A stretch of DNA of 64,000 bases from Planctomycetota bacterium (lineage in GTDB: Bacteria; Planctomycetota; UBA1135; GCA-002686595): assembly GCA_002686265.1 (NCBI GenBank), contig NZBA01000042.1, forward strand, positions 10,363 through 74,362. The letters are read 5' to 3'. The position numbers were made by a program, and so were the translations under genes. Below, piece by piece: positions 1 through 64,000 of the stretch (the stretch's first letter is position 1; the number at the start of each line of letters is the position of its first letter). The notes beneath the pieces were generated by a model. The model was given only the letters and a program-made list of their open reading frames with translations, made no database searches and was not told where the DNA came from.

Positions 1-231
1 CGCGTTCCCGATGACTTCGACCTCGCCCTGCTCGATCTGGGGATGATGCCCCTCGACGGACTGCAGTTGATGCGTTGCCTGCGAGAGATCCGCCGCGACT
101 TCCCCGTCATCATCGCCTCTGGCAACACTCTCGCCGACTGCGCGCTTGCTGCGAACGTCGTCTGCATCGAGAAACCCTACCGCCTCAGTCAGCTGCGTGC
201 GGCCTTCGAGTGGGTTCACGCCCGGGCTTGA
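1..231 (+). CDS. Response regulator receiver domain, C-terminal fragment (5' end outside window)
   Basis: Frame 1 is open from base 1. Translation RVPDDFDLALLDLGMMPLDGLQLMRCLREIRRDFPVIIASG... shows the CheY-like DxxLLDxxMPxxDG phosphoacceptor region followed by the beta-strand plus SG motif. Confidence 0.7.
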   Translation, partial: RVPDDFDLALLDLGMMPLDGLQLMRCLREIRRDFPVIIASGNTLADCALAANVVCIEKPYRLSQLRAAFEWVHARA

Positions 232-238
232 GCACGCC

Positions 239-2428
239 TCAGCGGACGCGCTCGAGAAGCGGCGCCAGGGCGGGAGCGGAGGTGACGAACCGCTCGGTCG
301 CGGCGGGGTCGAGCGCCCAGGCCCCCCGCAGCTCGCTCTCCGCGGCGATCTGCTCGCCCAGCTTCAGCTGTGCCAGGGCCAGCAGGACGCGCGCCTTCAC
401 GTTGGTCCCATCGAGAGATTTCGCGCGCTCCAGGCAGGGCCGCGCCAGTTGCTGCTCGTTCGTCGCCACGTACAGCGCGCCCAGCTCGTACCAACCGAGG
501 GCCGAGCTTGGAGCGGCTTCCACGGCCTTGCGGCCGGCCGCGACCGCGGCCGGAGCGTTGCGCCGGAGGGTCTCGATGCGGCAGACACCCAGCCAAGCGG
601 GCGCGTGTCGCGGGTCGAGCTCCAGGGCCTTGCGGTAGGCGGCGAGCGCCGCCTCGGGATCGCCGGGCAGGTGAGCGAAGTCAGCCTGGCTCACCCACGG
701 GCGCGGGTCGTGCGGGTCGAATGCCTTGGCGAGCTCGAGGGAGGCGCGCCAGTCGCCGACGCCCAGTTGGCGCTCGAGGTCCGCGACCACCATGAAGTTG
801 TCGGCTCTACGACCTGCGAGAGTCAGGGAACCACGGTGGATGCGGAGGGCTTCGGCCTCGTCGTCCTGCTCGATCAGGATTGACGCCAGGGCATCGCGCA
901 GGGGGACGGCGGCGGGATTCTCGGCCACCGCGAGGCGATAGAGGGCCGCGGCCTCGTCGAGGCGCCCTGCGAGGCGTAGGCCCTCGGCCTTCTGCGCCCG
1001 GGCGATCTCCCTCACACGGTCCTTGGGGTCCGCTCGTTCCACTGGCTCGGGAGCCTCGTCTCCGCCGAGGACGTAGCCGAGGTCGGCGAGGGCGGCGCGC
1101 ACATCGGGATCGGCGCCGGGGCCGGTGAGGGGGCGGGCGTCGGCCTCCCTCGCGGGGAGCAGGGCGTCAAGGCGAGCATGGAGGTCGGCGGCGACATCGG
1201 GGCGGGCGCCACTCACTTCGGACCGCTCGCCGGGGTCGGCCTTCAGATCGTAGAGTTCCGGGCGCGGCGCGCGCACGTACCGCCAGGCCTCGTTACGCAG
1301 GGCGGTCAGGCGCGCCCAGCCGTAGCTGTAGTAGGGGAACATCGACTCGGAGTAGGCCTCGCGCGCCTCGAGCGGGGCCCCGTCGGGGCGAGTGAGGCGG
1401 GCCAGCGAGCGGCCGTCCGACCTCCCGGCGCCCTCGAACCCCAGCAGCTCCAGCACCGTCGGCGCGATGTCCACCGAACCGACGACCTGATCGACTCGAC
1501 GCCCGCGGTCAAGCCGACCGTGAGCCAGGATCAACGGTACGCGCGTCGTCGCGTCGTACAGGAACGTGTCGTGGGTGCGCTCGCCGTGCTCTCCGAGGGA
1601 CTCGCCGTGATCCGAGGTCACGACGACGAGCGTCTCCTCCCGCTGCTTCCGCTCCTCGAGCCAAGTCAGGAACCTGCCGAGCTCCGCGTCCACGTACGCC
1701 AGTTCCCCGTCATAGGGCGAGTTTGCGAAGCGCGCTCCCCAGGGCTCGGGCGCCGCGTAGTCGGAGTGTGGATCGAAGAGGTGGACCCAGAGGAACCAGC
1801 GCTCTCCGCCGCGCCGTTCCAGCCACGCGCGCGCCCGGCGCAGGGTGTCATCCGCACGCGTTTCACGGAAGCCGCTGGCGGTGTCGCCCTTGCCATGCGA
1901 GAGGTCGTCGTCGTAGGCGTCAAACCCCTGGTCCAGTCCGAAGCGCGAGTCGAGCACGAAGGCCGAGATCACAGCGCCGGTGGCGAAGCCCTCCGCCGAA
2001 AGGCGCTCGGCGAGCGTCGCGACCTCGGCGGGGAGGTGGTGTGTCCCGTTGCTGCGCGCGCCGTGGGAGTAGGGCTGCAGTCCGGTCAGGATCGTCGCGT
2101 GGGAGGGAAGTGTGATCGGCGCGGGCGTGATGCACTGTTCGAACAGGACTCCGTCCCGCGCCAGGGCGTCGAGGGTAGGAGTGCTCGCCGAGCCGTACCC
2201 GTAACAACCGATGCGGTCTGCGCGGGTCGTGTCCAGGGTCACGAGTAGCAGGTTTCGGGGCGAGTCGAGCCCGCGAACGGACCGGGGCTCCGTTGCGCCG
2301 GGTGGGCTCAGCCAGCCGCGGGCTCCGGCGAAACCGAGAGCCAAGGCGCCGAGGCAGATCACCGCGAGGAGCCGGGCGCGCGCGCCTCCGCGGTGCACCC
2401 GCGTCGGTCTCGTACCGCGGAGGATCAT
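239..2428 (-). CDS. Sulfatase-like (alkaline phosphatase superfamily) enzyme with C-terminal TPR repeats
   Basis: Start moved to MILRGTRP (ATG at 2428), followed by a hydrophobic signal/anchor LLAVICLGALALGF. Core motifs are LLLVTLDTTRADRIGCYGY, TPTLDALARDGVLF, ITLPSHATILTG and VVTSDHGESLGEHG. The C-terminal third is TPR-like (AAYRKALELDPRHAPAW). Confidence 0.8.
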   Translation of the reverse strand: MILRGTRPTRVHRGGARARLLAVICLGALALGFAGARGWLSPPGATEPRSVRGLDSPRNLLLVTLDTTRADRIGCYGYGSASTPTLDALARDGVLFEQCITPAPITLPSHATILTGLQPYSHGARSNGTHHLPAEVATLAERLSAEGFATGAVISAFVLDSRFGLDQGFDAYDDDLSHGKGDTASGFRETRADDTLRRARAWLERRGGERWFLWVHLFDPHSDYAAPEPWGARFANSPYDGELAYVDAELGRFLTWLEERKQREETLVVVTSDHGESLGEHGERTHDTFLYDATTRVPLILAHGRLDRGRRVDQVVGSVDIAPTVLELLGFEGAGRSDGRSLARLTRPDGAPLEAREAYSESMFPYYSYGWARLTALRNEAWRYVRAPRPELYDLKADPGERSEVSGARPDVAADLHARLDALLPAREADARPLTGPGADPDVRAALADLGYVLGGDEAPEPVERADPKDRVREIARAQKAEGLRLAGRLDEAAALYRLAVAENPAAVPLRDALASILIEQDDEAEALRIHRGSLTLAGRRADNFMVVADLERQLGVGDWRASLELAKAFDPHDPRPWVSQADFAHLPGDPEAALAAYRKALELDPRHAPAWLGVCRIETLRRNAPAAVAAGRKAVEAAPSSALGWYELGALYVATNEQQLARPCLERAKSLDGTNVKARVLLALAQLKLGEQIAAESELRGAWALDPAATERFVTSAPALAPLLERVR

Positions 2429-2621
2429 CGCTCGCTCCTGGATCGAAGTGGGCGGAGACCTCCCTGGGCGAGCAGGACGGAGAGGAAGAGGGGCACCGTG
2501 TAGCCGACCCTCCAAGTCAGAGCGCCAGTGGAGGGCTCGAAGGTGGCGAGGAAACCGCAGATCGAGAGGGGAGACGGCAAGTCCGCCGCGATGGCGAGCC
2601 CCGTGTGAGGGGCGGCAGTTG

Positions 2622-5600
2622 TCAACGCTCGTCCTCACCTGCGGTCGAGCGCAGGTAGGCCAGGAGATCGAGGATCTCGTCTTGGTCGAGGGTGACCAGC
2701 AGCCCGGTCGGCATGGGCGAGAGGGGGGTCACGCGTCGAGACTCGATCTCCTCGACGTCCACGACGGTCACGCGCTCGGGTTCCTGGAGGTCCTGGAGCA
2801 CCCGGAGCTCGGCATCATCATCCGCGAGGACACGCCCGATCACGCTCGATCCGTCCCACAGACGGATGTAGTGGGCCTCGTATCCCTCGAGGATCTCCAG
2901 CGAGGGCTCGATGATGTGCCTGAGGTGTTCGGCGGCCTCGTACTTCGCGGCCGTTTGTGAGAGATCGGGACCTCCCGCCGTTCCCTCGCCGCCGAATGCG
3001 TGGCACTTGATGCAGCCGGTGTCGGCGAACAGGCTCCGCCCTCGTTCTGAGGAGCGCCCCGCCGCCCAGTCGCCCTCGATGAGGGGCAGCAGGTCATCGG
3101 TGTTCCAATCGTGGACGAACTCGCGCGTGGGTGTGGGAGGCGCTTGTGTTTCTCGCCGCGTCACCACGTGATCCCCCGTCAGCTCCTCCACGACGTGCAT
3201 CACGCCGTTCATCACCGCCCAGTGGCCCGGAAACGTGCAGACGAACGGGTAGTCGCCGGGGGTCGTGGGGGCGACGAAACTCAACCGCTCGAACTCGCCG
3301 GGATTCAACAGGCCCGTGTACCACAGGACCTCGTCGGTCTCGGGGATGAAGCCTCGGCTCCCGTCCCCGGTCAGTGCCTCCGCCGCTCGGCCGACGCGCT
3401 CCAACGCACCGGTGGCGGTGATGACCAGGTTGTGGGGCATCAGATCGTTGTTCTGGAACAGCACCGCGACCGGCTCGCCGGCGTCAACCCAGAACTCGGT
3501 CAAGTCGTAGAGCATGCGGTGGGGGAGCGTGCGGATCAAGACGATCGATCCCCCCAAGCCGGCGAGCTGCGAATGGGCCGTGTCGGCTTGCGCCGCCGGC
3601 AGGGCGTCGGCCAGCTCCCGGCCGAGCTCGAGCGCAGCCACGACGTCGGGGCGGGTTCGTTCCCGCGCGTCCAGCCCGGCGACGTAGGCGGCGATGGCGT
3701 CCACGCCGGAGCGCACCCCCTTGGTGGAAACTCGTTCGACCCTCACCCCGTCCAGCAGCTCGATCGCTTCGCCGAGCAGTGTGCCCTCGCCGATCAAGTG
3801 TGCGGTGTCGCTGAACTTCTCCTCCTCGTGGCCGGGAACGTGCGCCATGGCCCGAATGGCCGCCGAGCGCACTCTGCGCGAGCCGTCGCCGCCCAAGGCC
3901 TCGTCGGGGATCGGGCGCTTGGAGAACCCCGGGCCCTCCCAGGCGACGGAAAGGTGCTGTGCGCCGCCACGCTCGTAGAAGGTGACCACGATCGGGTGGC
4001 GGCCCGCCTCGAGCTCGATCGAACCGCTGCGCTCCGCGATGCCGTGATCGCCGTCGTTGTTCACGACGCAGGTGCGATCGATGTACAAGCGCGAGCCGTC
4101 ATCCGAGCGCGTGCTGAAGGTGTAGCGCCCGCTGACGGGGACGCGCAGGATGCCCTCGAAGCGCAGTCCGTAGGAATCGCTGCGCCCGTTGATCGGGAGC
4201 TCGTGGGTGACCTTCGGTGCGCGGAACAGCTTCGTCGCCGTGAGGTTCGCAAAGGTCTCGAGCTGCGCGTCACGAGGCGCGGGCTCGAAGGCGGCGACCG
4301 CCAGGCCCGGCTCTCCGCGGACCTGTCCGCCCTCGTCGCGGGCGAGGGCCGGCGGCAGGGCGAACATCAACGGGCGGATTCTCCCGTAGAGCTCCGTGCG
4401 GAGCTCGGGGTCCGCGACCAAGCCGACGCCGCCGAGGATCGACTGTAGACCGTCGCGCGAGCGGGCTGCTTTCGTCCAGAGCACGTCAAAGGTCCCATCC
4501 AGCGTAACCAGCGCCGCACTGGCCAGCTCGCGTGTGAGGTCGTTGTGTCCCCGCTCAGTGAGTTCCTCCAGGGCGGGGCGCAAGCTGTCGGAGAGTCTGG
4601 TCGTGAGCAGCTCACCGAGCCCGCGGAGGACGTGCGCCGCGTGCGCGCCCTGGGAGCGATCGACGACCCCGATGGCCGCGAGGATCTCCCCGCCGACGCT
4701 GGTGCCGCGCTCGCGTGCCAGCTCGGCGGCGGCCTCCAAGCGCAGCTCCTCCTCGACGCCGTGGCGCGTGAGCAGCGCCTGGAGCACCGCCTGGACACGC
4801 GGGAGGCGCAGGAGCTCCTCGGGGCCGACCCGCTCCAGGAGGTACTCGATCCCGGCGGGATTGTCGCTGACGAGGGGACGACCCTCGGCCAGGGCCTCTC
4901 GCCAGTGGACCTCGAGGGCACGCATCGTCTCGCGCAAGGCGTAATCGAGGAAGCGGTCGGTGGGGTGTCGCAGGGCCTCCAATGCCGCGCCCGCGGCCTC
5001 GCTCGACTGGAACGCGCTGGCGGCCACCACGGCCTCGAGCCTCACCCTGGGGTGCTCGTCGCCCGCCTGGACGTGCAGCAGCTCCACGGCGTCGGTCACT
5101 TGTCCGCGCATGGCACGCAAGACGCGGGTCGCCGCGGCCCGCGCGCGCGGGTCCTCGGCTCGCAGGCAGCGCACGAGCAGCTCGCGATCCATGCGGTCGT
5201 GCTGCTGGTGGAGCCAGAGAGCTTCGAGTAGATCGTGCTCGTAGCCGGGGGCGGTATCGTCGCGCTCCGCCGCCCACCCCGCGGCCGCGCGGACGACTTC
5301 GTCTGAGTCGTGGCGGGAGAGCTCGATCCGTGTTCGATAGCGCACACGATCAGCGGGCGAGCCCAACAACGCCAGCAGGGCTTCGATCCCCTGTCCCGCG
5401 ATGGCGGGCGGTGTGGAGAGAGGCCGGTCTTCGTAGGTCACGCGGTAGACCCGTCCGTGCTCCGCGTCGCGGCTGGGATCGCGCAGGTGGTGTTGGAGGT
5501 GGCCGATGATCGGGTTGTGCCAGTCCAGGAAGTAGATCGCGCCGTCGGGTCCCATCTCCACGTCCGCCGGGCGAAAGTTGGGGTCGGAGCTCTGTACGAT

Positions 5601-7589
5601 CGGGTCCACCTCGACCGCCGAGAAGCCGGATCCGTCGTCGACGATCTCGTACTGGAAGATCCCCTGGAACCCGATCACGTTGCAGACTAGGTAGTTGCCC
5701 TGCAGTTCCACAGGGAAGTGCTCGCTGGAGAGGATTTCCGTCGCGGCGCAGGGGCGGCTGCGTTGCTTGAAGAACGGGAAGTAGCCCGAGTGCTTGGCGG
5801 GGTGGGCGATAAACCCCGAGAAGGGCAGGGCGTAGTAATTGACGTTGCCCGTGCCGTCGGTGACGAAGTCCTGGCCCCAGCGGTCGAAGACGTGCCCGTG
5901 GGGGTTCGCGAAGTTGTAGGGCACGTAGCGCTCCACTCGCCAAGTGCGCGGCTCGAAGCGCCAGACGCAGCCGTCGTTGTTGTGCATCGGCCCGTGGATC
6001 GTCTCGATCTGGGAGCGGTGGAAGGTGCCCTCTTGGAAGTAGAGCGCGCCGTCGGGCCCGAGGACGAAGCTATTGGCGGAGTGGTGCGTGTCCCCCGAGC
6101 TGATCCCGTGCAACAGTCGCTTGCGGACATCCGCGCGCCCGTCCCCGTCGGTGTCGGCGAGGTACAACAGGTCGGGGATGGCCGCGACGATCACGCCGCC
6201 GTCGTAGAACTCGAATCCGGTCGGGTTGTGGAGGTCATCGGCGAAGGCCTCGCAGATGTCCGCCCGCCCGTCTCCGTCCGTGTCCTCGAGCACCAGGAGC
6301 TTGTCGTTCAGCGGCTGATCCGGCCGCCAGTGCGGGTAGGTCGGCCAGGCCGCGACCCACAGGCGATTACGATTGTCGAAGGCCATCTGCACCGGGTTGA
6401 CGAGCTCTGGGAAGCGGCTCTCGTCGGCGAAGAGATCGACCCGCATGTGGGGCGCCACGGTCATCCGCTTGCGCGCTTCGTCAGCGTCGAGGAACGGAAA
6501 AGCCCCGTCGGGTCCTGGACCGGGCTTGTTGGTCTGCACCGCGATCAGGGCAGGCAGTTCGACTTCGTCGCCGGAGGCCGCGCCGCCTTCCGCCATGGAG
6601 TGAATGAGCCGATCGTCACGGTCCGCCATCGCGTCGAGGACCGTCATTTCCTGCTGCATCACCTCGTAGTTCGTCAGGCGCGGAACGTCTGGCAGGCTGT
6701 TGCCGCGCGGGTAGCGCTCGCGCGAACGACCGCCGTAGACGTTGTAGCCGTCAGTGGCGCGGTAGTGATTGAACCACAGGAGGTTCTTGGCGATCACCGC
6801 TTCGCGCACGCGCCCCTCGAGTTGTGCGTCGTCTCGGGCGTTCCTTGCCGGTGCGATGCGGGCCGCGATGATCTCCGCCAGTGCCTCGTTTCCACGCGAG
6901 GTGAGGTGGATGCCGTTGATCGTGAGGGGCGTGTCGCTCGCGGCGTAGCGCTCATTCATGGGCCCGTAAAGGTCCACGAATCCAACGCCGCGCTCGGCGG
7001 CGACCGCCGCCGTGACGGCGTTGTACAGTTCGAGGCGGCGGTTGTGGTCGGCGCCGTCGGGCAGGCTGTCGTTTCCGAGATCCTCGAAGGGGATCGAAGA
7101 GAGGAGGACCAGGAGCGGCGCGCCCTCGCCGTTGTAGCGCTGCTCGGCGACGTGGTCGACGAAAGTCTCGAGGTCATCCCGGAAGCGCTCCAAGCCCGCC
7201 TCTCCCGCGAAGGACTCGTTGTAGCCGAAGAAGGCGAAGAGCACGTCCGCGTCGCAGTGGCTGAGGAAGCGGTCCCAGACGAGGAATCGCTCGTTCGGCA
7301 GATTCAGCTCCAGATCGTCCTCGGGGAGCTTCCCGAAGTTCATCATCCGCCGGTGCACGGAGAGCTCGTCGCCGGAGAATCCGAGGTTGCGGAAGGAGAG
7401 CTCGTGTTCGGGCAGGCGCAGCTGAAGCAGCGTCTCCAGCCAGCCGTCGTGCTGCATTCGCTCCGCGAGCGCGGTGCCCAGAAGGCAAACGCGATCGCCT
7501 CGATCGAGTTCGATGGGCACCGCACCGCCATCGGGAACGGGGAGCGGGGCGATGGCTAGGAGCAGGGTCGGCAGCGAGGGCGTCGGCAT
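2622..7589 (-). CDS. Giant multidomain PVC-type heme-binding dehydrogenase-like protein (SGNH/GDSL-like, beta-propeller, HEAT repeats, PA14, cupredoxin, cytochrome c)
   Basis: 1655-aa ORF. N-terminal SGNH-like region (FRNLGFSGDEL, FAFFGYNES). Propeller region with FCVG-type DTDGDGRAD repeats. HEAT-like helical region. PA14-like GLRFEGILRVPVSGRYTFSTRSDDGSRLYID. Azurin-like Cu site GDYPFVCTFPGHWAVMNGVM. C-terminal heme motif CIKCH. Confidence 0.85.
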   Translation of the reverse strand: MPTPSLPTLLLAIAPLPVPDGGAVPIELDRGDRVCLLGTALAERMQHDGWLETLLQLRLPEHELSFRNLGFSGDELSVHRRMMNFGKLPEDDLELNLPNERFLVWDRFLSHCDADVLFAFFGYNESFAGEAGLERFRDDLETFVDHVAEQRYNGEGAPLLVLLSSIPFEDLGNDSLPDGADHNRRLELYNAVTAAVAAERGVGFVDLYGPMNERYAASDTPLTINGIHLTSRGNEALAEIIAARIAPARNARDDAQLEGRVREAVIAKNLLWFNHYRATDGYNVYGGRSRERYPRGNSLPDVPRLTNYEVMQQEMTVLDAMADRDDRLIHSMAEGGAASGDEVELPALIAVQTNKPGPGPDGAFPFLDADEARKRMTVAPHMRVDLFADESRFPELVNPVQMAFDNRNRLWVAAWPTYPHWRPDQPLNDKLLVLEDTDGDGRADICEAFADDLHNPTGFEFYDGGVIVAAIPDLLYLADTDGDGRADVRKRLLHGISSGDTHHSANSFVLGPDGALYFQEGTFHRSQIETIHGPMHNNDGCVWRFEPRTWRVERYVPYNFANPHGHVFDRWGQDFVTDGTGNVNYYALPFSGFIAHPAKHSGYFPFFKQRSRPCAATEILSSEHFPVELQGNYLVCNVIGFQGIFQYEIVDDGSGFSAVEVDPIVQSSDPNFRPADVEMGPDGAIYFLDWHNPIIGHLQHHLRDPSRDAEHGRVYRVTYEDRPLSTPPAIAGQGIEALLALLGSPADRVRYRTRIELSRHDSDEVVRAAAGWAAERDDTAPGYEHDLLEALWLHQQHDRMDRELLVRCLRAEDPRARAAATRVLRAMRGQVTDAVELLHVQAGDEHPRVRLEAVVAASAFQSSEAAGAALEALRHPTDRFLDYALRETMRALEVHWREALAEGRPLVSDNPAGIEYLLERVGPEELLRLPRVQAVLQALLTRHGVEEELRLEAAAELARERGTSVGGEILAAIGVVDRSQGAHAAHVLRGLGELLTTRLSDSLRPALEELTERGHNDLTRELASAALVTLDGTFDVLWTKAARSRDGLQSILGGVGLVADPELRTELYGRIRPLMFALPPALARDEGGQVRGEPGLAVAAFEPAPRDAQLETFANLTATKLFRAPKVTHELPINGRSDSYGLRFEGILRVPVSGRYTFSTRSDDGSRLYIDRTCVVNNDGDHGIAERSGSIELEAGRHPIVVTFYERGGAQHLSVAWEGPGFSKRPIPDEALGGDGSRRVRSAAIRAMAHVPGHEEEKFSDTAHLIGEGTLLGEAIELLDGVRVERVSTKGVRSGVDAIAAYVAGLDARERTRPDVVAALELGRELADALPAAQADTAHSQLAGLGGSIVLIRTLPHRMLYDLTEFWVDAGEPVAVLFQNNDLMPHNLVITATGALERVGRAAEALTGDGSRGFIPETDEVLWYTGLLNPGEFERLSFVAPTTPGDYPFVCTFPGHWAVMNGVMHVVEELTGDHVVTRRETQAPPTPTREFVHDWNTDDLLPLIEGDWAAGRSSERGRSLFADTGCIKCHAFGGEGTAGGPDLSQTAAKYEAAEHLRHIIEPSLEILEGYEAHYIRLWDGSSVIGRVLADDDAELRVLQDLQEPERVTVVDVEEIESRRVTPLSPMPTGLLVTLDQDEILDLLAYLRSTAGEDER

Positions 7590-7682
7590 GGGTGAGACGG
7601 CGGCGGGGAGGGCGATGGAGTGCGCTGGGCGGTTCAGAGTAGCGCTTTCCCTACTACGTGGCTCACCCCTAGCACTCTCTGC

Positions 7683-10076
7683 TCACCGAATCCCAAAGCA
7701 GAAAAGGCGCTCCCGGGTGCGCAGCCAGATGCGGCCGTCTTCGAGGGCCGGCGTGGCGTGGCACAGCTCGCCGAACTCGGCCCGGTGCAGAACGGCGAGT
7801 TCCCTGCCGCACTTCAGTACCGAGAGGATGCCCGACTCGCTCAGCAGGTAGACCTTGTCGTCCGCGGCGACCGGAGATGCGAAGTAGTCGTCGATCCCTT
7901 CCGCCAGACGCTCGCGTCCGAACCGCTCTCCCGTGTCGGGATCGATGAGCGTCAGTAACCCGCCCTGGTCGCTCAGCATGTAGTAGACGCCGCCGTGGAC
8001 CAAGGGAGACGGTAGCTGAGGCGGGGAGCGGTAGGCGCGCCAGCGCACGCCGCTTGCGGTCAGGTCCCCGCTGCCGCCTAGCCGGATCGCCATGGCGCAG
8101 TTCGCGGAGGTGAAGAAGGCGCGCGTGAGCTCCCACTCGTGCGCGTCGAGCCCCCCGTCCCCGTCGAGGTCGATGAAGCGGAAGGAGTCTGCCACCTTCG
8201 GCTCGCTGATCTCGTCAGCGGAGAGCTGTCCGTCGCCGTTCGCGTCCATCTCTCCGACAGCCCGCGCGAAGGCTGCGAGCTCGATCTGGTTGCCGTGGTC
8301 GTTCAGCGGCAAGGAGTAGCCGTGGACCCAGACCGTGTCGTTCAGCACAACCGGGACGGACTTCATCTCCGCCGGCAGGCCGTTCACCCACCAGCGCCGC
8401 TCGCCCGTCGTGAGGTCGTAGGCGTCGAGTTGGAAGGACCCCGCCACCAGGACCTCCGTGTCCGCCCCTGCGCGCGTGTAGAGGGCCGGCGTGCAGTGCC
8501 CGCTGACCGCTCGGGGGCGTTCCTGTCTCCAGAGCTCGCGGCCATCTTCCTCCGCGAGGGCGACGACGAAGGAGCCCCTCGTCTGGTCGCAGGCGATGAC
8601 GACCGCGCCTTCGTGCAGGATCGGCGAGGCGCCCATGCCGTAGATGTTCACGAAAGGGCCCATGGGCACGCGCCAGCGCTCGGCGCCGTCGTGGTCGTAG
8701 GCCAGGACGCCGAACTCGTCGAAGAAGACCACGATCGTCTCCTCCCCCGCGGTGGCGCTCGCGGCCGCCGGCCCGTTCTTGGAGTGGAAGCTCGTGCGCC
8801 GCGGGCGCGGGGCCTCGCGCCGCCAGCGCGTCTCGCCCGTCTCGCGGTCGAGCGCGTAGGTGAACAGGCGCTCCTCCGCGACACCCGTCAGCACCACGAG
8901 ATCGCGGGTCAGGACGGGCGAGGAGCGCCCCACGGCCAGTGGGCGCTCCCAGACCACGTTCGTCTGTGGGCCGAGGGCCTGAGGGAAAGGGCCGCCCTGG
9001 GCGACGCCTGTGCCGTTGGGTCCGCGGAAGCCGTTCCACGCGGCCCGGCGACCACGACTGCGATCGAGGCGCGCGAGTCGCCCACCGGCGCCGGCGGCCC
9101 ACGCCGTTCCGTCCGGCGCGCACGAGACCGCGTGGAAGCCGAGCTCGGAGAAGCGGCGCCAGGAGTCTCCGCCGTCGGTGGACACGTCGCTCCCAGTGGG
9201 GCCGACGGCGACCAGCGTCGGTCCCGGACGCCCGGCGAGGAGCTCGACGCAGGAGCGGTAGCCGCAAGGCGGCGCACCGCCGGTGGCGCACCAACTCGCG
9301 CCACCGTCGTCGCTGACGGCGATGTTCGCCCGGCGCAGGTCCTCGCGCGTGTAGTCGCCGCCGACGGCGATGAGGCGATCCCGCGGGCCGATCGCGAGGG
9401 AGTAGATGCCCGTCGATTTCGTCTCCGAGAGCACGGGCGTTCGGGCGGCTGTCCAACTCGCGCCACCGTCTCTCGTGCGCAGGACGCGGGCGCCGTGGGG
9501 GCCGCCCAAGCCGATCCAGGCCTCCGCGCTCCCGCGCACGCGCAGGCTGCTGCCGCTGGCCGCGAAGCCGGCCTCGCCCTCGGGTGAGACGGGCAGCGCC
9601 CCCGGCTCGACCGAGCGCCAGCTCCGGCCTCCATCTTCGGTCACGACGACCGCCACCCGACCGTCGATCGGATCACTGAAGGCCAGCCCCCGCTGCTCGT
9701 CCCAGAAGGCCATCCCGTCGAAGAACGCCGCCTCGTCGTCGTGCTCGAAAGCCCGCGCCCAGCTGGCCCCGCCGTCCTTCGTGCGGCAGATCCGTGCCGG
9801 CTGGCCCGCACTCACGACGACCGCCGTTTCGGCGTCGAAGGCATGGATGTCCCGCCAGTCCAGGGACTCGTCCCCGGGGATCGCACAGCGCTCCCAGTGC
9901 ACCCCGTCGACGGTACGCAGGATTGTGCCGTCGGCGCCGCTGGCCCAGCACACCCGCTCGTTCACAGCGCATAGGCCGCGCAGGCTGGCTTCACAGCCAC
10001 TCTCCTGAGGCGTCCAGACGAGAGTCTCGCCGGGCGCGGCGATAGACAGGAGCAGCAGGGATGCTCGGAGGTTCAT
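7683..10076 (-). CDS. Secreted fusion: BNR/Ycf48-like propeller, PQQ/BamB-like propeller and two EF-hands
   Basis: Signal-like N-terminus MNLRASLLLLSIAAPG. Repeated xTxDGGxSW motifs (TKDGGASW, TEDGGRSW, TRDGGASW, SDDGGASW, STDGGDSW). Then PQQ-like repeats (ETGETRWR, DGRELWR, TGERRWW). EF-hand loops DANGDGQLSADE and DLDGDGGLDAHE. Confidence 0.75.
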   Translation of the reverse strand: MNLRASLLLLSIAAPGETLVWTPQESGCEASLRGLCAVNERVCWASGADGTILRTVDGVHWERCAIPGDESLDWRDIHAFDAETAVVVSAGQPARICRTKDGGASWARAFEHDDEAAFFDGMAFWDEQRGLAFSDPIDGRVAVVVTEDGGRSWRSVEPGALPVSPEGEAGFAASGSSLRVRGSAEAWIGLGGPHGARVLRTRDGGASWTAARTPVLSETKSTGIYSLAIGPRDRLIAVGGDYTREDLRRANIAVSDDGGASWCATGGAPPCGYRSCVELLAGRPGPTLVAVGPTGSDVSTDGGDSWRRFSELGFHAVSCAPDGTAWAAGAGGRLARLDRSRGRRAAWNGFRGPNGTGVAQGGPFPQALGPQTNVVWERPLAVGRSSPVLTRDLVVLTGVAEERLFTYALDRETGETRWRREAPRPRRTSFHSKNGPAAASATAGEETIVVFFDEFGVLAYDHDGAERWRVPMGPFVNIYGMGASPILHEGAVVIACDQTRGSFVVALAEEDGRELWRQERPRAVSGHCTPALYTRAGADTEVLVAGSFQLDAYDLTTGERRWWVNGLPAEMKSVPVVLNDTVWVHGYSLPLNDHGNQIELAAFARAVGEMDANGDGQLSADEISEPKVADSFRFIDLDGDGGLDAHEWELTRAFFTSANCAMAIRLGGSGDLTASGVRWRAYRSPPQLPSPLVHGGVYYMLSDQGGLLTLIDPDTGERFGRERLAEGIDDYFASPVAADDKVYLLSESGILSVLKCGRELAVLHRAEFGELCHATPALEDGRIWLRTRERLFCFGIR

Positions 10077-10330
10077 GGCGATGGGGTGTGCGGAGGGGGG
10101 CGGGGGAACGCGCCGTCATTATGCTCCGCCAATCGCAGCCTGGAGCGGACCGTTCCAGGGCGATCCGCGGGGACTACCGGGCGCAATCCACCGCTCGCTC
10201 GGCCCGCCCCCCGCCTCGTTTGCAGGGCCCACTCCTGCCAGGAGATCCGATTCCCTCCCTGGTCAGGTGGGAGTTCACTATCCTGGAGCGGGACGTACAG
10301 ACGGAACGAGACTCCAACCCACCCATCGAC

Positions 10331-11167
10331 ATGCAACCCTCTTCACGCCGGCTCCTCGCCGGTCTGCTTCTTCCGCTCCTCTCCCCTCTTGCTGCTTCCG
10401 ACATCGTCGAAGTCTGGCAGCAAGGAATGGGTTTCAACTCCAACGACCTGACCATCAACGTCGGCGATACGGTGCGTTGGGTCTGGACGAGTGACTTCCA
10501 CACGGTCACCGAGGGGACCGACGCGAACCTCGACGGGAGCGAAGCGTTTCACTCGCTGCTGTCCTCGGGGAACCAGGTCGTCGAAGTCACCTTCGACGCG
10601 GCGTTTCTTGCGCAGTGGCCGCGACCCGGTAACCGCTACGACTACGTGTGCATCCCGCACATCACCAATGGGATGGTTGGCGTGATTACCGTGGAGGACG
10701 GGCCGGGCGCGACGTTCTGCTATTGCGACGGTACCGGCGCCGCCCCGCCTTGCGGGAACTACGGCCAGGGGGGCGCGGGTTGCAGGAACTCGACTTTCAT
10801 GTACGGGGCCATCCTGTTCTCGAACGGCTCGAGCAGCGCATCGGTCGATGACCTCGGCTTCCAGGCCGTGCACGTGATCCCGAGCCAGCCCGCGTTGCTC
10901 TTTGCCGGGACTACCGCACTCAACGGTGGGAACGGGGTGCCGTTTGGCGACGGCCTGCGCTGCGCCGGGGGCACGGTCGTGCGCCTTGGCGTTCAGGTTC
11001 CCAACACCGCCGGCGTCGCGAACTGGGGCGCGGGGCTGGGCGCTACCGGTGGCTGGTCCTCGGGAGACACGCGCATGTTCCAGGTCTGGTATCGGGACCC
11101 CAGCGGCGGCTGGTGTGGAAGCGGATTCAACTTGACCACCGGGAATCAGGTCACGTTTACCCCCTGA
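10331..11167 (+). CDS. Secreted type-1 (blue) copper protein with C-terminal six-Cys module
   Basis: Start at MQPSSRRLLAGLLLPLLSPLAAS (signal peptide, ATG 10331). Plastocyanin-type ligands FHTV ... YVCIPHITNGM (C-x2-H-x4-M). The C-terminal 150 aa carry the FGDGLRCAGG / WYRDP / FNLT module shared with three other genes. Confidence 0.75.
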   Translation: MQPSSRRLLAGLLLPLLSPLAASDIVEVWQQGMGFNSNDLTINVGDTVRWVWTSDFHTVTEGTDANLDGSEAFHSLLSSGNQVVEVTFDAAFLAQWPRPGNRYDYVCIPHITNGMVGVITVEDGPGATFCYCDGTGAAPPCGNYGQGGAGCRNSTFMYGAILFSNGSSSASVDDLGFQAVHVIPSQPALLFAGTTALNGGNGVPFGDGLRCAGGTVVRLGVQVPNTAGVANWGAGLGATGGWSSGDTRMFQVWYRDPSGGWCGSGFNLTTGNQVTFTP

Positions 11168-11206
11168 GCGCCCACTCCGGGCTTGCCGCCGGGAACGGGC
11201 GGTCGG

Positions 11207-11238
11207 GGCGGGCGCCCGAACGGAGCGGGGCGCCCGCC
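11207..11238. terminator. Perfect 11-bp inverted repeat between convergent genes (candidate bidirectional terminator)
   Basis: GGCGGGCGCCC, then a 10-nt loop, then GGGCGCCCGCC. It lies between the stop at 11167 (+) and the stop at 11259 (-). No U-tract, so function is inferred from position only. Confidence 0.4.
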
Positions 11239-11258
11239 GCTGATCTCGGTGTGTTCGA

Positions 11259-12464
11259 CTAGAAGTCGATCTGTACGCCGCTCGACAGGTTGAACGTAGC
11301 CCCGCAGGGAGAGAGCGCGGGGTCGCGGTACCAACCCTGGTAGTAGCGGGTTTCACCGGGAGCGCCGCCGCCACCGTTGCCCTGGATCGTGCCGGAGAGG
11401 TTCGTATCCCCGTTGGAGTCCATCACCTCGACGTTGAGTCGGACCACCGAGCCCCCCGCACAGCGCAGGCCGTCACCGAACACGATGCCGGCGCCACCAT
11501 TGACGGCGTTGACGCCCTGGAAGAACAGCATCGGCTGGTTGGGCGTGCCCTGGGTGAAGGCGAGGCCGGACGCGGCTACCGTTCCGGTGGCCTCGAGGTG
11601 TGCACCGCCCGCGAAGGTCCCGTTACCGCAGCCATTCCCGGCCGCTCCCGTGTTTCCGCAGGGACAGGTCGTGCCGGTGCCGTCGCCGAAGCAGTAGGTC
11701 GTCCCGATCGCGGGCCCGGCCTCCACCTTGATGGCGATCTCCATCTCGGCGTTCAGGGAGGTCGTGTTCTCGAGGACGTTGCCCGCGCCGGTCGCGAGAT
11801 CGAAGGTGGCGAAGACGCCCGTCCCGCCGCCCGTGTAGATCGTCGCGTAGAGCGTGTCGTCCGACCAGTCGAAGTCCATGCCTTGAGCGAAGTTCGCTGC
11901 GTGGCCCGTGGGTCCGATCAGCGTCCCGCCGCCCGAGGCCGGATCGATCGACAGGAGCGAGTCGATCGAGATGCTGTGGCCGTACAGGTTGCCCAGGCTG
12001 TCGCACGCGATGTCGATGATGATCCCGGTCCAGATGGGCCCGACCAGCGTGAAGGTGCCGGTCGTGATGTCGCCCGCGTAGAGCTGGGAGATCCCGACCG
12101 CGGCGTCGTACTCGCAGACATACCAGGTTGAGCCGTCGGGGGACGCCGTCAGACCGGTCACGGCTGCTGCCGGGCCGCTGGTGAGCCCGAGGGAAGTGAA
12201 GACGCCGGTCGTGAGGTCGAACGTGCCGTAGTTCAGCGTAGCGTAGTCGATACCCCAGAGCGTCGTCGCCGTGGCGTCGAAGTCGATGGCGTAGATCGGG
12301 TCCTGATTCGTTGCGATTTGGGTGTAGTTCCCGACGAAGCTGGCCGTGTCGGACGTGAAGAAGAAGCTGGTCCGCACGTCGAGGCCGTAGATCGTTGACT
12401 GTGCCCGCGCGCTCGTTGCGGCGAGAGCAAGGGTTGCGATGGACAGGAGGAAGAAACGGTTCAT
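11259..12464 (-). CDS. Secreted repeat (propeller-like, possibly DUF4394-like) protein with C-terminal six-Cys module
   Basis: Start at MNRFFLLSIATLALAATSARAQ (ATG 12464) preceded by AGGGAG. The N-terminal part has repeated IYGLD / LWGIDY / LYGHS strands. The C-terminus has CFGDGTGTTCPCGN ... FGDGLRCAGG ... WYRDP ... FNLSSG. Confidence 0.7.
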   Translation of the reverse strand: MNRFFLLSIATLALAATSARAQSTIYGLDVRTSFFFTSDTASFVGNYTQIATNQDPIYAIDFDATATTLWGIDYATLNYGTFDLTTGVFTSLGLTSGPAAAVTGLTASPDGSTWYVCEYDAAVGISQLYAGDITTGTFTLVGPIWTGIIIDIACDSLGNLYGHSISIDSLLSIDPASGGGTLIGPTGHAANFAQGMDFDWSDDTLYATIYTGGGTGVFATFDLATGAGNVLENTTSLNAEMEIAIKVEAGPAIGTTYCFGDGTGTTCPCGNTGAAGNGCGNGTFAGGAHLEATGTVAASGLAFTQGTPNQPMLFFQGVNAVNGGAGIVFGDGLRCAGGSVVRLNVEVMDSNGDTNLSGTIQGNGGGGAPGETRYYQGWYRDPALSPCGATFNLSSGVQIDF

Positions 12465-12715
12465 GATCAACTCCCTTGGGGTCTCGTTGGGACAGTGGTT
12501 TCGGCCGCCCTGGGTGCAGGGTGTGTTATTGTCCTGTGCCTCGTTCATTCTGACAACCCGGCTCCGACGCCGGGGCCGCGGAGTGCGCTGGGAGAGCCAC
12601 GGTGGGCATGGGCTGCCTCGTGGGGATAGCCGGGGCTGGAGCACCTGCGGCGCCTGGAGCCGCCAGCGGTTATCCTGCGCCCGCCGCCCCACCCCCGCGA
12701 CCTAGATCCCAGACG

Positions 12716-13690
12716 ATGAAGACTCTCGACACGGTCCTGCTCCTGGCCTTGCCCGCTTCCGGAAAGTCGGAGGTGCGGCGCTATCTCGCGAGCCTCTCCG
12801 AAGCGGAGTGCCGCGGTTCCTTCGGCCTCGGGCCCACCGTCCAACTCGACGACTTCCCCTACGTCCACTTCATGCGTCGCGTGGACGGCGTGCTCGAGGA
12901 GGCAGGACAGGCGAGGCTCTTCTACGACTCCGACCAGAGCTCATTCAGCGACTCGCGTGACTGGGGCACTCTGATCGAGTTGATCAACCAGGATCGTGCC
13001 AGCTTGACCTCGGTCCGCGCTCCCGCTCCCACCGCCGCCGCCGAGCACCTCTTCGAGCGCATCGACGAGGCGGCCGGTCGATTGGGAATCGAGGCTCGGA
13101 TCGCCGGCCTTTCCGACGAGGTGCGCTCCGCGGCCGCCGCAGCCCTCGAGGGCGAGGCACGCGAGTTCCTCGGCGAGCTGGAAGCGGCGCGTGTCGAAGA
13201 CCTCTCGGACAAGACGATCGTCGTCGAGTTCGCCCGCGGGGGCCCGCAGGGTGCCGACATGCCCCTGCCCGCGCCGCTCGGCTATCGACACTCCCTGGCG
13301 TGCCTCTCCGACGAGCTCCTCGAGAGCGCCGTCATCCTCTATGTCTGGGTGACCCCCGAGGAGTCGCGGCGGCGTAACGACGCGCGGACCGACCCCGACG
13401 ATCCGGGCTCGATCCTGCACCACGGTGTCCCGCTGCAGGTGATGCTTGGCGACTACGGCACCGACGACATGGGCTGGCTGGAGGAGACCTCCGGGCGCGA
13501 GTGCTGTGTGACCGTCGAAACGCGCGGCCGGCGCTTCCACCTGCCCGTGGCGCGCTTCGACAACCGCGAGGACAAGACCTCCTTTCTGCGCGATGACCCG
13601 GCCGCTTGGGAGCTGGCGGCCGTGGCCGCCGTCCACGAGGGCTTGCGGGACGCCATCGAGCGCGCGCGTACCGCAGCGGGCGTTAGCTAG
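12716..13690 (+). CDS. P-loop kinase-like hypothetical protein
   Basis: Start at MKTLDTVLLLALPASGKSE (Walker-A-like xLPASGKS). The rest has no motif I can name. The upstream part of the ORF is Ala/Pro-rich and unlikely to be coding. Confidence 0.55.
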   Translation: MKTLDTVLLLALPASGKSEVRRYLASLSEAECRGSFGLGPTVQLDDFPYVHFMRRVDGVLEEAGQARLFYDSDQSSFSDSRDWGTLIELINQDRASLTSVRAPAPTAAAEHLFERIDEAAGRLGIEARIAGLSDEVRSAAAAALEGEAREFLGELEAARVEDLSDKTIVVEFARGGPQGADMPLPAPLGYRHSLACLSDELLESAVILYVWVTPEESRRRNDARTDPDDPGSILHHGVPLQVMLGDYGTDDMGWLEETSGRECCVTVETRGRRFHLPVARFDNREDKTSFLRDDPAAWELAAVAAVHEGLRDAIERARTAAGVS

Positions 13691-13794
13691 CCCGCTCTCC
13701 TCACGGGGTTCCACGCCGGAACGCACGAAGGGCCGGCTCCGCCGGCCTTCCGCCAACGGGAGGCGCTTCGGTGCTCGGGCGCGGAGCCGAAGCG

Positions 13795-14709
13795 CTAGTC
13801 CTCGTCGGGCGCGGTCTCGGCTTCGACGAAGATGCGCTGCACTTCGGGCAGCGCCGCCTTGATCTCCGCATCGATCGTCGCAACGGCCACCTCGATGGTC
13901 TCGGTTGACTGGCCGTCGCGGAACTCCACGCTCAGGTTGACCAGGATGAAGTCCGGTCCCATGTGCATGGTCAGCACTTCATTGAGCCGCAGGACGCCCG
14001 GTCGACGCATCGCGATGCGACCGATCTCCGCGCGCACGCGTTCGTCGGCGGCCTCGCCGATCAAGAGGCCCTTGGTCTCGTAGGCCAACCAGACGGCTGT
14101 CCCGGCCAGGATCAGGCCGATCACGACCGCGGCCGCGCCGTCGAGCCACGCCAGCCCCGTGGCGCGGCTGAGGGCGATCCCGGCGAAGGCCACGAGCAGG
14201 CCGAGCATGGCGGCCGAGTCCTCGAAGAGGACGACGAAGAGCGAGGGGTCCTTGCCGCGGCGCACGGCCTCGAAGACCCCCAACGAACCTCGAGCTCGCG
14301 AGAACTCGCGCCAGGCGAAGAACCAGGCGGCACCCTCGAAGAGGAACGCGAGGCCTAGGACGACGTAGCTGACGGTCGGGTCATCGATCGGGCTCGGGTG
14401 GAGGATGTGCGAGACACCCTCGTAGATGGAGACGCCCGCACCCACGGCGAAGACCGAGAGCGCCACCACGAAGCTCCAGAAGTAGATCTCCTTGCCGTGG
14501 CCGAAGGGGAACTCCTCGTCGGGAGGGCGGCGCGCACATCGCAGGCCGTGGAGGAGCAGAAGCTGATTGCCCGTGTCGACGACCGAGTGCACCGCCTCGG
14601 ACAGCATGGCCGACGAGCCGGTCATCGACGCCGCAACGAACTTGATCACGGCGATAGCCGAGTTCCCTAGCAGCGCTGCGTAGATGACTCTCTTGGGACC
14701 TGATGCCAC
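13795..14709 (-). CDS. Cation diffusion facilitator (CDF) family metal efflux transporter
   Basis: AALLGNSAIAVIKFVAASMTGSSAMLSEAVHSVVDTGNQ and FPFGHGKEIYFWSF are classic CDF TM1-TM3 motifs, followed by a C-terminal cytoplasmic domain. The GTG start at 14709 was chosen because AAGGAG lies 8 nt upstream. The start is uncertain (the ORF extends to 14844). Confidence 0.85.
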   Translation of the reverse strand: MASGPKRVIYAALLGNSAIAVIKFVAASMTGSSAMLSEAVHSVVDTGNQLLLLHGLRCARRPPDEEFPFGHGKEIYFWSFVVALSVFAVGAGVSIYEGVSHILHPSPIDDPTVSYVVLGLAFLFEGAAWFFAWREFSRARGSLGVFEAVRRGKDPSLFVVLFEDSAAMLGLLVAFAGIALSRATGLAWLDGAAAVVIGLILAGTAVWLAYETKGLLIGEAADERVRAEIGRIAMRRPGVLRLNEVLTMHMGPDFILVNLSVEFRDGQSTETIEVAVATIDAEIKAALPEVQRIFVEAETAPDED

Positions 14710-14951
14710 CGGGTGTGCTCCTTTTCTTCTCGCCAGGCTCACCGAGAGCTCTCCGGGGCTGTGAGGGAGGTTACCGTAGCGATCAGGTGGCCTCTCCCGC
14801 AGCCCCCAGGTGCGAAACCCCTTCGCCGGCCGTGCCGGGGGCACGAGCAGGCCTCTACCCAGAAGACACGCCGGCAGGTACGAAACCTGGCGAAGCGCCA
14901 GCAGGCGGGAGTCTCGACTAACGTGGTTCCCTGCCTTGAAAGGAGCTTGCC

Positions 14952-15419
14952 ATGAGCGAGACGGAACGATTCCTGGAGCGACCCTGCACCGCGACCACCT
15001 CCGAGAGCGCGCGGGAAGCCGCCCAACGGATGCGAGACACGCACGTCGGCTCCCTCGTGGTCGTCGACGGCGACGATCGGCCCTTGGGCGTCGTGACCGA
15101 CCGCGACATCGCGCTGCACGTACTGCCGACCGGCCTCGACGGCGCCCGGTGCTCGGTCGGAGACTGCATGAGCGGGCCCGCGATCACCTTGAACAGCAAC
15201 GCATCGCTCTGTGAAGCCTCGCGCCTCATGCGCACCAGCGGCGTTCGGCGGCTCCCGATCATTGACGGGGAGGGGAAACTGGTCGGAATCGTCACTGCCG
15301 ACGACTTGGTCGCGATGATCGCAAGGCAGGTGCAGCAGCTTCCCGCAGCCGTGTTCCGCGGCTTCGAGAACGAGCTCGTCGGAGAGCCCCCGGGTAGCGT
15401 CGTCTTCGGACGCGAGTGA
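14952..15419 (+). CDS. CBS domain pair protein
   Basis: ATG preceded by GAAAGGAG. Two CBS motifs are present (GSLVVVDGDDRPLGVVTDRDI and RRLPIIDGEGKLVGIVTADDL). Confidence 0.85.
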   Translation: MSETERFLERPCTATTSESAREAAQRMRDTHVGSLVVVDGDDRPLGVVTDRDIALHVLPTGLDGARCSVGDCMSGPAITLNSNASLCEASRLMRTSGVRRLPIIDGEGKLVGIVTADDLVAMIARQVQQLPAAVFRGFENELVGEPPGSVVFGRE

Positions 15420-15430
15420 AGGGAAACGCG

Positions 15431-16009
15431 ATGATCACGCCCCACATCAGCAGGAATGTCGCGACAGTTTCATCGGACGAGTGCGTCTGCACAGCCGCCG
15501 TCAGACTGCGTGACGAGGGAGTCGGATGCCTCGTCGTGCTCGACGACGACGGCGAAGTGACCGGCATGCTGACCGACCGCGACCTGGCCCTGAGGGTGGT
15601 CGCCGCCGATCGAGACCCGAATCACGTGCGGGTGGCGGACGCGAAGACCTCGCCCCCGGTCGTCATCTCCGAGGACGCCGACCTCGACGATGTCATTGCG
15701 CTCATGCGCGCCCGCGGCATCCGGCGCATCCCGATCTGTGAGGACGGCAAGCCCGTGGGCCTCGTCGCCCTAGACGACGCCCCGCGAACCCTCGCGGGAG
15801 AGGTGAGGGATCTGGGCCGTGGGGCCGGCACCAAGGTCCGCAAGGCTCGCCGCCGGGCGCGCTACGAGCGCGTTCGGCACGAGGCCGAGGAGCTGCTGGA
15901 GGAGATGTACCGCCGCCTCGCACTCGGAAACTGGTATGCGCGCGAGGCGTTTCTGGACCGCCTGGATGAGGTGCGCGACCGGTTGCGCATCAGCTCGAGC
16001 GAAGACTGA
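15431..16009 (+). CDS. CBS domain pair protein with C-terminal helical extension
   Basis: GCLVVLDDDGEVTGMLTDRDL and RRIPICEDGKPVGLVALDD. I chose ATG 15431. A GTG at 15416 overlapping the upstream stop is the alternative. Confidence 0.8.
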   Translation: MITPHISRNVATVSSDECVCTAAVRLRDEGVGCLVVLDDDGEVTGMLTDRDLALRVVAADRDPNHVRVADAKTSPPVVISEDADLDDVIALMRARGIRRIPICEDGKPVGLVALDDAPRTLAGEVRDLGRGAGTKVRKARRRARYERVRHEAEELLEEMYRRLALGNWYAREAFLDRLDEVRDRLRISSSED

Positions 16010-16021
16010 ACCACCGCCGGC

Positions 16022-16762
16022 TCAGCCTCGATCGAGAGACCACTGGTCGAGGAGGATCGAGCAGTCGCGGGCCTCGATGGCGAGGGCCGCCGACGCGTCA
16101 GAGGAGAGTTGGATGTCCCGCAGGGTCCAGCCGGCTGCGGCCTCACGGTCACCGCGGATCGAGAGCAGCGCGGCGTCCTCCGGCGCTGTACGGACTTCGA
16201 ACTCGTGGAGGGGGAAGGACAAGCCGTCGCCGACCGCCTTGATGAACGCCTCCTTTCGCGTCCAGCAGTCGAAGAATGCGCGCTCGCGCTCGCAGGAGGC
16301 CATGGCCTGGATCGAGCTCCGCTCGCCGGTCGCGAAGTAGTGCTCCATGAGGTCCTCGGTCGCCCGCCGCGGATCGTGGAGCTCGATGTCCACTCCGACC
16401 TCCCCCGCCGCGGCGATCGCCAACAGCGCGCGATCACCGGAGTGGGAGAGGTTGAACCACGGCCCCGTGGAACTGTACTCGGGCAGGAACGGTTTGCCGT
16501 GGGGACCGGGCTCGAACGACAGGCTCGCCGGGTCGCGTCCGAGCGTGTGTCCGAGGATCGAGCGCAGGGCACCGCGTCCCATGGTCCAGCGCACGCGGTG
16601 GATCTCGAATACGAAGCGCGCGGCCCGATCGCGCTCCTCGGGCGTGAGGAGCGCGCGCATCGCCTCGAGCTCGCCTGGCTCGGGTCGCAGGTCCGCGCGC
16701 CACACGCGCACTTCACCGCCGGCGGGCGGTGGCAGGCGAGGGTGCGAAGGGGAGGGGGACAT
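16022..16762 (-). CDS. 4'-phosphopantetheinyl transferase (Sfp-type)
   Basis: VWRADL ... EERDRAARF ... GKPFL ... FNLSHSGDRALLA ... GVDIE ... CWTRKEAFIKAVGDG match the PPTase superfamily motifs. Start at MSPSPS (ATG 16762). Confidence 0.85.
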   Translation of the reverse strand: MSPSPSHPRLPPPAGGEVRVWRADLRPEPGELEAMRALLTPEERDRAARFVFEIHRVRWTMGRGALRSILGHTLGRDPASLSFEPGPHGKPFLPEYSSTGPWFNLSHSGDRALLAIAAAGEVGVDIELHDPRRATEDLMEHYFATGERSSIQAMASCERERAFFDCWTRKEAFIKAVGDGLSFPLHEFEVRTAPEDAALLSIRGDREAAAGWTLRDIQLSSDASAALAIEARDCSILLDQWSLDRG

Positions 16763-16853
16763 GGAGACGAGACGATGCCTGCGGCGGTAGCCGGGATCCA
16801 CAATCATGCCATTCCGTGATCGTGCCGGCTCCCGCGGAGGAATCCCGGCTACC

Positions 16854-18578
16854 ATGCGCGTGTTCTTCCGGCCGCCTGAAGGCGCTGGCGATCCGCGGAT
16901 ACGTGAGCAGGCTCCGATTGTGAACATCCCCCGGCTGCGCGGCAGCTCCCTCGCCCTCCTGCGGGCCCTGGCGTCGACGGGCGCCGGGGCACGTTTTCTC
17001 TTGTCCCGGATGGGGCGCGTGTACGGTCTTCCCGAGTTGCGTGGCCTGCCGAGAGAGGCACGCGCCGACCTCGACCTCGCGCCGCGGCCGATCGCCGGCG
17101 CGCCCGCGCGCCGCTGGGAGGATGCGGGCCTGGCGGAAGAGGCCGCCGCGCGTGGCGCGGGGAGCAGGCTGCGGCGGGCCTTTGCCTCGGGCGCTCACTC
17201 TCCGGTCGAGATCCTGGAGCGGGTCGCCACGCGCGTGGAGGCGGAGGACTTCGGCTTGGCGCTGCACAGCCCCTTCATCTGCTGCGACTGGGAGCGGGCC
17301 CGCGTGGCGGCGCGCGAGAGCGAGGCCCGCTACCGCTCCGGCTCTCCGCTCTCGTCCCTCGACGGCCTCCCCTTGCCGATCAAGGACGAGCACGACATGG
17401 AGGGGTTGGTGACCGGCGCGGGGACCGCATACCGCAAGGTGCCGGCGGAGACCGACAGCACCCTGGTCCGGCGCCTGCGAGCGGGCGGGGCGCTGCTCTT
17501 CGCCAAGACACACGCCACCGAGTGGGGGATGAACCCTTGGGGGATGAACCCGCACCACGACATGCCGCGCAACGTGTACGACTCGGAGCGCGGTGCGGGC
17601 GGCTCCTCCACGGGAGCGGGTGTTGCGGTCTCGCTCGGGCTTGCACCGATTGCCGCGGGCTCCGATGGTGGCGGCTCGATTCGTATCCCCAGCTGCTTCA
17701 GTGGGGTCTTCGGGTTGAAGCCGACCTTCGGGCGGGTCGGGCGCGGCGGGAGCGCATTCGGGCGTGGGTCCGTCAGCCACATCGGTCCCCTCGGACCGTC
17801 GACGGCCGATCTCGTGGACTTCCTCGACCACACGGCCGGGCAGCCGGACCTCGCCGACCCGCCGACCGCCTACGCGGACGATGGTGATGAAGCGCCGGCG
17901 GCCTGGCGCGCCGCCCTGGGGCGCGGCGTGCGCGGTTGTCGCATCGGGGTGCCGCGCACCGAGTTCGCGGCGGCCACCGAACCGATCCAACGCGCCTGCC
18001 ACGCGGCCCTGGCGGCGCTCGAGGCCGAGGGCGCCGCGCTGGTCGAGTTGGATTTGCCCCTGGCCGACCAGGCCCTGGCCGTGGGGGTGTTGAGCATCGG
18101 CATCGAGTGCATGGGCGCCCTACGCGACGATCTCGTCCGGTTCGGCGCGCGCATGAGCGATGACCTACGTCTCTCGATGCGCTTGATGGAGCAGCTCCCT
18201 TCGCGCGACTACCTGGGCGCCTGTCGGACGAGGGCAGCCCTGCGACGCGGCGTGGCCTGCGCCATCGCTGGCGTGGATGTCTTGGCCTTTCCGACGACGG
18301 CGATCCAGCCGCCCGTCTATCTGGCCGAAGAGGCTGGCGTGGCCGCGGCGGATGCTTCGGCCGTCGCCGGAGCTTGCCGCTTGGCATTCCTTGCCAACCT
18401 GACCGGCCTTCCCGCGGGCTCCGTGCCCGTCGCGGTCAGCGGCGGCCTGCCGGTCGGGCTGCAGATCATGGGGGACGCTTGGGATGAAGCCAGCGTCCTG
18501 GCCGTCATGGCCCACCTCGAGCGCATCGAGGTCAGCGCGATTCCATCGCCTCCCGCACGGGGCGAACTGGCGGGATGA
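16854..18578 (+). CDS. Amidase (amidase-signature family)
   Basis: The AS signature GGSSTGAGVAVSLGLAPIAAGSDGGGSIRIPSCFSGVFGLKPTFGRV is present. The start is uncertain (16806 or 16854). Confidence 0.85.
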   Translation: MRVFFRPPEGAGDPRIREQAPIVNIPRLRGSSLALLRALASTGAGARFLLSRMGRVYGLPELRGLPREARADLDLAPRPIAGAPARRWEDAGLAEEAAARGAGSRLRRAFASGAHSPVEILERVATRVEAEDFGLALHSPFICCDWERARVAARESEARYRSGSPLSSLDGLPLPIKDEHDMEGLVTGAGTAYRKVPAETDSTLVRRLRAGGALLFAKTHATEWGMNPWGMNPHHDMPRNVYDSERGAGGSSTGAGVAVSLGLAPIAAGSDGGGSIRIPSCFSGVFGLKPTFGRVGRGGSAFGRGSVSHIGPLGPSTADLVDFLDHTAGQPDLADPPTAYADDGDEAPAAWRAALGRGVRGCRIGVPRTEFAAATEPIQRACHAALAALEAEGAALVELDLPLADQALAVGVLSIGIECMGALRDDLVRFGARMSDDLRLSMRLMEQLPSRDYLGACRTRAALRRGVACAIAGVDVLAFPTTAIQPPVYLAEEAGVAAADASAVAGACRLAFLANLTGLPAGSVPVAVSGGLPVGLQIMGDAWDEASVLAVMAHLERIEVSAIPSPPARGELAG

Positions 18579-18619
18579 CGCTCGAACGCCGCTCTCCTCG
18601 GCAGATAGGCCGGTGGAGG

Positions 18620-18886
18620 TCAGCGGCGATCTCGCCGCTCGCCTTCTTCATCCCCGTCCTGTTCCTGCTCCTGCTCCTCCACTTCCTCTTCCTCACCCGT
18701 CCAGCGCAGGCCTTCGTCGTCATCCCCGTCGAGACTCAGGCCTTCGTCGGGAACGTCCCCGTCTTCTTCCTTCTCGCGTTTCTTCTCGGCGCTGCGCTCG
18801 TAGCGCCGCTCGAGCTTCTCCTTGCGCTTCATCTGCTTGCGCCGCTCGCGCTGGCGCTTCTCGAAGGACTGGGGGGACTTCGCCAA
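18620..18886 (-). CDS. Small (88 aa) bipartite charged protein: basic N-half, acidic C-half
   Basis: TTG start 7 nt after GAGG. Third-position GC bias is consistent with coding. The sequence runs KRQRERRKQMKRKEKLERRYERSAEKKREKEE, then DGDVPDEGLSLDGDDDEG...EEEEVEEQEQEQDGDEEGE. I recognise no homology. Confidence 0.35.
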   Translation of the reverse strand: MAKSPQSFEKRQRERRKQMKRKEKLERRYERSAEKKREKEEDGDVPDEGLSLDGDDDEGLRWTGEEEEVEEQEQEQDGDEEGERRDRR

Positions 18887-19000
18887 TGGGCTACCTCGGG
18901 ATGAAGTGGGGAAAACGGACTGGGGGGCCGAACGCGTGAGCGACCGGCCCCCCGTTGAACCGGTGAGGCGAGCCGCTCGCGAGCGGCTCGCCGTGCGACT

Positions 19001-19327
<327 letters not shown>

Positions 19328-19446
19328 CTGTCTGATCGATCTTTGGAAAAAGTGCTCGTCTGACAGCATCCCGAAGGATCCATGAGGGATCGGAGCGGGG
19401 CACAAGCAAGCGGAGAAGAGAGAACTACCGCCTCCGGGTGACCTGT

Positions 19447-19522
19447 TGGAGCGGGCGACGGGACTCGAACCCGCGACATCAAGCTTGGGAAGCTTGCACT
19501 CTACCAACTGAGTTACGCCCGC
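19447..19522 (-). tRNA. tRNA-Gly (anticodon CCC), CCA encoded
   Basis: The reverse complement is GCGGGCG TA ACTC AGTTGGTA GAGT G CAAGC TTCCCAA GCTTG ATGTC GCGGG TTCGAGT CCCGT CGCCCGC T CCA. It folds with a 7-bp acceptor stem, 4-bp D stem, 5-bp anticodon stem, loop TTCCCAA, T-loop TTCGAGT and discriminator U. Length is 76 nt. Confidence 0.9.
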
Positions 19523-19638
19523 AGGGTCACCCTGGGAGGACGGGTCGCACAGCGTACAGGCAAGACCGCCTGCCATCAATGCGGCAGTGCTGTATCCTGC
19601 CCGCAACCCACCTCCACCACCACTCCCGGACCTCTCCC

Positions 19639-20913
19639 ATGATGATCGCCTCCACAATCCTGCTCTGCGCCGCCCCCTGCGGGCCTCTTCAGGAGCCCAA
19701 CACCCTCAGCGAAGTCGAGCGCGCCGCGGGCTGGACCTTGGCTTTCGACGGCCGGACGCACGCCGGTTGGCGCCGGTTTCGGGGCGAGGGCTTCCCCGAG
19801 GGGGGCTGGGCCGTGGAGGAGGGCTCCCTGCACAAGCTGGCGGGGGCAGGCGGTGGAGATCTGGTCAGCGAGCGAGGGTACCAGGACTTCGAGTTCGCAT
19901 TTGAGTGGAAGGTCGCCTCCGGTGCCAACAGCGGGATCATGTACCGCGTCAGCGAGGAGCGCGGCAACACCTGGGAGACGGGGCCGGAGTACCAGATCCT
20001 CGACGACACCGGGCACCACGACGGTCGCCGCGCCGAGACCTCGGCGGCTTCCCTGTACGCGATGATCGCCCCGGAGCCGAGCGTCCTCAAACCCGTGGGC
20101 GAGTGGAACAGTGGTCGCATCCTCGTCGTCGGCAACCACGTCGAGCACTGGCTCAACGGTGCCCGTGTCGTCGCCTTCGAGCTGCACGACGAGGCCTGGA
20201 AGGAGCTCATCGAGGGTTGCAAGTTCAAGAACATGCCCGGCTTCGGCAAGGAGCGCCGCGGGCACATCGCCCTGCAGGACCACGGCGACGACGTGTGGTA
20301 CCGCAACCTGAAGATCCGAGACCTCGACTTCGACGACGAGCGAGCCGGTACCTTGTTCAACGGTCGGGACCTGGCCGGCTGGACACACCATCTCGACGGA
20401 GAGGTTGACGCATCGGCGGTGTGGAGTGTCAGCGAGGAGGGCGTGCTCGTTTGCCGTGGCCGGCCGATCGGCTACCTGCGCACCGAGGACGATCACGAGA
20501 ACTTCGTCCTGCGGCTCGAGTGGCGCTTCAACCCGGTGACGAAGGAGGCCGGCAACAGCGGTGTCCTCCTGCGCCAGCTCGGTCCCGACAAGGTCTGGCC
20601 CCGCAGTATCGAGGCCCAGCTCCAGAGCGGTGCGGCCGGGGATTTCTGGAACATCGACGCCTTTCCGATGAAAGTCGTCGAGGAGCGTACGAGTGGGCGC
20701 AACACCCGTAGGACCGGAACCAACGAGTCACCGATCGGTGAGTGGAACCGCTACGAGATCACCGCTTGGAAGGGAAACGTCGTCCTGCGCGTGAACGGCG
20801 AGGTCCTCAATCAAGCCTGGGACTGTCTGGAAACGCCGGGGAAGATCTGCCTCCAATCGGAGGGAGCGGAGATCCACTTCCGGAGGATCGCACTCACCTC
20901 CCTGGGTTCCTGA
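19639..20913 (+). CDS. Secreted protein with two DUF1080 (3-keto-disaccharide hydrolase-like) domains
   Basis: Start at MMIASTILLCAA. Two copies of the pattern GW..F......W.V.DG.L ... GDL.S...Y.DFEL..EW....GNSG...R ... EYQILD ... GEWN...I...G....H.LNG ... G.I.LQ.HG..V.FRNI.I. Confidence 0.85.
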   Translation: MMIASTILLCAAPCGPLQEPNTLSEVERAAGWTLAFDGRTHAGWRRFRGEGFPEGGWAVEEGSLHKLAGAGGGDLVSERGYQDFEFAFEWKVASGANSGIMYRVSEERGNTWETGPEYQILDDTGHHDGRRAETSAASLYAMIAPEPSVLKPVGEWNSGRILVVGNHVEHWLNGARVVAFELHDEAWKELIEGCKFKNMPGFGKERRGHIALQDHGDDVWYRNLKIRDLDFDDERAGTLFNGRDLAGWTHHLDGEVDASAVWSVSEEGVLVCRGRPIGYLRTEDDHENFVLRLEWRFNPVTKEAGNSGVLLRQLGPDKVWPRSIEAQLQSGAAGDFWNIDAFPMKVVEERTSGRNTRRTGTNESPIGEWNRYEITAWKGNVVLRVNGEVLNQAWDCLETPGKICLQSEGAEIHFRRIALTSLGS

Positions 20914-20922
20914 TGCGGGAGC

Positions 20923-22029
20923 TCAGGGTAGCCAGATGATCTCCATTCCGTTGGTCAGGTTGAAGGTCGTGCCGCACGGGCTGGTTTGCGGATCGCGATA
21001 CCACAGCTGGTAGCGCTTGGTGCCGCCGACTGATACGCCACCCTGTTCGGCGATGCTGACCGTCGTGCTCGAGGCGCCACTCGCGTCGGCCACCCGCACC
21101 TGCAGGCGAACCACGTTGCCGCCGGCACAGCGCAGTCCGTCTCCGAAGACCACGCCCGCGCCGCCGTTCACCGCATTGTCGCCCTGGAAGTAGAGACCGG
21201 GCTGGTTGGGAGCCAGCTGCGAACCCTCGAGGGCGAGGTCCTCGGTGGTCACGCTGCTCGATCCGCTCGCCCCCAGCAAGGCTCCCAGTCCCGTGCCGTT
21301 CATGCAGCCCTCGCCCGAGCCGCCGAAGTTCCCGCAGGGGCAGGAAGCACTACTGCCGTCCCCGAAGCAGAACGCCTGCTGGGGCGTGATCGAGTCGGCG
21401 ATGATGTCGCCCATCAACGTGAAATCGAAAGTGATCCCCGTCGAGGGCTCGACGAACTGCAGGAGATGGAACTGGGGAGAGTCGATATGGACCGTTCCGT
21501 TGGGGAGCACGGTGAACTGACCGAAGACGACTTGCGAGGTTCCCGAAACGCCGGCGAGGTCGTACTCGTAGGGAAACGTCCCGAGCAGAATGAAGTGCAC
21601 GACGCCGGCGGAGAATTCGAACGTGAACTCACCCTGGAAGCTGCCGTCGGAGGTCGTCGGGTCTCCGAAGTCCAGCGGAAGGGACGTCACTCCGCACACG
21701 ACCCCCTCGAAGTGAAACTCGACCAGCGGGGGCGCGCCGGGGATCGGGTTGGGAAAGTAGCCCATGATGTCGGGAGTCCAGGCGACGGTTCCGTTCTCGA
21801 AGGTACCGGAGCTCACGTTCCCGCTGGCGTTCATGCCCAGCTCCGCGAACTGCACCCCCGACCACTCGAATTCGTTGTCGATGACCGGGACGGCGCTGGC
21901 GTTCATGGCCGTCATCGTCCACTCCCACTGGGACTGGGCGCTATCCATCCAGAGTGTGGTGTTCTGGGCTTGGGCCGCCGTCGTCGTGAGAGTGATGACT
22001 CCGAGGACGCTGATGAGGGTGTGTTTCAT
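20923..22029 (-). CDS. Secreted 368-aa protein: unknown N-domain plus C-terminal six-Cys module (paralogue A)
   Basis: Signal peptide MKHTLISVLGVITLTTTAAQAQ. AAGGAAGGA lies 7 nt before the ATG. C-terminus: CFGDGSSASCPCGNFGGSGEGCMNGT ... NQPGLYFQGDNAVNGGAGVVFGDGLRCAGG ... YQLWYRDPQTSPCGTTFNLTNG. Confidence 0.75.
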   Translation of the reverse strand: MKHTLISVLGVITLTTTAAQAQNTTLWMDSAQSQWEWTMTAMNASAVPVIDNEFEWSGVQFAELGMNASGNVSSGTFENGTVAWTPDIMGYFPNPIPGAPPLVEFHFEGVVCGVTSLPLDFGDPTTSDGSFQGEFTFEFSAGVVHFILLGTFPYEYDLAGVSGTSQVVFGQFTVLPNGTVHIDSPQFHLLQFVEPSTGITFDFTLMGDIIADSITPQQAFCFGDGSSASCPCGNFGGSGEGCMNGTGLGALLGASGSSSVTTEDLALEGSQLAPNQPGLYFQGDNAVNGGAGVVFGDGLRCAGGNVVRLQVRVADASGASSTTVSIAEQGGVSVGGTKRYQLWYRDPQTSPCGTTFNLTNGMEIIWLP

Positions 22030-22094
22030 CGCTGGTTCCTTCCTTGTGGAATTGGTTCAGGAGGAGCGGGGCTGCCGCCGGTGGGCCGGGTTGA

Positions 22095-23201
22095 TCAGGG
22101 AAGCCAGAAGATCTCCATCCCGTTGGTCAGGTTGAAGGTCGTGCCGCACGTGGTCGTCTGGGGGTCGCGGTACCAGAGCTGGTAGCGCTTGGTGGAGCCG
22201 GCCGCGACGCCGCCCTCGGCCCCGACGTCAATCGTGGTGTTCGAGGCGCCGCCGGAGTCGGCGGCGCGCACCTGCAGGCGGGCGACTCCGCCGCCGGCGC
22301 AGCGCAAGCCGTCGCCGAAGGTGACGCCCGCGCCGCCGTTCACGGCGTTGTCGCCTTGGAAGTAGAGTCCGGGCTGACCGGGGACCAGCTGGGAGCCGTG
22401 CAGGACGAGATCGCCGTCGGAGATGCTCGTGCTGCCACTCGCGCTGAGCACGGCGCCCTGGAGGGTGCCGTTCATGCAGCCCTCGCCCGTCCCTCCGAAG
22501 TTCCCGCAGGGACAGGTGCTCGCGCTGCCGTCACCGAAGCAGAAAGCCTGCTGCGTGATGAGCGAGTCCGCAACGATGTCCCCCCACAGGTCGATCGTGA
22601 ACGTGATTCCCGTGCTGGGCTCGGTGACGACCGCGTTGTGGCTCTGGAACGAGTCGAGGTGGATGGTCCCGCCGGGCAGGACGGTGAACTGCCCGAAGAC
22701 CACCTGGGAGTTCGTCGCCAGGCCGGTGAGGTCGAAGTCGTAGGGGAATCCGCCCAGGATCACCAAGTGGACGATGCCGCTGGTGAACACGTACTCCGAG
22801 TCGCCCTGGAAGCTCCCGTCGGAGGTAGCGGGATCACCGAAGTCGAGCGGAAGGGACTGGGCGGAGAGCTCGACGCCGTAGATCTGGAAATCGACGAGGT
22901 TGGGGAGCCCCGGGATCGGGTTCGGGAAGAAGCCCTCGATGTCGGGGAAGATCGTGACCTCCGAATCGATGAACTGACCCGAGCTCACGTTGCCGCTGGC
23001 GTTGGTCCCCAGCTCGATGTACAGGGGGCCGTACAGATCGAACTCGTTGTCGATCAACGGCACCGCGTTCTGATTGAGTGCCGAGGCGTCCCACTCCCAT
23101 GCGGAGGCCGCGGAGTCGATCCACATGGTCGTGTTCTGGGCCAGGGCGGCGGGGGCGCCGAGGGCGAGCAGGGCGGAGAAGGTGGCGATCGAGGTCTTCA
23201 T
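22095..23201 (-). CDS. Secreted 368-aa protein: unknown N-domain plus C-terminal six-Cys module (paralogue B)
   Basis: Signal peptide MKTSIATFSALLALGAPAALAQ. Same length and colinear with 20923..22029 (QNTTxWxDSA, IDNEF, NASGNVSSG, FPNPIPG, LPLDFGDPxTSDGSFQG, SQVVFGQFTVLP, EPSTGITF). It carries the same C-terminal module. Confidence 0.75.
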   Translation of the reverse strand: MKTSIATFSALLALGAPAALAQNTTMWIDSAASAWEWDASALNQNAVPLIDNEFDLYGPLYIELGTNASGNVSSGQFIDSEVTIFPDIEGFFPNPIPGLPNLVDFQIYGVELSAQSLPLDFGDPATSDGSFQGDSEYVFTSGIVHLVILGGFPYDFDLTGLATNSQVVFGQFTVLPGGTIHLDSFQSHNAVVTEPSTGITFTIDLWGDIVADSLITQQAFCFGDGSASTCPCGNFGGTGEGCMNGTLQGAVLSASGSTSISDGDLVLHGSQLVPGQPGLYFQGDNAVNGGAGVTFGDGLRCAGGGVARLQVRAADSGGASNTTIDVGAEGGVAAGSTKRYQLWYRDPQTTTCGTTFNLTNGMEIFWLP

Positions 23202-23416
23202 GGGGGTTCTAGTCGGGTGGGCTCTGTCTCGCCCCCGGGGCGCGGGAGCGCCGGGACGGGGGGCGCAGGGGCTCCGGACACTGGATCAGGATTGTAGCCT
23301 GGATTCCAGCGGGCGGCAGGAGGGCACCCCGGGAGGGCCAGTGAGGGTTCGGGGAGCCGCTCCAGAGGCCTGCGCGGGCCCCGGCAAGCCGGCATCGAGC
23401 CGGCGTCCTCCTTATC

Positions 23417-24502
23417 ATGGCTTCGATGCTCATCGTCGTTTCCCTGCTCTGCTGGTTCGCCGCGAGCCCTGACTCGGATCCCCTGCCGGACGCGGCGCTG
23501 CCCGACTCCCTGCGGCTGCACCAGATCCAGGCTCTGGGGACGCACAACAGCTACCACGTCGCCCCGCGTATCGCGCTCCATCCCTCCCACCGCTACACGC
23601 ACGCGCCCCTGGCCGAACAGCTCGCAGTCCAGGGCGTGCGCCAGCTCGAGCTCGACGTCCATCTGCGGGAGGGCGAGGGCTTCGAGGTCTTCCACCTGCC
23701 GGTGATCGATGATGCCACTCGTTGCCTGGAGTTCGGCGCCTGCCTGCGCTCCATCCGCGACTGGTCGCGAGCGAATCCCGTGCACGTCCCGCTCTTGATC
23801 TGGATCGAGCCCAAGGACGAGCTGGACGGGAGCGTGGACGGATTGGTCTCGATCGAGGGGCGTTACGACTTGCTCGAGGCGGAGATCCGGGCGACCTGGC
23901 CGCGTGAGCGCCTGATCGTCCCCGACGACGTTCGCGGCGAGAGCGACTCCCTTCCGGCCGGGATCGCCGAGCGCGGCTGGCCGACCCTGGGTGAGTCGCG
24001 CGGGAAGACGCTCTTCGCCTTGCTCGACACGCAGCGGCACCGCGACGCCTACGTCCAAAGCGCCCCGCTCCTCGAAGGGCGTGTTCTCTTCGCAGCCGCC
24101 ACGGATACGAGGCAACCCTACGCCGCGCTCTTCAAACTGGGCGACGTGAGGGGGCGCGAGGAGCGAATCCGCGAACTGCTCGGGGCGAGCTTCATCGTGA
24201 CCGCCACGGCCGACCACGCGGACGCGGAGCCCGCGGAGAACCAGGCGCGCATGCGCGCGACCTTGCTCTCGGGCGTGCAGTTCATCAGCACCGACTTCCC
24301 GGCGGCGGGGGAGGAGGGGACCTACTGGATGCGGATGCCCGGCGGGGCGAGCGTGCGCGCCAACCCTGTCACCGCTCCCTCCTCGGCCCAGGGAGCCTCG
24401 GAGCCGCGACCTTCGGGCGGGCCTGGCGAGGATGCCGCTCTCGAGCCTCCCGGAGGGAACCTCGGCGGCGCGGGAGGGTTACACTCCCGGACCATCCCGT
24501 GA
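23417..24502 (+). CDS. PLC-like phosphodiesterase (Ca-dependent PI-PLC X-domain-like)
   Basis: N-terminal hydrophobic segment, then IQALGTHNSYH ... GVRQLELDVH ... VFHLP, typical of the PI-PLC-like TIM-barrel phosphodiesterase family. The C-terminus has QFISTDFP. Confidence 0.65.
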   Translation: MASMLIVVSLLCWFAASPDSDPLPDAALPDSLRLHQIQALGTHNSYHVAPRIALHPSHRYTHAPLAEQLAVQGVRQLELDVHLREGEGFEVFHLPVIDDATRCLEFGACLRSIRDWSRANPVHVPLLIWIEPKDELDGSVDGLVSIEGRYDLLEAEIRATWPRERLIVPDDVRGESDSLPAGIAERGWPTLGESRGKTLFALLDTQRHRDAYVQSAPLLEGRVLFAAATDTRQPYAALFKLGDVRGREERIRELLGASFIVTATADHADAEPAENQARMRATLLSGVQFISTDFPAAGEEGTYWMRMPGGASVRANPVTAPSSAQGASEPRPSGGPGEDAALEPPGGNLGGAGGLHSRTIP

Positions 24503-24550
24503 TCGCTCGCGCCGCTGCCGCCTAGCCCTCGCGAACAAGCCTCCACCTGC

Positions 24551-25744
24551 ATGATCTACCGCCACATCGCCGCGCACCTGAGTTCCGTGGGCCTGGCCAT
24601 CGCCCTCGCCAACCCCACCGCCCTCGCCTTTCCCTTGCCCCAGGAGGGCGGCGACGAGATCGCCGACGCCCTACGCAAGCTCGAGACCGAGGCCGACTCC
24701 GTCTGGGAGTACATGACGAACGTCTACGACGCCGACCACGACGGTGCGATCACCTTCACCGAGTACGCGCGCACGAAGGAGGCCTTCGAGCGCCTCGACG
24801 TGGACAAGAGCGGGACACTCACCCGCGAGGACTTCGCGCGCGGCGGGGCGCAAGGGGGCGGCGGCCGCCGGGGCGGTGGCCGCCGAGGCGGGGCGGGGCG
24901 CGGAGAGCGTGGTGGCCGGGGGGGCGGCGAAGCTCGCTCGGGCCGCGAGGGCCGTCGTTCCGCGCGGGCGCGCAGCCCCAAGGTGGGGGCGCCGGCTCCG
25001 GATTTCGAGCTGGTCGTGCTCGAGGAACCCGCCGCTCCGCCCGAGAGCGGCGCAGCCCCAGCCGCCGGCGGCGAGCGGGAAGAGCCCGCGCCGCCCGCGC
25101 CGCCCGCTGCAGGAGAGAAGGGCGAGCAGGGGAAGAAGGGCAAGAAGGACCAAGAGGGCGAGGACGGGAAGAAGGAGGACCCCGAGAAGATCAGGCTCTC
25201 TTCGTTCAAGGGCAAGCGAGCCGTCGCTTTGATCTTCGGCAGCTACACATGACCTCCCTTTCGTCGCTCGGTCGGGCGACTCAAGGAACTGCAGGCTTCC
25301 TACGGTGAGAAGGTCGAGTTTCTGGTGGTCTACATAGCCGAGGCCCACGCCTTCGACGGCGCCTCGCCCCGTGGGGGCCGCGACGGGAATCCAATCGTCG
25401 AGGAGCCGATATCGATTGATGAGCGCCTCGCGGTCGCGACGGTCTGCCGCGAGCGGCTGGACCTCTCTCCGATGACCGTGCTGATCGACGACATGAAGAA
25501 CACCGCGGACGGGGCCTACGCGGGCTTCCCCGACCGTCTCTACCTCGTCGGCAGAAACGGCCGCGTGGCCTACGCCGGGGACCCGGGGCCGATCGGATTC
25601 CGTCCCGACGAGCTGGAGGCCGCCATGCGCGCCGAGCTCGGCCTGCCGCCGTTGCCGAAGCCGGAGCCCGAGTCCCCGGCCGAAGACGGCGCGGGGTCGG
25701 ACGGGGGCCGCCGGCGGCCTGGCGGCGGGGAAGACGCGCGCTGA
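24551..25744 (+). CDS. Secreted EF-hand plus deiodinase-like thioredoxin-fold selenoprotein (in-frame TGA at 25250..25252 read as Sec)
   Basis: Track ORFs 24551..25252 and 25325..25744 are in the same frame and separated by a single TGA. Read-through gives KRAVALIFGSYT-U-PPFRRSVGRLKELQASYGEKVEFLVVYIAEAHAFDG ... DDMKNTADGAYAGFPDRLYLVGRNGRVAYAGDPGP, which is the deiodinase-type active-site context. The N-terminus has a signal peptide and EF-hand loops DADHDGAITFTE and DVDKSGTLTRED. Confidence 0.7.
25257..25286 (+). promoter_or_regulatory. Candidate bacterial SECIS hairpin
   Basis: It starts 5 nt after the TGA. Structure: CCUU/AAGG (4 bp), a 2x2 internal loop UC/UC, GUCGC/GCGAC (5 bp), and an 8-nt apical loop UCGGUCGG containing GGUC 18-21 nt downstream of the UGA. 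Folded by eye only. Confidence 0.45.
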
Positions 25745-25782
25745 CCCCTACGCCCGAATCCCTCGCGACCTTCGGCGCGGCG

Positions 25783-26481
25783 ATGGCGCGCCTGGAGGAG
25801 GAGCTCGACTGGGAACGCCTCGGACGCACCTACTGCAGCGAGGGCGGCGAAGCGTTCTTCCCGCCCGCCCAGCGCGAGGCCGTGCGTGATGTCGGGCTGC
25901 TGATGACCTCCGATCTAAGCGAAGCCCTGGACGGGCGGGCCGGGGGCAGCGTGTACGTCGGCGCGGCTCTCGCTGAGCTCGCGCCCCTGCTCTGCGAGCG
26001 CATCGTCCTCGGCCGCGAGGTTCGCGCCCTGAACCTCCCCAACGCCGAGACCGAGGAGCTCAATCGCGCCCTGAGGGTCGTCTCCGCTTCGCTCGGACGC
26101 GAGTTGGGTACGATCGAGGTCCAGCCCTTGGCGTCCCTGGCGGGCGCGGGCTTCGACCACGCCTGGGTCGTGAGTATCCTGACCGACCCGGAGGCCTTCC
26201 CCGCCCTGCACGACGAGCTCTACGAGCGCCGAGGCACGGCCCTCGCGACGGGCCGCGGTGACCTGGATCGGGACCGTCGGCGCGCCGCGGCCCTGGTCGA
26301 CGAGCTGCTCGACGCCCTCGCGCCGCCATTCCTGTTGACCACGACCGACGAGGAGCTCGCGCTGCTGGTTCCCGCCTGCGAGCGCCGCGGCCTGCGCCTG
26401 GCGATCCCCGACCACGCACGCCTCTCGGCGGTCGTCGGGGACCCGGTCCGCATCTGTCGCGCCGGGCGCGCCTCGCGCTAG
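25783..26481 (+). CDS. Hypothetical protein
   Basis: 232-aa ORF starting 38 nt after the selenoprotein stop on the same strand. Third-position GC is typical for coding. I recognise no motif. Confidence 0.5.
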   Translation: MARLEEELDWERLGRTYCSEGGEAFFPPAQREAVRDVGLLMTSDLSEALDGRAGGSVYVGAALAELAPLLCERIVLGREVRALNLPNAETEELNRALRVVSASLGRELGTIEVQPLASLAGAGFDHAWVVSILTDPEAFPALHDELYERRGTALATGRGDLDRDRRRAAALVDELLDALAPPFLLTTTDEELALLVPACERRGLRLAIPDHARLSAVVGDPVRICRAGRASR

Positions 26482-28289
26482 CCGCGCGCCGCGCGGGCGA
26501 GCTTCTTACGCTGGTCGGCCCCCAGGACGCGCTTGCGCAGGCGCAGGTCGCGGGGCGTCACCTCCAGGAGCTCGTCGTCCTCGATGTACTCGAGGTACTC
26601 CTCGAGCGACATCTCGCGCGGCGGCGTGAGCTGGACGGCGATGTCCTTGGTGGAGGAGCGGATGTTGGTCAGCTTCTTCGTGCGGCAGGCGTTGACGGGC
26701 AGGTCGTCCAGCTTGCCGTTGGAGCCCACGATCATGCCCTCGTAGACCTCCACGCCCGGGCCGACGAAGAAGATCCCGCGATCGGAGAGGGAGTCGAGCG
26801 CGTGGGCGACCGCTGAACCAGCGCGGTCGGAGACCAGAACTCCGGTCGAGCGGCGCGGGATGCGCCCGCCGTCGGTCTTCCATGCGTCGAAGACGTGGCT
26901 CAGGATCGCTTCGCCACGGCTGAGGCTGAGCAGCGACGTTCGCGCCCCGATCAGGCTGCGCGCGGGCAGGGAGAACTCCAGGCGCGTCGTGTTGCCGCGC
27001 GTGTCCATGTTCAACAGCTCGCCGCGGCGCCGGCCGAGGTACTCGATGATGCGCCCGGCGTGGTCGGCGGGGACCTCGACCGTCGCCCTCTCGTAGGGCT
27101 CGTGAGCTCGGCCATCGATCTCCCGGATGATCACGCGCGGCTTGCCCACGGCGAACTCGAAACCCTCGCGGCGCATGTTCTCGATCAGCACGCCGATGTG
27201 CATCAGGCCGCGGCCTCTGACCTCGAAGCGATCCCCGGCCGAGCCCCGGTTGACCGAGAGGGCCACGTCGCGGATCTGCGCGCGCTCGAGGCGGTCGAGC
27301 AGGTGGCGGCTCGTGACGTAGCGTCCCTCCTGTCCGGCGAAGGGCGAGTCGTTCACCAGGAACTCCATGGTGATCGTCGGCTCGTCGATCGTGATCGCCG
27401 GCAGCGGTTCGACGTGCTCGGGATCACAGAGCGTGTCGCCGATGGACAGGTCGTCGATTCCGGCCACGACGGCGACGTCTCCGGCGGAAACCGACTCGAC
27501 CGCGATGCGCTCGAGCCCCGCGTGGCGGAAGAGGCCCTTCACCGAGACCAGCGGGCTCGACTTGCGGTCGGGGTGGCACAGGCGCAGGCGCGCGCCCGCT
27601 TCGAGCTTGCCGCGCTCCACGCGCCCGATGGCGATTCGGCCCACGAAGTCGTCGTGTTCCAGGGTCGTGGCCTGGAAGCGCACCGCCGCTTCCGAGTCGT
27701 TCAGCGGCACGGGGACCTCCGTCAGGATCATCTCGAACAGCGGAGCGAGGTCCGTCCGGGGCGCCTCGGGCTGAGCGGCGGCGTAGCCGGCGCGGCCGGA
27801 GCCGAAGATCACGGGGAAGTCGAGCTGCTCCTCGCCGGCTCCGAGCTCGACGAACAGATCGAAGACCTCGGTCAGCACGTCGTCGGGGCGGGCATCGACG
27901 CGGTCGATCTTGTTGACCATCACCAGCACGCGCAGTCCCCTCTCGAGGGCCTTGCGCAGCACGAAGCGCGTTTGGGGCATCGGCCCCTCGAAGGCGTCGA
28001 CCAACAGGAGCACCGCGTCCGCCAGGGAGAGCGTGCGCTCGACCTGCCCGCCGAAGTCGGCGTGTCCGGGCGTGTCGACGATGTTGATGCGCACGCCGGC
28101 GTAGTTGATGGCGGTGTTCTTGGCCAGGATGGTGATACCCCGTTCGCGCTCCTGCGCGTCGCTGTCGAGCGCGCGCTCGCGAAGTTGCTGATTGGCGCGC
28201 ACGGTCCCGGCGAAGCGGAACATGGCGTCTACCAGGGTGGTCTTCCCGTGGTCGACGTGGGCGACGATGGCGATGTTTCGGATGCTCAC
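26478..28289 (-). CDS. typA: Translational GTPase TypA/BipA
   Basis: [45 protein letters not shown] and NKIDR are present, with a BipA-type C-terminal domain. The GTG start at 28289 overlaps the upstream stop (GTGA). This gives 603 aa, typical for TypA. Confidence 0.9.
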
Positions 28290-29125
28290 GGGGAGGTCGT
28301 GGTCTGGGGCAGGATGCGGCGGACGCGATCGAGGCGGTAGGTCCGCAGACCTCCGGCCCAACGACTCTGTGCTTCCAGGTAGTCTCGCTTCTGACGGCGG
28401 TAGAGGAAGCGCGGCAGGAGGGTGATGCGCGCGGGATGGTCCGTGCCGTCGCCGTAGAGGAGCGTGACCTCCTCTTGGCGCTCCAGTGCGCGCTCGAGCG
28501 GCCGTAGGCGCGGGCTCATGCGCGGTGGGGCCGGCTTCTTGGACTCGATCGTCAGCGGAGAGCGGCCGCCGTGGCTGGTGGGGAGCAGCTCGGAGAGATC
28601 GCCGTCAGCCGGGGCTGGATCGTCGTCGGCCTCCACGCAGGCCTCGATGACCTTCCAGCAGTAGACCGCGTCGGCCAGGGCTCGGTGGCGCGGTCCGTCC
28701 TCCAGCCCGAGCAGCTCGACGAGGGTGTCGAGCTTGTGATCGGGCGCATCGGGGAGCGCGCGACGGGCGAGGACGAGAGAATCGACGAAGGCTCCGGGGG
28801 GCGGCGTGAGTCTCCAGCGCGCGTACTCGTAGGCCAGAACCCGGGCGTCGAAGGGGGCGTTGTGGGCGGCCAGCGTGGCTTTGCCCGCCCAGGCGGTGAA
28901 ATCACTCAGCACCGCCGCCGTCGCCGGAGCGTCGCGCACGTCGTCCTCGCGGATGCCGTGGATCTGCGTGGCCAGCGGGTCGATCTCGACCTCGGGGCAG
29001 ACCAAGCTCTCGAATTGGTCGGTGACCTCTCCGTCGAGGACGCGCAGGGCGCCGAGCTCCAACAGGTGCGGCGCGCCCTGCAGGTTGGCGGTCTCCGTGT
29101 CGAGGATGATGATCGGTTCACTCAT
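28286..29125 (-). CDS. DnaQ-like DEDDh 3'-5' exonuclease fused to a WYL-like C-terminal domain
   Basis: Start at MSEPIIILDTETANL (Exo I DxE). AAHNAPFDARVL (Exo II). HRALADAV (Exo III, H-x4-D). The C-terminus VTLLYGDG...ARITLLPRFLYRRQKRDYLEAQSRWAGGLRTYRLDRV resembles a WYL domain with DYL in place of WYL. Confidence 0.8.
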   Translation of the reverse strand: MSEPIIILDTETANLQGAPHLLELGALRVLDGEVTDQFESLVCPEVEIDPLATQIHGIREDDVRDAPATAAVLSDFTAWAGKATLAAHNAPFDARVLAYEYARWRLTPPPGAFVDSLVLARRALPDAPDHKLDTLVELLGLEDGPRHRALADAVYCWKVIEACVEADDDPAPADGDLSELLPTSHGGRSPLTIESKKPAPPRMSPRLRPLERALERQEEVTLLYGDGTDHPARITLLPRFLYRRQKRDYLEAQSRWAGGLRTYRLDRVRRILPQTTTSP

Positions 29126-29412
29126 GGTCAGCGGGCGGTGGGCAGCCCGGCATCGTACCCCCGGGTGCCGGCGGCAACAACGGCCGCCGCCACGGGATCC
29201 GGCGGGAGCCCTCGCTCGGCGGCTGGGGCGTGAAGGCCCGTGGGGGAAGCGGTCCAACAGGCCGCTGGGGAAGAGCGCCCTCCTCCAGCTCCGCCCTCTC
29301 CGCGGCTGCGGGCTCGTCGATCCGTGCTCGACGGCCCTACCCGAGCGCCTGCGCCGTCTCGACTTCCCCCTCCTCGCCGCGACGCGGAGGTCTGCCTCGC
29401 GCTGCGGCCCGT

Positions 29413-31587
29413 CTAGCCGACGAGAGCTTCGAACTCGGGGGTCCCGCGCAGGAGCTCGAGGTCGGTATTGTTGCGCAGCTCGCTGTGGATGAAGAAGCCG
29501 CGCGCGTGCGCCTTCTCGAGATGGTCGAGGGCCTCGGGCACTTCTCCGATGACCGCGAACACGCACCCGGCGTGGTAGCTCGTGTAGCCGTCCTTCGGGG
29601 AGACTCTCAGGGCGGCGGTCACCACCCGCAGCGCTTCATCATGGGAGCCCATGCGCCCGAGCAACAGCGCCATGTGCAAGCGCGCCTCCTGGTTGTCGGG
29701 GTTCTTCTCGATCTCCTTCCGCGCTGCCGCGATGCCTCGCTCCGCCAAGTCCTCGGCCTCCTCTTGGCGCTCGAGGCGCTTGAGGACGCGGTAGAGGTGA
29801 TCGAAAGCGCCGATGTGGGCGGCGTGGAGCTCGACGGCCCGCTGCAGGTGGGTCTCGGAACTCTCGAAGTTACCCTCGCGGGCCATCACGGCGCCCAGTA
29901 GGCGGTGTGCCAGCCATTCGGTCTCGTCGCACTGGATGGCGAGACGGTACTCCCGCTCGGCGTCGGTCGATTGCCCGCTGAGGTGGTAGGCGAAACCCAG
30001 TGAGGTGTGGGCTTCGGCGCATTTGGGCTCGAGTGCCAGGGCATGGCGGGCGGACTCGCGGGCCTCGGCCAGGTACCCGGTGTCTCCATCCCAGTAGAGG
30101 TACTTGCGCACCATCGCCTCGGAGAGCCCGGCGTGGGCCTTGGCGCAGTAGCGGTCGGCCTCGATAGCGGCCCGAAAGCGATGGATGGCCGACATCAGGT
30201 GCTTGGTCGTGCCCCGCAGCAGCTGGTCGTGGGCCTTGCGGGCGATCGCCAGGGCCCGATCTTTGTCCCTATGGCTGCCCCGGCTGGGATTCAGGGAGAA
30301 CTCGGTCAAGCGCTTCTTCACGCGCCGTACCGCCGTGCGCACCAGGTCGGCCTGCAGGGACCACTCGTTGGGATCGGATTCCTCGACCAGGTCGCGCGTG
30401 CTCTCGCGCGAGGCGTCTCGATCGGTGCTCGGCGAGCAGCGCTCCAGGTTCAGCACCAGCTTCCCGTGGGGGCTGTGGACCTCGAGCGCTGTCCGCAGCA
30501 CGTAGTCGAACTCCTCACCGTCGCGAATGTCGTCGTCCTCGCGCAGGGCGACGGCGACCCCCTTGAGCCGCGTCAGCTCCGCCGCGAGGTCCTTGCGGAG
30601 GCCCCCGGCGATCACGGAGCACTCTCGTTCGCTCGTCCCGCAGGCGACGGGCGGGAGCAGGAGGCGCGCGTCGAGGGTTCCCACTTCGGCTCCGGCGTTG
30701 CGCGCCGAGGCGTCCACGCTCAGCAGGGCGCCGAGGGCCTCGTCGGCGTTCTTGAAGCGATCCTCGGGCCGCCGTTTCAGGCAGCGCAAGATGAACTCCT
30801 CGAGCTGGGAGGGGAAGCCCTGCCGGATGTGCGAGGGCCGCCGCGGGCTCCCGTCGAGGATCCCCATGCAGACCTCTGGGAAGCTCTTGCCGGGGAAGGG
30901 CAGGGCGCCCGTCATCACGTGGTAGAGCACCGATCCGAGGGAGAAGATGTCGGAGCCTGCGTTGAGGTCGTCACCGCGGACCTGCTCGGGGGACATGTAG
31001 AGCACCGTGCCGACCAGCATCCCGTGCTGGGTGATCCCCGACTCGTCGGACGCCCGCGCGATGCCGAAGTCGAGCAGTTTCACTTTCCCGTCGTCGAGCA
31101 ACATGATGTTGGCCGGCTTCAGGTCGCGATGGATGAGCCTCCCCGTGTGGACGCTCGCCAGGGCCGAGGTGATCTGGTTGGCGATGCTCCGGCACTCCTC
31201 GTAGCCGAGCAACTGGTCCTTCAGGACCTTGTCCAGCGTGCGCCCGGCGAGGTACTCCATGACGATGAAGGACGTCCCCTGGTCCTTCCCGTACTCGAAG
31301 ATCGTCGCGATGTTCGGGTGGTCGAGGTTGCTGGCGTGGCGCGCCTCGCGGTGGAACCGTTCGTCGGCTTGCGGGTCGATCTCGGCGTGGGCACGCAGAA
31401 CCTTCAGGGCCACCGTGCGCCCGAGCTCGGTGTCCTTCGCCTTGTAGACTTCACTGAGAGGCCCTTCCCCGAGCCGGTCCCGCTCGGGGTCGAATTCGAA
31501 GTGTGCGAATTGCATTGGGGACTGGGGATCCCGGACGGTCGCTCTCCAACCGTCGCTTGGATTGCATTCTACCGGTTCGAAAGCCAT
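29413..31587 (-). CDS. Ser/Thr protein kinase with C-terminal TPR repeats
   Basis: LGEGPLSEVYKA, ALKVL, HRDLKPANIML, DFGIA and GTVLYMSPEQ are present. The C-terminal half is TPR-like. The start is uncertain (ATG 31587 or 31515). Confidence 0.85.
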   Translation of the reverse strand: MAFEPVECNPSDGWRATVRDPQSPMQFAHFEFDPERDRLGEGPLSEVYKAKDTELGRTVALKVLRAHAEIDPQADERFHREARHASNLDHPNIATIFEYGKDQGTSFIVMEYLAGRTLDKVLKDQLLGYEECRSIANQITSALASVHTGRLIHRDLKPANIMLLDDGKVKLLDFGIARASDESGITQHGMLVGTVLYMSPEQVRGDDLNAGSDIFSLGSVLYHVMTGALPFPGKSFPEVCMGILDGSPRRPSHIRQGFPSQLEEFILRCLKRRPEDRFKNADEALGALLSVDASARNAGAEVGTLDARLLLPPVACGTSERECSVIAGGLRKDLAAELTRLKGVAVALREDDDIRDGEEFDYVLRTALEVHSPHGKLVLNLERCSPSTDRDASRESTRDLVEESDPNEWSLQADLVRTAVRRVKKRLTEFSLNPSRGSHRDKDRALAIARKAHDQLLRGTTKHLMSAIHRFRAAIEADRYCAKAHAGLSEAMVRKYLYWDGDTGYLAEARESARHALALEPKCAEAHTSLGFAYHLSGQSTDAEREYRLAIQCDETEWLAHRLLGAVMAREGNFESSETHLQRAVELHAAHIGAFDHLYRVLKRLERQEEAEDLAERGIAAARKEIEKNPDNQEARLHMALLLGRMGSHDEALRVVTAALRVSPKDGYTSYHAGCVFAVIGEVPEALDHLEKAHARGFFIHSELRNNTDLELLRGTPEFEALVG

Positions 31588-31718
31588 CTGAGGGGGAGGG
31601 CGGGCAGTCTCCTTTGCCCGGCGGGCCCACGCCAATCTCCTAGGCTATCGTGAGGAGCGTGTAACAACCGATCTCCCGGCCGGCCCGCCCCGGTCGGGGC
31701 GAGGGGGCCGTGGCGCAC

Positions 31719-32600
31719 TCAAGGCAGGAGGTGGTCGAGGCCGTGGATCAGGGAACCCCCGAAGAACCCCGTGGCGGCGACCGCGAGGGCGCAGACGGCC
31801 CACACCGCGCGCGCCGGCCCGCCGACCCGCTCCGCGCCCGGGCGCAAGCCGCGTTCGAACAGCCAGGCCAGGAGGAGGGCCGCGACGGCCGTTCCCACTC
31901 CCAGCCAGCGATGGGTCGTGAGCATCCAGCTCGCTCGCACGTCGAGGGCGTTGAGCCAGCCAAGACCGGCGGCGGCCAGGGCGCCCGCCGCGCCGCCGTG
32001 GATGCACAGGCGCGCGGCGGAGCGCGTGCCCAGGGCCATGGCCACACCGGCGACGAGCAGCAGGGCGATCGGGAAGTGGGCGATCATCGGGTGCATGCGG
32101 CCGATCCAGGAGCGCCAGCGATTCCAGGCCGAGGGAGTCGCCTCCATGCCGTCGGCCGCGCCTGCCTCTGTGCCATCCTCCGTCGCCGGCAGCGGTGCGC
32201 CGGCCTCGATCCACCAGCGCATCAGGGCTAGCTCGTCGAGGCTCATAGACCCCGCTTCGGAGTCCGTGGGCGGCATGCGGAGGTCCGGATCGGGCTCGGT
32301 CAGGCTGACCCAGAGGGAGACGTCGGCGAGGTCGCCGCTCTCCCGGTAGTCCTCGATCTCCACCCAGTCGGGGACCCAGGTCTCGTGGTCGCGCACGTCC
32401 TCGATCCAGTTCCGCGCCTTCTTGTTGCCGGGGCCGGGGGCGTGGCACTCGACACAGCGCAGGACCATCAGCTCGGTGGCTCGGCGAGCGAGGGCGTCCG
32501 CTTCGTCGGGGGCTGAGGCGAGGGCGAGGGCAGCGAAGAGAGGAGCGATCACGGGCGGCGGTGGGGTTGGGGGCGTCCGGCGGTCTGCGCGCTCGCTCAT
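31719..32600 (-). CDS. Membrane protein with N-terminal planctomycete-type cytochrome c (CxxCH) domain and DUF2231-like TM domain
   Basis: Start at MSERADRR. The heme motif LRCVECHAPG is present. The C-terminal half has HPMIAHFPIALLLVAG followed by three more hydrophobic helices. Confidence 0.6.
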   Translation of the reverse strand: MSERADRRTPPTPPPPVIAPLFAALALASAPDEADALARRATELMVLRCVECHAPGPGNKKARNWIEDVRDHETWVPDWVEIEDYRESGDLADVSLWVSLTEPDPDLRMPPTDSEAGSMSLDELALMRWWIEAGAPLPATEDGTEAGAADGMEATPSAWNRWRSWIGRMHPMIAHFPIALLLVAGVAMALGTRSAARLCIHGGAAGALAAAGLGWLNALDVRASWMLTTHRWLGVGTAVAALLLAWLFERGLRPGAERVGGPARAVWAVCALAVAATGFFGGSLIHGLDHLLP

Positions 32601-32786
32601 CCTGGCAGAACAGAGCGCCGCTCGCACCCCCCCGCCCGTGGCGGAGGAGCCCGGTACGTCCCGCGCCGTCCCGCGGGCCGGGCTGCGCACTTCGACCGAG
32701 GCGAGTTCGGCCTGTGCGCGGGTGCCATCGGCTCGGGCGACCTGCTAGGCTCCCCGGCGCTTGCGCGCCCTGCGCGGAGCACTTCG

Positions 32787-33929
32787 ATGCAGGTCTTCAT
32801 CCCTACCGAGATCCTCCCGGGCGAGACACGCGTGGCCGCGACGCCGGAGACCGTCGCGCGCCTGGTGAAACGCGGCGTGAAGGTCGCGGTGCAGGCCGGG
32901 GCCGGGGCGCGGGCCTACTTCGGAGACGAGGCCTACCAGGCCGCGGGCGCCGAGATCGTCGACGCCCCCGCGCCGGACGCGGCGGCCCTCGTGGCGCGCG
33001 TCCAGCCGCCGTCCGATGAGGAAACCGACGCGCTCGCCGAGGGCAGCGTGCTCGTCAGTCATGTGTTCGCGACCGCCGACAGGGCCCGAGCGGAGCGCAT
33101 CGCCGCGCGCGGGGTGACGACCTTCGCGATGGAGCTCATCCCCCGCACCAGCCGCGCCCAGACGATGGACGCCCTGAGCTCCCAGGCCACGGTGGCGGGC
33201 TACAAGGCCGTCATCCTCGCGGCGGAGCGTCTCGACAAGCTCTGCCCGCTGTTGATGACCGCTGCCGGGACCGTCAAGCCCGCCCGCGCCGTCGTCTTTG
33301 GTGCCGGCGTCGCCGGCCTGCAGGCCATCGCGACCGCTCGACGCCTGGGGTGTGTCGTGGAGGCGACCGACATCCGCGCGGCCGCCAAGGAGCAGGTAGA
33401 GAGCCTCGGTGCGCGTTTCATCGACGTGCCTGGCGCGGAGGACATGGAGGACGAGCGCGGCTACGCTCGCGAGGCCGACGAGGAGTTCCTGCGTCGCCAG
33501 CGCGAGGAGGTCGCGCGGCGCGTCGAGGGTGCGGACATCGTGATCACGACCGCTCAGATCCCTGGGCGCCCGGCGCCGCTGTTGGTGTCGGAGGAGCTCG
33601 TGCGCTCGATGCGCGCGGGCAGCGTGATCGTCGATCTGGCGGTGGAGAGCGGCGGCAACTGCGAGCTCTCGGTCCCCGGCGAGACCGTCGAGCGCCACGG
33701 CGTCTGGATCGTCGGGCAGCGCAACCTCCCGGCCAGCGTCCCCCGCGACGCGAGCTTGCTCTACGCCAAGAACGTGCTCGCGTTGCTCGGCCTGATGTAC
33801 GACGGCGAGGGCGCCTTCTCCCTCGACCTGACCGACGACGTCCTGGCCGGGTGTCTGTTGACGCGCGACGGTGAGATCGTCCATGCCCCGACTCTCGAGC
33901 AGCTCGCCGTGGCGGAGGCGCCCGCATGA
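32787..33929 (+). CDS. pntAA: NAD(P) transhydrogenase subunit alpha part 1
   Basis: MQVFIPTEILPGETRVAATPETV, the dinucleotide fold VVFGAGVAGLQAIATARRLG, and the alanine dehydrogenase/PNT domain organisation. Confidence 0.9.
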   Translation: MQVFIPTEILPGETRVAATPETVARLVKRGVKVAVQAGAGARAYFGDEAYQAAGAEIVDAPAPDAAALVARVQPPSDEETDALAEGSVLVSHVFATADRARAERIAARGVTTFAMELIPRTSRAQTMDALSSQATVAGYKAVILAAERLDKLCPLLMTAAGTVKPARAVVFGAGVAGLQAIATARRLGCVVEATDIRAAAKEQVESLGARFIDVPGAEDMEDERGYAREADEEFLRRQREEVARRVEGADIVITTAQIPGRPAPLLVSEELVRSMRAGSVIVDLAVESGGNCELSVPGETVERHGVWIVGQRNLPASVPRDASLLYAKNVLALLGLMYDGEGAFSLDLTDDVLAGCLLTRDGEIVHAPTLEQLAVAEAPA

Positions 33930-34285
33930 CGGATCTCGCGCTTCTCGCCCTGCCCGCCGCGACCCTCGCCGACGACGGGGCCGGGTCCTTCTTGATCGTC
34001 GGCCTGTGGGTGTTCCTGCTGGCGATCTTCGTCGGCGTGGAGCTGATCACCAAGGTCCCGCCGACGCTCCACACGCCCTTGATGTCGGGCGCCAACGCGA
34101 TCAGCGGCATCACCCTGGTCGGCGCCCTCTCCTGCGCGGCGGCGGACTTCCCTCAGGCGGGTCGCGTCCTCGGCTTCCTGGCAATCACTCTGGCCACGAT
34201 CAACGTCGTCGGCGGCTTCCTCGTCACAGACCGCATGCTGGGGATGTTCGGCTCCTCCGGACGCGGCAAGAAGGACGCCGACTGA
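33926..34285 (+). CDS. pntAB: NAD(P) transhydrogenase subunit alpha part 2 (membrane)
   Basis: 4-nt overlap with pntAA. Contains LHTPLMSGANAISGITLVGA and hydrophobic helices. Confidence 0.85.
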   Translation: MTDLALLALPAATLADDGAGSFLIVGLWVFLLAIFVGVELITKVPPTLHTPLMSGANAISGITLVGALSCAAADFPQAGRVLGFLAITLATINVVGGFLVTDRMLGMFGSSGRGKKDAD

Positions 34286-34289
34286 ATCG

Positions 34290-35786
34290 ATGGGCGCCAT
34301 CACGATGGAGAGCCCGCTCATCCAGGGCGCCTACATGGCGTCGGCCCTGCTGTTCATCTTGGGCATCTCGCGTCTGGGCCGCGTACGGAGCGCCCGCGCG
34401 GGGAATCGCATCGCCGCCCTGGCGATGCTCGTGGCGGTCGTCGCCACGACCATCGTGCTGTGGGGAGACGCCGGGCGCGAGACCCTCTGGGCGGTTCTGG
34501 CGGGCGGCGTCGCCCTCGGCTCGGTGATCGGCCTCGTACTGGCCAGGCGCGTGGCGATGACGGCCATGCCCGAGCTGGTCGCGCTCTTCAACGGCCTCGG
34601 CGGCGCGGCGTCGATGCTCGTCGCCTGGGCCGAGCTGGAGCGCGCGCGGGGGACTTGGGCGAGCGGCCCGCGCGGTGCGGACGGCCTAGTGGTCAGCGAG
34701 GGCCTCTTCGGCCTCGGTACCGTGAACCTCGCGACCTTGTACGGGCCGCTGTTCGTCGTCGCAGCGGTGCTCTCGATCCTGATCGGGGCCGTCACCCTTT
34801 CGGGGAGCTTGGTGGCCTACGGGAAGCTCGCGGGCAAGATCCGCGGCGCGCGCCTGGGTCCCCTGGGCATCAGGCCGCTCAACGCAGTGCTGCTGGCTAC
34901 GGCCGTGGCCGTCGCCGGGGCGGTGGGCTTTGCCTTCGCCGGTGACCCCGAGACCGCCGCCTGGGCGATCTACGCCTTGGTCGGCCTGACCCTGCTCCTG
35001 GGGATCGGCCTGGTGGTCCCGATCGGCGGCGCTGACATGCCGGTGGTGATCTCGCTGTTGAACTCCTACTCGGGGCTCGCGGCCTGCTCGACGGGCTTCG
35101 TCCTGCAGAACAACCTCCTAATCGTGGCCGGTTCGCTCGTCGGCGCCTCCGGCCTGATCCTGACCAAGATCATGTGCCGCGCCATGAATCGCTCCCTGGC
35201 GAACGTGCTCTTCGCGGGCATCGACGCGGGGAGCGCGGGCGGCGACCAGGAGTACACGGGCGTCAAATCCACCTCGGCCGCCGAGTTGGCGATGGTGCTC
35301 GACGCGGCTCAGTCGGTCATCATCGTCCCCGGCTACGGCCTGGCGGTGGCTCAGGCCCAGCACAAGGTCCAGGAGCTGGCGACGCTGCTGGAGGGTCGCG
35401 GCTGCGAGGTTCGTTACGCGATCCACCCGGTCGCGGGCCGCATGCCCGGGCACATGAACGTGCTGCTGGCGGAGGCCAGCGTGCCTTACGAGCGACTCTT
35501 CGAGCTCGACGAGATCAACGGCGACTTCAAGAACACCGACGTGACGATCGTGGTGGGGGCCAACGACGTCTGCAACCCCGCCGCCTACGAGGAGGGCTCG
35601 GCCATCGCTGGAATGCCCGTGCTGGACGTCTGGGACTCGCGCACGGTCGTCGTCGTCAAGCGCTCCCTGAGCCCCGGCTACGCGGGCATCAAGAACGAGC
35701 TGTTCGAGCGCGACAACGCGCTGATGCTCTTCGATGACGCCCGCGCGGCCATCGAGGAGGCGGTAAGCGAATTCGGCGATCTCTAG
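34290..35786 (+). CDS. pntB: NAD(P) transhydrogenase subunit beta
   Basis: Multi-TM N-terminal half. The C-terminal dIII domain has IVPGYGLAVAQAQH, AIHPVAGRMPGHMNVLLAEA and VIVVGANDVCNPAA. Confidence 0.9.
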   Translation: MGAITMESPLIQGAYMASALLFILGISRLGRVRSARAGNRIAALAMLVAVVATTIVLWGDAGRETLWAVLAGGVALGSVIGLVLARRVAMTAMPELVALFNGLGGAASMLVAWAELERARGTWASGPRGADGLVVSEGLFGLGTVNLATLYGPLFVVAAVLSILIGAVTLSGSLVAYGKLAGKIRGARLGPLGIRPLNAVLLATAVAVAGAVGFAFAGDPETAAWAIYALVGLTLLLGIGLVVPIGGADMPVVISLLNSYSGLAACSTGFVLQNNLLIVAGSLVGASGLILTKIMCRAMNRSLANVLFAGIDAGSAGGDQEYTGVKSTSAAELAMVLDAAQSVIIVPGYGLAVAQAQHKVQELATLLEGRGCEVRYAIHPVAGRMPGHMNVLLAEASVPYERLFELDEINGDFKNTDVTIVVGANDVCNPAAYEEGSAIAGMPVLDVWDSRTVVVVKRSLSPGYAGIKNELFERDNALMLFDDARAAIEEAVSEFGDL

Positions 35787-35814
35787 CTCGCTTTCCTCGC
35801 GAGCCACCGGGTCC

Positions 35815-37044
35815 TTGGTGTCGCGGCGCCGGGGCCCGTGGGGGAAGCGGCGCGCAGGTTGCTACCGTATCGCCGTGGACCATCCCCGTTCAACCAGGCC
35901 CACGCCGCCGCGCAGGGGGCCGCTCGGACATCGGGTCTTCTCCCTCGGGGAGCTGCTCGGAATCCGAATCGGCGTCGACTCGAGTTGGCCGCTGATCTTC
36001 GCCCTCTTGTGCCTGGCCTTCACCCAGAGCTTCGAGGCGCGCCACGCCGACTGGTCGGCGGCCTTGTGCTGGAGCGTGGGAGTTACGGCCAGCGGAGTCT
36101 TCTTCGCCTCCGTGCTCCTGCACGAGCTCGGACACAGCCTGACCTCGCGGGCGGTCGGCCTGCCTGTCGTCGCGATCACCCTGTTCCTCTTCGGCGGCGT
36201 GGCCCAGCTCTCCGGGGAACCCTCACGGCCGCGCGACGCCTTCATGATCGCCGTGGCCGGACCGGCGGTGAGCCTCTTCCTTGGCCTATGCTTCCTGCTC
36301 GCATGGCTGCTCCTGCCCGCCGACCTGTTGGCCGGAACCGTCTCCTCGTTCTGTGTGCAGTTGGGTGTCCTCAACCTGCTGATCGCGGGCTTCAACGCCG
36401 TCCCCGGTTTTCCCCTCGACGGCGGCCACGTCCTGCGCGCCCTCCTGTGGGGGGCGACCGGGGATTTCGAGCGCGCCACGCGCATCGCAGCCGGCGTGGG
36501 GGCGGTCTTCGCGCGCCTGCTGATCATCACCGGCCTGGCCTTGGTGTTCCTCGCCGGCTGGTACGCGATGGGCGCGTGGCAGGTCCTGATCGGCTGGTTC
36601 CTGCTGCGCGCCGCCCGCGCGAGCACCACCCAGACCGTTCTGCGCGCGGCCCTCGAGCGCCTGCGGGTGGAGGACGTGATGAGCGCCGAGCTGGTCACGA
36701 CCGAAGGCTACACGAGCGTCGCGGACGCCCTGGAGGGGCCTCTGGCGGACGCCGCCCGCTCTTCGGTCTTCGTGGTCGAGGGTGGCGAGCTGATCGGCGT
36801 GCTGGGCCCCGCGGAGATCGCAAGGCAACCGCCCGGCCGCCGGCCCTTCGTCTCCCTGCGCTCGGCCATGACGCCCCGCTCGCGCATGGTCGGAGTCTCG
36901 GCCCGTGAGAAGGTACTGGACGCCCTGCTCTTGATGGGAGAGCTGGCCGTGGATGAACTGTGCGTGTTCGCCGACGGCGCCCCCGTGGGGGAAATCCGCC
37001 GCGGACAGGTGCAAGCCGCAGCCCAGGCGCGCGGGGGGCGTTGA
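35815..37044 (+). CDS. Site-2 protease (peptidase M50) with C-terminal CBS pair
   Basis: HELGHSL (HExxH), the NLLIAGFNAVPGFPLDGGHVL (LDG) motif, and CBS-like VEDVMSAELVT ... VVEGGELIGVLG. The start codon is uncertain (TTG 35815 or nearby GTG). Confidence 0.8.
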   Translation: MVSRRRGPWGKRRAGCYRIAVDHPRSTRPTPPRRGPLGHRVFSLGELLGIRIGVDSSWPLIFALLCLAFTQSFEARHADWSAALCWSVGVTASGVFFASVLLHELGHSLTSRAVGLPVVAITLFLFGGVAQLSGEPSRPRDAFMIAVAGPAVSLFLGLCFLLAWLLLPADLLAGTVSSFCVQLGVLNLLIAGFNAVPGFPLDGGHVLRALLWGATGDFERATRIAAGVGAVFARLLIITGLALVFLAGWYAMGAWQVLIGWFLLRAARASTTQTVLRAALERLRVEDVMSAELVTTEGYTSVADALEGPLADAARSSVFVVEGGELIGVLGPAEIARQPPGRRPFVSLRSAMTPRSRMVGVSAREKVLDALLLMGELAVDELCVFADGAPVGEIRRGQVQAAAQARGGR

Positions 37045-37210
37045 GCCCCATGTCGCAGCTCACCGGGCACGTTCATCGGCGAGTCATGCAAGATCACGTT
37101 CACCTCTTCACGCCCGCTTCACACTCTCCCGCGACCTTGCTCCGCAGCGTGGGCGTCCGCTCGTGGCGCCGCCCCGCACCTTCACCCTCGATGCTCCGGA
37201 GATCCCCGAA

Positions 37211-38446
37211 ATGCACTCCAAGACAGCTGTCCCCCTGCGTTGTTCGCTTCTCGTCTTCCTGACCCTCCTCTGCCCGCGGGCGTTGGCGGGTGATCCCACC
37301 TCGGCGGTCGAGTCTCCCGCGCCCGCCACCGGGTCCGCCGAGGCCGGCGGGCGCTGGATCCCGGCGGGCGGCACGGCCTGGTCAGCGGCCGAGGGTGATG
37401 TGAGCGTGGAGCTCTTCGGTCGCTTGCAGAACGACTGGGCCTTCAACTCCTCGGGGCCGGGCATGGAGGACGGCACGGAGTTTCGCCGTGCTCGCCTGGG
37501 GGTCAAGGGCACCCTCTACGAGAACGTCTTCTTCAAGGTGCAGTACGACTTCGCCGGTGGCGACGCGGACTTCATGGACACCTACCTCGGCTTCACCGAC
37601 GTCGTAGGCGAAGCGGACGTGAAAGTGGGGCACTTCAAGGAGCCCTTCAGCCTGGAGGAGCTCACCAGTAGCAAGTACCTGACCTTCCTCGAGCGCTCCC
37701 TTCCCAACGCCCTCTCTCCGGGGCGCAACACCGGCGTGGGCATCTCTGACGCCTCGGGCGACGTGACCTGGTCGTTGGGGATGTTCCGAACCTCGGGCAG
37801 CGATGGCGACGACGTCGGCGGTCCCAGCCAGGAGTACAGCGCCACGGCGCGTGTGACCTTCACCCCTGTCTACGCCGACGGCGGAGACGAAGTCCTGCAC
37901 CTCGGCCTGGCCTACAGTGATCGCAGCGCCGACGACGGCGTGGTCTCCTTCGCTACCGGGCCCGAGAACCACCAGGCGCCCGACGTCGTGGACACCGGCG
38001 ACATCATCGCCGACGGCTACGGACTGCTCGGCCTCGAGGGCGCGTGGGTCCACGGCCCGCTCTCGCTCCAGGCCGAGCTGATCCAGGCATCGGTCGACGC
38101 CGCCGACGGTTCGGAGCCCGAGTTCGTGGGCCACTACTTCTACGCTGGCTGGTTCGTCACCGACGGCGATCGACGCAACTACGACCGCAGGTCCGCCGCC
38201 TTCGGCCGCGTGAAGCCCGAGGCCAACTACGGCACCGAGGGCAACGGCGCCCTGGAGCTGACCGCGCGCCTCTCGGCCCTCGACCTCGACGGTGCCGGTG
38301 TCCCCGGTGGCAAACTCGACGACTTCACTCTCGGGGTCAACTGGTACCTGAACCCCAACACGCGCGTGATGCTCAACTACGTCACGGGCGATGAGGGCGG
38401 CATTGACCGCGAGGCTGTCCTGGCCCGCTTTCAGATCGACTTCTGA
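37211..38446 (+). CDS. Phosphate-selective porin O/P family outer-membrane porin
   Basis: Start at MHSKTAVPLRCSLLVFLTLLCPRALA (signal peptide). Contains GRLQNDWAF, FRRARLGVKGTLYENVFFKVQYDFA, VGHFKEPFSLEELTSSKYLTFLERS and a C-terminal ...ARFQIDF. Confidence 0.8.
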   Translation: MHSKTAVPLRCSLLVFLTLLCPRALAGDPTSAVESPAPATGSAEAGGRWIPAGGTAWSAAEGDVSVELFGRLQNDWAFNSSGPGMEDGTEFRRARLGVKGTLYENVFFKVQYDFAGGDADFMDTYLGFTDVVGEADVKVGHFKEPFSLEELTSSKYLTFLERSLPNALSPGRNTGVGISDASGDVTWSLGMFRTSGSDGDDVGGPSQEYSATARVTFTPVYADGGDEVLHLGLAYSDRSADDGVVSFATGPENHQAPDVVDTGDIIADGYGLLGLEGAWVHGPLSLQAELIQASVDAADGSEPEFVGHYFYAGWFVTDGDRRNYDRRSAAFGRVKPEANYGTEGNGALELTARLSALDLDGAGVPGGKLDDFTLGVNWYLNPNTRVMLNYVTGDEGGIDREAVLARFQIDF

Positions 38447-38488
38447 GCACAGCTACATCCTCGAGGTTGCATCCACGAGGCACCTAGG

Positions 38489-38521
38489 AGCCGCGGCTCG
38501 CCTCGTCGGCGAGCCGCGGCT
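38489..38521. terminator. Perfect 14-bp inverted repeat between convergent genes (candidate bidirectional terminator)
   Basis: AGCCGCGGCTCGCC, loop tcgtc, then GGCGAGCCGCGGCT. It sits between the porin stop (38446) and the repeat-protein stop (38567). Confidence 0.5.
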
Positions 38522-38566
38522 GCCGTTCCGCTGCATGAGGCTGCGAGGGCCGACGCCCAGCTCGCC

Positions 38567-40063
38567 TCAGCGCGTCTGGGGCGTGCGCACCCCCTTGGAG
38601 TCGGGCACCGGCGGAGTCGGGTGGTGCGTGGCGGTCGCGGCTGCGTCCCGCAGCTCCCAGCCCTGCCGCGCGGCGGTTCCCTCGTCGGGGGTGCCGTCAG
38701 CCGTGAGTGTGCCGTTCTCCACGAGGATCCGCCGCAGCTCTGCGGGGTATTGGGTGCCGAACTGCTCTCCGCGGACCTCTGGGACGAAGGAGCGGTTCTC
38801 GCGAATCGGCTCGAACTCAGCGAACCCGCATCGGACGCCGTTGACGAAGTAGTGGAAGCGCACGTCGGCGTCACCGCGCACGGCGATCGTCGCGAGAGAC
38901 TCGCCCTCGGTCCACAGGACTGCACGTCCACCCGCGGGGGTGAGTTGCACGGTCAGGCTCTGGGGCTCGCTGACCAGCGCGAAGGCCTCGGGGACGGCGA
39001 TGGTCGCCCGACCGTCGACGATCCGCCCGCTGCCGCGGAAGTAGGTGCCGGACTCGTCACCTTCGAGGCAGACGAAGCGGATCTCCTTGCCGGGATCGGC
39101 GGGGTGGGGCTGGATGAAGGACTTGACGCCGGTCGCCCCCATGTCTCCCCCGGAGAAAACCCCGTAGCCTGCGGGAGACGCGGTCTCGCCGTAGACGCCG
39201 TAGTTCGCCCCCGCGGTCTCGGTCGCGTACCCCTCGACCCCCGCACCCGAGTCGGCGTTGCTCGCGCCGCGCACGCCACTCGTCGTGCCCGTCGCGGCCG
39301 TAGCCCAGCCGAGCACACCCGTACCTTGATCGGAATCAGTTTGACCGGACACGCCTACCGTGGTCCCGGTCAGGCTGCTCGCCCAGCCGAGCACTCCCGC
39401 GCCGTTCGGTGAGTCCGCCTCGCCGTAGACTCCTGAACAGAAGCCTCCGGTGAGGTCGCTGGCCCAGCCGAACACGCCCGTTCCGACGGGGCTGTCGCTC
39501 TCTCCGAACACGCCGGAGTTCGCCCCTCCGGTCGTGTCGCTGGCCCAGCCGAACACGCCGGTACCTGCTGCCGAGTCGGCTTCGCCGGAGACGCCCACCG
39601 TTGCACCGGTGAGGTCCGTGGCCCAGCCGAGGCCGCCGACGCCCGCGTCGCCGTCGCTCTCGCCGTAGAGGCCGAAGGCGCCCGAGCCAGTGGTTGCCGT
39701 GGCCCAGCCGGTGACGGCGCTGACGTCGATGGCATCGGTGGAGGAGAAGATGCCGGGGAGGGCGCCGCCGTCCACGCCGAGCCGGGTGATGGGCGACATC
39801 GTGCCGATGCCCACTTCGCCCGTGGGCGTGACGAAGAACTCGGGGCCCAGGGGCAGGAGCATGCCGGAGGTGGGCACGGTCGAAGCGTTGATGCAGGAGC
39901 CGGGAGAACTCTGGTCGTCGATCGTCGCCGGGCAGGTGGCCAGGGAACTGCTCGAGCCCGATCCGACGGTGGAGACCCGGGGCGTGGTGGAGATGGACTG
40001 GCTCGTGGCCGTGGGTGCGAGAGCGAGGCCGACGACGGAGACGAGGACGAGGTGGTGGTTCAT
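38567..40063 (-). CDS. Secreted repeat protein (tail-fibre-like / beta-helix-like) with conserved C-terminal domain
   Basis: Start at MNHHLVLVSVVGLALAPTATSQS. Seven tandem 26-27-aa units of type GVFGWASDxTGGxxSGVxGESDSPxGT. Then KSFIQPHPADPGKEIRFVCLEGDESGTYFRGSGRIVDGRATIAVPEAF, a pattern I recall from uncharacterised tail-fibre-like proteins. Confidence 0.7.
   Translation of the reverse strand: MNHHLVLVSVVGLALAPTATSQSISTTPRVSTVGSGSSSSLATCPATIDDQSSPGSCINASTVPTSGMLLPLGPEFFVTPTGEVGIGTMSPITRLGVDGGALPGIFSSTDAIDVSAVTGWATATTGSGAFGLYGESDGDAGVGGLGWATDLTGATVGVSGEADSAAGTGVFGWASDTTGGANSGVFGESDSPVGTGVFGWASDLTGGFCSGVYGEADSPNGAGVLGWASSLTGTTVGVSGQTDSDQGTGVLGWATAATGTTSGVRGASNADSGAGVEGYATETAGANYGVYGETASPAGYGVFSGGDMGATGVKSFIQPHPADPGKEIRFVCLEGDESGTYFRGSGRIVDGRATIAVPEAFALVSEPQSLTVQLTPAGGRAVLWTEGESLATIAVRGDADVRFHYFVNGVRCGFAEFEPIRENRSFVPEVRGEQFGTQYPAELRRILVENGTLTADGTPDEGTAARQGWELRDAAATATHHPTPPVPDSKGVRTPQTR
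39149..39715 (-). repeat. Seven tandem 78-81-nt coding repeats inside 38567..40063
   Basis: The protein units are TGWATATTGSGAFGLYGESDGDAGVG / GLGWATDLTGATVGVSGEADSAAGTG / VFGWASDTTGGANSGVFGESDSPVGTG / VFGWASDLTGGFCSGVYGEADSPNGAG / VLGWASSLTGTTVGVSGQTDSDQGTG / VLGWATAATGTTSGVRGASNADSGAG / VEGYATETAGANYGVYGETASPAGYG. Confidence 0.7.
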
Positions 40064-40360
40064 CGCGGAGTGAAGCTGCTCGAGGAGGGGGATGGAAGCG
40101 GACGGGGGGATGGTCTCCGCGGTGATCTGAACCACTCAGGTTCGGTTCGGTTCGCCGCCGCGGCGCCAAATCCGCTCGTCTTCTCGGCCTAAGTCGCTGC
40201 CATGGCGATCGCGTCCGAGGGCGTTCATCTCCAGTGTACCAGCCCGCCGCGGGAGCGCTGAGCGAGCCCGGCGGCGCCCTCATCGCGGGAGAACGCCGGC
40301 CCTAGATGCGCCTAGCGCCGTTTCGGCGCCGCCCCAAAGGGAGCCCGCCGACGCCGCGAG

Positions 40361-41260
40361 TCACCCGCCGAGCACGTCCCGCCAGTCGCGGACGAACTCG
40401 GACCATTGCCTGCCGAAACGCTCGATGTTGACGGTCAGCAGGGGGGCGAGGAGCGCCTGTAGGTCCTCCGGGCGTCCCAGGCAGGCGGCGCGCAGGCGCA
40501 CGAACGGGCCGGGGAGCTCGGGGAGGGGAAGCTCGCCGAAGCGCTCGGGCTCGTCGCGCAGGGGATGGACCCTTCGGGCGTCTTGGAGTAGGGCCGCCCG
40601 CATGGCGCGTGCGATGTGCTCGTCGTCTCCCCCGAGCGGGGGGAGCCCGCCGACCTCGTGCTCGCGGGATCCCGGGGGCCGAGCCCAGAGCTCGCCCGCC
40701 AGGAAGTGATCACGGCAGAGGGCCTCGAACAGCTCGGCGGGTCGCGGGGGCGGCGCGTCGAGGGTCGCCGGAATCAAGGAGTCGTCCTCGCGGCAGCGCT
40801 CGAGGACCTCGTTCGCCAAGGAAGTCCCGACGAGGAAGGTCAGCAGGTGGCCGCGACGTTGCATGTCGCGCGCGAGGACCAGAAGGCGTTCCGTGCGGTC
40901 GGCATCGGCGCCTTCGGCGGCGAGGGCGCGCCGGGAGAGCTCGAGCAAGGGGAGCATCGTCTGTCCGTCCGCGGGCAATCGCTCCGCCGGGCCGGCTAGG
41001 GTGTCCAGGAATCGTGCGAGGAGCTCCGAGCGCTCGCTCTCGCTCTCCGCCGCGCTCCACGCCTCTCCGATCCTCTCCAGAGCTCCCGGCTCGGACGGCC
41101 CGCTCCCCTCGATCCGCGCCCACTCGTGCAGCTCGGCCCAACCGCGTTCCAGCTCGGCCAGCTCCGAGGCCGAGAACCCGACCCGGAACCAACCCGCCCA
41201 AAGCCCGATCGCCGCGAGGGCGGGGAGGGCGAGGAGCGGGAGCCAGCGCCGGATGCGCAT
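40361..41260 (-). CDS. Membrane-anchored hypothetical protein (last gene of the rSAM operon)
   Basis: N-terminal anchor MRIRRWLPLLALPALAAIGLWAGW. Helical, Glu/Arg/Leu-rich, with no recognisable motif. It starts 28 nt downstream of the Rrf2 gene on the same strand. Confidence 0.55.
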   Translation of the reverse strand: MRIRRWLPLLALPALAAIGLWAGWFRVGFSASELAELERGWAELHEWARIEGSGPSEPGALERIGEAWSAAESESERSELLARFLDTLAGPAERLPADGQTMLPLLELSRRALAAEGADADRTERLLVLARDMQRRGHLLTFLVGTSLANEVLERCREDDSLIPATLDAPPPRPAELFEALCRDHFLAGELWARPPGSREHEVGGLPPLGGDDEHIARAMRAALLQDARRVHPLRDEPERFGELPLPELPGPFVRLRAACLGRPEDLQALLAPLLTVNIERFGRQWSEFVRDWRDVLGG

Positions 41261-41288
41261 GCCGAAGGGTCCGCGGCTTCCGGGTGCC

Positions 41289-41741
41289 TCAGGCCCGGCG
41301 GGCCACCGGGTACTCGGAGGCGGGGTTGCGTTCGCAGAACAAGATCAGGTCCGCGAGGGAGGTGTCGCGTACGCGGTCGAGGAAGTCCCCCGATGCCTGC
41401 TTCCAGAACTCGTGCATGGGACAGGCGCGTTCATCGGTGCAGTCGGCCTGGCCGAGGATGCACAGGCGCTCTTCGTTCGCGTTGTCCAGCACCTCGAGGA
41501 TCCGCATCAGGGAGGTCTCGCTGGACGCGGCGGCAAGTCGGAAGCCGCCCTTGCGACCTCGCTGGCTCTCCAGTACCCCCGCGGCCGAGAGGGCCTGGAG
41601 GATCTTGCCCAAGAACGGCGCGGGGATGTCCAGATCGTCTGCGAGCTCGCGCGTGAGCTGGTAGGTCCGCCCGTCGGATTGCTGTGCGAGCCGGGGCAGG
41701 GCGCGGATGGCGTACTCGCTGGATTTGGAGAAGGCGCGCAT
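41289..41741 (-). CDS. Rrf2 family transcriptional regulator
   Basis: SEYAIRAL..LA, the wHTH segment ELADDLDIPAPFLGKILQALSAAGVLESQRGRKGGFRLA, and a Cys cluster CILGQADCTDERACPMH compatible with Fe-S ligation. Confidence 0.85.
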   Translation of the reverse strand: MRAFSKSSEYAIRALPRLAQQSDGRTYQLTRELADDLDIPAPFLGKILQALSAAGVLESQRGRKGGFRLAAASSETSLMRILEVLDNANEERLCILGQADCTDERACPMHEFWKQASGDFLDRVRDTSLADLILFCERNPASEYPVARRA

Positions 41742-41774
41742 GATGGGGGGGGCGGGTAGACGGAGCAGGACTTG

Positions 41775-42518
41775 CTATACCGGCTCGCCGGGCCCATGTC
41801 GACGGGGCATTCCCTCCGACTCCGCCAGATCCAAGAAGCGCGCCACGAGCCGGCGTCCGAGGTCCCTTCCGTCAAAGGCCTCGGCCAGGATCGCCGTCGG
41901 CTCCTCGCCCCGATAAGCGTGACGCGCGAGGTTGCGGCGCAGGAGCCTCTCTGACTCCTCCGGTGGCATCTCGGGGTGAAACTGCACGGCCCAGATCGGC
42001 TTGCCCGGGACACGGAAGCCCTGGACGGGACAGCGTTCGGAGCGGGCGAGGAGGGCGAAGTCCCCGACTCCGGGCGTGACCTCGTCGAAGTGGGAGACGA
42101 AGCACACGAAGCGGCGCTCGATGCCCGCCAGTAGCGGATCGTCGCCCAACAGCTCGATCTCGGTCCAACCGATCTCCGACAGCGGCGCCGCGCGGACCGC
42201 ATCGGGACCGTGGAGAGCTCGTGCGATGGCCTGGTGCCCGAAGCAGATCCCGAACACGGGCACGTCAGTTGCGGCCGCGTCGCGTAGGAGCGCCAGGATG
42301 GGCTCGATCCACGGCAGGGGATCGAGGATCGAGGCCGCGGACCCGGTGAGGAGGATCCCCGCGAAATCCGCCGCAGAGCGCGGAGCGGTCTCGAGCGCCG
42401 CGCGAACCACAACCGACGGCCTTTCGCCCAACAGAGGCACCAGGTTCTGCGCGGCGCCTTGCTCGTCGAGGTAGCTGTCGACGATCAGGTAAGGACGGGA
42501 CTCGGCCTGCACCGTCAC
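41775..42518 (-). CDS. Class I glutamine amidotransferase-like protein (GMP synthase GATase-like)
   Basis: GILLTGSAASI, the nucleophile elbow PVFGICFGHQAIA, and VQFHPE near the C-terminus. Confidence 0.8.
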   Translation of the reverse strand: MTVQAESRPYLIVDSYLDEQGAAQNLVPLLGERPSVVVRAALETAPRSAADFAGILLTGSAASILDPLPWIEPILALLRDAAATDVPVFGICFGHQAIARALHGPDAVRAAPLSEIGWTEIELLGDDPLLAGIERRFVCFVSHFDEVTPGVGDFALLARSERCPVQGFRVPGKPIWAVQFHPEMPPEESERLLRRNLARHAYRGEEPTAILAEAFDGRDLGRRLVARFLDLAESEGMPRRHGPGEPV

Positions 42519-42586
42519 TCCGGCCCCTCAAAGGGCGCGCACGCATCGGTGGGCGCGGGCGTGCTCCGGCTGCGGCGTCCAGAGCG

Positions 42587-44938
42587 TCATTCGAACTTCC
42601 CGCACCACTCACAGTCGCAGTCGAGCTCCGCCCACTCGCCTGAGCGCTCCGTTTTGAGGCCCGCGTAGCCGATCCCGCGCAAGGCCTCCAGGGCGTCGTC
42701 GGAGATGTCGGAGTCCGTGGCCAGGTCGGTCTCCTCGGCACCCGAGAGCCACCCGAGCAGCAGCGAGCGGAGGCGGCCTCCGACCGCAGTCTCGCTATCG
42801 ATCAGGTTGACCTCGCAGCCGTGGTCCTCGCCGATGTCATAGAGCTCGGTCTCATGCCGCTGCCTCGTTGGCGAGTAGTCCCCGTTTCCGGCCGAGTGGG
42901 TCTGAAGGTGCAGGATCAAGTGCCAGCGATCGAAGGTGACCGAAGCCGAGTGACCCGCGTAGGAGATGGCGAAGTTGGGCTCCGGGCTGCGCTTGCCGGC
43001 GACGAGGGAGCGGCCGGGAAACGCCTCCCGCTCGAGCCCCGCGAGGTCCAGGAGCGTGCGCCCGAGGTCGCTGTTCTGGACGCGTTCTGAGACTCTCACC
43101 GCCGGCGGGCAGCCCGGCCAGGAGAGGATCAGCGGCACGTGCAGGGTGTCGGTATAGAGCTCCGCGTGTTCGAAGAAGATGCTGTGCTGCCCGAGGCACT
43201 CGCCGTGGTCGGAGGTGAGGGCGATGATGCCCTCGCGGATGCGCTTGACTCGCAGTAGTGGCCCGAGCTCCGTGTCGAGGTAAGAGACCTCGCCGCGGTA
43301 GCGCTCCTGCTCGTAGTCCATCATCTCCTGCGTGTCCGCGATGTCCTCGCGGAGCTCCGCATCGAACGGCGCGGGCGCCTCGTAGGGGTAGTGGGCGTCG
43401 AAGAAGTGCAACCACAGGAAGACGGGTTCCCGCTGGGAGTCCAGCAGCCAGCGCTCGGCCAACTCGCGCGTGGCGTGCGCGGAGCGTTCGTTGGCGCGCG
43501 GAGCGGCCATGCGGTCGAACCCTTGCCCGAGCCCGCTCAGCGCGTCACCGAGATGGTGGGTGCTGACGGCGGCGAAGGTGCGGTAGCCGTTCGCTCCGAA
43601 GGCCTCGGCCAGGGTCGAGGCACTGCGCGCGAGGGAGGTGACGTTGTCTACGATGCGCGTGTCCCGCGGGTGGCGGCCGGTGAGGATCGCGACGTGCGAG
43701 GGGATCGTGATGTTGCTCGTCGAGTAGCAGTGCTCGAACAAGATCCCGCCCTTGGCCAGTGCGTTGATGTTCGGCGTCCGGACGAGCGGGTTCGCACCCG
43801 CGATCCCGATGTGGTCGGCGCGGTGCGTGTCCGACGTGATCAAGAGCACCGTCGGCGGCTGATCGGCGGGCGTCACGATCCGCGGCGTCTCCAGCAAGGC
43901 GAAGGCCTCGTGCGGGCCCTTGACCTTCAGCTCGAACGACAGGTCGACCCACTCGCCGCCCCAGGCCTCCAAGGGCACCTCCTCGTCGAGCCAACGGGCC
44001 GGTCGGCGAAGGTCGGATTCCAGCCGAATACGCGTCTCGCTGCTGTAGCTCGCGGAGCGCACCGTGACGACGAGGGTGGGCGCTTGGCCCGGGAAGCGCA
44101 GGTTCTCGGGCAGGGTGCACGAGAAGGCGAGGGTTCCGTTCTCGGGGCACAGGAAGCGCTCCCCGACACCGATCTCATCCGAGACGACCGAGGCCATGCG
44201 CTCCTCGCCTTCGACGCCGAGGAGCTCGGGCGGGCTGCCGGGAAGGGGGAACCAGCTGCGGACGTCCTTCCAGAGGAGCTCCACCGACTCGATGCACACG
44301 GGACCGGCGTGGGCGCCGACCTTGAACTGGATCGCATCGATGGGACGCTTGTGGAAGCGCGTGAGGGCGAAGTCGCCGACGATCCGCTGGGGGAGGCTGG
44401 ATGAGCTGACGTCGATCTGGCCGCTGCCTTGGAAGGGAGCGCCGTCGCGCACGAGCAGCATGCGCATGCGCGACTTGCTCTGGATCCAGACATTCGCGAC
44501 CACCTGGTTGAAGGTCGTCGAGTCGATCGGTCCGGGGATCTCGAAGGACTTCTCCATCGAGCCGTGGAGGTACAGCCCCTCGCTCCCTTTGGGAACGACG
44601 CCGTGGGCATCCGGCGGCAGCGCCGCGAGCTCGCAGCGCCCGGAGACGTTGGTCCACAGCGGCTCCTCGCGCGAGGGGACGAAGCGAGCGACGATTCGGT
44701 CGGGTTCGGGAGCGGGCGGAGCGGCGAGCGCTGTCAGCGTCAGGGGGCCGACCTTCGGCGTCGCGTTCACCCTCGCGCCGTGCTCGGAGGTGCTGGCGCC
44801 CGCGTCCACGCACCCCGGCGGGGGATCACCGCACCCACAGACCGTCCCGACGAGGACGACTGCCCAGATGGAGAATGGCGCGCTCGGGTGAGCGGTTCGG
44901 TGTCTCTGGGGCGGGCGGGCGTCCATGGCACCTCGCAC
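42587..44938 (-). CDS. Sulfatase-like (alkaline phosphatase superfamily) enzyme with a novel N-terminal domain of about 330 aa
   Basis: Lipoprotein-like N-terminus (VLVGTVCGC). Catalytic core LLITSDTHRADHIG, TPNINALAKGGILFEHCY, ITIPSHVAILTG and ALTSDHGECLGQH. A Cys-rich tail ELDCDCEWCGKFE. Confidence 0.8.
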   Translation of the reverse strand: MRGAMDARPPQRHRTAHPSAPFSIWAVVLVGTVCGCGDPPPGCVDAGASTSEHGARVNATPKVGPLTLTALAAPPAPEPDRIVARFVPSREEPLWTNVSGRCELAALPPDAHGVVPKGSEGLYLHGSMEKSFEIPGPIDSTTFNQVVANVWIQSKSRMRMLLVRDGAPFQGSGQIDVSSSSLPQRIVGDFALTRFHKRPIDAIQFKVGAHAGPVCIESVELLWKDVRSWFPLPGSPPELLGVEGEERMASVVSDEIGVGERFLCPENGTLAFSCTLPENLRFPGQAPTLVVTVRSASYSSETRIRLESDLRRPARWLDEEVPLEAWGGEWVDLSFELKVKGPHEAFALLETPRIVTPADQPPTVLLITSDTHRADHIGIAGANPLVRTPNINALAKGGILFEHCYSTSNITIPSHVAILTGRHPRDTRIVDNVTSLARSASTLAEAFGANGYRTFAAVSTHHLGDALSGLGQGFDRMAAPRANERSAHATRELAERWLLDSQREPVFLWLHFFDAHYPYEAPAPFDAELREDIADTQEMMDYEQERYRGEVSYLDTELGPLLRVKRIREGIIALTSDHGECLGQHSIFFEHAELYTDTLHVPLILSWPGCPPAVRVSERVQNSDLGRTLLDLAGLEREAFPGRSLVAGKRSPEPNFAISYAGHSASVTFDRWHLILHLQTHSAGNGDYSPTRQRHETELYDIGEDHGCEVNLIDSETAVGGRLRSLLLGWLSGAEETDLATDSDISDDALEALRGIGYAGLKTERSGEWAELDCDCEWCGKFE

Positions 44939-44974
44939 TCTACCACCCGTCCCCCTTCCGTCGTTGGTTTCCGT

Positions 44975-45934
44975 TCAGTCCGCTGGGAGTGTGAGCCCTT
45001 CCAGGAGCCTCTCGAGGTCTCGCTGCTCCCGAGCGGGGTCCACACTCGCCCGCAGGGCGGCGCACCGCGCGCGCAGGACATCGAGGAAGGCGGGGTCGTT
45101 CTCGATGCGTCCCAGTGCGCGTGCCAGCTCCCCAACCTCGCCGACGCCGAAGAACCCGGGGTAGTCGGCGCCCAGGAGACCCTCCGCCGCGGGGATGCGC
45201 GTGGAGAGTATCGGCGTCGTGCACGCGAGGGCTTCGGTCACGACGCCCGGGCCGCCCTCGTTCACCGAAGTCACCACCAGTGCGCGCGCCCGATCCAGCC
45301 GCTCCAGCACCTCCCGCCGCGGGCGCTCACCGAGCCAGCGGTAGCGCGGGTTGCGCTCGCTCTCCTTCTCGGCGAGGCGGCGCATCGCCTCGTCGAGGGC
45401 GCCTCCCACGTGGGTGACGAGCAGGCGCGAAGTCTCCGGCAGCAGACGCGCCGCGCGCGGAGCGAGGAACGGGTCCTTGATCCGTCGCAGGTGTCCGGCC
45501 ACGAGCACCTCGAACCGCTCGGGATCGGGCGGCCCTCCGTCCACCGCGCGCGCCGACTGGGTGATCACGCTCGCGCGGGCGCGGTAGACCGCCGGGATCG
45601 CGTCGAGCACACAGGGATTCAGGGCGACCAAGTGCGTCGCCAGCTCGAGGGCGGGCAGGTGGCCGCCGGCCGCGGGCAGGTCCACGTAGACGTCCGTCCC
45701 GGTCAGCACCAACACCGAAGGCCCCGCCGGGTGCGCGGCGTGGTAGCGCTCGAGCTCCGCCGCGCTGTGCGTCGCGTGCAGGGCCACCAACACGTCCGTC
45801 GCATCCCCGCGCCAGTACTGGCCGATCGTCACCCGGTGCCCCGCGCGCCGCAGGAGGCCGGCCCAGCGCAGGGCGGTGACGCGGTTCCCTCCGCGAGAGC
45901 CGCGTCGGGTGTGGGTGATGATCGCGATCCGCAT
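44975..45934 (-). CDS. GT-B fold glycosyltransferase (family 1-like)
   Basis: MRIAIITHTRRGSRGGNRVTALRWAGLLRRAGHRV at the N-terminus. The C-terminal half has VTSVNEGGPGVVTEALACTTPILSTRIPAAEGLLG (E-x7-E-like donor-binding region). Confidence 0.75.
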   Translation of the reverse strand: MRIAIITHTRRGSRGGNRVTALRWAGLLRRAGHRVTIGQYWRGDATDVLVALHATHSAAELERYHAAHPAGPSVLVLTGTDVYVDLPAAGGHLPALELATHLVALNPCVLDAIPAVYRARASVITQSARAVDGGPPDPERFEVLVAGHLRRIKDPFLAPRAARLLPETSRLLVTHVGGALDEAMRRLAEKESERNPRYRWLGERPRREVLERLDRARALVVTSVNEGGPGVVTEALACTTPILSTRIPAAEGLLGADYPGFFGVGEVGELARALGRIENDPAFLDVLRARCAALRASVDPAREQRDLERLLEGLTLPAD

Positions 45935-45980
45935 CGAGGTAGCGGGTCGGGGCGCCTCGAGGTCGCGGGCGGGTGTCGCC

Positions 45981-47555
45981 TCAGGCCTCGCTTGCCGTGA
46001 CGCCGCCGGTGCCGGAGCCGGGTTGGGTCTGGCCGGTGGCGCGCACGTAGACGTCGAACAGCTTCTGCTCGAGAGGGAGGCGATACTCCCCGCGCCTCAG
46101 GCGCCAGCCGGCGATGCGCGAAAGCAGCTTGCGCATCCACGGCGGCCCCTCGCGCACGTGCTGGTCGTAAATCGCCGCGGTGTTGTTGTAGCGCTGCCAG
46201 GTGTGCCGCACCGAGGGCGGGATGGGTGTGTTGTGCGAGTTGTACTTGTACTCGAAGCACGCCCCCCAGTCGTGGAAGTCCGTCGGCGGCTCGTAGCCGA
46301 GCTCGACCGCAGCCTTGAAGTCCTCGGTTCCCGGGATCGGCCGGAACGGGTAGACCTCCGAACCCGCCAGGGGAAACGCGTGCTTGACCGAGGCCGCCTT
46401 GCGCAGGGTCTCTTCCATCGACTCGCGGGTCTCGCCGGGGTAGCCGATGATCCAGAAGGTCCCGGGCACGATGTTGCGCCGGGCGAGCGCGCCGATCGCC
46501 TTGGGGATGTTCTCGATCCCGATGAACTTCTTGATGCGCTCCTGCATCTCCTTCGTGCCCGTCTCGGCACCGAGCCAGAGCAGGTGGCAGCGCGAGGCCT
46601 CGAGCAGGTCGAGCGTCTCTTCGCGGTAGCGCATGATCGTCTCGATCTCGATGGTGCCGTTCCAGTGGATCGGTACCTCGAGGTCGATCAGCCCCTGGCA
46701 GAAGGCCGTCGTGCGCTTCTCGGCCACGCCGAAGTTCGCGTCCTGGAAGCGCAGCACGTCGAACCGGAAGCGCTCCTGGAGTTCCGCGATCTCCTCGGCC
46801 AGGGCCCGGCCCTCGATCGCCTTCCAGCGGCGCCCGGTGACGAGGGGGCTGCAGCAGAAAGTGCAGGGTTCCGGGCAGCCGAAGCTCGAGAAATGACTGA
46901 ACGCCCGCGGCGGGTTGTTCGGCGTCCAATCGCCGGGCAGGGGGAAGCGGTGGCGGACCTTGAGGTGCGTCGGCTTGACCTGCAGCTCGGCGTAGCGCTC
47001 GAATTCCAACAGGTGCCAGGGAACCGAACCGAACTTGTCGAACCCGACCACGGGTTGGTTGGCGGTGTAGACGATCTGGCCGTCGCGCTCGATCGCGAGG
47101 CCGGGGACTTGCTCTAGGTCCTCACCGCTGTCGAGCGCCGCGACGATCTGTTGGAAGGTGATCTCGCCCTGGCCGATGCAGACGGCGTCGGCGATGCCCT
47201 CGCGCAGGTACATCTCGGGGATGACGCTGGGAAACCACCCGCCCCAGATGATCGGCAGGTCGGGGAAGCGCTCGCGGACGGCGCGCGCGGTCACGTAGCC
47301 GTCGTAGACCTGGTAGCCGAGGATGCAGGAGCTGGCGAACAAGAGCGCGCCGTCGCAGGCCTCGAGCACCTTCTCCATGTAGTCGGCGTCGACCATCGCG
47401 TCAATCAGGACGATCTCGTAGCCCTCGGCGGCGGGCCCGATGGCGATCTGCAGCAGCTCGAGCGGCAGGAGGTCGGCGCTGAACATCTCGCCCCGCTCCG
47501 GATCGGCCCGGTGGGGGAGGAAGAGGACCAGCTTGGGTTTCTTGGACTGGATCAC
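45981..47555 (-). CDS. B12-binding domain radical SAM protein (paralogue 1)
   Basis: The GTG start at 47555 was chosen by alignment with the paralogue (VIQSKKPKLVLFLPH vs MIQRTKRIVLFLPH). It has an N-terminal Rossmann-like B12-binding region and the radical SAM cluster motif SSFGCPEPCTFCCSP (CxxxCxxC). Confidence 0.85.
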   Translation of the reverse strand: MIQSKKPKLVLFLPHRADPERGEMFSADLLPLELLQIAIGPAAEGYEIVLIDAMVDADYMEKVLEACDGALLFASSCILGYQVYDGYVTARAVRERFPDLPIIWGGWFPSVIPEMYLREGIADAVCIGQGEITFQQIVAALDSGEDLEQVPGLAIERDGQIVYTANQPVVGFDKFGSVPWHLLEFERYAELQVKPTHLKVRHRFPLPGDWTPNNPPRAFSHFSSFGCPEPCTFCCSPLVTGRRWKAIEGRALAEEIAELQERFRFDVLRFQDANFGVAEKRTTAFCQGLIDLEVPIHWNGTIEIETIMRYREETLDLLEASRCHLLWLGAETGTKEMQERIKKFIGIENIPKAIGALARRNIVPGTFWIIGYPGETRESMEETLRKAASVKHAFPLAGSEVYPFRPIPGTEDFKAAVELGYEPPTDFHDWGACFEYKYNSHNTPIPPSVRHTWQRYNNTAAIYDQHVREGPPWMRKLLSRIAGWRLRRGEYRLPLEQKLFDVYVRATGQTQPGSGTGGVTASEA

Positions 47556-47580
47556 GGGGCGGGGGAGGAGGCGCGGGCGC

Positions 47581-49173
47581 TCAGGCCGGCGCGTTGGGGG
47601 TGACGCCGGAAGTCTGATCGACCGCCAACACATCTTCCTGCATCTTCCGCCCGGTCAGGCGCACGAAGACGTGGAACAGCTTCTGCTCGATAGGGGCGTT
47701 GAAGTTGTTGTTCTTCAGGCGCCACCCCGAGATCCGGCGCATTGCATTGCGCACGAAACCAGCCCCTTCCTTGGCCAAGCCGTCGTAGAAGGTCGAGGTG
47801 ACCCCGTAGCGCTTCCAGCGGCGGATGACGTCGGCGGGCAGGCTCGTGTCGTTGATCTCGTACTTGTACTCGAGGCAGCCGCCCCACTCCTCGAGGCTGC
47901 GCGGCGGCTCGTAGCCCGAAGCGACGGCGGTCTGGAAGTCCTCGGTCCCGGGGATCGCGCGGAAGGGGAAGATGTCGCTGGGGGAGTTTGGAAACAGGTG
48001 CTTGATCTTGGCCGCGAGGGTGATCGTGGCGTTCATCGATTCCTCGCTCTCGCCGGGGTAGCCGATGATCCAGGAGACCCCGGACTGGATCCCGCGCTCG
48101 TTGAGCCGTCGGAGCGACTTGACGAGATCGCGCTCGAGCTGGATGTCCTTCTTGATCCGCTCCTGCTGCGCCTGGCTACCCGCCTCCGCGCCGAGGGCGG
48201 CCATGTGGAAGCGCGACTCGGCCAAGAGGTCCAGGGAAGCGGGCTTGTAGCGGGCGATGGTCTCGACCTCGTAGGTCCCGTTCCACCAGAAGGGCCGTCC
48301 GGCGTCGATCAGCGCCGAGCAAAAGACGTTCGAGCGCTTCTCGGCCACGCCGAAGTTGGCGTCCTGGAAGCGCAGCACGTTGAAGTCGAAGCGTTCGTGG
48401 CACTCGAGGATGCGTTCGGCCAGCAGATCGCCGGGGATGGCCTTCCAGCGTCGGTTCGTCACCCCCGGGCTACAGCAGAACGTGCAGGGCTCGGGACAGC
48501 CGAAGCTCGAGTAGTAGCTGAAACCGCGCAGCTGCGTTCCCGGCTTCATGTCCCAGGGATCGGCGTACTTGTGGCGGACCTTCCAGTCTCCCGAATCGTT
48601 CTGCAGGGCGACGTACTCCTCGAAGTCGATTAGGTGCCAGGGGCAGTCGGGGATCTGGTCGAAGCCGACGACGGGGCGGTGGGGCGCATAGACGGGATTG
48701 CCGTCGCGCTCGACGACCAAGCCGGGGACCTCGGCCAGGTCCTCGCCGCTCTCGATGGCGGCCAGTGCGTCGCGGAAGGTCAGCTCGCCTTGGCCGAGGG
48801 CGACGGCGTCGGCGACGCCCTCGGACAGGAAGCGCTCGGGCAGGACGCTGGGGAACCATCCGCCCCAGAGGATCGGGAGGTCGGGGAAGCGCTCGCGCAC
48901 CGCCCGCGCCACCGCCGCGCCGTGCGCGACCTGGTGGCCGAGGATGCACGAGGTCGAGAAGCACAGGGCGCCGTCGCACAGTTCCATCAGCCGCGCCATG
49001 TAGTCGGGGTGGACCATGGCGTCCACGATCACGCACTCATAGCCGTCCCGGTCGGGGATGGCGGCGATCTGCAAGAGCTCGAGGGGCAGCAGATCCGCGC
49101 TCACCCGCACTCCCTGCGCCGGATCGGCCCGGTGAGGGAGGAACAGGACGATGCGCTTGGTCCGCTGGATCAT
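47581..49173 (-). CDS. B12-binding domain radical SAM protein (paralogue 2)
   Basis: MIQRTKRIVLFLPHRADP ... LPLELLQIAA ... ILWGGWFPSV ... SSFGCPEPCTFCCSPGVTNRRWKAI. It is colinear with 45981..47555 over its full length. Confidence 0.85.
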   Translation of the reverse strand: MIQRTKRIVLFLPHRADPAQGVRVSADLLPLELLQIAAIPDRDGYECVIVDAMVHPDYMARLMELCDGALCFSTSCILGHQVAHGAAVARAVRERFPDLPILWGGWFPSVLPERFLSEGVADAVALGQGELTFRDALAAIESGEDLAEVPGLVVERDGNPVYAPHRPVVGFDQIPDCPWHLIDFEEYVALQNDSGDWKVRHKYADPWDMKPGTQLRGFSYYSSFGCPEPCTFCCSPGVTNRRWKAIPGDLLAERILECHERFDFNVLRFQDANFGVAEKRSNVFCSALIDAGRPFWWNGTYEVETIARYKPASLDLLAESRFHMAALGAEAGSQAQQERIKKDIQLERDLVKSLRRLNERGIQSGVSWIIGYPGESEESMNATITLAAKIKHLFPNSPSDIFPFRAIPGTEDFQTAVASGYEPPRSLEEWGGCLEYKYEINDTSLPADVIRRWKRYGVTSTFYDGLAKEGAGFVRNAMRRISGWRLKNNNFNAPIEQKLFHVFVRLTGRKMQEDVLAVDQTSGVTPNAPA

Positions 49174-49458
49174 CGGGGCGTCGGAGGGCCGGGGCGTCGC
49201 TGGGGAGCCGGGGGGGCGAGGTGTGGACCGTGGGTCGGAAACCTCACGCAGACGTTATATCACTCCCGCGGCCCTTGGGAGGCGCGCGGCGTCCGTCCCT
49301 CCTATCGTCCCAGGCGGGCCGAAGGATGATTCCTTTCAGCGTCCCCCATCCCTAGGACCGAATGCGGCTCCGCCCCGGGGAGGAGCCCCCGGAATGCCCG
49401 GAGGAGACTCCGGCGGCAAGTTCCTCGCCCATGGGCGCGGGCGCCGGGCCGGCGGAGG

Positions 49459-50688
49459 TCAGTAGCTGGTCTTGGCCCAGGCCCTCCAGGCGGCGTCGAA
49501 TTCGGCGTAGGAGAGGCCGATGAGCTCCCTGAACAGGCGCCGGTGCTTCCCGGGCAGGTCGCTCCCGTCGGGGAGGCCCTCCTCGTCGCGGAAGCTCTTG
49601 AGGGCGCCGATCAGCTCGGAGAACCCCTCCGGCTCGGTCTGCACCAGGAAGTCGACCATCGACCAGGTGGCGTAGTGGTCGGGGAGCTCCATCTGGCCGA
49701 AGTTGTCCAGGCTCATCAGCTCCGCCATGCGCGGGGCATCGTCGCCCGCGATGATCTTCCTCACCTCCAATCCCCAGCGCGCCTTGCGGGACATCTGGGG
49801 AACGGCTCCTTCGCTGCCATCGAAGGTGTTGTGGCGCGGGTTGATCTCGCGCTCGATGAAATGCGCCAGACCCTCGTGGAGCCAGATCGGCGTGTCGTAG
49901 CTGTAGTGCTTGTAGCCGTCGAGCAGGTTGTGGGTCAGGTTGAAGGCCACGTGGCCGTGGAGCGCGGTGTCCTCGGTGAGGCGCCCTTGGCGCGTGTGGG
50001 TGATCAGCACCAGCGAGTCGCGGTCGATCACGTTCCAGCGCTGGGTGCGCTTGATCTTCAGACCGAAGTGGCGCTGGAGGAACATGACGCTCGCGCCCTC
50101 GCTGGGCAGGATCAGGACCTCGTACTTTCCTTTCTGGCCGAGGTGCGGCCCGATCCCCCAGTACTCGCCGTCGGGCGTCCAGTTCGCCTTGCCGACGGGG
50201 AACACGGAGGCGTCCACGCGGATCAGCTCACAGAACCGGTCCCACACGCGTTCCGCGCGCTGGGCGTACATGTGGGCGCGCAGCCACGGATCGAGCGTCG
50301 AGGCCTTGGGATCGACCTTCGGCAGCTTCTCCCTCAGGGCTACGAGCTCGGCGCCGATGGCCTTCTTCTCCTTCTGCGGGACGCGGTAAGGACCGAGGGC
50401 GAAGCCGAGCTCGAAGTGGGCGCTCTCGATCCACTTGATGTCCGAGACGCCCATGAACTCGTCGATCTCCGCCGTGTCGGTCGTGCCGAATTCGAAGCCG
50501 CCGAGGGAGACGAGGCCGGCGCGCTCGAGGGCCGCCGGTTCACCCCGCGTGTAGGGATCGGTGCTCGGGTCGTTGGCCGGGACGCGGTGGCTGCGTTGGG
50601 CGGGAGCCTTCGCACAGAGCCCGCAGACCAGGGCGAGGGCGAGGAGCAGCCAGCGGCGGACTCGCCGTGCCAACGCCTTTCCGCTCAT
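49459..50688 (-). CDS. Secreted HExxH protein (DUF1570-like putative metallopeptidase)
   Basis: Start at MSGKALARRVRRWLLLALALVCGLCAKAPA, preceded by GGAGGAGG 7 nt upstream. The zinc-binding-type motif WLHEGLAHFIERE is present. The long N-terminal extension in the track is Arg-rich and non-coding. Confidence 0.7.
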   Translation of the reverse strand: MSGKALARRVRRWLLLALALVCGLCAKAPAQRSHRVPANDPSTDPYTRGEPAALERAGLVSLGGFEFGTTDTAEIDEFMGVSDIKWIESAHFELGFALGPYRVPQKEKKAIGAELVALREKLPKVDPKASTLDPWLRAHMYAQRAERVWDRFCELIRVDASVFPVGKANWTPDGEYWGIGPHLGQKGKYEVLILPSEGASVMFLQRHFGLKIKRTQRWNVIDRDSLVLITHTRQGRLTEDTALHGHVAFNLTHNLLDGYKHYSYDTPIWLHEGLAHFIEREINPRHNTFDGSEGAVPQMSRKARWGLEVRKIIAGDDAPRMAELMSLDNFGQMELPDHYATWSMVDFLVQTEPEGFSELIGALKSFRDEEGLPDGSDLPGKHRRLFRELIGLSYAEFDAAWRAWAKTSY

Positions 50689-51320
50689 TCGCCGACCTCC
50701 TCCATGGGGTACTTCCAGCGCTCGGGAACGACCTTCCGAAAGGCGGGGTCCACGATCACCAGACGCTCCTCGAAGACAGCCAGGGGTAGGCCGACGCGGT
50801 CGCTCCGCCAAGGGAACTCGACCACTTCGAGGACGAACCCCTCGCGTACGGCGGGCGCGGCGCCATCGCGCTCGAGGAGGCGGACCAGGAAGAAGAAACC
50901 GGCCCCCTCGCAGACCTCCGACCACGTCCCGGGTTCGAGCGCGCGCACGGCGAGCCACAGGTCGAGCCCCAGCTCGTTCCAGGTGCCCCGCCGCTCGCGA
51001 GGGGGCGCGGCGCCTTCGTCGCCCGCGGACCAGGCGGTGGCCGCCGCGCGCGCGGCAGCGCGCTCGCGCCCGCACCCGATGCGCCCGACGGCGCGCGTGA
51101 ACAGAACGTGGGTCAGGGCTTGGCGGCGCAGCATCGATCGGGTGTACGAGGGCTTGAGCGCGGCCAGGGCGTCGGCTGTCGTGTCGACCTCCTCGACGCC
51201 GATCACCTCTCCGCCGACGACCACTGCCGTCCCCGCGGGCCAGGTGTCGGGCTCCGTGCCCGTCTCACGGCCGCAGGCGCCCGCGAGCGCCAGGGCGAAC
51301 AGTCCCAGGGCGCGATACAC
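50685..51320 (-). CDS. Putative lipoprotein, hypothetical
   Basis: Lipobox-like LFALALAGAC. Its stop overlaps the next start (ATGA at 50685..50688). The GTG start at 51320 was chosen to avoid overlap with the upstream gene. The start is uncertain. Confidence 0.45.
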   Translation of the reverse strand: MYRALGLFALALAGACGRETGTEPDTWPAGTAVVVGGEVIGVEEVDTTADALAALKPSYTRSMLRRQALTHVLFTRAVGRIGCGRERAAARAAATAWSAGDEGAAPPRERRGTWNELGLDLWLAVRALEPGTWSEVCEGAGFFFLVRLLERDGAAPAVREGFVLEVVEFPWRSDRVGLPLAVFEERLVIVDPAFRKVVPERWKYPMEEVGE

Positions 51321-51378
51321 GCTGAAGGCTAGCGGCCGCCGGCGCCGCGGTAACAGGAGGGCGGCGCAATCGGGCGCT

Positions 51379-52119
51379 TCACGGCTGGTCGGTCGAGGCG
51401 GCTTGGTCGAAGGCCCCGACGAACCGCAGTGCACGATCCACGAGGAAGCGGTAGGTCTCGGTCACGTTTTCCTCGACCTCTCTCAGGTCTCCCTCGCTGT
51501 CCAGGGCGCGAAAGGTGCCCTGGTTCTCGACGTACAGCGAGCGCGGATCCTGGTGGAAGGACTCGATGCGCAGGGCGTTCGCCGTGGGGCTCTCCTCCCC
51601 GGGCGGGAAGACGAGACGCAGGCCGAGGATGCGGGGGTCGCGGCCGAGGCACTCGACCTCCTCGGCGACGCCGAGCAGCCCGTCCTTCATGAACTCGATC
51701 GAGTCGGCGTAGTTACGCGGGTTGATCAGGCTGCGGATCGTCACCTGTTGGGCCAGGATCTGATCGACCCCGCAGCGCTCGGTCGCCATGGTCGCGATGG
51801 TCCGCACGCGCTCGGCGAAGGAGTCGCAGGTCAGCCCGCCGTACTCCTCGCGGAACTGGATTCGGTCGGGTAGGAACACGACCTGCGAGACGACGCCGGG
51901 GCGGTTCGCCGGGTTCGTCAGGAGCGGGCCCATGGGCGTGACGGCGAAGCTCGAGTAGGGCGGGTCGCCCTGCCCGAACAGCTCGTTGTGGAGTTGCTGC
52001 ACCGCCTGGTTGTCGGGCGTCTTCGCGGCGTGGAGGAGGTCGCACAGGAAGGCGATCGTCCGCGGGGTATAGCTGGTAGTGGCCATGGGCGTGCGCTGGG
52101 GAACCTCTCCCGCGGCCAT
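51379..52119 (-). CDS. Hypothetical protein (possibly TIGR04255-like)
   Basis: 246-aa ORF with coding-like composition. The start is uncertain (ATG 52119 or 52086). The family guess rests on length and general pattern only. Confidence 0.5.
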   Translation of the reverse strand: MAAGEVPQRTPMATTSYTPRTIAFLCDLLHAAKTPDNQAVQQLHNELFGQGDPPYSSFAVTPMGPLLTNPANRPGVVSQVVFLPDRIQFREEYGGLTCDSFAERVRTIATMATERCGVDQILAQQVTIRSLINPRNYADSIEFMKDGLLGVAEEVECLGRDPRILGLRLVFPPGEESPTANALRIESFHQDPRSLYVENQGTFRALDSEGDLREVEENVTETYRFLVDRALRFVGAFDQAASTDQP

Positions 52120-52349
52120 AGGATAACGCCTGCGCCCGCGAGGTGGACGGGCCAGGTGGAGACCCTCGGATGGGACGCCCGCCGCGACCGCCCTCATGGC
52201 CCCTGCCCTCCGGGACCGAAAAAACCCCCTCGAGCCTCACCGCCCCTGACCGGTGGCCGTAGGCTTCCTGCCCACAAACACGCTCCCGGGGCCTTTTCGC
52301 TTTTTCAAGCCCAGCCGGCAGGCCGCCTCGAACCTCAGAAACCAGAGTC

Positions 52350-54137
52350 ATGCAGCTCCTCCTCGCCCACTCCGTTCTGTGCGCCCTCGCACCCCTTGCC
52401 GCGGACGTCTCCCCCGCGGGCGTCTCCCCCGCGGACGTCGATCTCGGCGGCCCGGTCCGCGTGCGCTACGCACCGCCGGTTCCCGAGGGAGAGCAACCCG
52501 TCGTGCTCGAGGAGGTCGTGATCCCCGAGGGCGAGGTCAAGCGCTTCCTGATCTATGGGACCTACCGTCCCGCCCTCGAGTGGCGCCGCATCCACGCGCT
52601 GATCGAGGACGAGATCCGCCTGCGCGCGGCCGAGGGCAAGGACGTCTCGCACCTCGTCGTCTCCGACGAGATGTTCGAGGCCCACTACGGCAAGAAGCTC
52701 GCCGAGTTCGTCGAGAAGTACCCGATGCTCGACATCGAGACCGAGATCTCCCGCGCATACCGCTCGCTGGCCTGGTACCGGCGCGAGCTGCGCCAGGAGA
52801 TGCTCTTCGACGCCGTCTTCGTGCCCGAGGACCAGGCGCAGTGGCCCGACCTGACCTTCGAGGCCCTGCGCCAGGAGGCCGGCGAGATCCTCATCGACGA
52901 CTTCCGCAAGAGCTACGAGCGGCGCACGACGTTTCTCACTGAGCAGCGCGCCGAGTGGCAGGCGAAGACCGACGCGGGCGAGGAGGCCGGTCCGAAGCCC
53001 GTGCTCCAGCCCGAGGACTCGATGTACCGCTCGATCCTGCGCCAGATCGTGCGCGACAACCTCTACAAGGTGGTCGACACCAAGACCGCTCTCACGGGTC
53101 TGTCGGAGGACCTGATCGCCACCATGGACTTCGACTGGGACGGACAGGCCGAGCTGACCGTCACCACCGCGGAGATCTGGAGCGATGTCGAGCTGATCGT
53201 CTCCCAGCAGGACGTGGACGACGCCCGCCAGTTCCTGGCCCTGGTCGAGGCGGCGCGCCAGCGCCTGGAGTACGAGGGCAAGTTGCTCTCCGATGAGGAG
53301 ATCGCCACCGAGCTCGAGGAGATCACCTCCAAGTTCCAGAGCGGCATGTTCGATCTGGGCCAGATCGCCATCGGCGGCCACCAGTTTCCCTCGGTCGAGG
53401 CCTACGGCGACTACTTCGGCCTGCACGAGTCGTACAAGCGTTCGATCGACGAGGACACCCAGGTCGCCCTGGGCGCGCAGCTTCCCGATTCCCTGCGCGA
53501 GCACCTGCACCAGGCCAACCACGTCATGGGGCTGGCGAAGGTCGACACGGAGGTGTTGCTCGTCGCGGCCTTCGACTTCGAGAACTACGAGTGGATCGAG
53601 GGCGGTTGGGACAAGGCACGCGCGAAGGCCGAGCGGCTGGTGGCGGAGATGCAACGCAACCAGGATGCCTTCGAGAAGAGCCAGGCCGGCGAGGCGATCG
53701 ATGGTGAGAACGCGCCCCTCGACCCGGTCACCTTCTGGCAACTGCTGATCGACGACCACTGTGACTTCTGGGATCCGCCCCCGCCGCAGCACGGGCGTCA
53801 GTCCACGGTGGGCTACAAGCAGAAGGGGCGTTTTGGAGAGCGCACGCGGAACGACCTGCGCTCCTTGATGTCGGAGAGCTCCTACCACCTCTTCCTGCGC
53901 GGTGAGCTCCTCACCGACCGCGTTTTCTTCGATCAGCCCGTGGGCGTGGTCGACGGCCCGCACAAGGGCTCCTTCGGTTACTACGTGACGAAGGTGCTGC
54001 GCCGCAGCGCCCCCTCGCGGCCCCTGAATACCAACGACCGGCGCCACATCGATCTCCTGCGGGACGATTACGCGCGCGTGAGCTTCGTCGCCTACGCCCA
54101 CGAGGCGCTCGGCGACACGGTGGTCGGCGGACGCTAG
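52350..54137 (+). CDS. Secreted SurA/PpiC-like chaperone / peptidyl-prolyl isomerase-like protein
   Basis: Signal peptide MQLLLAHSVLCALAPLAA. A long helical chaperone-like region. The C-terminal parvulin-like segment is VDGPHKGSFGYYVTKVL. Confidence 0.6.
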   Translation: MQLLLAHSVLCALAPLAADVSPAGVSPADVDLGGPVRVRYAPPVPEGEQPVVLEEVVIPEGEVKRFLIYGTYRPALEWRRIHALIEDEIRLRAAEGKDVSHLVVSDEMFEAHYGKKLAEFVEKYPMLDIETEISRAYRSLAWYRRELRQEMLFDAVFVPEDQAQWPDLTFEALRQEAGEILIDDFRKSYERRTTFLTEQRAEWQAKTDAGEEAGPKPVLQPEDSMYRSILRQIVRDNLYKVVDTKTALTGLSEDLIATMDFDWDGQAELTVTTAEIWSDVELIVSQQDVDDARQFLALVEAARQRLEYEGKLLSDEEIATELEEITSKFQSGMFDLGQIAIGGHQFPSVEAYGDYFGLHESYKRSIDEDTQVALGAQLPDSLREHLHQANHVMGLAKVDTEVLLVAAFDFENYEWIEGGWDKARAKAERLVAEMQRNQDAFEKSQAGEAIDGENAPLDPVTFWQLLIDDHCDFWDPPPPQHGRQSTVGYKQKGRFGERTRNDLRSLMSESSYHLFLRGELLTDRVFFDQPVGVVDGPHKGSFGYYVTKVLRRSAPSRPLNTNDRRHIDLLRDDYARVSFVAYAHEALGDTVVGGR

Positions 54138-54267
54138 CCCGAGCGCGTCAGGCCCGGCGGCTGATCGCCCCCTCCCCAGGGACGCCCAGCCCTTCGGGCG
54201 GCCGGAGCCCCTCCCGTGAGGGGTGCGGCTGGACATTTCCGCCCCGCGAGCGCCCACTACGCGATAG

Positions 54268-56172
54268 ATGAAGGCCAAGGTTCGTACTGCCTGGAAGCTG
54301 CTCCAGCCCCACGCGAGGCCCCACCTGTGGCTCTTCGCGTTGGTGTTCGTCCTGGGCACCCTGACCGCCTTGGGCGAGCGCGCCGTCTTCCTTCTGATCA
54401 AGCCCACCTGGGACGCGCTCTTTCGGGGCGAGGGTTCGGCCACGGCGCCCACCGCTTCCAGGGCCGAACTCTCCGAGGGGATCGAGGACTTCCTGGGGAG
54501 CCTGGAGGAGTTCCGTGCCGGCCTGGTCGAGCGCATGCTCGGCTCCGTCTCCGCAGGCTCGGAGATGGAGGTCCTCTGGCGCGTGGCCCTGGCGGTCAGC
54601 GTCATCGCCGTCTTGACCGGAATCTGTCAGTACGGATTCACCTGGCTCTCGCGCAGGATCGCCCTCTGCATGGTCGTCGACCTGCGCGTCCGGCTGGCCC
54701 GGCACCTGATGGGCCTGTCGATGCGCTATCACGACAACCGGCGCCTGGGCGACGTCCTCAGCCGCATCAGCGCCGATGTCAACGCGACCCTGCAGGTCCT
54801 CAACGACGCCTTCCGTGACCTGATCCGTGAGCCGATGCTGGCCATCGTCTCCCTCAGCCTGGCGTTCCTCGTCGCGCCCACCGCCACGGCCGTGATGATC
54901 GTGACCCTGCCGACCGTCGTGATTCCCGTGGCGGCCCTCGCCGGCAAGGTGCGCAAGGGCTCGACCCGCAGCTTGACCAAGCTCGGCGCCTCGGTGCAGG
55001 TGCTCTCGCAGATGTTCCAGGGGATCCGCACCGTCAAGGCATTCCGCGCCGAGGAGCGCGAGCTGGCGAGCTACCGTGCGATCAACGAGGACTACCAGCG
55101 CAGCACGATGAAGATGGTGCGCGCGATCGCGATGACCAATGCCTGGACCGTCGTGTTCACGCACGCGGGCCTGGCGGCGGTGCTGGTCGGCTTGGGGTAC
55201 CTGACGATCGCCGGGCGCGGCTTCTCTGACGGCGGGAGCATGGCGACCTTCCTGCTCCTGATCGCCAACTCCTACACCAACATCAAGAAGACGACGCGCG
55301 TCTGGACGCGGGTGCAGGAGTCGGTCGGCGCCGCCGAGCGCCTCGAAGTGCTGCTCGAGGAGAACGCGGACCTGGTGGAACGGCCGGGAGCCCAGGCGAT
55401 CGCCGGCCTGGGGCGCGGCCTCTGCCTGGAGGGCTTGTCCTTCGCCTACCCGGGTTCGGAGGAGTGCGCCCTGCGCGACGTGACCCTCGAGGTCCGCGCC
55501 GGGGAGACCCTCGCCCTGGTGGGGGCCTCGGGTTCGGGCAAGAGCACCCTGATGGACCTGGTGGCGCGCTTCATCGACCCCGTCGAAGGCCGCGTCATCG
55601 CCGACGGCCACGACCTGCGTGACTTGAGCCTCGACTCGTGGACCGCCCAGTACGCGATGGTCAGCCAGTCGCCTTTCCTGTTCCACGCCTCGATCGAGGA
55701 GAATGTCCGTTACGGCAAGCCGGACGCGACGGCGGCGGAGGTCGAGGAGGCGACGCGCGCGGCCGGCATCCACGAGTTCATCATGGGCCTGCCCGAGAAG
55801 TACGAGACGCAGGTGGCGGACATGGGCGCACGCCTCTCGGGCGGTCAGTGCCAGCGCATCACCATCGCCCGCGCGATCCTGAAGTGCGCGCCGCTCCTGC
55901 TGCTAGACGAGGCCACCAGCGCCCTCGACACGGAGACGGAGGTCGCGGTACAGGCCGCCCTCGAGCGCCTGATGCAGGGGCGGACGGTGATTGTGGTCGC
56001 CCACCGCCTGAGCACCATCCGCGAGGCCGATCGCATCGCCGTGCTCGATGAGGGCCGGTTGGTCGAGGTCGGCACCCACGCCGAGCTGCTCGGCGCGCAG
56101 GGTGCCTACGCGCGCCTGCACGCGGCCCAGTTCGCCTCGGGCGACGCGCCCGTCAGTGCCGCGAGCCGCTAG
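54268..56172 (+). CDS. ABC transporter permease/ATPase (MsbA-like exporter)
   Basis: Six-TM N-terminal half. Walker A GASGSGKST, signature LSGGQCQRITIARA, Walker B LLLLDEATSALD and H-loop VIVVAHRLSTI. Confidence 0.9.
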   Translation: MKAKVRTAWKLLQPHARPHLWLFALVFVLGTLTALGERAVFLLIKPTWDALFRGEGSATAPTASRAELSEGIEDFLGSLEEFRAGLVERMLGSVSAGSEMEVLWRVALAVSVIAVLTGICQYGFTWLSRRIALCMVVDLRVRLARHLMGLSMRYHDNRRLGDVLSRISADVNATLQVLNDAFRDLIREPMLAIVSLSLAFLVAPTATAVMIVTLPTVVIPVAALAGKVRKGSTRSLTKLGASVQVLSQMFQGIRTVKAFRAEERELASYRAINEDYQRSTMKMVRAIAMTNAWTVVFTHAGLAAVLVGLGYLTIAGRGFSDGGSMATFLLLIANSYTNIKKTTRVWTRVQESVGAAERLEVLLEENADLVERPGAQAIAGLGRGLCLEGLSFAYPGSEECALRDVTLEVRAGETLALVGASGSGKSTLMDLVARFIDPVEGRVIADGHDLRDLSLDSWTAQYAMVSQSPFLFHASIEENVRYGKPDATAAEVEEATRAAGIHEFIMGLPEKYETQVADMGARLSGGQCQRITIARAILKCAPLLLLDEATSALDTETEVAVQAALERLMQGRTVIVVAHRLSTIREADRIAVLDEGRLVEVGTHAELLGAQGAYARLHAAQFASGDAPVSAASR

Positions 56173-56654
56173 GCGGGCTGGTCACTCGAGAGCAGGCAGA
56201 CCGCCTGGGCCGCGACGCCTGCGCCGTCCGCCAGGGCGCCCAGGCCTTCCAGGCTCTTGCCCTTGACGTTGACCGCGTCCGAAGCGATGCCGAGCAGAGC
56301 TGCGATGCGTTCGCGCATCGCCTCGCGCGCGGGCGCGATGCGGGGCCCCTCGGTCGCGATCACCACATCGACGTTCTCCACCCGCCAACCCGCTGATCGC
56401 ACGCGCTCCACGACCTCTTCCAGCAGGGCGGCGCTGTCGGCGTCCTTCCAGGCTGCGTCGTCATCGGGGAAGAGCGTGCCGATGTCCGGCAGGCCCGCCG
56501 CTCCGGTCAGGGCGTCGATCACGGCGTGCAGGACGGCGTCGCCGTCGGAATGGCCGGCGGGACCCGTCGCGTGGGGGAGTTCGATTCCGCCCAGGATGCA
56601 GGGCCGGCCTGGCTCCAGGCGGTGCACATCGAAGCCGATGCCCACGCGCATCAT
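56169..56654 (-). CDS. ispF: 2-C-methyl-D-erythritol 2,4-cyclodiphosphate synthase
   Basis: RVGIGFDVHRL, LGGIELPH, GHSDGDAVLHAVIDAL and DIGTLFPD are present. Confidence 0.9.
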   Translation of the reverse strand: MMRVGIGFDVHRLEPGRPCILGGIELPHATGPAGHSDGDAVLHAVIDALTGAAGLPDIGTLFPDDDAAWKDADSAALLEEVVERVRSAGWRVENVDVVIATEGPRIAPAREAMRERIAALLGIASDAVNVKGKSLEGLGALADGAGVAAQAVCLLSSDQPA

Positions 56655-57391
56655 GATCCGCGCACCTCACGCCCGCCGCGCGTGCGCAGGATCGCCGCCG
56701 CCAGGTCCAGGTCATCGGGCGCTGTCAGCTTGACGTTGGTCGTCTCGCCCGGCACCAGGGTCACCGGCCGGTCGTAGTGCTCGAAGAGGGCGGCGTCATC
56801 GGTGACCCGCAAGCCCTCGGCAGCGGCGCGTTCGAGCAGCTCGCGCAGGGCCGAGGCGGCGAAGACCTGCGGGGTCTGGGCGCACCACAGCACTGAGCGG
56901 TCCAGGGTGCTGTCGACCCGCTCGCCGTCCGCGGAGACCTTGATCGTGTCCGCCGCCGGCAGGGCGGCCAGAGCCGCTCCGTCGCGCGCAGCGGCGCGCA
57001 GGGTGCGCTCGATCAGGCGCTGCGTCACGAGCGGGCGGGCGGCGTCGTGGACGGCGATCAGCTCCACGTCGCCGCTCGCCGCGGCCACGCCGTTCTGGAC
57101 CGATGCGGTTCGGCTCGCTCCCCCAGCGACCACGGCCGTGACGAGCGACAGGTCGGCGCTCGTCTCGGACAAGTCCCGCAGGCGCGTGACGTCTTCGGGG
57201 TGGGCGACGAGGATGATCTCCCGCACGCATTCGCAGGCGGCGAAGGCGGCGCAGGCGTGCTCGATCACCAGGCGCTCGGCCAGGCGCAGGAGCGGCTTGC
57301 GCTCTCCCTCGGCCAGGGCCATGCGCGTGGACTCGCCGGCGGCGACCAGGATCGCCGAGGCCGCCGGGAGCTGTTCTCCGTCGGGGGTCAT
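56651..57391 (-). CDS. ispD: 2-C-methyl-D-erythritol 4-phosphate cytidylyltransferase
   Basis: Start at MTPDGEQ (ATG 57391). Contains ILVAAGESTRM, VHDAARPLV, TIKV, AQTPQVF and VKLTAPDDL. 4-nt overlap with ispF. The 535-aa track ORF is an artefactual extension. Confidence 0.9.
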   Translation of the reverse strand: MTPDGEQLPAASAILVAAGESTRMALAEGERKPLLRLAERLVIEHACAAFAACECVREIILVAHPEDVTRLRDLSETSADLSLVTAVVAGGASRTASVQNGVAAASGDVELIAVHDAARPLVTQRLIERTLRAAARDGAALAALPAADTIKVSADGERVDSTLDRSVLWCAQTPQVFAASALRELLERAAAEGLRVTDDAALFEHYDRPVTLVPGETTNVKLTAPDDLDLAAAILRTRGGREVRGS

Positions 57392-57478
57392 GGGGGAGAG
57401 CGTGGGCGGCGGTCTCGCCGCGTCTTCCTTTCGCTCGCCCCAGACTCTAGGGTCCGATCCGTGCGGGAGGAATCCCCT

Positions 57479-58021
57479 GTGAGCGCGCCGGGTGCGCGCG
57501 ACGGCGAGCGAGCCGTCCCCGAGGACTTCCCCTGGCCGATCGTGCTCGGGGTGGATCCGGGCACGCGGGTCGTGGGTTACGGGGCCCTCGTGGACGCGCC
57601 CGACGGCCCGCGCCTGCTGGCCGCGGGTGAGGTCCGCACCGGACCCGGCTCTGTCCCCGAGCGCCTGGCCGCCGTGGCGGGCGAGGTGGACGAGTTGCTG
57701 CGGCGCCTGCGCCCGACGGTGGTCGTCGTGGAGCAGGCCTTCGCTGCCCGCAACATCCAATCCGCCCTGCGCATCGGCGAGGGGCGTGGCGTGATCCTGG
57801 CGGCGGCCGCCCGCTCTGGCGCCCAGGTCGTACAATACGCCCCCGCCTCCGCGCGCAAGAGCCTGTTGGGCCACGGCGGAGCGGACAAGACGCAGGTCGC
57901 GAGGATGGTCGCGGTGTCCCTGGGGCTCGACGAGCCTCCCGGGTCGCTCGACACCACCGATGCCTTGGCCCTGGCCCTCGCCTACCTGCACCGCAGCCGT
58001 TTCCCGGGGCCCACAGCATGA
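57479..58021 (+). CDS. ruvC: Crossover junction endodeoxyribonuclease RuvC
   Basis: GTG start 8 nt after GGGAGG. Contains IVLGVDPGTRVVGYG, VVVEQAF, GEGRGVIL, KKSLLGHGGADKTQV and DTTDALALAL. Confidence 0.85.
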   Translation: MSAPGARDGERAVPEDFPWPIVLGVDPGTRVVGYGALVDAPDGPRLLAAGEVRTGPGSVPERLAAVAGEVDELLRRLRPTVVVVEQAFAARNIQSALRIGEGRGVILAAAARSGAQVVQYAPASARKSLLGHGGADKTQVARMVAVSLGLDEPPGSLDTTDALALALAYLHRSRFPGPTA

Positions 58022-58031
58022 TGCCGGCACC

Positions 58032-58976
58032 ATGACGCACGACGATTCGCCCAACCCGGCCGCCGCTCCCGACCGCTCCGGCGGGGGGGGCGATCCGACA
58101 GAACGCGCCCTGGCGGCCCACTTGCCCGGGCTGGTTCTCGTCGATCGGGACCTGAGCGTGGACGGCCGCAAGGTCGCCGACTTCGTGGGCTTGATCGACG
58201 ACCGCCCCGTTCTCTTCCTGGCCCTGGAAGGCGACAGCGAGCGCGTGCTCTTGCGCACCAGCGACGCCGTGGATTTCGCCCGGCGCCACGGTCAAGCCCT
58301 CGGGGCACACCTGCGGGCAGTCTCGGTCGAAGGCGAGGGCCTCCCCGATGTGAACCCCGCGCCGGCTCGCACGGTTCTGCTCTCCGACACTCCCTTTTCC
58401 GCATCGCTCCTCGAACGCCTCGGCGGCTTCGGCGCCCCCGACCTCCTCGTGCTCCAGCGCCGCCGCCTGGAGAGTTCGGCGGGGACCAGCGAGTTCTTCG
58501 TCGCCCTCGACGCCCACCCTGGGAGAGAGCTCCCTCGCCCGCTCGCGGAACCGTCCCCGTTGCCCGCCGCCCTCGATGACGAGGGTGCTTTCATCGCGGG
58601 CCTGCCGCCGGCCCTAGCGCGCACCGGGCAAGCTCTCGTGGAGCGCATCGGGCGTATCGACGAGGGGCTCGAATGTCGCCCGCTGCCCGACGCCGGCGGG
58701 ATGCCGGGCGGGTTGGAGTGGCTCTGCGAACAGGCGCCCCTGTGCCGCGTGACCGCCGTCGAAGGGCACCTGGAGGCGTTCCTGGCGGGCAGCGACGTGC
58801 CGCACTCGATCCGCACCCGCGCCGGCGTGGACGTCTTCCTCGACTGGCTGCTGGCGTTCCATCTCGAGCGCCTCGGCGAGCCCGAAGGCGGCGCCGAGCT
58901 GGCGGACGTCGAACTCGTGCCCCGGGCTCCCGGGCCGATCCTGAGCCCCGAGGAGATCGAGGCCTTCCGCGACTGA
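58032..58976 (+). CDS. Hypothetical protein
   Basis: ATG at MTHDDSPN, 10 nt after the ruvC stop. 314 aa with no recognisable motif. Confidence 0.5.
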   Translation: MTHDDSPNPAAAPDRSGGGGDPTERALAAHLPGLVLVDRDLSVDGRKVADFVGLIDDRPVLFLALEGDSERVLLRTSDAVDFARRHGQALGAHLRAVSVEGEGLPDVNPAPARTVLLSDTPFSASLLERLGGFGAPDLLVLQRRRLESSAGTSEFFVALDAHPGRELPRPLAEPSPLPAALDDEGAFIAGLPPALARTGQALVERIGRIDEGLECRPLPDAGGMPGGLEWLCEQAPLCRVTAVEGHLEAFLAGSDVPHSIRTRAGVDVFLDWLLAFHLERLGEPEGGAELADVELVPRAPGPILSPEEIEAFRD

Positions 58977-59321
58977 GCCGGGCGGCGCGGGTTCACCCGT
59001 TTTCGGGAGAGACGGTTCTTGGACGGCTCGGAGGGCGATCCGCGCTCCTCCAGCCCGCTTCTCCGACGAGGTCGCGAGCCCGAGCGTGCCCGCCGATCGC
59101 CCGTGGCGGTGCAAGAGCCCGCGAGGGGAGCGAACCAGGGGGCCCGATTCCCTCCGTTCCCCGCTTGGATCGGTCCTCAGGTTGTTGCAGCCTGGAGGCT
59201 CCTCCCCACAGGACGCACGATATTGGTGGATCCGCACGGTGGCAGATCCGGGACCGGTTCGGCCCAAGGCCGCGGCGGGCCCGGAGACACGGGCGAGCCC
59301 TCGCCCGCGGGGAGATCGTCG

Positions 59322-60221
59322 GTGCGCAGCCTGGCCCGCGAGGCGCTGCGGCGCCTGCGCGCGCCCCCCCCAGCGACGTTCGACGGCGAGGCCGAGGACC
59401 GCTACGCGCGCCTGCGGGCCGGCTCGATCTGCATCGCGGGGGGCAAGGGCGGCACGGGCAAGTCGGTCGTCTGCGCGGCCCTCGGGTCCCTGCTCTCCCA
59501 GCGCGGCCGCACCCTGCTCCTCGACGCCGACTTCGGCATGGGCAACGCCCACCTCCTGCAGGGGGTGGATCCGGGACGTTCCTTCGCCGATTTCCTGCGC
59601 GGCGAGATCGGCCTCGAGGGGTTGTTGGTCCCGAGGCGCCCGGGACTGGACCTGATCCCGGTCGGACACGGAGCCCTCGATCGCACCGAGCTCTCGACCT
59701 TCGAGATGCACCGCATCGCCACGGGCCTGGAGCGCTTGGAGACGGGCTACGAGCACCTGCTCGTCGACCTCCCGGCGGGGGCCTCGGACCAGACCCTGGC
59801 CCTCGCGGCGGCCAGCGACGTCGTGCTCCTGGTCACCAATCACGAGAACACGGCCCTGATGGACACCTACGCGTTCTACAAGCTGCTGTCCCACCGCCGG
59901 CCAGGCGTGCGCCCGCTGCTTGTGGTCAACCGCGTTGAGTCCGCGGAGCTCGCGCGCGACACCCAGCGCCGCCTGGCCTCGGTCTCCGAGCGCTACCTGG
60001 GTCACTCTCTGCGCATGCTGGGCTGGATCCCCGAGGACCCGCGCGTGCGCTGCGGCCTGACCATGACCACGCCCATCGTCGAGCGCGAGCCCGCCTCGCC
60101 CGCGGCCGTCGCCCTGACCGAGCTCGCCGCGAGGGTCTCCGACGCCCTCGGTGGCAGCGGCCGCGCCGGTCTGGGGCGCACGCTCCTGCGGCGCGTGGGC
60201 TACTCGCCCAGGAGCCGTTGA
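59322..60221 (+). CDS. MinD/ParA-family P-loop ATPase (FlhG/MinD-like)
   Basis: GTG start 7 nt after GGGGAG. Contains the deviant Walker A IAGGKGGTGKS, LLLDADFGMGN, and Walker B-like LLVDLPAG. Confidence 0.8.
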   Translation: MRSLAREALRRLRAPPPATFDGEAEDRYARLRAGSICIAGGKGGTGKSVVCAALGSLLSQRGRTLLLDADFGMGNAHLLQGVDPGRSFADFLRGEIGLEGLLVPRRPGLDLIPVGHGALDRTELSTFEMHRIATGLERLETGYEHLLVDLPAGASDQTLALAAASDVVLLVTNHENTALMDTYAFYKLLSHRRPGVRPLLVVNRVESAELARDTQRRLASVSERYLGHSLRMLGWIPEDPRVRCGLTMTTPIVEREPASPAAVALTELAARVSDALGGSGRAGLGRTLLRRVGYSPRSR

Positions 60222-60595
60222 GGCGCGGCGCCGTGCGCCCCCAGGGCGCGCTCGGTCTTGGGTCCGATGCCGGGCACCTCGGAGAGGCGCAGCTCCCCTC
60301 CGGAGCGCTCCCAACGCAGGCGGGCGAAATCGAGGGCGCGCCTCTCCCCGATGCCGGGCAGGCGGCGCAGCTCGCGCGGGCCGGCCTCCGTGAGGGCCGG
60401 CTGTGCCTCCTCCGACCCGCGTCTCGCCTCCGCGGCGGTTTCCCACCGTCCGGCCCTCCGAGCGAGGGACAGGGCGGTGTCGGCCCACAGGAACCCGCAC
60501 AGGCCCAGGAGCCAGAGCGGGGCGCGGCGAGGGCGGTCGCGAGTCAGGGCTGCGTTCACACCCCGAGGACCCTCCGCGCGAGCGCCGGTTTCCAC
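60200..60595 (-). CDS. ComEA-like helix-hairpin-helix DNA-binding protein
   Basis: N-terminal TM segment PLWLLGLCGFLW. Two HhH motifs are present, LRRLPGIGERRA and LSEVPGIGPKTE. Confidence 0.6.
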   Translation of the reverse strand: METGARAEGPRGVNAALTRDRPRRAPLWLLGLCGFLWADTALSLARRAGRWETAAEARRGSEEAQPALTEAGPRELRRLPGIGERRALDFARLRWERSGGELRLSEVPGIGPKTERALGAHGAAPQRLLGE

Positions 60596-60670
60596 GCCGC
60601 CGGGGAACGATCGCGCCCGGTCGCGGCGATGTGGGAGTGGTCGGCGGGAGGTCGCCGCCGTAGGCTCGGG

Positions 60671-61627
60671 ATGCTCCAGAGCAGCATGGATCCCCCTTCG
60701 AAGAAGAGCCCCGGTGCGCCCCGGGGAAGGTCACCCCAACCCCACCGACCGCCTCCCCGGCCGCCGTCCTCCGAGGCGGTGGAGGAGGCCGTCCGCCGGG
60801 CCCTCGCGGAGGACCTCGGCCAGGGAGACCTCACTTCCGCGGCTTGCGTCCCCCAGGGGTTGCGCGCCCGCGCCGTGCTCCTCGCCCGAGCGGAGGGTCG
60901 CGTGGCCGGGCTGGTCGTCTACGCCCGCGTCTTCGAGGTCTGCGACCCCGCCTGCGAGGTCGAGCTACTCGTACCCGAGGGCGCCACGGTGGGCGCCGGG
61001 GAGCGCCTCGCGACCGTCGTGGGCGACGCCCGAGCCCTGCTCGCGGCCGAGCGCAGCGCCCTGAACTTCGTCCAGCACCTCTCGGGCATCGCGACCAGCA
61101 GCGCCCGCGCCGTCGCGCTTTGCCGCCCTCACGCGGAGGTGTTCGACACGCGCAAGACCACCCCCGGCCTGCGCGCCCTCGAGAAGTACGCCGTGCGCTG
61201 CGGCGGCGCGCGCAACCACCGCTTCGGTCTCTTCGACGAGATCATGATCAAGGACAATCACGTCGACCTCGCCGGGCGGCCGCTCGAGGAGCTGTGCGTC
61301 CAGGCGCGACGCTCCGCGGAAGGCGTGCGCGTGACGGTCGAAGCCCGCGACGAGGCGGAGGCCCTCGCCGCCGCGCGCGGAGGCGCGGACGTAGTGATGC
61401 TCGACAACATGGACCCGGCGGCGATGGCCGAGCTGTGCCCGCGGGTGCGCGCCGCGGCGAGCGCGCTCGACCGTGAGCGCGCGGTGGAGATCGAAGCCTC
61501 GGGAGGCGTGGACGAGACGACCATTGCGGCCGTTGCGGCTTCGGGAGTGGACCGCATCTCGATCGGCGCCTTGACCCACTCGGCGCCCGCCCTCGACCTG
61601 GCCGTCGAGCTGGAGGCGGTCGAGTGA
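60671..61627 (+). CDS. nadC: Nicotinate-nucleotide pyrophosphorylase (carboxylating)
   Basis: ALAEDLGQGDLTS, AERSALNFVQHLSGIAT, DTRKTTPGLRALEKYAVRCGGARNHRFGLFD and IMIKDNH are present. The start is uncertain (ATG 60629, 60671 or 60686). Confidence 0.85.
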   Translation: MLQSSMDPPSKKSPGAPRGRSPQPHRPPPRPPSSEAVEEAVRRALAEDLGQGDLTSAACVPQGLRARAVLLARAEGRVAGLVVYARVFEVCDPACEVELLVPEGATVGAGERLATVVGDARALLAAERSALNFVQHLSGIATSSARAVALCRPHAEVFDTRKTTPGLRALEKYAVRCGGARNHRFGLFDEIMIKDNHVDLAGRPLEELCVQARRSAEGVRVTVEARDEAEALAAARGGADVVMLDNMDPAAMAELCPRVRAAASALDRERAVEIEASGGVDETTIAAVAASGVDRISIGALTHSAPALDLAVELEAVE

Positions 61628-62103
61628 GCTCGATCGAGCGCCGTCCAGCACCTCACGAGGTGAGCCTGGAGCTACCCGCGGCTCACTGCGCCGCGTCCTT
61701 GGCGCGCGAGGTGCTGCGCAAGTTCGCGGCGGGGGAGGGCGTCTCCTCGGCCGACATCGATGTGCTCGATCTCGTCGTGAGCGAGCTGTTCTCCAACGCC
61801 GTCGATCACGGCGGCGGCCAGGCGGCGATGGAGGAGAGTGACCTCGAAGCCGACGCGCGCGTGCGCCTGCACCTGCGCGCGGTGCAGGGATCCTGGATCC
61901 TCTCCGTGGCGGACGAGGGCGGGGGTGAACCCGCGGACGTAGAGCCCTTCCTCGACCCCGAAGCGGTCCCCGATCTGTCCGACGAGCGCGGGCGCGGGTT
62001 CTTCCTCCTCGCGGGCATGGTCGACGAGCTGAGCGTGGGGCGCTCCTCCGACGGTCGCGGACTCGAGTTCGTCGCCCGCAAGCGGCCGGACGGCCCGCGG
62101 TGA
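61624..62103 (+). CDS. HATPase-type anti-sigma factor / serine kinase-like protein (RsbW/SpoIIAB-like)
   Basis: 4-nt overlap with nadC. Contains the N-box-like VSELFSNAVDHG and the G-box-like DEGGG ... ERGRGFFLL. Confidence 0.6.
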   Translation: MSSIERRPAPHEVSLELPAAHCAASLAREVLRKFAAGEGVSSADIDVLDLVVSELFSNAVDHGGGQAAMEESDLEADARVRLHLRAVQGSWILSVADEGGGEPADVEPFLDPEAVPDLSDERGRGFFLLAGMVDELSVGRSSDGRGLEFVARKRPDGPR

Positions 62104-62612
62104 AGGCCGTCGCGCTGCTGCGCGGGATCGGGGTGGGGCTGCAGCGCATCCCGCGCTCGCTCGCACCCCTGCTCGTCGCCGCCTGGATGGTGTTGATCTG
62201 GTACCGCTCCTCGATCCCCGGGGAATCGCCCTCGAGCCACGTCGTGTGGAGCGCGGCGCGCAATTTTCTGCACGCTCCGGTTTTCGGCTTCCTGGCTCTG
62301 CTCGGGGTGCTCTGCCTGCCGCGAACGTCCGCTTGGCCGCGGATGGGACGCGGCGGCGTGGCCTGCGTCCTCGCCGGCGCCATCGCCTACGCCTTGGTGG
62401 ACGAGTGGCACCAGGCGTCGGTCCCCGGCCGCGTCTCGTCGCTCCTCGACTGCGCGACCGATCTCGTCGGCGCGGCCTGCACCCTGGCGATCATCGCCTA
62501 CCTACGGCGGCCGGCCGCCCGCGACGCGGGCCTCTGGGTGCGGCTGGCTGTCGGGTTGGCCTCGTGTCTCGCGGCGGCGGTCTTCGCCACCATTCCAGAT
62601 TCCGGTCCGTGA
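62100..62612 (+). CDS. VanZ-like family membrane protein
   Basis: 4-nt overlap with the upstream gene. Four hydrophobic helices. Contains HAPVFGFLALL and the DEWHQASVPGRVSSLLDCATDLVGA motif. Confidence 0.7.
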   Translation: MKAVALLRGIGVGLQRIPRSLAPLLVAAWMVLIWYRSSIPGESPSSHVVWSAARNFLHAPVFGFLALLGVLCLPRTSAWPRMGRGGVACVLAGAIAYALVDEWHQASVPGRVSSLLDCATDLVGAACTLAIIAYLRRPAARDAGLWVRLAVGLASCLAAAVFATIPDSGP

Positions 62613-62745
62613 GCTCGCGTGGCGCACGAAGGCGCGCCACCACCGCTGACTCGCTCCGAAACCGCCGTGCCGCCGGGAGACGCGAGGGCACGCTGGGCGG
62701 CGACTTGCTGGGTCTGGAGCGCGCCTGCGCTAGAATCAGCCGGCG

Positions 62746-64000
62746 ATGAGTGACGCAGACACCTGGTCGAGCCCCCTGGCCGGACGCTACGCCAGCCGCG
62801 CCATGCGCGAGCTGCTGTCCCCGCGCACCCGCTTCGCTACCTGGCGGCGGCTCTGGCTGGCCCTGGCGGAGTGCGAGGCGGAGCTCGGCCTGCCGATCAG
62901 CGAGGCGCAGCTCGACGAGCTGCGCGCCACCCTCGGGGAGCTCAACCTCGAGGTCGCCGAGGAACACGAGCGGCGCCTGCGTCACGACGTGATGGCCCAT
63001 GTTCACGCCTGGGGCGAACAGTGTCCGACGGCGCGCGCCATCCTGCACCTTGGCGCGACCTCTTGCTTCGTGACCGACAACGCCGACCTGTGGATCTTGC
63101 GCGAGGGTGTGCGTCTTCTCCGCCGCCAGCTCGTCAGCGTCATTGCCCAGCTGCGCGACTTCGCCTGGCGGTGGCGCTCCCTGCCGACCCTCGGCTTCAC
63201 CCACTACCAGCCGGCGCAGGCGACCACCGTCGGCAAGCGCGCCTGCCTGTGGCTGCAGGACCTCGTCCACGACCTCGCCGACTTGGACCACGCCGAGGAG
63301 CAGATCCGCTTCCGCGGGGTCAAGGGAACGACCGGCACCCAGGCTTCGTTCCTCGAGCTCTTCGAGGGCGACCACGACAAGGTGCTCGAGCTCGACCGGC
63401 GCGTGACCGAGCGCATGGGCTTCGAGCGCTGCTTCGGCGTCACCGGCCAGACCTACCCGCGCCAGCTCGACTTCCGCATCGGCCAGGCCCTCTCGTCGCT
63501 CGCCCAGTCCGCGCACAAGTTCGCCACCGACCTGCGCCTGCTCTCCAACAGCCGCGAGCTCGAGGAGCCCTTCGAGACCGATCAGATCGGCTCGTCGGCC
63601 ATGCCCTGGAAGCGCAATCCGATGCGGTCGGAGCGCATGTGCTCCCTCGCGCGGTTGGTGATGGTCCAGCTCGACAACACCGCCCACACCGCCGCCAACC
63701 AGTGGCTCGAGCGCACCTTGGACGACTCGGCCAACCGGCGCGTGGTCCTCTCGGAGTTGTTCCTGGCCACCGACGCGGTCTTTGGGCTGTACCTGAACGT
63801 CTCCGCGAATCTGGTGGTTCATCCCGAGCTCGTGCGCCGCAACCTCGAGCGGGAGCTCCCCTTCCTGGCCTCGGAAGCCCTCATGATGGAGGCCGTCAAG
63901 GCCGGCTGTGACCGGCAGGACGTCCACGAGGCCGTGCGCCGGGCCAGCTTCGAGGCGGCGCGCTCGATCACCCAAGGTGGGGAGAACGACCTTCGCGCGC
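62746..64000 (+). CDS. purB: Adenylosuccinate lyase, 3' end outside window
   Basis: It is not in the ORF track because no stop is reached. The frame from ATG 62746 reads MSDADTWSSPLAGRYASRAMRELLSP ... HVHAWGEQCPTA ... LGFTHYQPAQATTVGKR ... GVKGTTGTQASF ... GSSAMPWKRNPMRSE (fumarate-lyase signature). Confidence 0.9.
   Translation, partial: MSDADTWSSPLAGRYASRAMRELLSPRTRFATWRRLWLALAECEAELGLPISEAQLDELRATLGELNLEVAEEHERRLRHDVMAHVHAWGEQCPTARAILHLGATSCFVTDNADLWILREGVRLLRRQLVSVIAQLRDFAWRWRSLPTLGFTHYQPAQATTVGKRACLWLQDLVHDLADLDHAEEQIRFRGVKGTTGTQASFLELFEGDHDKVLELDRRVTERMGFERCFGVTGQTYPRQLDFRIGQALSSLAQSAHKFATDLRLLSNSRELEEPFETDQIGSSAMPWKRNPMRSERMCSLARLVMVQLDNTAHTAANQWLERTLDDSANRRVVLSELFLATDAVFGLYLNVSANLVVHPELVRRNLERELPFLASEALMMEAVKAGCDRQDVHEAVRRASFEAARSITQGGENDLRA

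What the first reader, a model, noticed from the sequence alone, without database searches (positions are those of the whole stretch)
10331..12464. Unassigned six-cysteine C-terminal module (about 150 aa) on a blue-copper protein and on a propeller-like protein (convergent pair)
Four secreted proteins in this window end with the same module, while their N-terminal domains are unrelated. The consensus I read is C-[FY]-x-DG-x(3-6)-C-x-C-GN-x-G-x(2-3)-G-x-GC-x-N-[GS]-T ... NQP-x-L-[FY]-FQG-x-NA-[VL]-NGG-x-G-[VI]-x-FGDGLRCAGG-x-V-x-RL-x-V ... [YF]-Q-x-WYRDP-x(3,4)-CG-x(2)-FNL-[TS]-x-G, followed by about 6 residues to the C-terminus. The six Cys suggest three disulfides. Two N-x-[ST] sequons (after the fourth Cys and in FNL[TS]) are conserved in all four copies. 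Here the module follows a plastocyanin-type cupredoxin (10331..11167, module about 10715..11164) and a repeat/propeller-like domain (11259..12464). A C-terminal position on different cargo domains is the signature of a sorting, anchoring or surface-attachment domain. It has no TM helix and does not match PEP-CTERM, MYXO-CTERM, LPXTG or T9SS CTD motifs as I know them.
Basis: seen in the sequence. Interest (0 to 1): 0.65.

Follow-up and report, generated by a model that had tools for sequence, protein, structure and literature searches.

The report
Uncurated C-terminal anchor-like domain, Saltatorellus-clade Planctomycetota
Four secreted proteins in this window end in the same ~150-residue, six-cysteine beta-sandwich domain; it belongs to a very large, uncatalogued family confined to one little-studied planctomycete clade, and it sits where other bacteria put a cell-surface sorting or anchoring signal.

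Summary
Four signal-peptide proteins (A 10331..11167 +, B 11259..12464 -, C 20923..22029 -, D 22095..23201 -) end in one ~150-aa six-Cys module that is 47-76% identical between copies. The cargoes are a type-1 cupredoxin, a beta-propeller, and an orphan domain shared by the paralogues C and D. The module matches nothing in Pfam or NCBIfam at E<=1. It folds with high confidence (pLDDT 94.5) into a beta-sandwich with no close relative in the PDB. It is not a local duplication: 11,427 50%-identity cluster representatives match. In all 270 database proteins examined the module ends within 4 residues of the C-terminus, and none carries two full copies. Genomes carry at least about 20-26 loci each. 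At least 57 Pfam cargo families are attached to it. It occurs only in MAGs of the Saltatorellus clade of Planctomycetota. A homologous two-Cys form occurs in cultured Saltatorellus ferox Poly30. In B's propeller family the same junction is followed by this module, a PEP-CTERM tail or a dockerin. My best reading is a clade-specific C-terminal sorting/anchoring domain, comparable in logic to a T9SS CTD. This is inferred, because no partner machinery was found. A substrate-binding module remains a rival reading.

The parts
10331..11167 (+). Gene A: signal peptide (about 10331..10396), plastocyanin-type cupredoxin (about 10397..10705), six-Cys C-terminal module (10706..11164), stop codon.
   Evidence: ORF. 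The public gene call is 278 aa. PF00127 E 7e-11 on residues 27-122. Candidate copper ligands H57/C107/H110/M115. Module alignment.
10706..11164 (+). Module copy in A. It is the 'W-type' and has the variant Cys pattern 5, 7, 16, 26, 85, 136.
11259..12464 (-). Gene B, convergent with A across a 91-bp gap: signal peptide (12399..12464), beta-propeller related to DUF4394/DUF6923 (11706..12398), module (11262..11705).
   Evidence: ORF. Gene aa. AF2 pLDDT 91.6. Foldseek propeller hits. Homologues carry PF14339/PF21959. The pair is syntenic in Arabian10_MAG_46 (L053).
11262..11705 (-). Module copy in B. The protein ends ...QIDF, directly after the conserved aromatic residue.
20923..22029 (-). Gene C: signal peptide (21967..22029), orphan ~195-aa cargo domain (21382..21966), module (20926..21381).
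   Evidence: No Pfam hit. The cargo has only 3 database relatives.
22095..23201 (-). Gene D, tandem paralogue of C: signal peptide (23139..23201), cargo (22554..23138), module (22098..22553).
   Evidence: Syntenic pair at 88% identity in Arabian10_MAG_46 (L001).

Best explanation
The module is a clade-specific, folded C-terminal sorting/anchoring domain (a 'CTD').

Proposed mechanism:
1. Proteins carrying it are exported across the inner membrane by Sec. Signal peptides are visible; export itself is inferred.
2. The module folds in the oxidising periplasm into a disulfide-stapled beta-sandwich. The fold is predicted; the disulfides are inferred from the strictly conserved count of six Cys.
3. 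Its conserved face (FGDGLRCAGG, Q-x-WYRDP, FNL[ST]xG and the fixed ...[WF]-x-P C-terminus) is recognised by a common partner of the Saltatorellus-clade envelope. That partner delivers the cargo to the cell surface, or keeps it there. This step is inferred.

Whether the module is then cleaved and the cargo attached covalently (as with T9SS or PEP-CTERM), or the module stays on as a non-covalent anchor (as with dockerin or SLH), is open.

The six-Cys form is one subfamily of a wider superfamily. It equals the two-Cys core plus an N-terminal Cys-rich loop and Cys136. The two-Cys form is present in cultured Saltatorellus ferox.
For: 1. Position. The module ends 0-2 residues before the stop in 112 of 114 locus ORFs, and the exceptions are ORF-parsing artefacts. 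It ends within 0-4 residues of the C-terminus in 120 of 120 database hits and within 0-3 in all 150 best cluster representatives. None of 254 proteins has two full copies.
2. N-terminal A-x-A-type signal peptides are present on all four window proteins and on most relatives.
3. Expansion and cargo diversity. 11,427 cluster representatives match. At least 562 genomic copies occur in about 25 species-level MAGs, with at least about 19-26 loci in single MAGs. Among 116 cargo parts there are 57 Pfam families: FG-GAP, GBD_T9SS_assoc, C-type lectin, LamG, propellers, cupredoxins, M43/M12 peptidases, esterases. This is a cross-section of a surface proteome or secretome, not one enzyme class.
4. Anchor swap. 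Homologues of B's propeller end at the same junction (...LNAEMEM.V..) in one of four ways. They carry the six-Cys module (25 of 120), a two-Cys version of it, a PEP-CTERM-type tail (21 by the tail regex; P0371 scores 25 bits on PF07589 against a cutoff of 20.7), or a dockerin (P0365 scores 24.9 on PF00404 against 22.9).
5. The module tracks the lineage rather than the cargo. B against S. ferox Poly30_29380: cargo 55% identical, module 35%. Within this genome, C against D: module 76%, cargo 60%.
6. The count of six Cys is maintained although positions move (5/7, 7/9/14), and extra Cys mostly appear in pairs. This fits an extracytoplasmic disulfide-bonded domain.
7. A cupredoxin is useful only if it is retained at the envelope, which favours anchoring over release (inference).
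Against: - No partner was identified. No gene family other than further module-bearing proteins and sulfatases recurs next to module genes from different genomes in 80 loci. Nothing resembling a sortase, exosortase or secretion system lies in the 64-kb window.
- At 150 residues it is larger than any known sorting signal, and a conserved beta-sandwich face could equally bind an external ligand.
- No cleavage motif can be demonstrated. The junction is only [PV]-G-T-x-[YF]-C.
- There are no experimental data for any member.
- Only the best 150 of 11,427 representatives were inspected, so internal copies among weaker hits cannot be excluded.
Confidence: 0.5

Rival explanations
1. The module is a substrate- or ligand-binding domain (CBM- or lectin-like). 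It tethers diverse secreted enzymes and binding proteins to a common external polymer or particle surface, and it has no role in sorting.
For: It is a beta-sandwich. Weak Foldseek neighbours include accessory beta-sandwich domains of glycoside hydrolases, glycopeptidases and LPMO-like proteins, with TM <= 0.46 and E >= 2e-3. Conserved aromatic and polar residues (Q125, W127, Y128, R129, D130, N141) lie on consecutive positions of one strand, so one set must be solvent-exposed. Some cargo are hydrolases (esterase, peptidases, endonuclease).
Against: It was never seen N-terminal, internal or in full tandem copies, unlike typical CBMs. Most cargo are not polymer-degrading enzymes: propellers, lectins, cupredoxins. 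In B's cargo family the slot is otherwise filled by PEP-CTERM or dockerin, which are anchors and not CBMs. The module follows the lineage rather than the cargo.
Confidence: 0.2
2. The module is a secretion-assisting or stabilising pro-domain, such as an intramolecular chaperone or a PPC-like pre-peptidase C-terminal domain. It would be removed after export without engaging a dedicated sorting machine.
For: It has a C-terminal position on secreted proteins, a compact disulfide-rich fold, and a short junction made of small residues.
Against: Cargo folds are extremely diverse and mostly autonomous. About 25 residues are near-invariant across hundreds of paralogues, which argues for a shared external partner rather than a cargo-specific chaperone. 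There is no match to PPC (PF04151) or related models.
Confidence: 0.1
3. The module is a self-processing or membrane-inserting domain: either a Hint/BIL-type autoprocessing domain that starts at the junction Cys, or a small outer-membrane beta-barrel anchor with a C-terminal aromatic beta-signal.
For: A near-invariant Cys lies 1-2 residues after the cargo junction ([YF]-C-x-G-D-G). The C-terminus has an alternating hydrophobic pattern with W or F at position -3, or as the last residue.
Against: No conserved His, TxxH or terminal HN motif is present. Foldseek returns no intein/Hint structure and no OMP barrel among its best 50 matches, and returns Ig/Fn3-like sandwiches instead. The strands are short (3-10 residues) and the domain is Gly- and Cys-rich.
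Confidence: 0.03

Closest known systems
Type IX secretion C-terminal domains (type A TIGR04183/PF18962; type B TIGR04131)
   Same: Both are folded beta-sandwich domains at the extreme C-terminus of Sec-exported proteins. Both occur once per protein and in dozens of paralogues per genome, on very diverse cargo. The cargo here includes the Pfam domain named GBD_T9SS_assoc (10 of 116 cargo parts). Sequence subtypes coexist in one genome (W-type and T-type), as type A and type B CTDs do (the T9SS side of this comparison is from background knowledge).
   Different: There is no sequence match at E<=1. The module is about 150 aa, against about 80-100 for T9SS CTDs (from background knowledge). It has six Cys. 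No T9SS CTD structure appears among the best 50 Foldseek matches. The host is a Saltatorellus-clade planctomycete, outside the phyla known to have T9SS (from background knowledge). No machinery is known.
PEP-CTERM / exosortase sorting signal (PF07589, TIGR02595)
   Same: It occupies the identical slot on the same cargo family: homologues of B's propeller end in IP[AE]P..-TM-RRRR tails at the same junction. Both are lineage-restricted and highly paralogous.
   Different: PEP-CTERM is a tail of about 25 residues with a TM helix and a basic end. The module is a 150-aa soluble fold with no TM segment. No PEP-CTERM-like tail was seen among 5,960 ORFs in about 1 Mb of six-Cys-clade loci, although that sample is biased.
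Dockerin type I (PF00404)
   Same: Both are C-terminal modules on varied secreted cargo that mediate attachment through a protein partner. Dockerin also replaces the module on B-type propellers (P0365; P0368 and P0370 by sequence).
   Different: Dockerin is about 60-70 aa, a duplicated EF-hand-like Ca-binding fold, and mostly helical (from background knowledge). There is no similarity in sequence or fold.
MYXO-CTERM and related Cys-containing C-terminal signals (Haft, bioRxiv 10.1101/2023.06.07.544157)
   Same: They are C-terminal, carry invariant Cys, and are lineage-specific.
   Different: They are short tripartite signals processed by myxosortases. They are not folded domains, and there is no model match.
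Two-Cys form of the same superfamily, in Saltatorellus ferox Poly30 and related MAGs
   Same: The beta-sandwich core is homologous: hhalign probability 99.3%, E 4.5e-20 over columns 27-152. It has the same strictly C-terminal position, the same NST and N-x-[ST] motifs, and the same Q-x-W-[YH]-R-D motif.
   Different: It lacks the N-terminal Cys-rich loop and Cys136. It is found in a different set of genomes, although 9 ORFs in six-Cys loci are of this type. It is equally unannotated: the proteins are named 'hypothetical', 'uncharacterized' or 'DUF4394 domain-containing'.

Membership tests
T9SS C-terminal domain (Por_Secre_tail, TIGR04183/PF18962; type B TIGR04131) | Sequence match to the curated CTD models | tested here: not met
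   No Pfam or NCBIfam hit on the module at E<=1 for any of the four proteins.
T9SS C-terminal domain (Por_Secre_tail, TIGR04183/PF18962; type B TIGR04131) | Extreme C-terminal position on Sec-signal-bearing, diverse cargo, with many copies per genome | tested here: met
T9SS C-terminal domain (Por_Secre_tail, TIGR04183/PF18962; type B TIGR04131) | Ig-like beta-sandwich of about 80-100 aa, superposable on solved CTDs | tested here: inconclusive
   The model is a beta-sandwich, but it is 150 aa. The best PDB TM-score is 0.46, to an adhesin Ig-like repeat, and no CTD structure is among the best 50 matches.
T9SS C-terminal domain (Por_Secre_tail, TIGR04183/PF18962; type B TIGR04131) | Co-occurrence with the T9SS machinery (SprA, PorV, PorU, GldKLMN) | not testable with these tools
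   Whole genomes could not be queried for these proteins. None is present in the 64-kb window. The host belongs to the Saltatorellus clade.
T9SS C-terminal domain (Por_Secre_tail, TIGR04183/PF18962; type B TIGR04131) | CTD cleaved and cargo attached to the surface | not testable with these tools
   This needs proteomics.
PEP-CTERM/exosortase | PEP motif, TM helix and Arg-rich end within about 25 C-terminal residues | tested here: not met
   No PF07589 or TIGR02595 hit. The module ends ...[WF]-x-P with no hydrophobic helix.
Dockerin type I | Duplicated Ca-binding EF-hand-like segment (PF00404) | tested here: not met
   No hit. The model is all-beta.
MYXO-CTERM and other Cys-containing tripartite signals | Short C-terminal signal with an invariant Cys followed by a TM helix | tested here: not met
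   No NCBIfam hit and no TM segment.
Hint/BIL autoprocessing domain | Nucleophile at the N-terminal junction, plus TxxH and a terminal H-N | tested here: not met
   The junction Cys is present, but no His is conserved anywhere in 220 modules. No Hint fold is among the best 50 Foldseek matches.
Plastocyanin/azurin cupredoxin (cargo of A) | PF00127 match above the gathering score, and a type-1 Cu ligand set H, C, H, M | tested here: met
   42.9 bits against a cutoff of 21.2. H57, C107, H110 and M115 with C-x2-H-x4-M.
DUF4394/DUF6923 beta-propeller (cargo of B) | Pfam match PF14339/PF21959, and a propeller fold | tested here: inconclusive
   B itself has no Pfam hit at E<=1. Its homologues at 40-60% identity carry PF14339/PF21959 around threshold. 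The fold is clearly a beta-propeller.
Carbohydrate-binding module | Demonstrated glycan binding; variable position and copy number in multidomain enzymes | tested here: not met
   Position and copy number are invariant: C-terminal and single. Binding itself is not testable here.

The most novel reading that the evidence does not exclude
The module is the cargo tag of a so far undescribed outer-membrane translocation and surface-attachment pathway specific to the Saltatorellus clade (OM190/UBA1135-type Planctomycetota). It would be a functional analogue of the T9SS CTD system that evolved independently. The fixed aromatic C-terminus possibly engages an Omp85-type or other dedicated translocon, and the two conserved N-x-S/T motifs are possibly modification sites.
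Probability: 0.3. Interest if true: 0.85.

Novelty: new variant of a known kind. Interest (0 to 1): 0.68.

Why it matters
How planctomycetes move their large complement of surface and secreted proteins across the outer membrane is essentially unknown. The Saltatorellus clade is cell-biologically unusual: it changes shape and has a fragile outer membrane (bioRxiv 10.1101/817700).

A family with more than 11,000 representative sequences, absent from Pfam and NCBIfam, would give three things:
- a ready-made marker for the predicted surface proteome or secretome of this clade, which is abundant in marine, lake and activated-sludge metagenomes;
- a handle for finding the cognate machinery by phylogenetic profiling;
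- a testable system, because a homologous form exists in the cultured S. ferox Poly30.

At a minimum it deserves a curated domain model, so that thousands of 'hypothetical proteins' gain an architecture.

Tried and rejected
- **Conserved neighbours.** I clustered 1,085 flanking ORFs from 80 loci. Across different genomes only sulfatases recur, apart from a 770-aa neighbour that itself carries a two-Cys-like module. A radical-SAM neighbour turned up in one syntenic group. There is no candidate processing enzyme.
- **Window annotation through public gene calls.** The neighbours are housekeeping genes and no secretion or sortase genes are present. One look-up failed because of start-codon ambiguity.
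- **Fold searches.** Searches against PDB and BFVD gave only generic Ig/Fn3-like matches with TM < 0.5. A PDB sequence-profile search found nothing meaningful.
- **Homologues of the C/D cargo.** The search for a second anchor-swap example found only 3 close relatives, so it was uninformative.
- **Literature.** Searches on planctomycete C-terminal sorting, T9SS in Planctomycetota, DUF4394 and Saltatorellus found no description of this domain.
- **Outer-membrane barrel and Hint/BIL readings.** Both were considered and rejected; see the rival explanations.
- **PEP-CTERM tails in six-Cys-clade loci.** None was found, but the sample is biased towards module loci.
- **The PEP-CTERM-tailed homologue's contig (L325).** No module lies within +/-10 kb, which is not informative.
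- **Model coordinates.** They are not returned by the tool, so Cys pairing and surface conservation could not be mapped.
Full report
**1. The observation**

A six-frame search for the core motifs finds exactly four copies in the 64-kb window:
- A, 10331..11167 (+)
- B, 11259..12464 (-), convergent with A
- C, 20923..22029 (-)
- D, 22095..23201 (-), in tandem with C

The public record carries the same gene calls. That record is GCA_030743855.1, contig JASLRR010000016.1.

All four proteins start with A-x-A-type Sec signal peptides. All four end in a 148-153-residue module that aligns without difficulty. Pairwise identity is 47-76%, and 59 columns are invariant.

- C and D are paralogues over their whole length: cargo 60% identical, module 76%. 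There are three cargo types, not four.
- A has its second Cys at module position 7 rather than 14.
- Only the second sequon is conserved throughout the six-Cys family (section 4).

**2. The cargoes**

- **A** is a plastocyanin/azurin-family cupredoxin. PF00127 scores 42.9 bits against a cutoff of 21.2. Candidate type-1 ligands are His57, Cys107, His110 and Met115.
- **B** has no Pfam hit of its own. Its homologues carry DUF4394 (PF14339) and DUF6923 (PF21959). The AlphaFold2 model of full-length B (pLDDT 91.6) matches YVTN, YWTD, TolB and NHL beta-propellers at Foldseek E about 1e-9. 'Propeller-like' is therefore confirmed.
- **C and D** share an orphan ~195-aa domain with only three database relatives.

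**3. The module is unassigned and has a generic fold**

hmmscan of the four proteins against Pfam-A and NCBIfam (release of June 2026) gives no hit on the module at E<=1. This also serves as a negative test for PEP-CTERM, MYXO-CTERM, LPXTG and both T9SS CTD models.

With a 69-sequence alignment, AlphaFold2 gives a confident model: pLDDT 94.5, pTM 0.89. It is an all-beta domain of about nine strands preceded by a Cys-rich loop.

Foldseek finds no match at E<=1e-3 in either the PDB or BFVD. The best TM-scores are 0.46-0.48, and the matches are generic Ig/Fn3-like sandwiches such as adhesin extender repeats, accessory domains of glycosidases and phage fibre domains. A profile search of PDB sequences finds nothing.

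**4. Family anatomy**

Statistics come from 220 modules.
- **Cysteines.** Cys16, Cys26, Cys86 and Cys137 are essentially invariant. The other two Cys occupy positions 5 or 7 and positions 7, 9 or 14. Positions 7 and 14 are mutually exclusive in 211 of 220 modules, so the total stays at six in 174 of 220. Additional Cys mostly appear as pairs (87+124, 63+117). This is the bookkeeping expected of structural disulfides in an extracytoplasmic domain. The pairing itself could not be read because model coordinates are not returned.
- **Near-invariant segments.** These are F-G-D-G-L-R-C-A-G-G, Q-x-W-Y-R-D-P and F-N-L-[ST]-x-G.
- **C-terminus.** It is fixed as G-[LYV]-E-[VIL]-[TV]-[WF]-x-P-COOH.
- **Sequons.** N-x-[ST] at FNL[ST] is present in 217 of 220 modules. 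The first motif, N-[SG]-[ST], is present in 156 of 220.
- **Junction.** The junction to the cargo is short, [PV]-G-T-x-[YF]-C, with no low-complexity linker.
- **Subtypes.** Two sequence subtypes exist: a W-type with W107 and W117 (about one third) and a T-type. They coexist in one genome. In this window A is W-type and C and D are T-type.

**5. Size and distribution**

- A profile search of 1.84 billion 50%-identity cluster representatives finds 11,427 proteins at E<=1e-3, 7,956 at E<=1e-10 and 2,074 at E<=1e-30.
The two best-80 lists come from about 25 MAGs. All are labelled Planctomycetota, apart from a few labelled only as (uncultured) bacterium and one labelled Paceibacteria that looks mis-binned.
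- Single MAGs contribute at least about 19 loci (HK-STAS-PLAN-24) to 26 loci (binchicken_co65_457) in those two lists alone.
- Sources are marine water columns, lakes and activated sludge.
- No source gives any of these proteins a name that refers to the module; nearly all are 'hypothetical protein'.

**6. Architecture rules**

- The module ends 0-2 residues before the stop codon in 112 of 114 locus ORFs. The apparent exceptions are artefacts of stop-to-stop ORF parsing.
- It ends within 0-4 residues of the C-terminus in 120 of 120 database hits, and within 0-3 in all 150 best representatives.
- None of 254 proteins carries two full copies. One ORF (L047) has a partial extra copy in front of the terminal one.
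- Most relatives have an N-terminal signal peptide.
- The cargo parts of 116 proteins hit 57 Pfam families. They include FG-GAP repeats (13), GBD_T9SS_assoc (10), C-type lectin (7) and LamG (4). Various propellers, cupredoxin (3), M43 and M12 peptidases, esterases, arylsulfotransferase and legume lectin also occur.

**7. Anchor swap**

This is the most informative result. Among the 120 best homologues of full-length B, nearly all share the propeller, which ends in ...LNAEMEM.V.... After that junction they continue in one of four ways.
- The six-Cys module: 25 proteins.
- A divergent version with two Cys: most of the 70 proteins that my script left in its 'other' class, judged by reading their tails.
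- A PEP-CTERM-type tail, IP[AE]P(G/S) plus a hydrophobic helix plus RRRR: 21 proteins by the tail regex. P0371 passes Pfam's PEP-CTERM gathering score (25.0 against 20.7).
- A dockerin: P0365 passes PF00404 (24.9 against 22.9). P0368 and P0370 end in dockerin-like repeats by sequence.

The module therefore occupies the slot that in other lineages holds a recognised sorting or anchoring device. The Pfam domain named for its association with T9SS cargo (GBD_T9SS_assoc) is also a frequent cargo here.

**8. A wider superfamily and a cultured host**

The two-Cys version is homologous to the six-Cys module over columns 27-152: hhalign probability 99.3%, E 4.5e-20. It lacks the N-terminal Cys-rich loop and Cys136. 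It keeps N-S-T, the G-x-L-C motif, Q-x-W-[YH]-R-D, S-N-F-[ST] and a terminal ...[VI]-x-F. It has no Pfam match either.

Species-representative genomes contain 428 confirmed copies of the two-Cys form. Three of the listed loci are in the complete genome of cultured Saltatorellus ferox Poly30. Two of the encoded proteins are Poly30_29380 (WP_145198425.1) and Poly30_15980 (WP_145195975.1). The sources name them 'hypothetical protein', 'DUF4394 domain-containing protein' and 'Uncharacterized protein'.

The genome sets in the best-80 lists for the two forms do not overlap. However, nine ORFs in six-Cys loci score better with the two-Cys profile.

**9. Who carries it**

I used the window's BipA as a marker.
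- It is 89-90% identical to BipA in Fu_MAG_107 and Arabian10_MAG_46. Arabian10_MAG_46 also holds the syntenic A/B and C/D pairs, and Fu_MAG_107 holds C/D-type genes.
- It is 63-72% identical to a block of Planctomycetota MAGs and to all three cultured Saltatorellus-clade species: S. ferox (67%), Engelhardtia mirabilis (68%) and Rohdeia mirabilis (67%).
- The next hits drop to about 52% (mostly Firmicutes).

The organism therefore belongs to the Saltatorellus clade. The 'Saltatorellota' preprint (bioRxiv 10.1101/817700) equates that clade with SILVA OM190 and the GTDB classes UBA1135, UBA8108 and GCA-002687715. It describes these bacteria as shapeshifting and as having a fragile outer membrane.

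**10. Interpretation**

Six lines of evidence point the same way.
- The module is strictly C-terminal and occurs once per protein.
- It lies behind Sec signal peptides.
- Each genome holds dozens of copies.
- The cargo looks like a cross-section of a secretome.
- On the same cargo family it is interchangeable with PEP-CTERM and with dockerin.
- It co-varies with lineage rather than with cargo. B against its S. ferox orthologue: cargo 55% identical, module 35%. C against D within this genome: module 76%, cargo 60%.

Together these are the comparative signature of a C-terminal sorting/anchoring domain recognised by a common, lineage-specific partner. A retained cupredoxin also makes more sense than a released one.

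What is shown is the domain, its fold class, its distribution and its architecture. What is inferred is export, disulfide formation, recognition by a partner, and surface delivery or retention. No partner was found in the window or next to 80 related loci. This does not contradict the model, because T9SS and exosortase cargo genes are also scattered (from background knowledge). It does leave the mechanism unproven.

The main rival is a ligand-binding (CBM- or lectin-like) module. A conserved exposed face fits that reading equally well. The invariant position and copy number, the cargo spectrum and the anchor swap argue against it.

Hint-type autoprocessing and outer-membrane-barrel readings fail on motifs and fold.

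**11. Comparison with known systems and novelty**

In logic the module most resembles a T9SS CTD. It is not a member of that family. There is no model match. It is longer. It has six Cys. No solved CTD appears among the best 50 Foldseek matches. The host lies outside the phyla known to have T9SS. It also fails the definitions of PEP-CTERM, MYXO-CTERM, LPXTG and dockerin.

I rate it as a new variant of a known kind, namely a folded C-terminal sorting/anchoring domain. There is a realistic chance, about 0.3, that it marks an undescribed envelope-sorting pathway.

Its size (more than 11,000 representative sequences), its absence from the curated libraries, and the existence of a cultured host for the sister form make it worth following up.

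Noticed in passing
window 19447..19522 (-): tRNA-Gly(CCC). It lies between the DUF1080 gene and the upstream genes, and it explains the tRNA-like translation at the start of the mechanical ORF 19438..20913.
   Followed up: yes
window 7683..10076 (-): A 797-aa protein, apparently secreted, directly upstream of gene A. It has faint BNR/PSII_BNR hits, a PQQ_2 (BamB-like) propeller and faint EF-hand hits. It does not carry the module.
   Followed up: partly
window 45981..47633 and 47581..49173 (-): Two tandem B12-binding radical SAM genes next to a glycosyltransferase and a large sulfatase. Three small genes without Pfam hits lie on the other side of them. This may be a modification cluster.
   Followed up: no
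window 52350..54137 (+): A 595-aa protein with a signal-peptide-like N-terminus, high GC3, no Pfam hit and no module.
   Followed up: no
L097, L102, L202, L205, L261: MAGs labelled 'Candidatus Paceibacteria', 'Bradymonadia' and 'Paracoccaceae' carry Saltatorellus-clade module genes. The 'Paracoccaceae' MAG also has a BipA 68% identical to the window's. These labels probably reflect mis-binning or mislabelling in the public records.
   Followed up: partly
L047 1246..3450 (+): The only case seen of a partial second module copy (profile positions 2-111), directly in front of the terminal full copy.
   Followed up: partly
six-Cys modules (e.g. window 20926..21381) and two-Cys modules (e.g. L208): Both N-x-[ST] motifs are conserved across the superfamily. 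N-S-T is invariant in the two-Cys alignment A7 and S-N-F-T in its narrower subset A8. FNL[ST] is present in 217 of 220 six-Cys modules. Whether these are structural turns or modification sites is unknown.
   Followed up: partly
L005, L007, L010, L037 (e.g. L037 1716..4025): A conserved ~770-aa neighbour of one module-gene family has no Pfam hit, and in three of the four loci (L005, L010, L037) it itself ends in a weak two-Cys-type module (29-47 bits). Both forms can therefore coexist in six-Cys genomes.
   Followed up: partly

Follow-up and report, generated by a model that had tools for sequence, protein, structure and literature searches.

Positions 24551..25744 of the forward strand of the window (the whole 64-kb stretch of DNA that was analyzed, which is part of the source genome) read as a single 397-codon frame, counting the selenocysteine (Sec) codon Sec234, plus a stop codon. 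The frame opens with ATG at 24551, has an in-frame TGA at 25250-25252, is otherwise free of stops, and ends at the next stop, 25742-25744. In the ORF list, the gene is broken into two entries, 24551..25252 (233 aa) and 25325..25744 (139 aa, GTG start), which are in frame with each other (offset, 774 = 3 x 258). The preliminary description had taken the two ORFs for one gene, and the shared frame, the single TGA, and one Pfam T4_deiodinase domain spanning it agree with this. The read-through peptide that it quoted, FGSYT-(TGA)-PPFRRSVGRL...VVYIAEAHAFDG...DDMKNTADGAY..PDRLYLVG, was reproduced exactly. The following features were assigned.

24551..25744, +, putative complete selenoprotein gene (one internal TGA; start region shared with L006 and L007, its nearest relatives; divergence past the UGA biased toward third positions)
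24551..24628, +, predicted Sec-type signal peptide, aa 1-26, MIYRHIAAHLSSVGLAIALANPTALA followed by FP (basic n-region, hydrophobic core, A-L-A motif)
24728..24763, +, EF-hand Ca2+-binding loop 1, aa 60-71, DADHDGAITFTE (PROSITE PS00018; Pfam EF-hand_1, EF-hand_5, and EF-hand_6)
24797..24832, +, EF-hand Ca2+-binding loop 2, aa 83-94, DVDKSGTLTRED (PROSITE PS00018; best Pfam EF-hand_1 stretch, aa 76-96)
24839..24973, +, Arg/Gly-rich low-complexity segment, aa 97-141 (read from the translation)
24983..25027, +, first strand motif of the thioredoxin-fold domain, aa 145-159, VGAPAPDFELVVLEE (homologue alignment)
25028..25183, +, Pro/Ala/Lys/Glu-rich insertion inside the domain, aa 160-211 (comparison with family members)
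25184..25636, +, deiodinase-like thioredoxin-fold core, aa 212-362 (Pfam T4_deiodinase; Dio3 and Dio2 matches)
25250..25252, +, UGA codon, putative Sec234 (aligned with Sec170 of Dio3 and Sec130 of Dio2)
25257..25286, +, extended hairpin with an outer 4-bp helix, CCUU/AAGG (minimum-free-energy fold; the covariation result concerns the core only)
25263..25280, +, putative SECIS core hairpin, 7 bp, GUCGCUC-GGUC-GGGCGAC (geometry and covariation)
25340..25348, +, Glu264-Ala-His266 of the VYIxEAH motif (aligned with Glu200 and His202 of Dio3)
25445..25447, +, Cys299 codon (Cys in 92% of the 78 family members)
25637..25741, +, Pro/Gly/Arg-rich C-terminal tail, aa 363-397 (read from the translation)

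The signal-like N-terminal segment noted earlier is present, as predicted from inspection and hydropathy. Its hydrophobic core reaches a 15-residue Kyte-Doolittle mean of up to 1.9, and the N-termini of the homologues are comparable to that of the window protein; a signal peptide assigned by eye and hydropathy in this way is plausible. The two canonical EF-hand loops were also recovered. Both match PS00018, and the Pfam scores are above the cut-offs for EF-hand_1 (33.8 bits; cut-off, 25.4), EF-hand_6 (30.6 bits; cut-off, 25), and EF-hand_5 (29.2 bits; cut-off, 25.9). The loops are spaced by 23 residues, a distance that is kept in relatives, and EF-loop position 2 is occupied by Ala and Val. 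Lanmodulin (NF053806) was rejected as a relative, as the score (18.4 bits) stays below the cut-off (135) and Pro is absent from EF-loop position 2; the window protein is reminiscent of lanmodulin only in the short inter-loop spacing. The term "calcium-sensing" used in the preliminary description is an assumption. As the protein is predicted to be exported and belongs to a marine bacterium, constitutive structural binding of Ca2+ outside the cytoplasm is at least as likely.

The Arg/Gly-rich segment is also found in L001, L004, L006, L007, L010, L011, and L015. The Lys/Glu-rich stretch had been described as a linker; it does not join two domains but is a clade-specific insertion between the GAPAPDFEL strand motif and the remaining thioredoxin-fold domain, restricted to the window clade (the window protein, L001, L004, L006 to L011, and L013 to L017) and missing from the other family members. 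The C-terminal tail varies among relatives, with long RG-rich tails in some (L013, L014, L016, and L017).

Among the relatives, only L006 and L007, the two closest, share synteny around the gene, and the upstream PI-PLC-like gene is missing from L006; therefore, no functional linkage is proposed. No Pfam family was matched by the downstream 232-aa ORF (25783-26481), whose conservation is limited to L006 and L007, and no conserved neighborhood pointing to a substrate or redox partner was found beyond the closest relatives. Promoter and terminator scans of positions 24300-26600 found nothing. The names of the cluster members contained almost no annotation.

The in-frame UGA and the hairpin downstream of it

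If the TGA were a genuine stop, the locus would comprise a small secreted EF-hand protein (24551..25252) and a separate gene (25325..25744), or else a pseudogene created by a nonsense mutation or by a sequencing error (TGC/TGT read as TGA). Gene callers do split the locus in this manner, both here and in public data. However, such a split cuts a single Pfam domain at its catalytic residue, and the same TGA recurs across different species and phyla. Among 80 related loci from species-representative genomes, which are mostly Planctomycetota metagenome-assembled genomes (MAGs) but include several phyla, TGA is kept at the Sec234 codon in 77, and L083 has TGC. Cys occupies the position in P0004, P0005, P0008, P0031, P0036, and P0039, among others, and Cys-form EF-hand fusions exist. 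The question raised at the outset, whether homologues have Cys or TGA at this site, was thus answered with TGA in nearly all loci and Cys in others. By their isolate names (ALOHA, Arabian Sea, and ANT), the relatives are largely from marine metagenomes.

The reading frame also continues past the TGA. P0001 to P0003 all stop at ...ALIFGSYT, and their contigs run on in frame past the TGA (PPFRSSVGRL...VVYISEAHALDG). Among the best 150 cluster representatives from a 1.8-billion-protein library, 71 begin just past the site and 62 read through it; we interpret the 71 as split Sec forms. Comparison of the region after the UGA with L006 and L007 revealed 38 and 47 synonymous and 14 and 12 non-synonymous codon changes, respectively. 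These changes cluster at third positions, and the in-frame downstream part is under purifying selection, which also argues against a genuine stop.

EF-hand loops were found in about 45 of the 80 loci examined, at 1 to 6 per protein; they are N-terminal in almost all of the proteins and C-terminal in one (L076). Planctomycetota are the main home of the EF-hand/deiodinase-like fusion.

Folding reproduced the hairpin with a GGUC loop that had been reported at 25257-25286, the loop being located at 25270-25273, 17 nt downstream of the UGA. Considered alone, the window hairpin does not exceed what dinucleotide shuffles of this DNA (70% G+C) give by chance (z = -0.65), and its significance therefore has to be judged only from the comparison of homologues. 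A hairpin of at least 4 bp was present in all 78 sequences (5 to 9 bp in 75 of them), with the loop GGUC in 38, GGU in 11, and GGUCG in 4 and with the loop starting 16-17 or 20-21 nt past the UGA. RNAalifold found no consensus structure when the 78 UGA-flanking sequences were analyzed together, because the hairpin register differs by clade, and splitting the sequences by register resolved the covariation. In three registers, 90-97% of the cells were paired, compared to 15-60% for slid controls, and the double-change cells were above all 500 shuffles. For the window register, the values were 97% versus 21-44% in slid controls, with 15 double-change cells versus 3.9 in shuffles. The native sequences also folded better than synonymous-codon resamples (mean z, -1.13; 78 sequences). 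Five Cys-form genes had weak hairpins only (-1.3 to -5.3 kcal/mol), without a GGU loop. A covarying hairpin thus follows the TGA in the TGA forms only, which is not what a genuine stop would predict. Bacterial SECIS elements are described as having a 6-8 bp stem and a conserved loop G ~20 nt past the UGA (PMC4605307). The covarying 7-bp stem with its GGUC loop fits this rule and upholds the earlier proposal of a bacterial-type SECIS after the UGA. This comparison strongly supports a bacterial SECIS-type form for the hairpin at 25263-25280.

The genes for tRNA-Sec, selA, and selB were not found within the 64-kb window, where Rfam at gathering thresholds returned tRNA-Gly only and ARAGORN returned no tRNA-Sec; this is the other point in favor of a genuine stop. 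In three related Planctomycetota loci (L019, L021, and L022), however, tRNA-Sec(UCA) adjoins the orthologue, and in L019 and L022 SelA and SelB are beside it as well. On all of these grounds together, including selC, selA, and selB next to the gene in relatives, reading the TGA as a genuine stop is effectively refuted, and we assign next to no probability to it. Two scans of the window for further in-frame-TGA genes gave implausible frames only; the filters also missed the true case, so the power of these scans was low.

A continuous protein would also result if UGA encoded a standard amino acid, either by genome-wide reassignment (to Trp or Gly, codes 4 and 25) or by SECIS-independent near-cognate read-through. 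However, TGA terminates most of the long high-GC3 ORFs in the window, and UGA is not reassigned, since these ORFs include Pfam-confirmed genes (PI-PLC-like, amidase, 3-keto-disaccharide hydrolase, sulfatase, and glycosyltransferase). In addition, homologues have Cys at the site, animal deiodinases have Sec there, and a structured SelB-type hairpin is conserved. We therefore consider a standard amino acid at this position highly improbable.

Decoding of the UGA at 25250 as selenocysteine is strongly supported by these comparisons. The preliminary description had named in advance findings that would speak against Sec, and those that could be sought in the homologues and the window all turned out in its favor. 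Very probably, 24551..25744 is a real single gene of a marine-type Planctomycetota genome whose product, a selenoprotein predicted to be exported, belongs to the bacterial deiodinase-like (PF00837) family and has an N-terminal EF-hand pair and a Sec-decoded UGA.

The deiodinase-like domain and its possible chemistry

As anticipated in the preliminary description, the read-through protein matches T4_deiodinase as well as the EF-hand models above the cut-offs. The T4_deiodinase match (E value, 5.3e-26; 91.8 bits; cut-off, 27) covers aa 219-358, with the UGA inside. Mouse Dio3 (4tr3) and Dio2 (9h48) were matched with E values of 5e-19 and 2e-16, respectively, and the alignment of the UGA with Sec170 of mouse Dio3 places it at the deiodinase active-site position, as had been suggested. 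An AF2 model was made for P0031, an EF-hand Cys-form homologue that is 47% identical to the window protein. Its best structural matches were Dio3 (TM score, 0.78) and Dio2, at 32-36% identity to the mammalian deiodinases, and its second-tier matches were ResA, Etrx2, DsbE, DsbF, and the 1-Cys peroxiredoxin AhpE.

The (near-)invariant elements among the 78 family members are FGSxTU-PPFR, VYIxEAH, D269, C299, D313, Y323, PDRLY, and GPxGF, and Glu264-Ala-His266 is 100% conserved. Ser231, Thr233, Glu264, and His266 are retained relative to Dio3, in which proton-relay and substrate roles have been proposed for Glu200 and His202 of the mammalian enzymes (PMC11592359). Ser, Thr, His219, and Arg275/Lys241 are further proton-relay and substrate residues of those enzymes, and Cys168 and Cys239 are accessory cysteines (PMC11592359). 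Cys299 is the sole cysteine of the mature protein and is likely a candidate resolving cysteine; an additional conserved Cys was also noted in the EF-hand/deiodinase-like fusion family (PMC9402790). In the Dio3 alignment, several residues required for mammalian thyronine turnover are not kept (His219 to Pro, Cys239 to Met, Cys168 to Tyr, and Arg275 to Pro), and deiodinase-type chemistry is therefore not assured. The match to the NCBIfam "deiodinase family protein" model NF038285 (160.4 bits; cut-off, 250) involves profile positions 193-340 of 347 only, and the window protein shares the domain of that hypothetical equivalog but lies outside it.

The Sec-decoded protein could instead work outside the cytoplasm, without halogen chemistry, as a peroxidase or thiol-disulfide oxidoreductase similar to peroxiredoxins or to ResA/TlpA, the EF-hands serving only for stabilization or anchoring. 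The sequence G..APDF.L lies 15-25 residues ahead of FGSYTU in most homologues, and in relatives this first strand motif matches the beginning of both the Redoxin and the AhpC-TSA profile. The window protein itself matches these two profiles weakly, at 25.8 bits (cut-off, 26.6) and 18.0 bits (cut-off, 26), respectively, i.e., below the Pfam cut-offs. The second-tier structural matches of the P0031 model, the loss of thyronine-binding residues, and the conserved Sec234/Cys299 pair, which fits a two-residue redox cycle, point in the same direction. Deiodinases have been called peroxiredoxin-like in both fold and mechanism (PMC11592359), and a generic redox role was also suggested by the original authors of the bacterial family (PMC1088965). 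On the other hand, the peroxidatic PxxxTxxC motif of peroxiredoxins is absent, the sequence around Sec being L-I-F-G-S-Y-T-U, and the deiodinase-specific insertion with invariant E264, H266, and D269 is kept in all 78 members, which points to a chemistry common to deiodinases. We regard a peroxidase or oxidoreductase as a serious possibility, with a chance somewhat short of even.

A true reductive dehalogenase of extracellular halogenated phenolics (e.g., marine bromophenols or compounds resembling iodo- or bromotyrosine) would use the deiodinase mechanism: the selenolate would abstract X+, and the aryl carbanion would be protonated via the Glu/His relay. Iodothyronine deiodinases are the nearest relatives by both sequence and structure, the FGSxT-U-PPF motif is conserved together with the deiodinase-specific insertion, and the relatives are mostly marine-metagenomic by isolate names. 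However, His219, Arg275, and both accessory Cys residues of the mammalian enzymes are not kept, biochemical data for bacterial members are absent from the literature (PMC1088965, PMC13188914), and no linked genes hint at halogen metabolism. Reductive dehalogenation is thus possible but unlikely.

For the selenoprotein reading as such, the following course of events is proposed. By analogy to the established bacterial Sec pathway, SelB.GTP.Sec-tRNA(Sec) would bind the hairpin and bring Sec to the ribosome. The signal peptide would be cleaved, and Ca2+ would be bound by the two EF-hand loops, which most likely act as a constitutive extracytoplasmic module with a structural or stabilizing role and not as a switch. 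The Sec234 selenolate in the thioredoxin-fold domain would be the nucleophile, presumably assisted by a network of invariant residues (Ser231, Thr233, Glu264, His266, and Asp328) common to mammalian deiodinases. Oxidation would convert the selenium to a selenenic acid, or to a selenenyl halide if the substrate were a halogenated aromatic, and Cys299 could resolve the oxidized form to a selenenylsulfide, after which an extracytoplasmic thiol-reducing pathway would recycle the enzyme. Thyroid hormone is not expected as a substrate.

The most far-reaching version of this scheme is one in which marine Planctomycetota have an extracellular Ca2+-stabilized reductive dehalogenase, or a different redox enzyme specific for halogens or selenium, that might be the main reason why these lineages keep their Sec machinery, as hinted at by the selC-selA-selB genes that directly adjoin the gene in some genomes. 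We consider this speculative and improbable. If dehalogenation were the function, animal deiodinase chemistry would have in this family a bacterial counterpart, and perhaps its evolutionary origin, that works on organohalogens in the environment.

Relation to known systems

The preliminary description did not recognize this architecture as a described one, a view that the literature does not support. Bacterial deiodinase-like selenoproteins were described in 2005 by Zhang, Fomenko, and Gladyshev (PMC1088965) and are listed in later papers (PMC9312934, PMC13188914), and in 2021 the Global Ocean Sampling (GOS) metagenome was reported to contain an EF-hand/deiodinase-like fusion (PMC9402790, Fig. 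2B). Our result overturns nothing known. For annotation, the consequence is that standard gene callers break up or cut short the window gene as well as at least 77 orthologues from species-representative genomes, and about half of the best 150 cluster representatives are fragments that begin just past the UGA. Twenty years after their discovery, bacterial deiodinase-like proteins are still without a known substrate. The subfamily is now defined as widespread and Planctomycetota centered, with a signal-like N-terminus, EF-hands, a conserved Sec/Cys pair, and sometimes a position beside the Sec machinery, making it a reasonable target for expression and substrate screening.

The window protein shares with the bacterial deiodinase-like selenoproteins (PF00837) the T4_deiodinase domain, a catalytic Sec from an in-frame UGA, a SECIS hairpin directly downstream, coexisting Cys-form homologues, a mostly marine metagenomic origin, and a presumed redox role. 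Two reviews give the family motif as UxxC (PMC9312934, PMC13188914), whereas the window protein and its 77 Sec-form relatives have U-P-P-F (or U-G/E-P-F), none of them with Cys at +3; U-P-P-F is closer to the animal FGSxT-U-PPF than to UxxC. No motif is given for the deiodinase-like family in the GOS table (PMC2398784), and UxxC is therefore not a strict defining feature. The previously reported fusion is likewise an EF-hand and deiodinase-like selenoprotein with an extra conserved Cys, presented in one sentence and one figure panel, without taxonomic assignment, SECIS analysis, or gene context (PMC9402790). Added here are Planctomycetota as the main home, the number and placement of the EF-hands, the clade-specific insertion, the adjoining tRNA-Sec, selA, and selB genes, and the Cys-form fusions.

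The SECIS of Escherichia coli fdhF has a short G/U-containing apical loop (GGUC). Like the window hairpin, fdhF-type elements are stem-loops directly 3' of the UGA and inside the coding sequence, with the loop ~17-21 nt away. The window hairpin differs from them in that its contiguous 7-bp core shows no bulged U and in that its register is not uniform across the protein family, the loop lying at +17 in some clades and at +21 in others.

Mammalian Dio1-3 (4TR3, 9H48; PMC11592359) have the same thioredoxin/peroxiredoxin-like fold with the deiodinase-specific insertion, as well as FGSxT-Sec-PPF, YIxEAHxxDG (Glu200 and His202), and the acidic residue of (E/D)RLY. Unlike them, the window protein has no N-terminal transmembrane anchor but a predicted signal peptide and EF-hands, its conserved Cys is a different one (Cys299), and its SECIS is bacterial and inside the coding sequence, whereas those of Dio1-3 are in the 3' untranslated region. 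Thyroid hormones are not a plausible substrate for the window protein. ResA, CcmG/DsbE, TlpA, Etrx2, and DsbF are exported or membrane-anchored thioredoxin-fold proteins that act outside the cytoplasm, as is predicted for the window protein. However, they use a CxxC dithiol, whereas the window protein has Sec without a Cys at +3 together with the deiodinase insertion, and it scores far better against deiodinases.

One reading frame with EF-hands and a deiodinase-like domain

The gene at 24551..25744 (+) starts with the ATG at 24551 and is closed by the TGA at 25742-25744; 25250-25252 is the sole internal TGA of the frame, and the readthrough product has 397 codons. In the ORF list the gene appears as two entries, 24551..25252 (233 aa) and 25325..25744 (139 aa, GTG start), in an identical frame; as the preliminary description stated, these are one frame, and no other internal stop lies between 24551 and 25742. 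Third-position G+C is ~0.85 in both gene halves, which is coding-like (window G+C, 69.7%). The protein has the following parts.

aa 1-26: predicted signal-like N-terminus with an A-L-A motif (from hydropathy)
aa 60-71 and 83-94 (window 24728-24832): two canonical EF-hand loops
aa 97-141: Arg/Gly-rich segment
aa 145-159: first strand motif of the thioredoxin-fold domain, VGAPAPDFELVVLEE
aa 160-211: Pro/Ala/Lys/Glu-rich stretch, confined to the window's clade
aa 212-362: domain core, including Sec234
aa 363-397: Pro/Gly/Arg-rich tail

When the readthrough protein was queried with Cys substituted at the UGA, T4_deiodinase (PF00837) matched aa 219-358, with the UGA inside (E 5.3e-26; 91.8 bits versus a gathering score of 27), and EF-hand_1, EF-hand_5, and EF-hand_6 exceeded the Pfam cut-offs, in agreement with the deiodinase-family membership and EF-hands proposed earlier. 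Pfam scores for Redoxin and AhpC-TSA were below the cut-offs, and NCBIfam NF038285 ("deiodinase family protein") scored 160 bits versus a cut-off of 250, its match being confined to the shared C-terminal domain. The sole sequence-level matches among solved structures were the catalytic cores of the iodothyronine deiodinases mouse Dio3 (4TR3; E 5e-19) and Dio2 (9H48; E 2e-16), whose catalytic Sec, Cys-mutated in the crystals, aligns with the UGA position. The predicted hallmark motifs also align with these structures: FGSYT-U-PPF with mammalian FGSCT-C-PPF, VYIAEAHAFDG with IYIEEAHPSDG, DDMKNT with DTMANS, and PDRLYLV with FERLYVI.

The two EF-hand loops and the RG-rich low-complexity stretch (aa 97-141) of the preliminary description were confirmed. 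Its "KE-rich linker" is instead an insertion within the catalytic domain, since the first strand motif precedes the stretch, other family members carry this motif 15-25 residues ahead of FGSYTU, and the stretch occurs only in the window's clade. The EF-hand loops of the family are paired, with a start-to-start spacing of 23 residues that is constant across EF-hand-bearing relatives and far below the ~36 of calmodulin-type pairs. Lanmodulin was rejected (a faint NCBIfam match of 18 bits, far under the cut-off, and no Pro at loop position 2). Residues invariant or nearly so in 78 members are F229, G230, S231, T233, U234, P235, P236, F237, R238, V260-Y261-I262, E264, A265, H266, D269, C299, D313, Y323, P327-D-R-L-Y331, G337, and G346-P347-x-G349-F350. 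Cys299, the single Cys of the mature protein (92% conserved), has no equivalent in Dio1-3.

Recoding of the UGA and the SECIS hairpin

Seven independent lines of sequence evidence are concordant, and the reading of UGA 25250-25252 as a Sec codon is well supported. Database homologues P0001-P0003, of the same architecture and ~36% identity, all terminate at ...ALIFGSYT; on their contigs, TGA comes next and is followed in frame by PPFRSSVGRL...VVYISEAHALDG...PDRLYLV up to a normal stop. The homologue comparison proposed earlier (Cys or TGA at the aligned codon) was run on GTDB representatives (one genome per species) with the post-UGA part of the protein as the query. TGA was present in 77 of the 80 loci and TGC in 1, while 2 were misaligned; Cys-form proteins were also found (P0004, P0005, P0007, and P0008 and the EF-hand-bearing P0031, P0036, and P0039). 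The majority of the loci are from Planctomycetota MAGs, many of them marine by isolate name, and the remainder are from Acidobacteriota/Bryobacterales, Chloroflexota, and delta- and gammaproteobacterial MAGs. The closest loci, L006 and L007, are syntenic with the window (80-83% identity), which assigns the window to a Planctomycetota genome; their post-UGA differences cluster at third positions (38 synonymous and 14 non-synonymous codon changes versus L006; 47 and 12 versus L007); judged by these changes, the post-UGA region evolves as coding sequence. Genome-wide UGA reassignment was ruled out because the Pfam-confirmed genes of the window use TGA as their normal stop. In one locus, L068, a TAG stop lies five codons past the UGA (PPFRR-stop; ~4001-4020), possibly reflecting a pseudogene or an assembly error.

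A hairpin with a GGUC loop exists where the preliminary description placed it:

25263-25280 (+): SECIS-type hairpin GUCGCUC-GGUC-GGGCGAC, its loop starting 17 nt after the UGA
25257-25286: full span, lengthened by an outer 4-bp helix

The window hairpin by itself is not significant (z -0.65). Among homologous sequences, a hairpin of at least 4 bp is present in 78/78 (5-9 bp in 75), with the loop GGUC in 38, GGU in 11, and GGUCG in 4, starting 16-17 or 20-21 nt after the UGA. A global RNAalifold run over the homologues found no structure because the hairpin register differs between clades. In the window's register (11 sequences), 97% of cells are paired versus 21-44% with slid partners, and there are 15 double-change cells versus 3.9 in shuffles (0/500). 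The corresponding values are 93% versus 15-49% and 24 versus 5.5 (0/500) for the Planctomycetota register +21 (30 sequences), and 90% versus 42-60% and 34 versus 10 (0/500) for Acidobacteriota, Chloroflexota, and others (27 sequences). Covariation within each register is, on these alignments, strong. Compared with synonymous-codon resamples encoding identical peptides, the native sequences are also more stably folded (mean z -1.13; n=78). Nearly all Sec forms have hairpins of -6 to -13 kcal/mol, and five Cys-form genes have weak ones (-1.3 to -5.3 kcal/mol) without a GGU loop. Direction of UGA recoding by a SECIS hairpin inside the coding sequence is shown by comparison of these homologues. 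By analogy with the established bacterial pathway, SelB.GTP.Sec-tRNA(Sec) would bind this GGUC-loop hairpin when a ribosome arrives at the UGA. Because the next codon encodes Pro, the base following the UGA is necessarily C; in Escherichia coli, C in this position is a poor termination context. The hairpin geometry of the family agrees with the general bacterial SECIS rule of a 6-8 bp stem and a conserved loop G ~20 nt after the UGA (PMC4605307).

Three contigs from Planctomycetota MAGs carry tRNA-Sec (anticodon UCA) directly downstream of the orthologue and convergent with it; on two of these, SelA (Pfam E 1e-129 to 6e-137) and SelB (with SelB winged-helix and beta-barrel domains) come next:

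L019 4400-8374: tRNA-Sec 3 nt after the orthologue stop, SelA, SelB
L022 4423-7942: tRNA-Sec 26 nt after the stop, SelA, SelB
L021 1064-1160: tRNA-Sec ~300 nt after the stop

Within the 64-kb window there is no tRNA-Sec, selA, or selB, and we therefore only infer the Sec machinery of the source genome.

Gene neighbourhood and variants of the architecture

The genes around the selenoprotein gene, with the tRNA of related loci, are as follows.

19447-19522 (-): tRNA-Gly(CCC); in relatives, L001 504-579, L005 45-120, L006 389-464, and L015 3102-3177
20923-22029 and 22095-23201 (-): tandem 368-aa ORFs, no Pfam match
23417-24502 (+): Ca2+-dependent PI-PLC-like phospholipase C (PF16670, E 1.5e-63), directly upstream
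25783-26481 (+): 232-aa ORF starting 39 nt downstream

In L001, L005, and L015, the orthologue is closely preceded by the tRNA-Gly, which in the window is 5 kb upstream, with four intervening genes (3-keto-disaccharide hydrolase-like, two unknown paralogues, and PI-PLC-like), which suggests insertions into an ancestral tRNA-Gly/selenoprotein neighbourhood. The ORF listed as 19438-20913 has a 5' end that overlaps this tRNA and probably starts further downstream. The tandem ORFs are mutual paralogues (~61-66% identity in cross matches to each other's L007 counterpart), and L006 holds a single copy matched by both. Because L007 has the PI-PLC-like gene and L006 lacks it, the juxtaposition of two Ca2+-related proteins is probably a coincidence. 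The 232-aa ORF, with no Pfam match and no signal-like N-terminus, is conserved in L006 and L007 only and may be co-transcribed with the selenoprotein gene.

PROSITE-type EF-hand loops (1-6 per protein) are N-terminal to the domain in ~45 of the 80 loci, which are, with few exceptions, Planctomycetota-labelled or unclassified; in L076 (Planctomycetia), the loops are C-terminal instead. Members from Acidobacteriota, Chloroflexota, and proteobacteria start with a short N-terminus of 70-130 aa that has signal-like segments and no EF-hands. Loci L013, L014, L016, and L017 have C-terminal tails with long (G/R/D)-rich repeats such as GGRGGDRGGRGG. Cys-form EF-hand and T4_deiodinase proteins exist as well, some with further domains. 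A neutral-ceramidase-like N-terminal domain is fused to Cys-form P0149, P0153 has a long C-terminal region (source name, "alkylhydroperoxidase family enzyme"), and P0053, of the Cys-form family, has a CPC motif. P0057 is probably redox inactive, judging from the Ser at its catalytic position (FGSLTSPAL). On Bryobacteraceae-type contigs (L086, L087, L089, and L090; P0004-P0007), a long N-terminal run of TPRs is joined to the Cys-form domain. On one side of the gene is a CarboxypepD_reg/OMP beta-barrel (TonB-dependent-receptor-like) gene, and on the other a gene rich in TPRs in L086/L087 but lacking annotation in L089/L090. An exhaustive HMMER search over 1.84 billion cluster representatives returned 1973 relatives at E <= 1e-3 (514 at E <= 1e-10); among the best 150 of the 1973, 71 are split Sec forms beginning just past the UGA site, and 62 read through it.

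Possible function and relation to known deiodinase-like proteins

In place of the window protein, its EF-hand-bearing Cys-form homologue P0031 (47% identity across the domain) was modelled with AF2 (mean pLDDT, 77; 87-98 for the first EF-hand pair and the bulk of the deiodinase-like domain). Foldseek against the PDB placed Dio3 first (E 5e-13, TM 0.78, rmsd 2.1 A), with Dio2. Five orders of magnitude behind came ResA, Etrx2, DsbE, and DsbF, which are extracytoplasmic thiol-disulfide oxidoreductases, and AhpE, a 1-Cys peroxiredoxin. The protein would be exported by the Sec pathway and its EF-hand pair would bind Ca2+; the Sec234 selenolate could act as the nucleophile, Cys299 could resolve the oxidised selenium to a selenenylsulfide, and an extracytoplasmic reductant would recycle the enzyme. 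A redox role with a peroxide or disulfide as the substrate is a serious possibility, a little short of probable. Action on a halogenated aromatic would draw on shared deiodinase chemistry, as the deiodinase insertion with its invariant Glu, His, and Asp is retained, but it seems unlikely: His219, Cys168, Cys239, and Arg275, which are important in mammalian deiodinases (PMC11592359), are replaced by Pro, Tyr, Met, and Pro, respectively, and the absence of His219, Arg275, and both accessory Cys residues speaks against thyronine-like substrates. In a marine bacterium, and outside its cytoplasm, the "calcium sensing" of the preliminary description appears less likely than constitutive Ca2+-dependent stabilisation.

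Our literature search did not find the assignment of the EF-hand fusion mainly to Planctomycetota, two or three alternative SECIS registers in one family, the intradomain insertion, selC-selA-selB adjacency, or the U-P-P-F motif (reviews tabulate UxxC). The value of the gene lies chiefly in annotation and in offering a candidate for the missing biochemistry of bacterial deiodinase-like proteins. Such selenoproteins have been known since 2005, when Sargasso Sea data yielded them together with Cys homologues and bacterial SECIS elements (PMC1088965); the count in GOS data was 22 Sec and 21 Cys sequences (PMC2398784), and recent reviews list the family (PMC9312934, PMC13188914). The detection and identification in the preliminary description were correct and well supported; the architecture, which it took to be undescribed, is known, because a fusion of EF-hand and deiodinase-like domains had been reported in 2021 from Global Ocean Sampling data (PMC9402790, Fig. 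2B). The gene adds a member to a selenoprotein family, and to a fusion subtype, that were already known.

Follow-up and report, generated by a model that had tools for sequence, protein, structure and literature searches.

Here we report the analysis of a string of seven minus-strand genes (positions 40361-49173) in a 64,000-nucleotide stretch of DNA from a marine bacterium of the Planctomycetota, which is called the window in the following. Listed from the upstream end, the genes are:

47581-49173, minus strand: rSAM1, 530 aa, class B radical SAM enzyme with a cobalamin domain, of an uncharacterised subfamily
45981-47555, minus strand: rSAM2, 524 aa, class B radical SAM enzyme, paralogue of rSAM1 (the longest open reading frame reaches 47633)
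44975-45934, minus strand: selenosugar synthase (Se-glycosyltransferase) of the SenB family by membership, 319 aa, of the 'EGGP' subclade
42587-44938, minus strand: lipoprotein-like AP-superfamily enzyme, 783 aa, with an S1-sulfatase-fold domain and a Thr nucleophile
41775-42518, minus strand: class I glutamine amidotransferase-like protein (GATase), 247 aa, stand-alone
41289-41741, minus strand: Rrf2-family regulator of the Fe-S type (PF02082)
40361-41260, minus strand: anchored protein of unknown function, 299 aa, with an N-terminal hydrophobic segment

All seven open reading frames were confirmed, with a coding-type GC3 of 0.83-0.93, and public gene calls on identical contigs yield the same seven genes. 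With the starts chosen here, they are separated by gaps of 25, 46, 36, 68, 33 and 28 nt, and a spacer of 285 nt (49174-49458) lies upstream of rSAM1, exactly as described in an earlier, sequence-only reading of this DNA. No terminator-like sites were found within the string, and the arrangement is consistent with co-transcription of the seven genes.

Both radical SAM enzymes match PF02310 (B12-binding) and PF04055 (radical SAM) and share 58% identity. The N-terminal B12-binding domain and the radical SAM core with CxxxCxxC (here C-P-E-P-C-T-F-C; CPEPCTFCC in rSAM1) that define class B are present in each, which confirms the earlier assignment of the pair. The pair falls in no characterised subgroup: its best NCBIfam scores were 62-108 bits (cut-offs 480-750), and none of the characterised class B subfamilies named below was matched above its cut-off (44-108 bits vs. 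360-650). The top score of the pair was obtained with BchE (107.6 bits vs. 481), all other subfamilies scored lower, and BchE was also the top NCBIfam match of rSAM1 (79 bits, cut-off 481). The twin locus is currently annotated no further than with the misleading label 'BchE-like'. The domain architecture is common to BchE, HpnJ, HpnR, PhpK, the Sden_1168 family and the ladderane-associated TIGR04072 family; no hopanoid, bacteriochlorophyll or phosphonate genes are located near the pair. The top PDB sequence match of rSAM1 was TokK (E 6e-9), over about 110 residues of the B12 domain only. rSAM1 has homologues (62-91% identity) in Saltatorellus ferox, Rohdeia mirabilis and MAGs of the Planctomycetota, and the pair is intact in 54 of the 61 loci with enough sequence.

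The pair is the fixed end of a locus that is conserved in a Planctomycetota clade and includes an ABC exporter, secreted proteins and a TBP-fold protein. This block extends upstream past the 285-nt spacer and had been missed in the sequence-only reading; in 49 of 56 loci, its upstream genes accompany the radical-SAM pair. Spacer element and upstream genes are as follows:

49234-49270, minus strand: conserved promoter/operator-like element in the 285-nt spacer (nhmmer)
49459-50688, minus strand: DUF1570-like HExxH secreted protein (DUF1570 match in 12 of 22 members)
50685-51320, minus strand: lipoprotein, syntenic
51379-52086 or 52119, minus strand: cytoplasmic TBP-fold protein, syntenic (AF2 model)
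52350-56172, plus strand: divergent gene pair for a secreted 595-aa protein and an ABC exporter half-transporter, which keeps its synteny with rSAM1 and rSAM2 in most loci

For the TBP-fold protein, the AF2 model (pLDDT 94) gave TBP as top PDB matches (TM 0.4-0.5). Both PF00664 and PF00005 match the exporter, and the secreted 595-aa protein has a weak parvulin-like C-terminus (E about 0.5). The spacer element was detected with nhmmer in 22 loci, where it precedes the start of rSAM1 by 34-167 nt, and consists of a TAnnAT-like box, the palindrome T-N-(A/C)-C-G-N4-C-G-(T/G)-N-A and the sequence AGRGTT. In the palindrome, 82.7% of cells pair, compared with 32-52% for shifted partner columns, and one position covaries (AU in 13 loci, CG in 6).

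The joint presence of B12-radical-SAM enzymes, a protease and an ABC exporter is familiar from RiPP clusters. The twin enzymes might thus methylate a ribosomal peptide, with the DUF1570-like protease for its processing and the ABC transporter for its export, and weak NCBIfam matches to the RiPP methyltransferases ApyD and rSAM_ocin_1 point in the same direction. However, the spacer upstream of rSAM1 contains no conserved small open reading frame in 47 sequences (the window and 46 related loci), and the products of the other conserved genes of the locus are 211-634 aa long. Moreover, neither a RiPP recognition element nor a precursor family was detected, and the protease is secreted and lacks a C39-type domain, which makes a RiPP cluster highly improbable.

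The product of the third gene had been taken for a GT-B glycosyltransferase. Its fold and its matches to GT4-type Pfam families, including Glycos_transf_1, bear this out, but the enzyme is not a generic one: by family membership, it is a SenB-family selenosugar synthase, a type that had escaped the earlier reading. It scored 330.1 bits against TIGR04348 (equivalog cut-off 300) over residues 3-312 of 319, and the SenB entries 8jjq and 8fbx of the PDB matched at E 1e-47. Identity amounts to about 40% with structurally characterised SenB and to 51% with a SenB that adjoins SenA and SelD. The conserved residues are N20, T23, H58, T83, T85, D86, Q131, R155, K158, E231 and E239, which include all seven that proved important by SenB mutagenesis (N20, T23, T83, T85, K158, E231 and E239; PMC10891094); K158, N20, T23, E231 and E239 are kept in every radical-SAM-linked homologue whose alignment covers them. 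Five of the six residues of the selenophosphate pocket (N20, H58, R61, T83, T85, R155) are identical, the exception being R61, which is replaced by His in the window and by Lys in most members of the subclade but is Arg in L006 and L008. The EGGAHV motif is changed to EGGPGV in the window and to EGGP(G/A/T/S)V in the subclade.

Because the glycosyltransferase lies above the SenB cut-off and has kept K158 and most of the selenophosphate pocket, selenophosphate, rather than a lipid or glycan, is its probable acceptor, and the predicted activity is the conversion of selenophosphate and a UDP-sugar to a 1-seleno-sugar. With this assignment, the likely chemistry of the locus shifts from glycoconjugates and lipid head groups to selenium metabolism. 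The earlier model, in which a generic GT-B glycosyltransferase and an export-side AP transferase build and attach a glycoconjugate or lipid head group modified by the radical SAM enzymes, agrees with the GT-B fold and the Glycos_transf_1 matches, with the extracytoplasmic nature of the AP lipoprotein and with the ABC exporter of the conserved locus. It is opposed, however, by the SenB score, the largely retained pocket and K158; in addition, the AP enzyme occurs in only four radical-SAM loci, and lipid and polysaccharide biosynthesis genes are absent. We consider such a product very unlikely.

The AP enzyme matches PF00884 at residues 362-634, within a sulfatase-fold domain that spans residues 362-645, and also PF01663. 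It carries T-I-P-S-H where sulfatases have C-x-P-x-R, and in an alignment with choline sulfatase, the Thr takes the place of the formylglycine Cys; the S1 sulfatase motif C/S-x-P-x-R is absent, although Foldseek matched the catalytic domain of the AF2 model (pLDDT 86) to S1 sulfatases (E 1e-24, TM about 0.65 on the target). This fold is common to S1 sulfatases and the Thr-nucleophile AP enzymes of the NPP and EptA/LtaS type. The N-terminal part is all-beta and consists of two modules. This extension is peculiar to a small family and defines it; the family comprises 87 clusters, which share the architecture of about 770 aa and in which Cys36, T411 and H415 are conserved. The Thr-type extracytoplasmic lipoprotein of the earlier reading is real, as are its class I GATase-like protein and its Fe-S-type Rrf2 regulator.

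The motif T-x-P-S-H resembles the Thr motif of the nucleotide pyrophosphatase/phosphodiesterases (NPP). Together with the PF01663 match, it would suit a Pho-type phosphodiesterase for phosphorus scavenging during phosphate starvation, a response to which the entire tail of the string might belong. The enzyme would have been recruited beside a pst/phoU/porin locus and would have no link to radical SAM or selenium chemistry. A phosphate porin O/P is encoded in the window (37211-38446), Rrf2 is adjoined by pstSCAB-phoU in L090 and by PhoU and porin O/P in L172, and PhoD adjoins rSAM2 in S. ferox. Nevertheless, this explanation is quite unlikely: it accounts for neither SenB, GATase nor the radical-SAM pair, and other members of the AP family were found in unrelated gene contexts. 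Moreover, in L172, where the order is rSAM2-AP-Rrf2, there is a 4-nt overlap between the AP gene and the stop codon of rSAM2, which points to coupled translation of the AP gene and the radical-SAM genes.

The GATase matches PF00117 (E 1e-17) and Peptidase_C26 (E 3e-6), and its triad motifs G-x-C-F-G-H-Q and F-H-P-E are kept in all 11 orthologues. Neither the window nor the related loci contain a synthase partner, and the protein may act as a hydrolase instead, as suggested by the Peptidase_C26 match. The Rrf2 protein (PF02082, E 2e-26, 93 bits) reaches the cut-off of no equivalog model; the three Cys of the Fe-S type (IscR, NsrR, RirA) are present in the motif C-x6-C-x5-C-P-x-H, which is kept in nine of nine orthologues. 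Its gene ends the gene unit in eight related genome loci, and also in L172 and L173. The anchored protein has a hydrophobic segment at residues 7-27 and no family match in profile searches; its sole homologue (65% identity) was found in L004, the closest relative.

Part of this neighbourhood recurs in related genomes, but the seven genes do not form one conserved pathway unit. SenB, GATase and Rrf2 lie behind the radical-SAM pair in one subclade only (10 of 54 loci), the AP lipoprotein in four loci, and the anchored protein in two. The string is a mosaic operon whose accessory genes come and go independently, as seen in L172 and in L081 and L089, where a single radical-SAM gene remains and is directly followed by SenB, and GATase is absent; this argues against an obligate multi-step pathway. 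In L004 (rSAM1 91% identical), SenB has been cleanly lost and all else kept. The pair lacks an adjacent SenB in 44 of the 54 loci with downstream sequence, and an adjacent SenB is thus not needed for its basic function.

All SenB-positive loci fall within one clade of the rSAM1 tree, so that the adjacency could be a single inherited event. An inherited juxtaposition of unrelated genes is a serious rival to any functional link: the pair would act on an unrelated substrate together with the secreted and exporter proteins encoded upstream, and SenB, with or without GATase, would work independently and form a selenosugar as end product for storage, detoxification or trafficking, the two being neighbours via one ancestor. 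Such a history would also agree with the absence of SenB from most radical-SAM loci, the heterogeneous downstream neighbours (102 Pfam families among 104 open reading frames), the loss in L004 and the independent variation of the accessory genes. It is opposed by the behaviour of the EGGP-type SenB, which forms a monophyletic clade and has a B12-radical-SAM gene directly upstream in every locus with upstream sequence. SelD, SenA or EgtD occur in the flanks of 44 of 72 loci with EGGA-type SenB vs. none of 20 with the EGGP type. The same-strand adjacency of radical-SAM gene and SenB (about 13 distinct loci, gaps of roughly 10-150 nt, 61-72% GC) outlasts both strong sequence divergence, with SenB identities of only 43-56%, and a reshuffling of the downstream genes that includes inserted che clusters, and it persists behind the single radical-SAM gene of L081 and L089. 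On balance, inherited juxtaposition is possible but doubtful.

A tblastn search with SelD, SenA and EgtD from canonical loci found no match in the window; in loci L001-L091, the sole match was a weak SenA-like sequence in L041, and SelD was present in no radical-SAM locus. The same search gave 23 (SelD), 29 (SenA) and 15 (EgtD) matches among 80 metagenome SenB loci. The co-location of SenB with SelD and SenA or OvsA that characterises sen and ovs clusters is thus absent from the window. However, the window contains a selenocysteine gene (24551-25744), with an in-frame UGA in FGSYT-U-PPF and a hairpin 13 nt downstream. As judged from this gene, the organism is shown to use selenocysteine; it should therefore have the Sec machinery, including SelD, and selenophosphate should be available to it.

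To our knowledge, only two pathways put selenium into small molecules, those for selenoneine and ovoselenol, and in both, SenB and SelD are paired with an O2-dependent iron enzyme. The SenB of the window shares its catalytic, sugar-binding and selenophosphate-binding residues with that of the selenoneine (sen) cluster of Variovorax paradoxus, SenC (SelD)-SenB-SenA (bioRxiv 10.1101/2022.04.13.486033; PMC10891094), but belongs to the separate EGGP/K61 subclade. In place of SenA, an EgtB-like sulfoxide/selenoxide synthase, the window has two B12-radical-SAM enzymes, GATase and Rrf2. The ovoselenol (ovs) cluster, which comprises OvsA, OvsM and senB/senC, is likewise a case of the selenosugar cassette reused for another product, and in ovs strains, senB/senC can be chromosomally separate from the partner genes, a precedent for a SelD encoded elsewhere (PMC11030361). 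The window differs in that the OvsA-type enzyme and the N-pi methyltransferase are absent, and its candidate selenium acceptors are oxygen-independent radical SAM enzymes. Clusters for carbapenems resemble the window in having several paralogous cobalamin radical-SAM enzymes (ThnK/TokK, ThnL, ThnP); ThnL links its substrate to a small thiol through a thioether (C-S) bond, and a second paralogue is a methylase (PMC9407657). The similarity is very distant, however, and the window has no carbapenam genes. We know of no cobalamin radical-SAM enzyme that forms a C-Se bond.

We tentatively prefer, as plausible but short of probable, a selenosugar-fed radical-SAM pathway under Fe-S Rrf2 control. SelD, encoded elsewhere in the genome, would supply selenophosphate, from which SenB would form the 1-seleno-sugar with a UDP-sugar, and the radical-SAM pair would use this selenosugar as selenium donor or substrate. 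One paralogue could join selenium to a radical-activated carbon in a C-Se bond, by analogy with the C-S bond formed by ThnL, and the other could methylate. The GATase-like Cys-His-Glu hydrolase would process the product or act alongside, as would the extracytoplasmic Thr-nucleophile phosphodiesterase-like lipoprotein in the genome of the window, and Rrf2 would tie expression to the Fe-S/redox state via the palindrome upstream of rSAM1. The transfer of the selenosugar to the radical SAM enzymes, their chemistry and the roles of GATase, AP enzyme and Rrf2 are inferred. The absence of SenB from most loci, the single rSAM1 clade, the loss in L004, the lack of a local SelD and the change of R61 count against the pathway, and neither an acceptor substrate nor a scaffold enzyme or a precursor peptide was identified in the loci. 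In its most specific form, the preferred reading would add a third pathway to the two that yield selenium-containing small molecules, one in which the selenosugar of EGGP-type SenB is consumed by cobalamin radical-SAM enzymes for C-Se bond formation or other remodelling without oxygen and yields an unknown planctomycete selenometabolite under Fe-S/Rrf2 control; this we regard as unlikely.

Even if the linkage is fortuitous, the re-annotation of the glycosyltransferase as SenB, of the operon as a mosaic and of a selenocysteine gene in the window will hold. A SenB clade of the EGGP type that is always found behind a B12-radical-SAM gene, wherever upstream sequence is available, and never beside its usual partners offers a concrete candidate for selenium chemistry of a new kind. 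If true, this would give a first clue to the function of the twin radical-SAM locus, which is shared by a clade of Planctomycetota from marine and fresh waters that includes cultured strains of Saltatorellus and Rohdeia.

The window carries a string of seven minus-strand genes at 40361-49173. Third-position GC content (GC3) was used to tell real genes from spurious ORFs in a sequence of about 70% GC, and all seven ORFs have a GC3 of 0.83-0.93.

Genes of the string, from first to seventh (all with coding-type GC3)
47581-49173 (-), rSAM1, B12-radical-SAM protein
45981-47555 (-), rSAM2, its twin; the longest ORF extends to 47633, the homologous start (VIQSKK) lies at 47555
44975-45934 (-), SenB-family glycosyltransferase, 319 aa
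42587-44938 (-), AP-superfamily protein, 783 aa
41775-42518 (-), GATase
41289-41741 (-), Rrf2 regulator
40361-41260 (-), N-terminally anchored protein

The intergenic gaps are 25, 46, 36, 68, 33 and 28 nt, with a 285-nt spacer ahead of rSAM1, and no terminator-like site was found inside the string. Public contigs of identical sequence (Planctomycetes MAG GCA_030743855.1, JASLRR010000016.1) carry the same genes according to independent calls. The genes are thus confirmed, and the gaps and spacer agree exactly with the sequence-only reading, which had proposed a seven-gene operon. A 522-aa ORF on the same strand (38567-40135), 225 nt downstream of the seventh gene, has many Gly-rich repeats (G-V-x-G-W-A-x-D-x-T-G), no family match and an uncertain start codon; it may encode a secreted repeat protein.

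By sequence, the glycosyltransferase is a SenB. Against TIGR04348 ("selenoneine biosynthesis selenosugar synthase SenB") it reaches 330.1 bits, above the cut-off of 300; it also matches SenB crystal structures with an E-value of 1e-47, and is 51% identical to a homologue in a canonical SelD-SenA-SenB cluster. When the residue roles established by mutagenesis (PMC10891094) were applied, N20, T23, H58, T83, T85, D86, Q131, R155, K158, E231 and E239 were found to be conserved; R61 is replaced by His, and EGGAHV by EGGPGV. The latter motif separates two SenB types, EGGA (EGGAHV) and EGGP (EGGP(G/A/T/S)V). A metagenome scan yielded 80 further SenB loci, and flanks were counted after SelD, SenA and EgtD had been identified in them: at least one of the three flanks 44 of 72 EGGA-type loci and none of 20 EGGP-type loci. 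A B12-radical-SAM gene lies directly upstream in every EGGP locus with upstream sequence. The EGGP proteins form a single clade in a neighbour-joining tree; on average they share 53% identity with one another and 43% with the remaining SenBs. The SenB frame of the related locus L006 (13195-13860), with the AP gene next to it, matches residues 1-157 of the window protein only and may be decaying or frameshifted.

Both radical-SAM proteins combine a B12-binding domain with a radical SAM core (cluster motif CPEPCTFC), and they are paralogues with 58% identity. Membership in a characterised subfamily was ruled out on scores: against BchE, HpnJ, PhpK, the Sden_1168 family and the ladderane-associated enzymes the pair reached 62-108 bits (cut-offs 360-750), and among PDB sequences the closest is TokK, over its B12 domain (E 6e-9). 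The pair is therefore assigned, on sequence, to an uncharacterised class B subfamily. A third B12-radical-SAM gene is present in one related locus (L007, 17902-19443).

SelD, SenA and EgtD were not found in the 64-kb window or, apart from one weak SenA-like match in L041, in the radical-SAM loci, nor was a tRNA-Sec found in the window. In ovoselenol producers, selenosugar genes can lie chromosomally apart from their partners (PMC11030361). The window does contain a probable selenocysteine gene:

24551-25744 (+), probable selenocysteine gene, TGA at 25250-25252 inside FGSYT-U-PPF

Its EF-hand N-terminal part continues in frame through the UGA into a deiodinase-like thioredoxin-fold domain that ends at 25744, and a GC-rich hairpin follows 13 nt after the UGA; ORF lists break the gene in two (24551-25252 and 25325-25744). 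Given this predicted selenoprotein, the organism very probably has SelD and selenophosphate.

Every window protein was compared with 80 genome loci, including 10-kb flanks. Close relatives of rSAM1 occur by the hundreds in Planctomycetota (354 genome hits), among them the cultured strains Poly30 of Saltatorellus ferox and Pla163 of Rohdeia mirabilis. In 54 of 61 loci the two radical-SAM genes remain together, and in 49 of 56 common upstream genes precede them. These upstream and divergent genes occupy 49459-56172 on both strands, outside the coordinates of the sequence-only reading; they are conserved throughout the clade but carry no annotation.

Conserved genes beside the radical-SAM pair
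Upstream set: cytoplasmic TBP-fold protein, lipoprotein, HEAT-like protein, secreted DUF1570-like HExxH protein
Divergent from this set: secreted protein of 595 aa (C-terminus weakly parvulin-like); ABC exporter

The HEAT-like gene (about 300 aa) is present in 59 related loci and missing in the window and in its closest relative, L004 (rSAM1 91% identical). For the upstream proteins, weak DUF1570 matches were all that Pfam and NCBIfam searches yielded, and profile searches against PDB sequences gave nothing significant. The TBP-fold protein has 189 homologues, the named ones from Planctomycetota; its AF2 model (pLDDT 94) matched TBP-like folds only (TM 0.4-0.5), which imply no function for this first upstream gene.

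Downstream of the pair the locus is a mosaic. Of the 54 loci whose sequence extends far enough, 10 have SenB after the radical-SAM genes. These 10 all belong to a single clade of the rSAM1 tree, and in most of them GATase and Rrf2 come after SenB. The AP enzyme is limited to the window, L004, L006 and L172/L173, and the anchored protein to the window and L004. SenB is cleanly lost in L004; L172 has the order rSAM2-AP-Rrf2, with a 4-nt overlap of rSAM2 and the AP gene; L081 and L089 have one radical-SAM gene with SenB and Rrf2, without GATase. No shared downstream partner was found in SenB-negative loci, where 104 downstream ORFs, pooled and scanned with Pfam, returned 102 different families; PntB, the commonest (6 ORFs), was counted as synteny and not as pathway. 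Several relatives carry a complete chemotaxis cassette (CheA, CheW, CheY, CheB, CheR, CheX) between SenB/GATase and Rrf2, which in L024 includes a globin-coupled MCP.

Chemotaxis insertions in related loci
L005, 15187-19287
L006, 17378-19591
L024, 12442-14565
L081 and L089, downstream of SenB

The main rival to a functional link is that the adjacency of SenB and radical-SAM genes is a single inherited accident in one clade. Three observations speak for it: SenB-positive loci are confined to one clade, L004 has lost SenB, and the accessory genes vary independently; however, the EGGP clade is exclusively tied to radical-SAM genes, and the adjacency persists despite rearrangement of everything downstream. 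We regard such an accident as a serious but doubtful explanation.

The AP protein has a lipobox-like Cys and a confidently modelled all-beta N-terminal region (residues about 62-355). Among 1.84 billion representatives it recurs in 87 clusters, a small family whose members all share one architecture of about 770 aa. The catalytic domain folds like an S1 sulfatase (AF2 pLDDT 86; Foldseek E 1e-24) and dominated the full-length fold search; T-I-P-S-H replaces the formylglycine motif, with T411 and H415 conserved in the family. A second sulfatase-fold protein in the window (239-2638 (-), 799 aa, C-terminal TPR repeats) has an unrelated architecture. The window also holds two tandem paralogues (20923-22029 (-) and 22095-23201 (-), 368 aa each, 65% identical); each carries a signal peptide, is rich in Cys over its C-terminal half and matches no Pfam family. 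Phosphate-regulon genes (phosphate-selective porin O/P, pstSCAB-phoU or PhoD) flank the locus in four arrangements, which favours a reading of the AP enzyme as a phosphate-scavenging phosphodiesterase; we consider this unlikely.

Phosphate-regulon genes by the radical-SAM/Rrf2 locus
Window, 37211-38446 (+)
L090, 2665-9287
L172, 3720-5874
L001, 13380-15101

The GATase retains its Cys-His-Glu motifs and Rrf2 its C-x6-C-x5-C-P-x-H ligand set; the seventh protein carries a hydrophobic anchor at its N-terminus and matches no family.

Between loci, the length of the spacer ahead of rSAM1 ranges from about 150 to 550 nt, and inserted genes sometimes lie in it. It holds no conserved ORF: when all-frame peptides of the spacer, taken from the window and 46 related loci, were clustered for a precursor peptide, the sole shared peptide was the rSAM1 N-terminus. 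A RiPP pathway is in our view very improbable. An Rfam E-value search of 38000-57000 gave zero matches to riboswitches or other known RNAs, and a sigma-70 promoter scan found nothing in this sequence of about 70% GC. Comparative alignment revealed one conserved element:

49234-49270 (-), conserved element of about 35 nt, in 22 loci (window and 21 related), 34-167 nt before the start codon

It consists of a TAnnAT-like box, a 5-bp palindrome T-N-(A/C)-C-G-N4-C-G-(T/G)-N-A and AGRGTT (a further example is L020, 9915-9949). One palindrome position covaries (A..T in 13 loci, C..G in 6), and 82.7% of palindrome cells are paired versus 32-52% when the partner columns are slid. We read the element as a probable promoter combined with an operator or 5' hairpin, and it supports the unit start set by the earlier reading. 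The palindrome was not assigned to Rrf2, as the element also occurs in loci without an Rrf2 gene within 10 kb.

Among known systems, the sen and ovs selenometabolite clusters come closest. They have SenB in common with the window, which falls outside the definition of such clusters for want of SelD and of a SenA/OvsA-type enzyme. No literature linking SenB to radical SAM enzymes was found, and we therefore class the locus as a selenium cluster built around SenB whose partner enzymes differ. The carbapenem B12-radical-SAM set likewise comprises multiple paralogues, with carbon-chalcogen bond formation by one of them, but its sequence similarity to the window pair is negligible.

We tentatively prefer a model in which a SenB-made selenosugar is used by the radical-SAM pair, with GATase, AP enzyme and Rrf2 alongside. 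As its family membership suggests, SenB would convert selenophosphate and a UDP-sugar into a 1-seleno-sugar, and the selenol would then be used by the presumably co-transcribed pair. Cobalamin radical-SAM chemistry is not limited to methylation: ThnL joins a radical-activated carbon to a thiol (PMC9407657). By analogy, it is chemically plausible that one paralogue forms a C-Se bond and the other methylates. The GATase-like enzyme, without a synthase partner, could act as an amide or gamma-glutamyl hydrolase, the AP lipoprotein would work outside the cytoplasm, and Rrf2 may couple expression to the Fe-S or redox state. The earlier reading, which proposed a modified glycoconjugate, lipid head group or small metabolite, is confirmed in its observations and supported in part in its interpretation; its glycoconjugate model is weak and improbable.

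The most valuable outcome is the re-annotation: a glycosyltransferase recognised as a SenB, an operon-like string that is a mosaic, a conserved element ahead of rSAM1 and a selenoprotein gene, accompanied by a specific hypothesis that is testable with modest effort.
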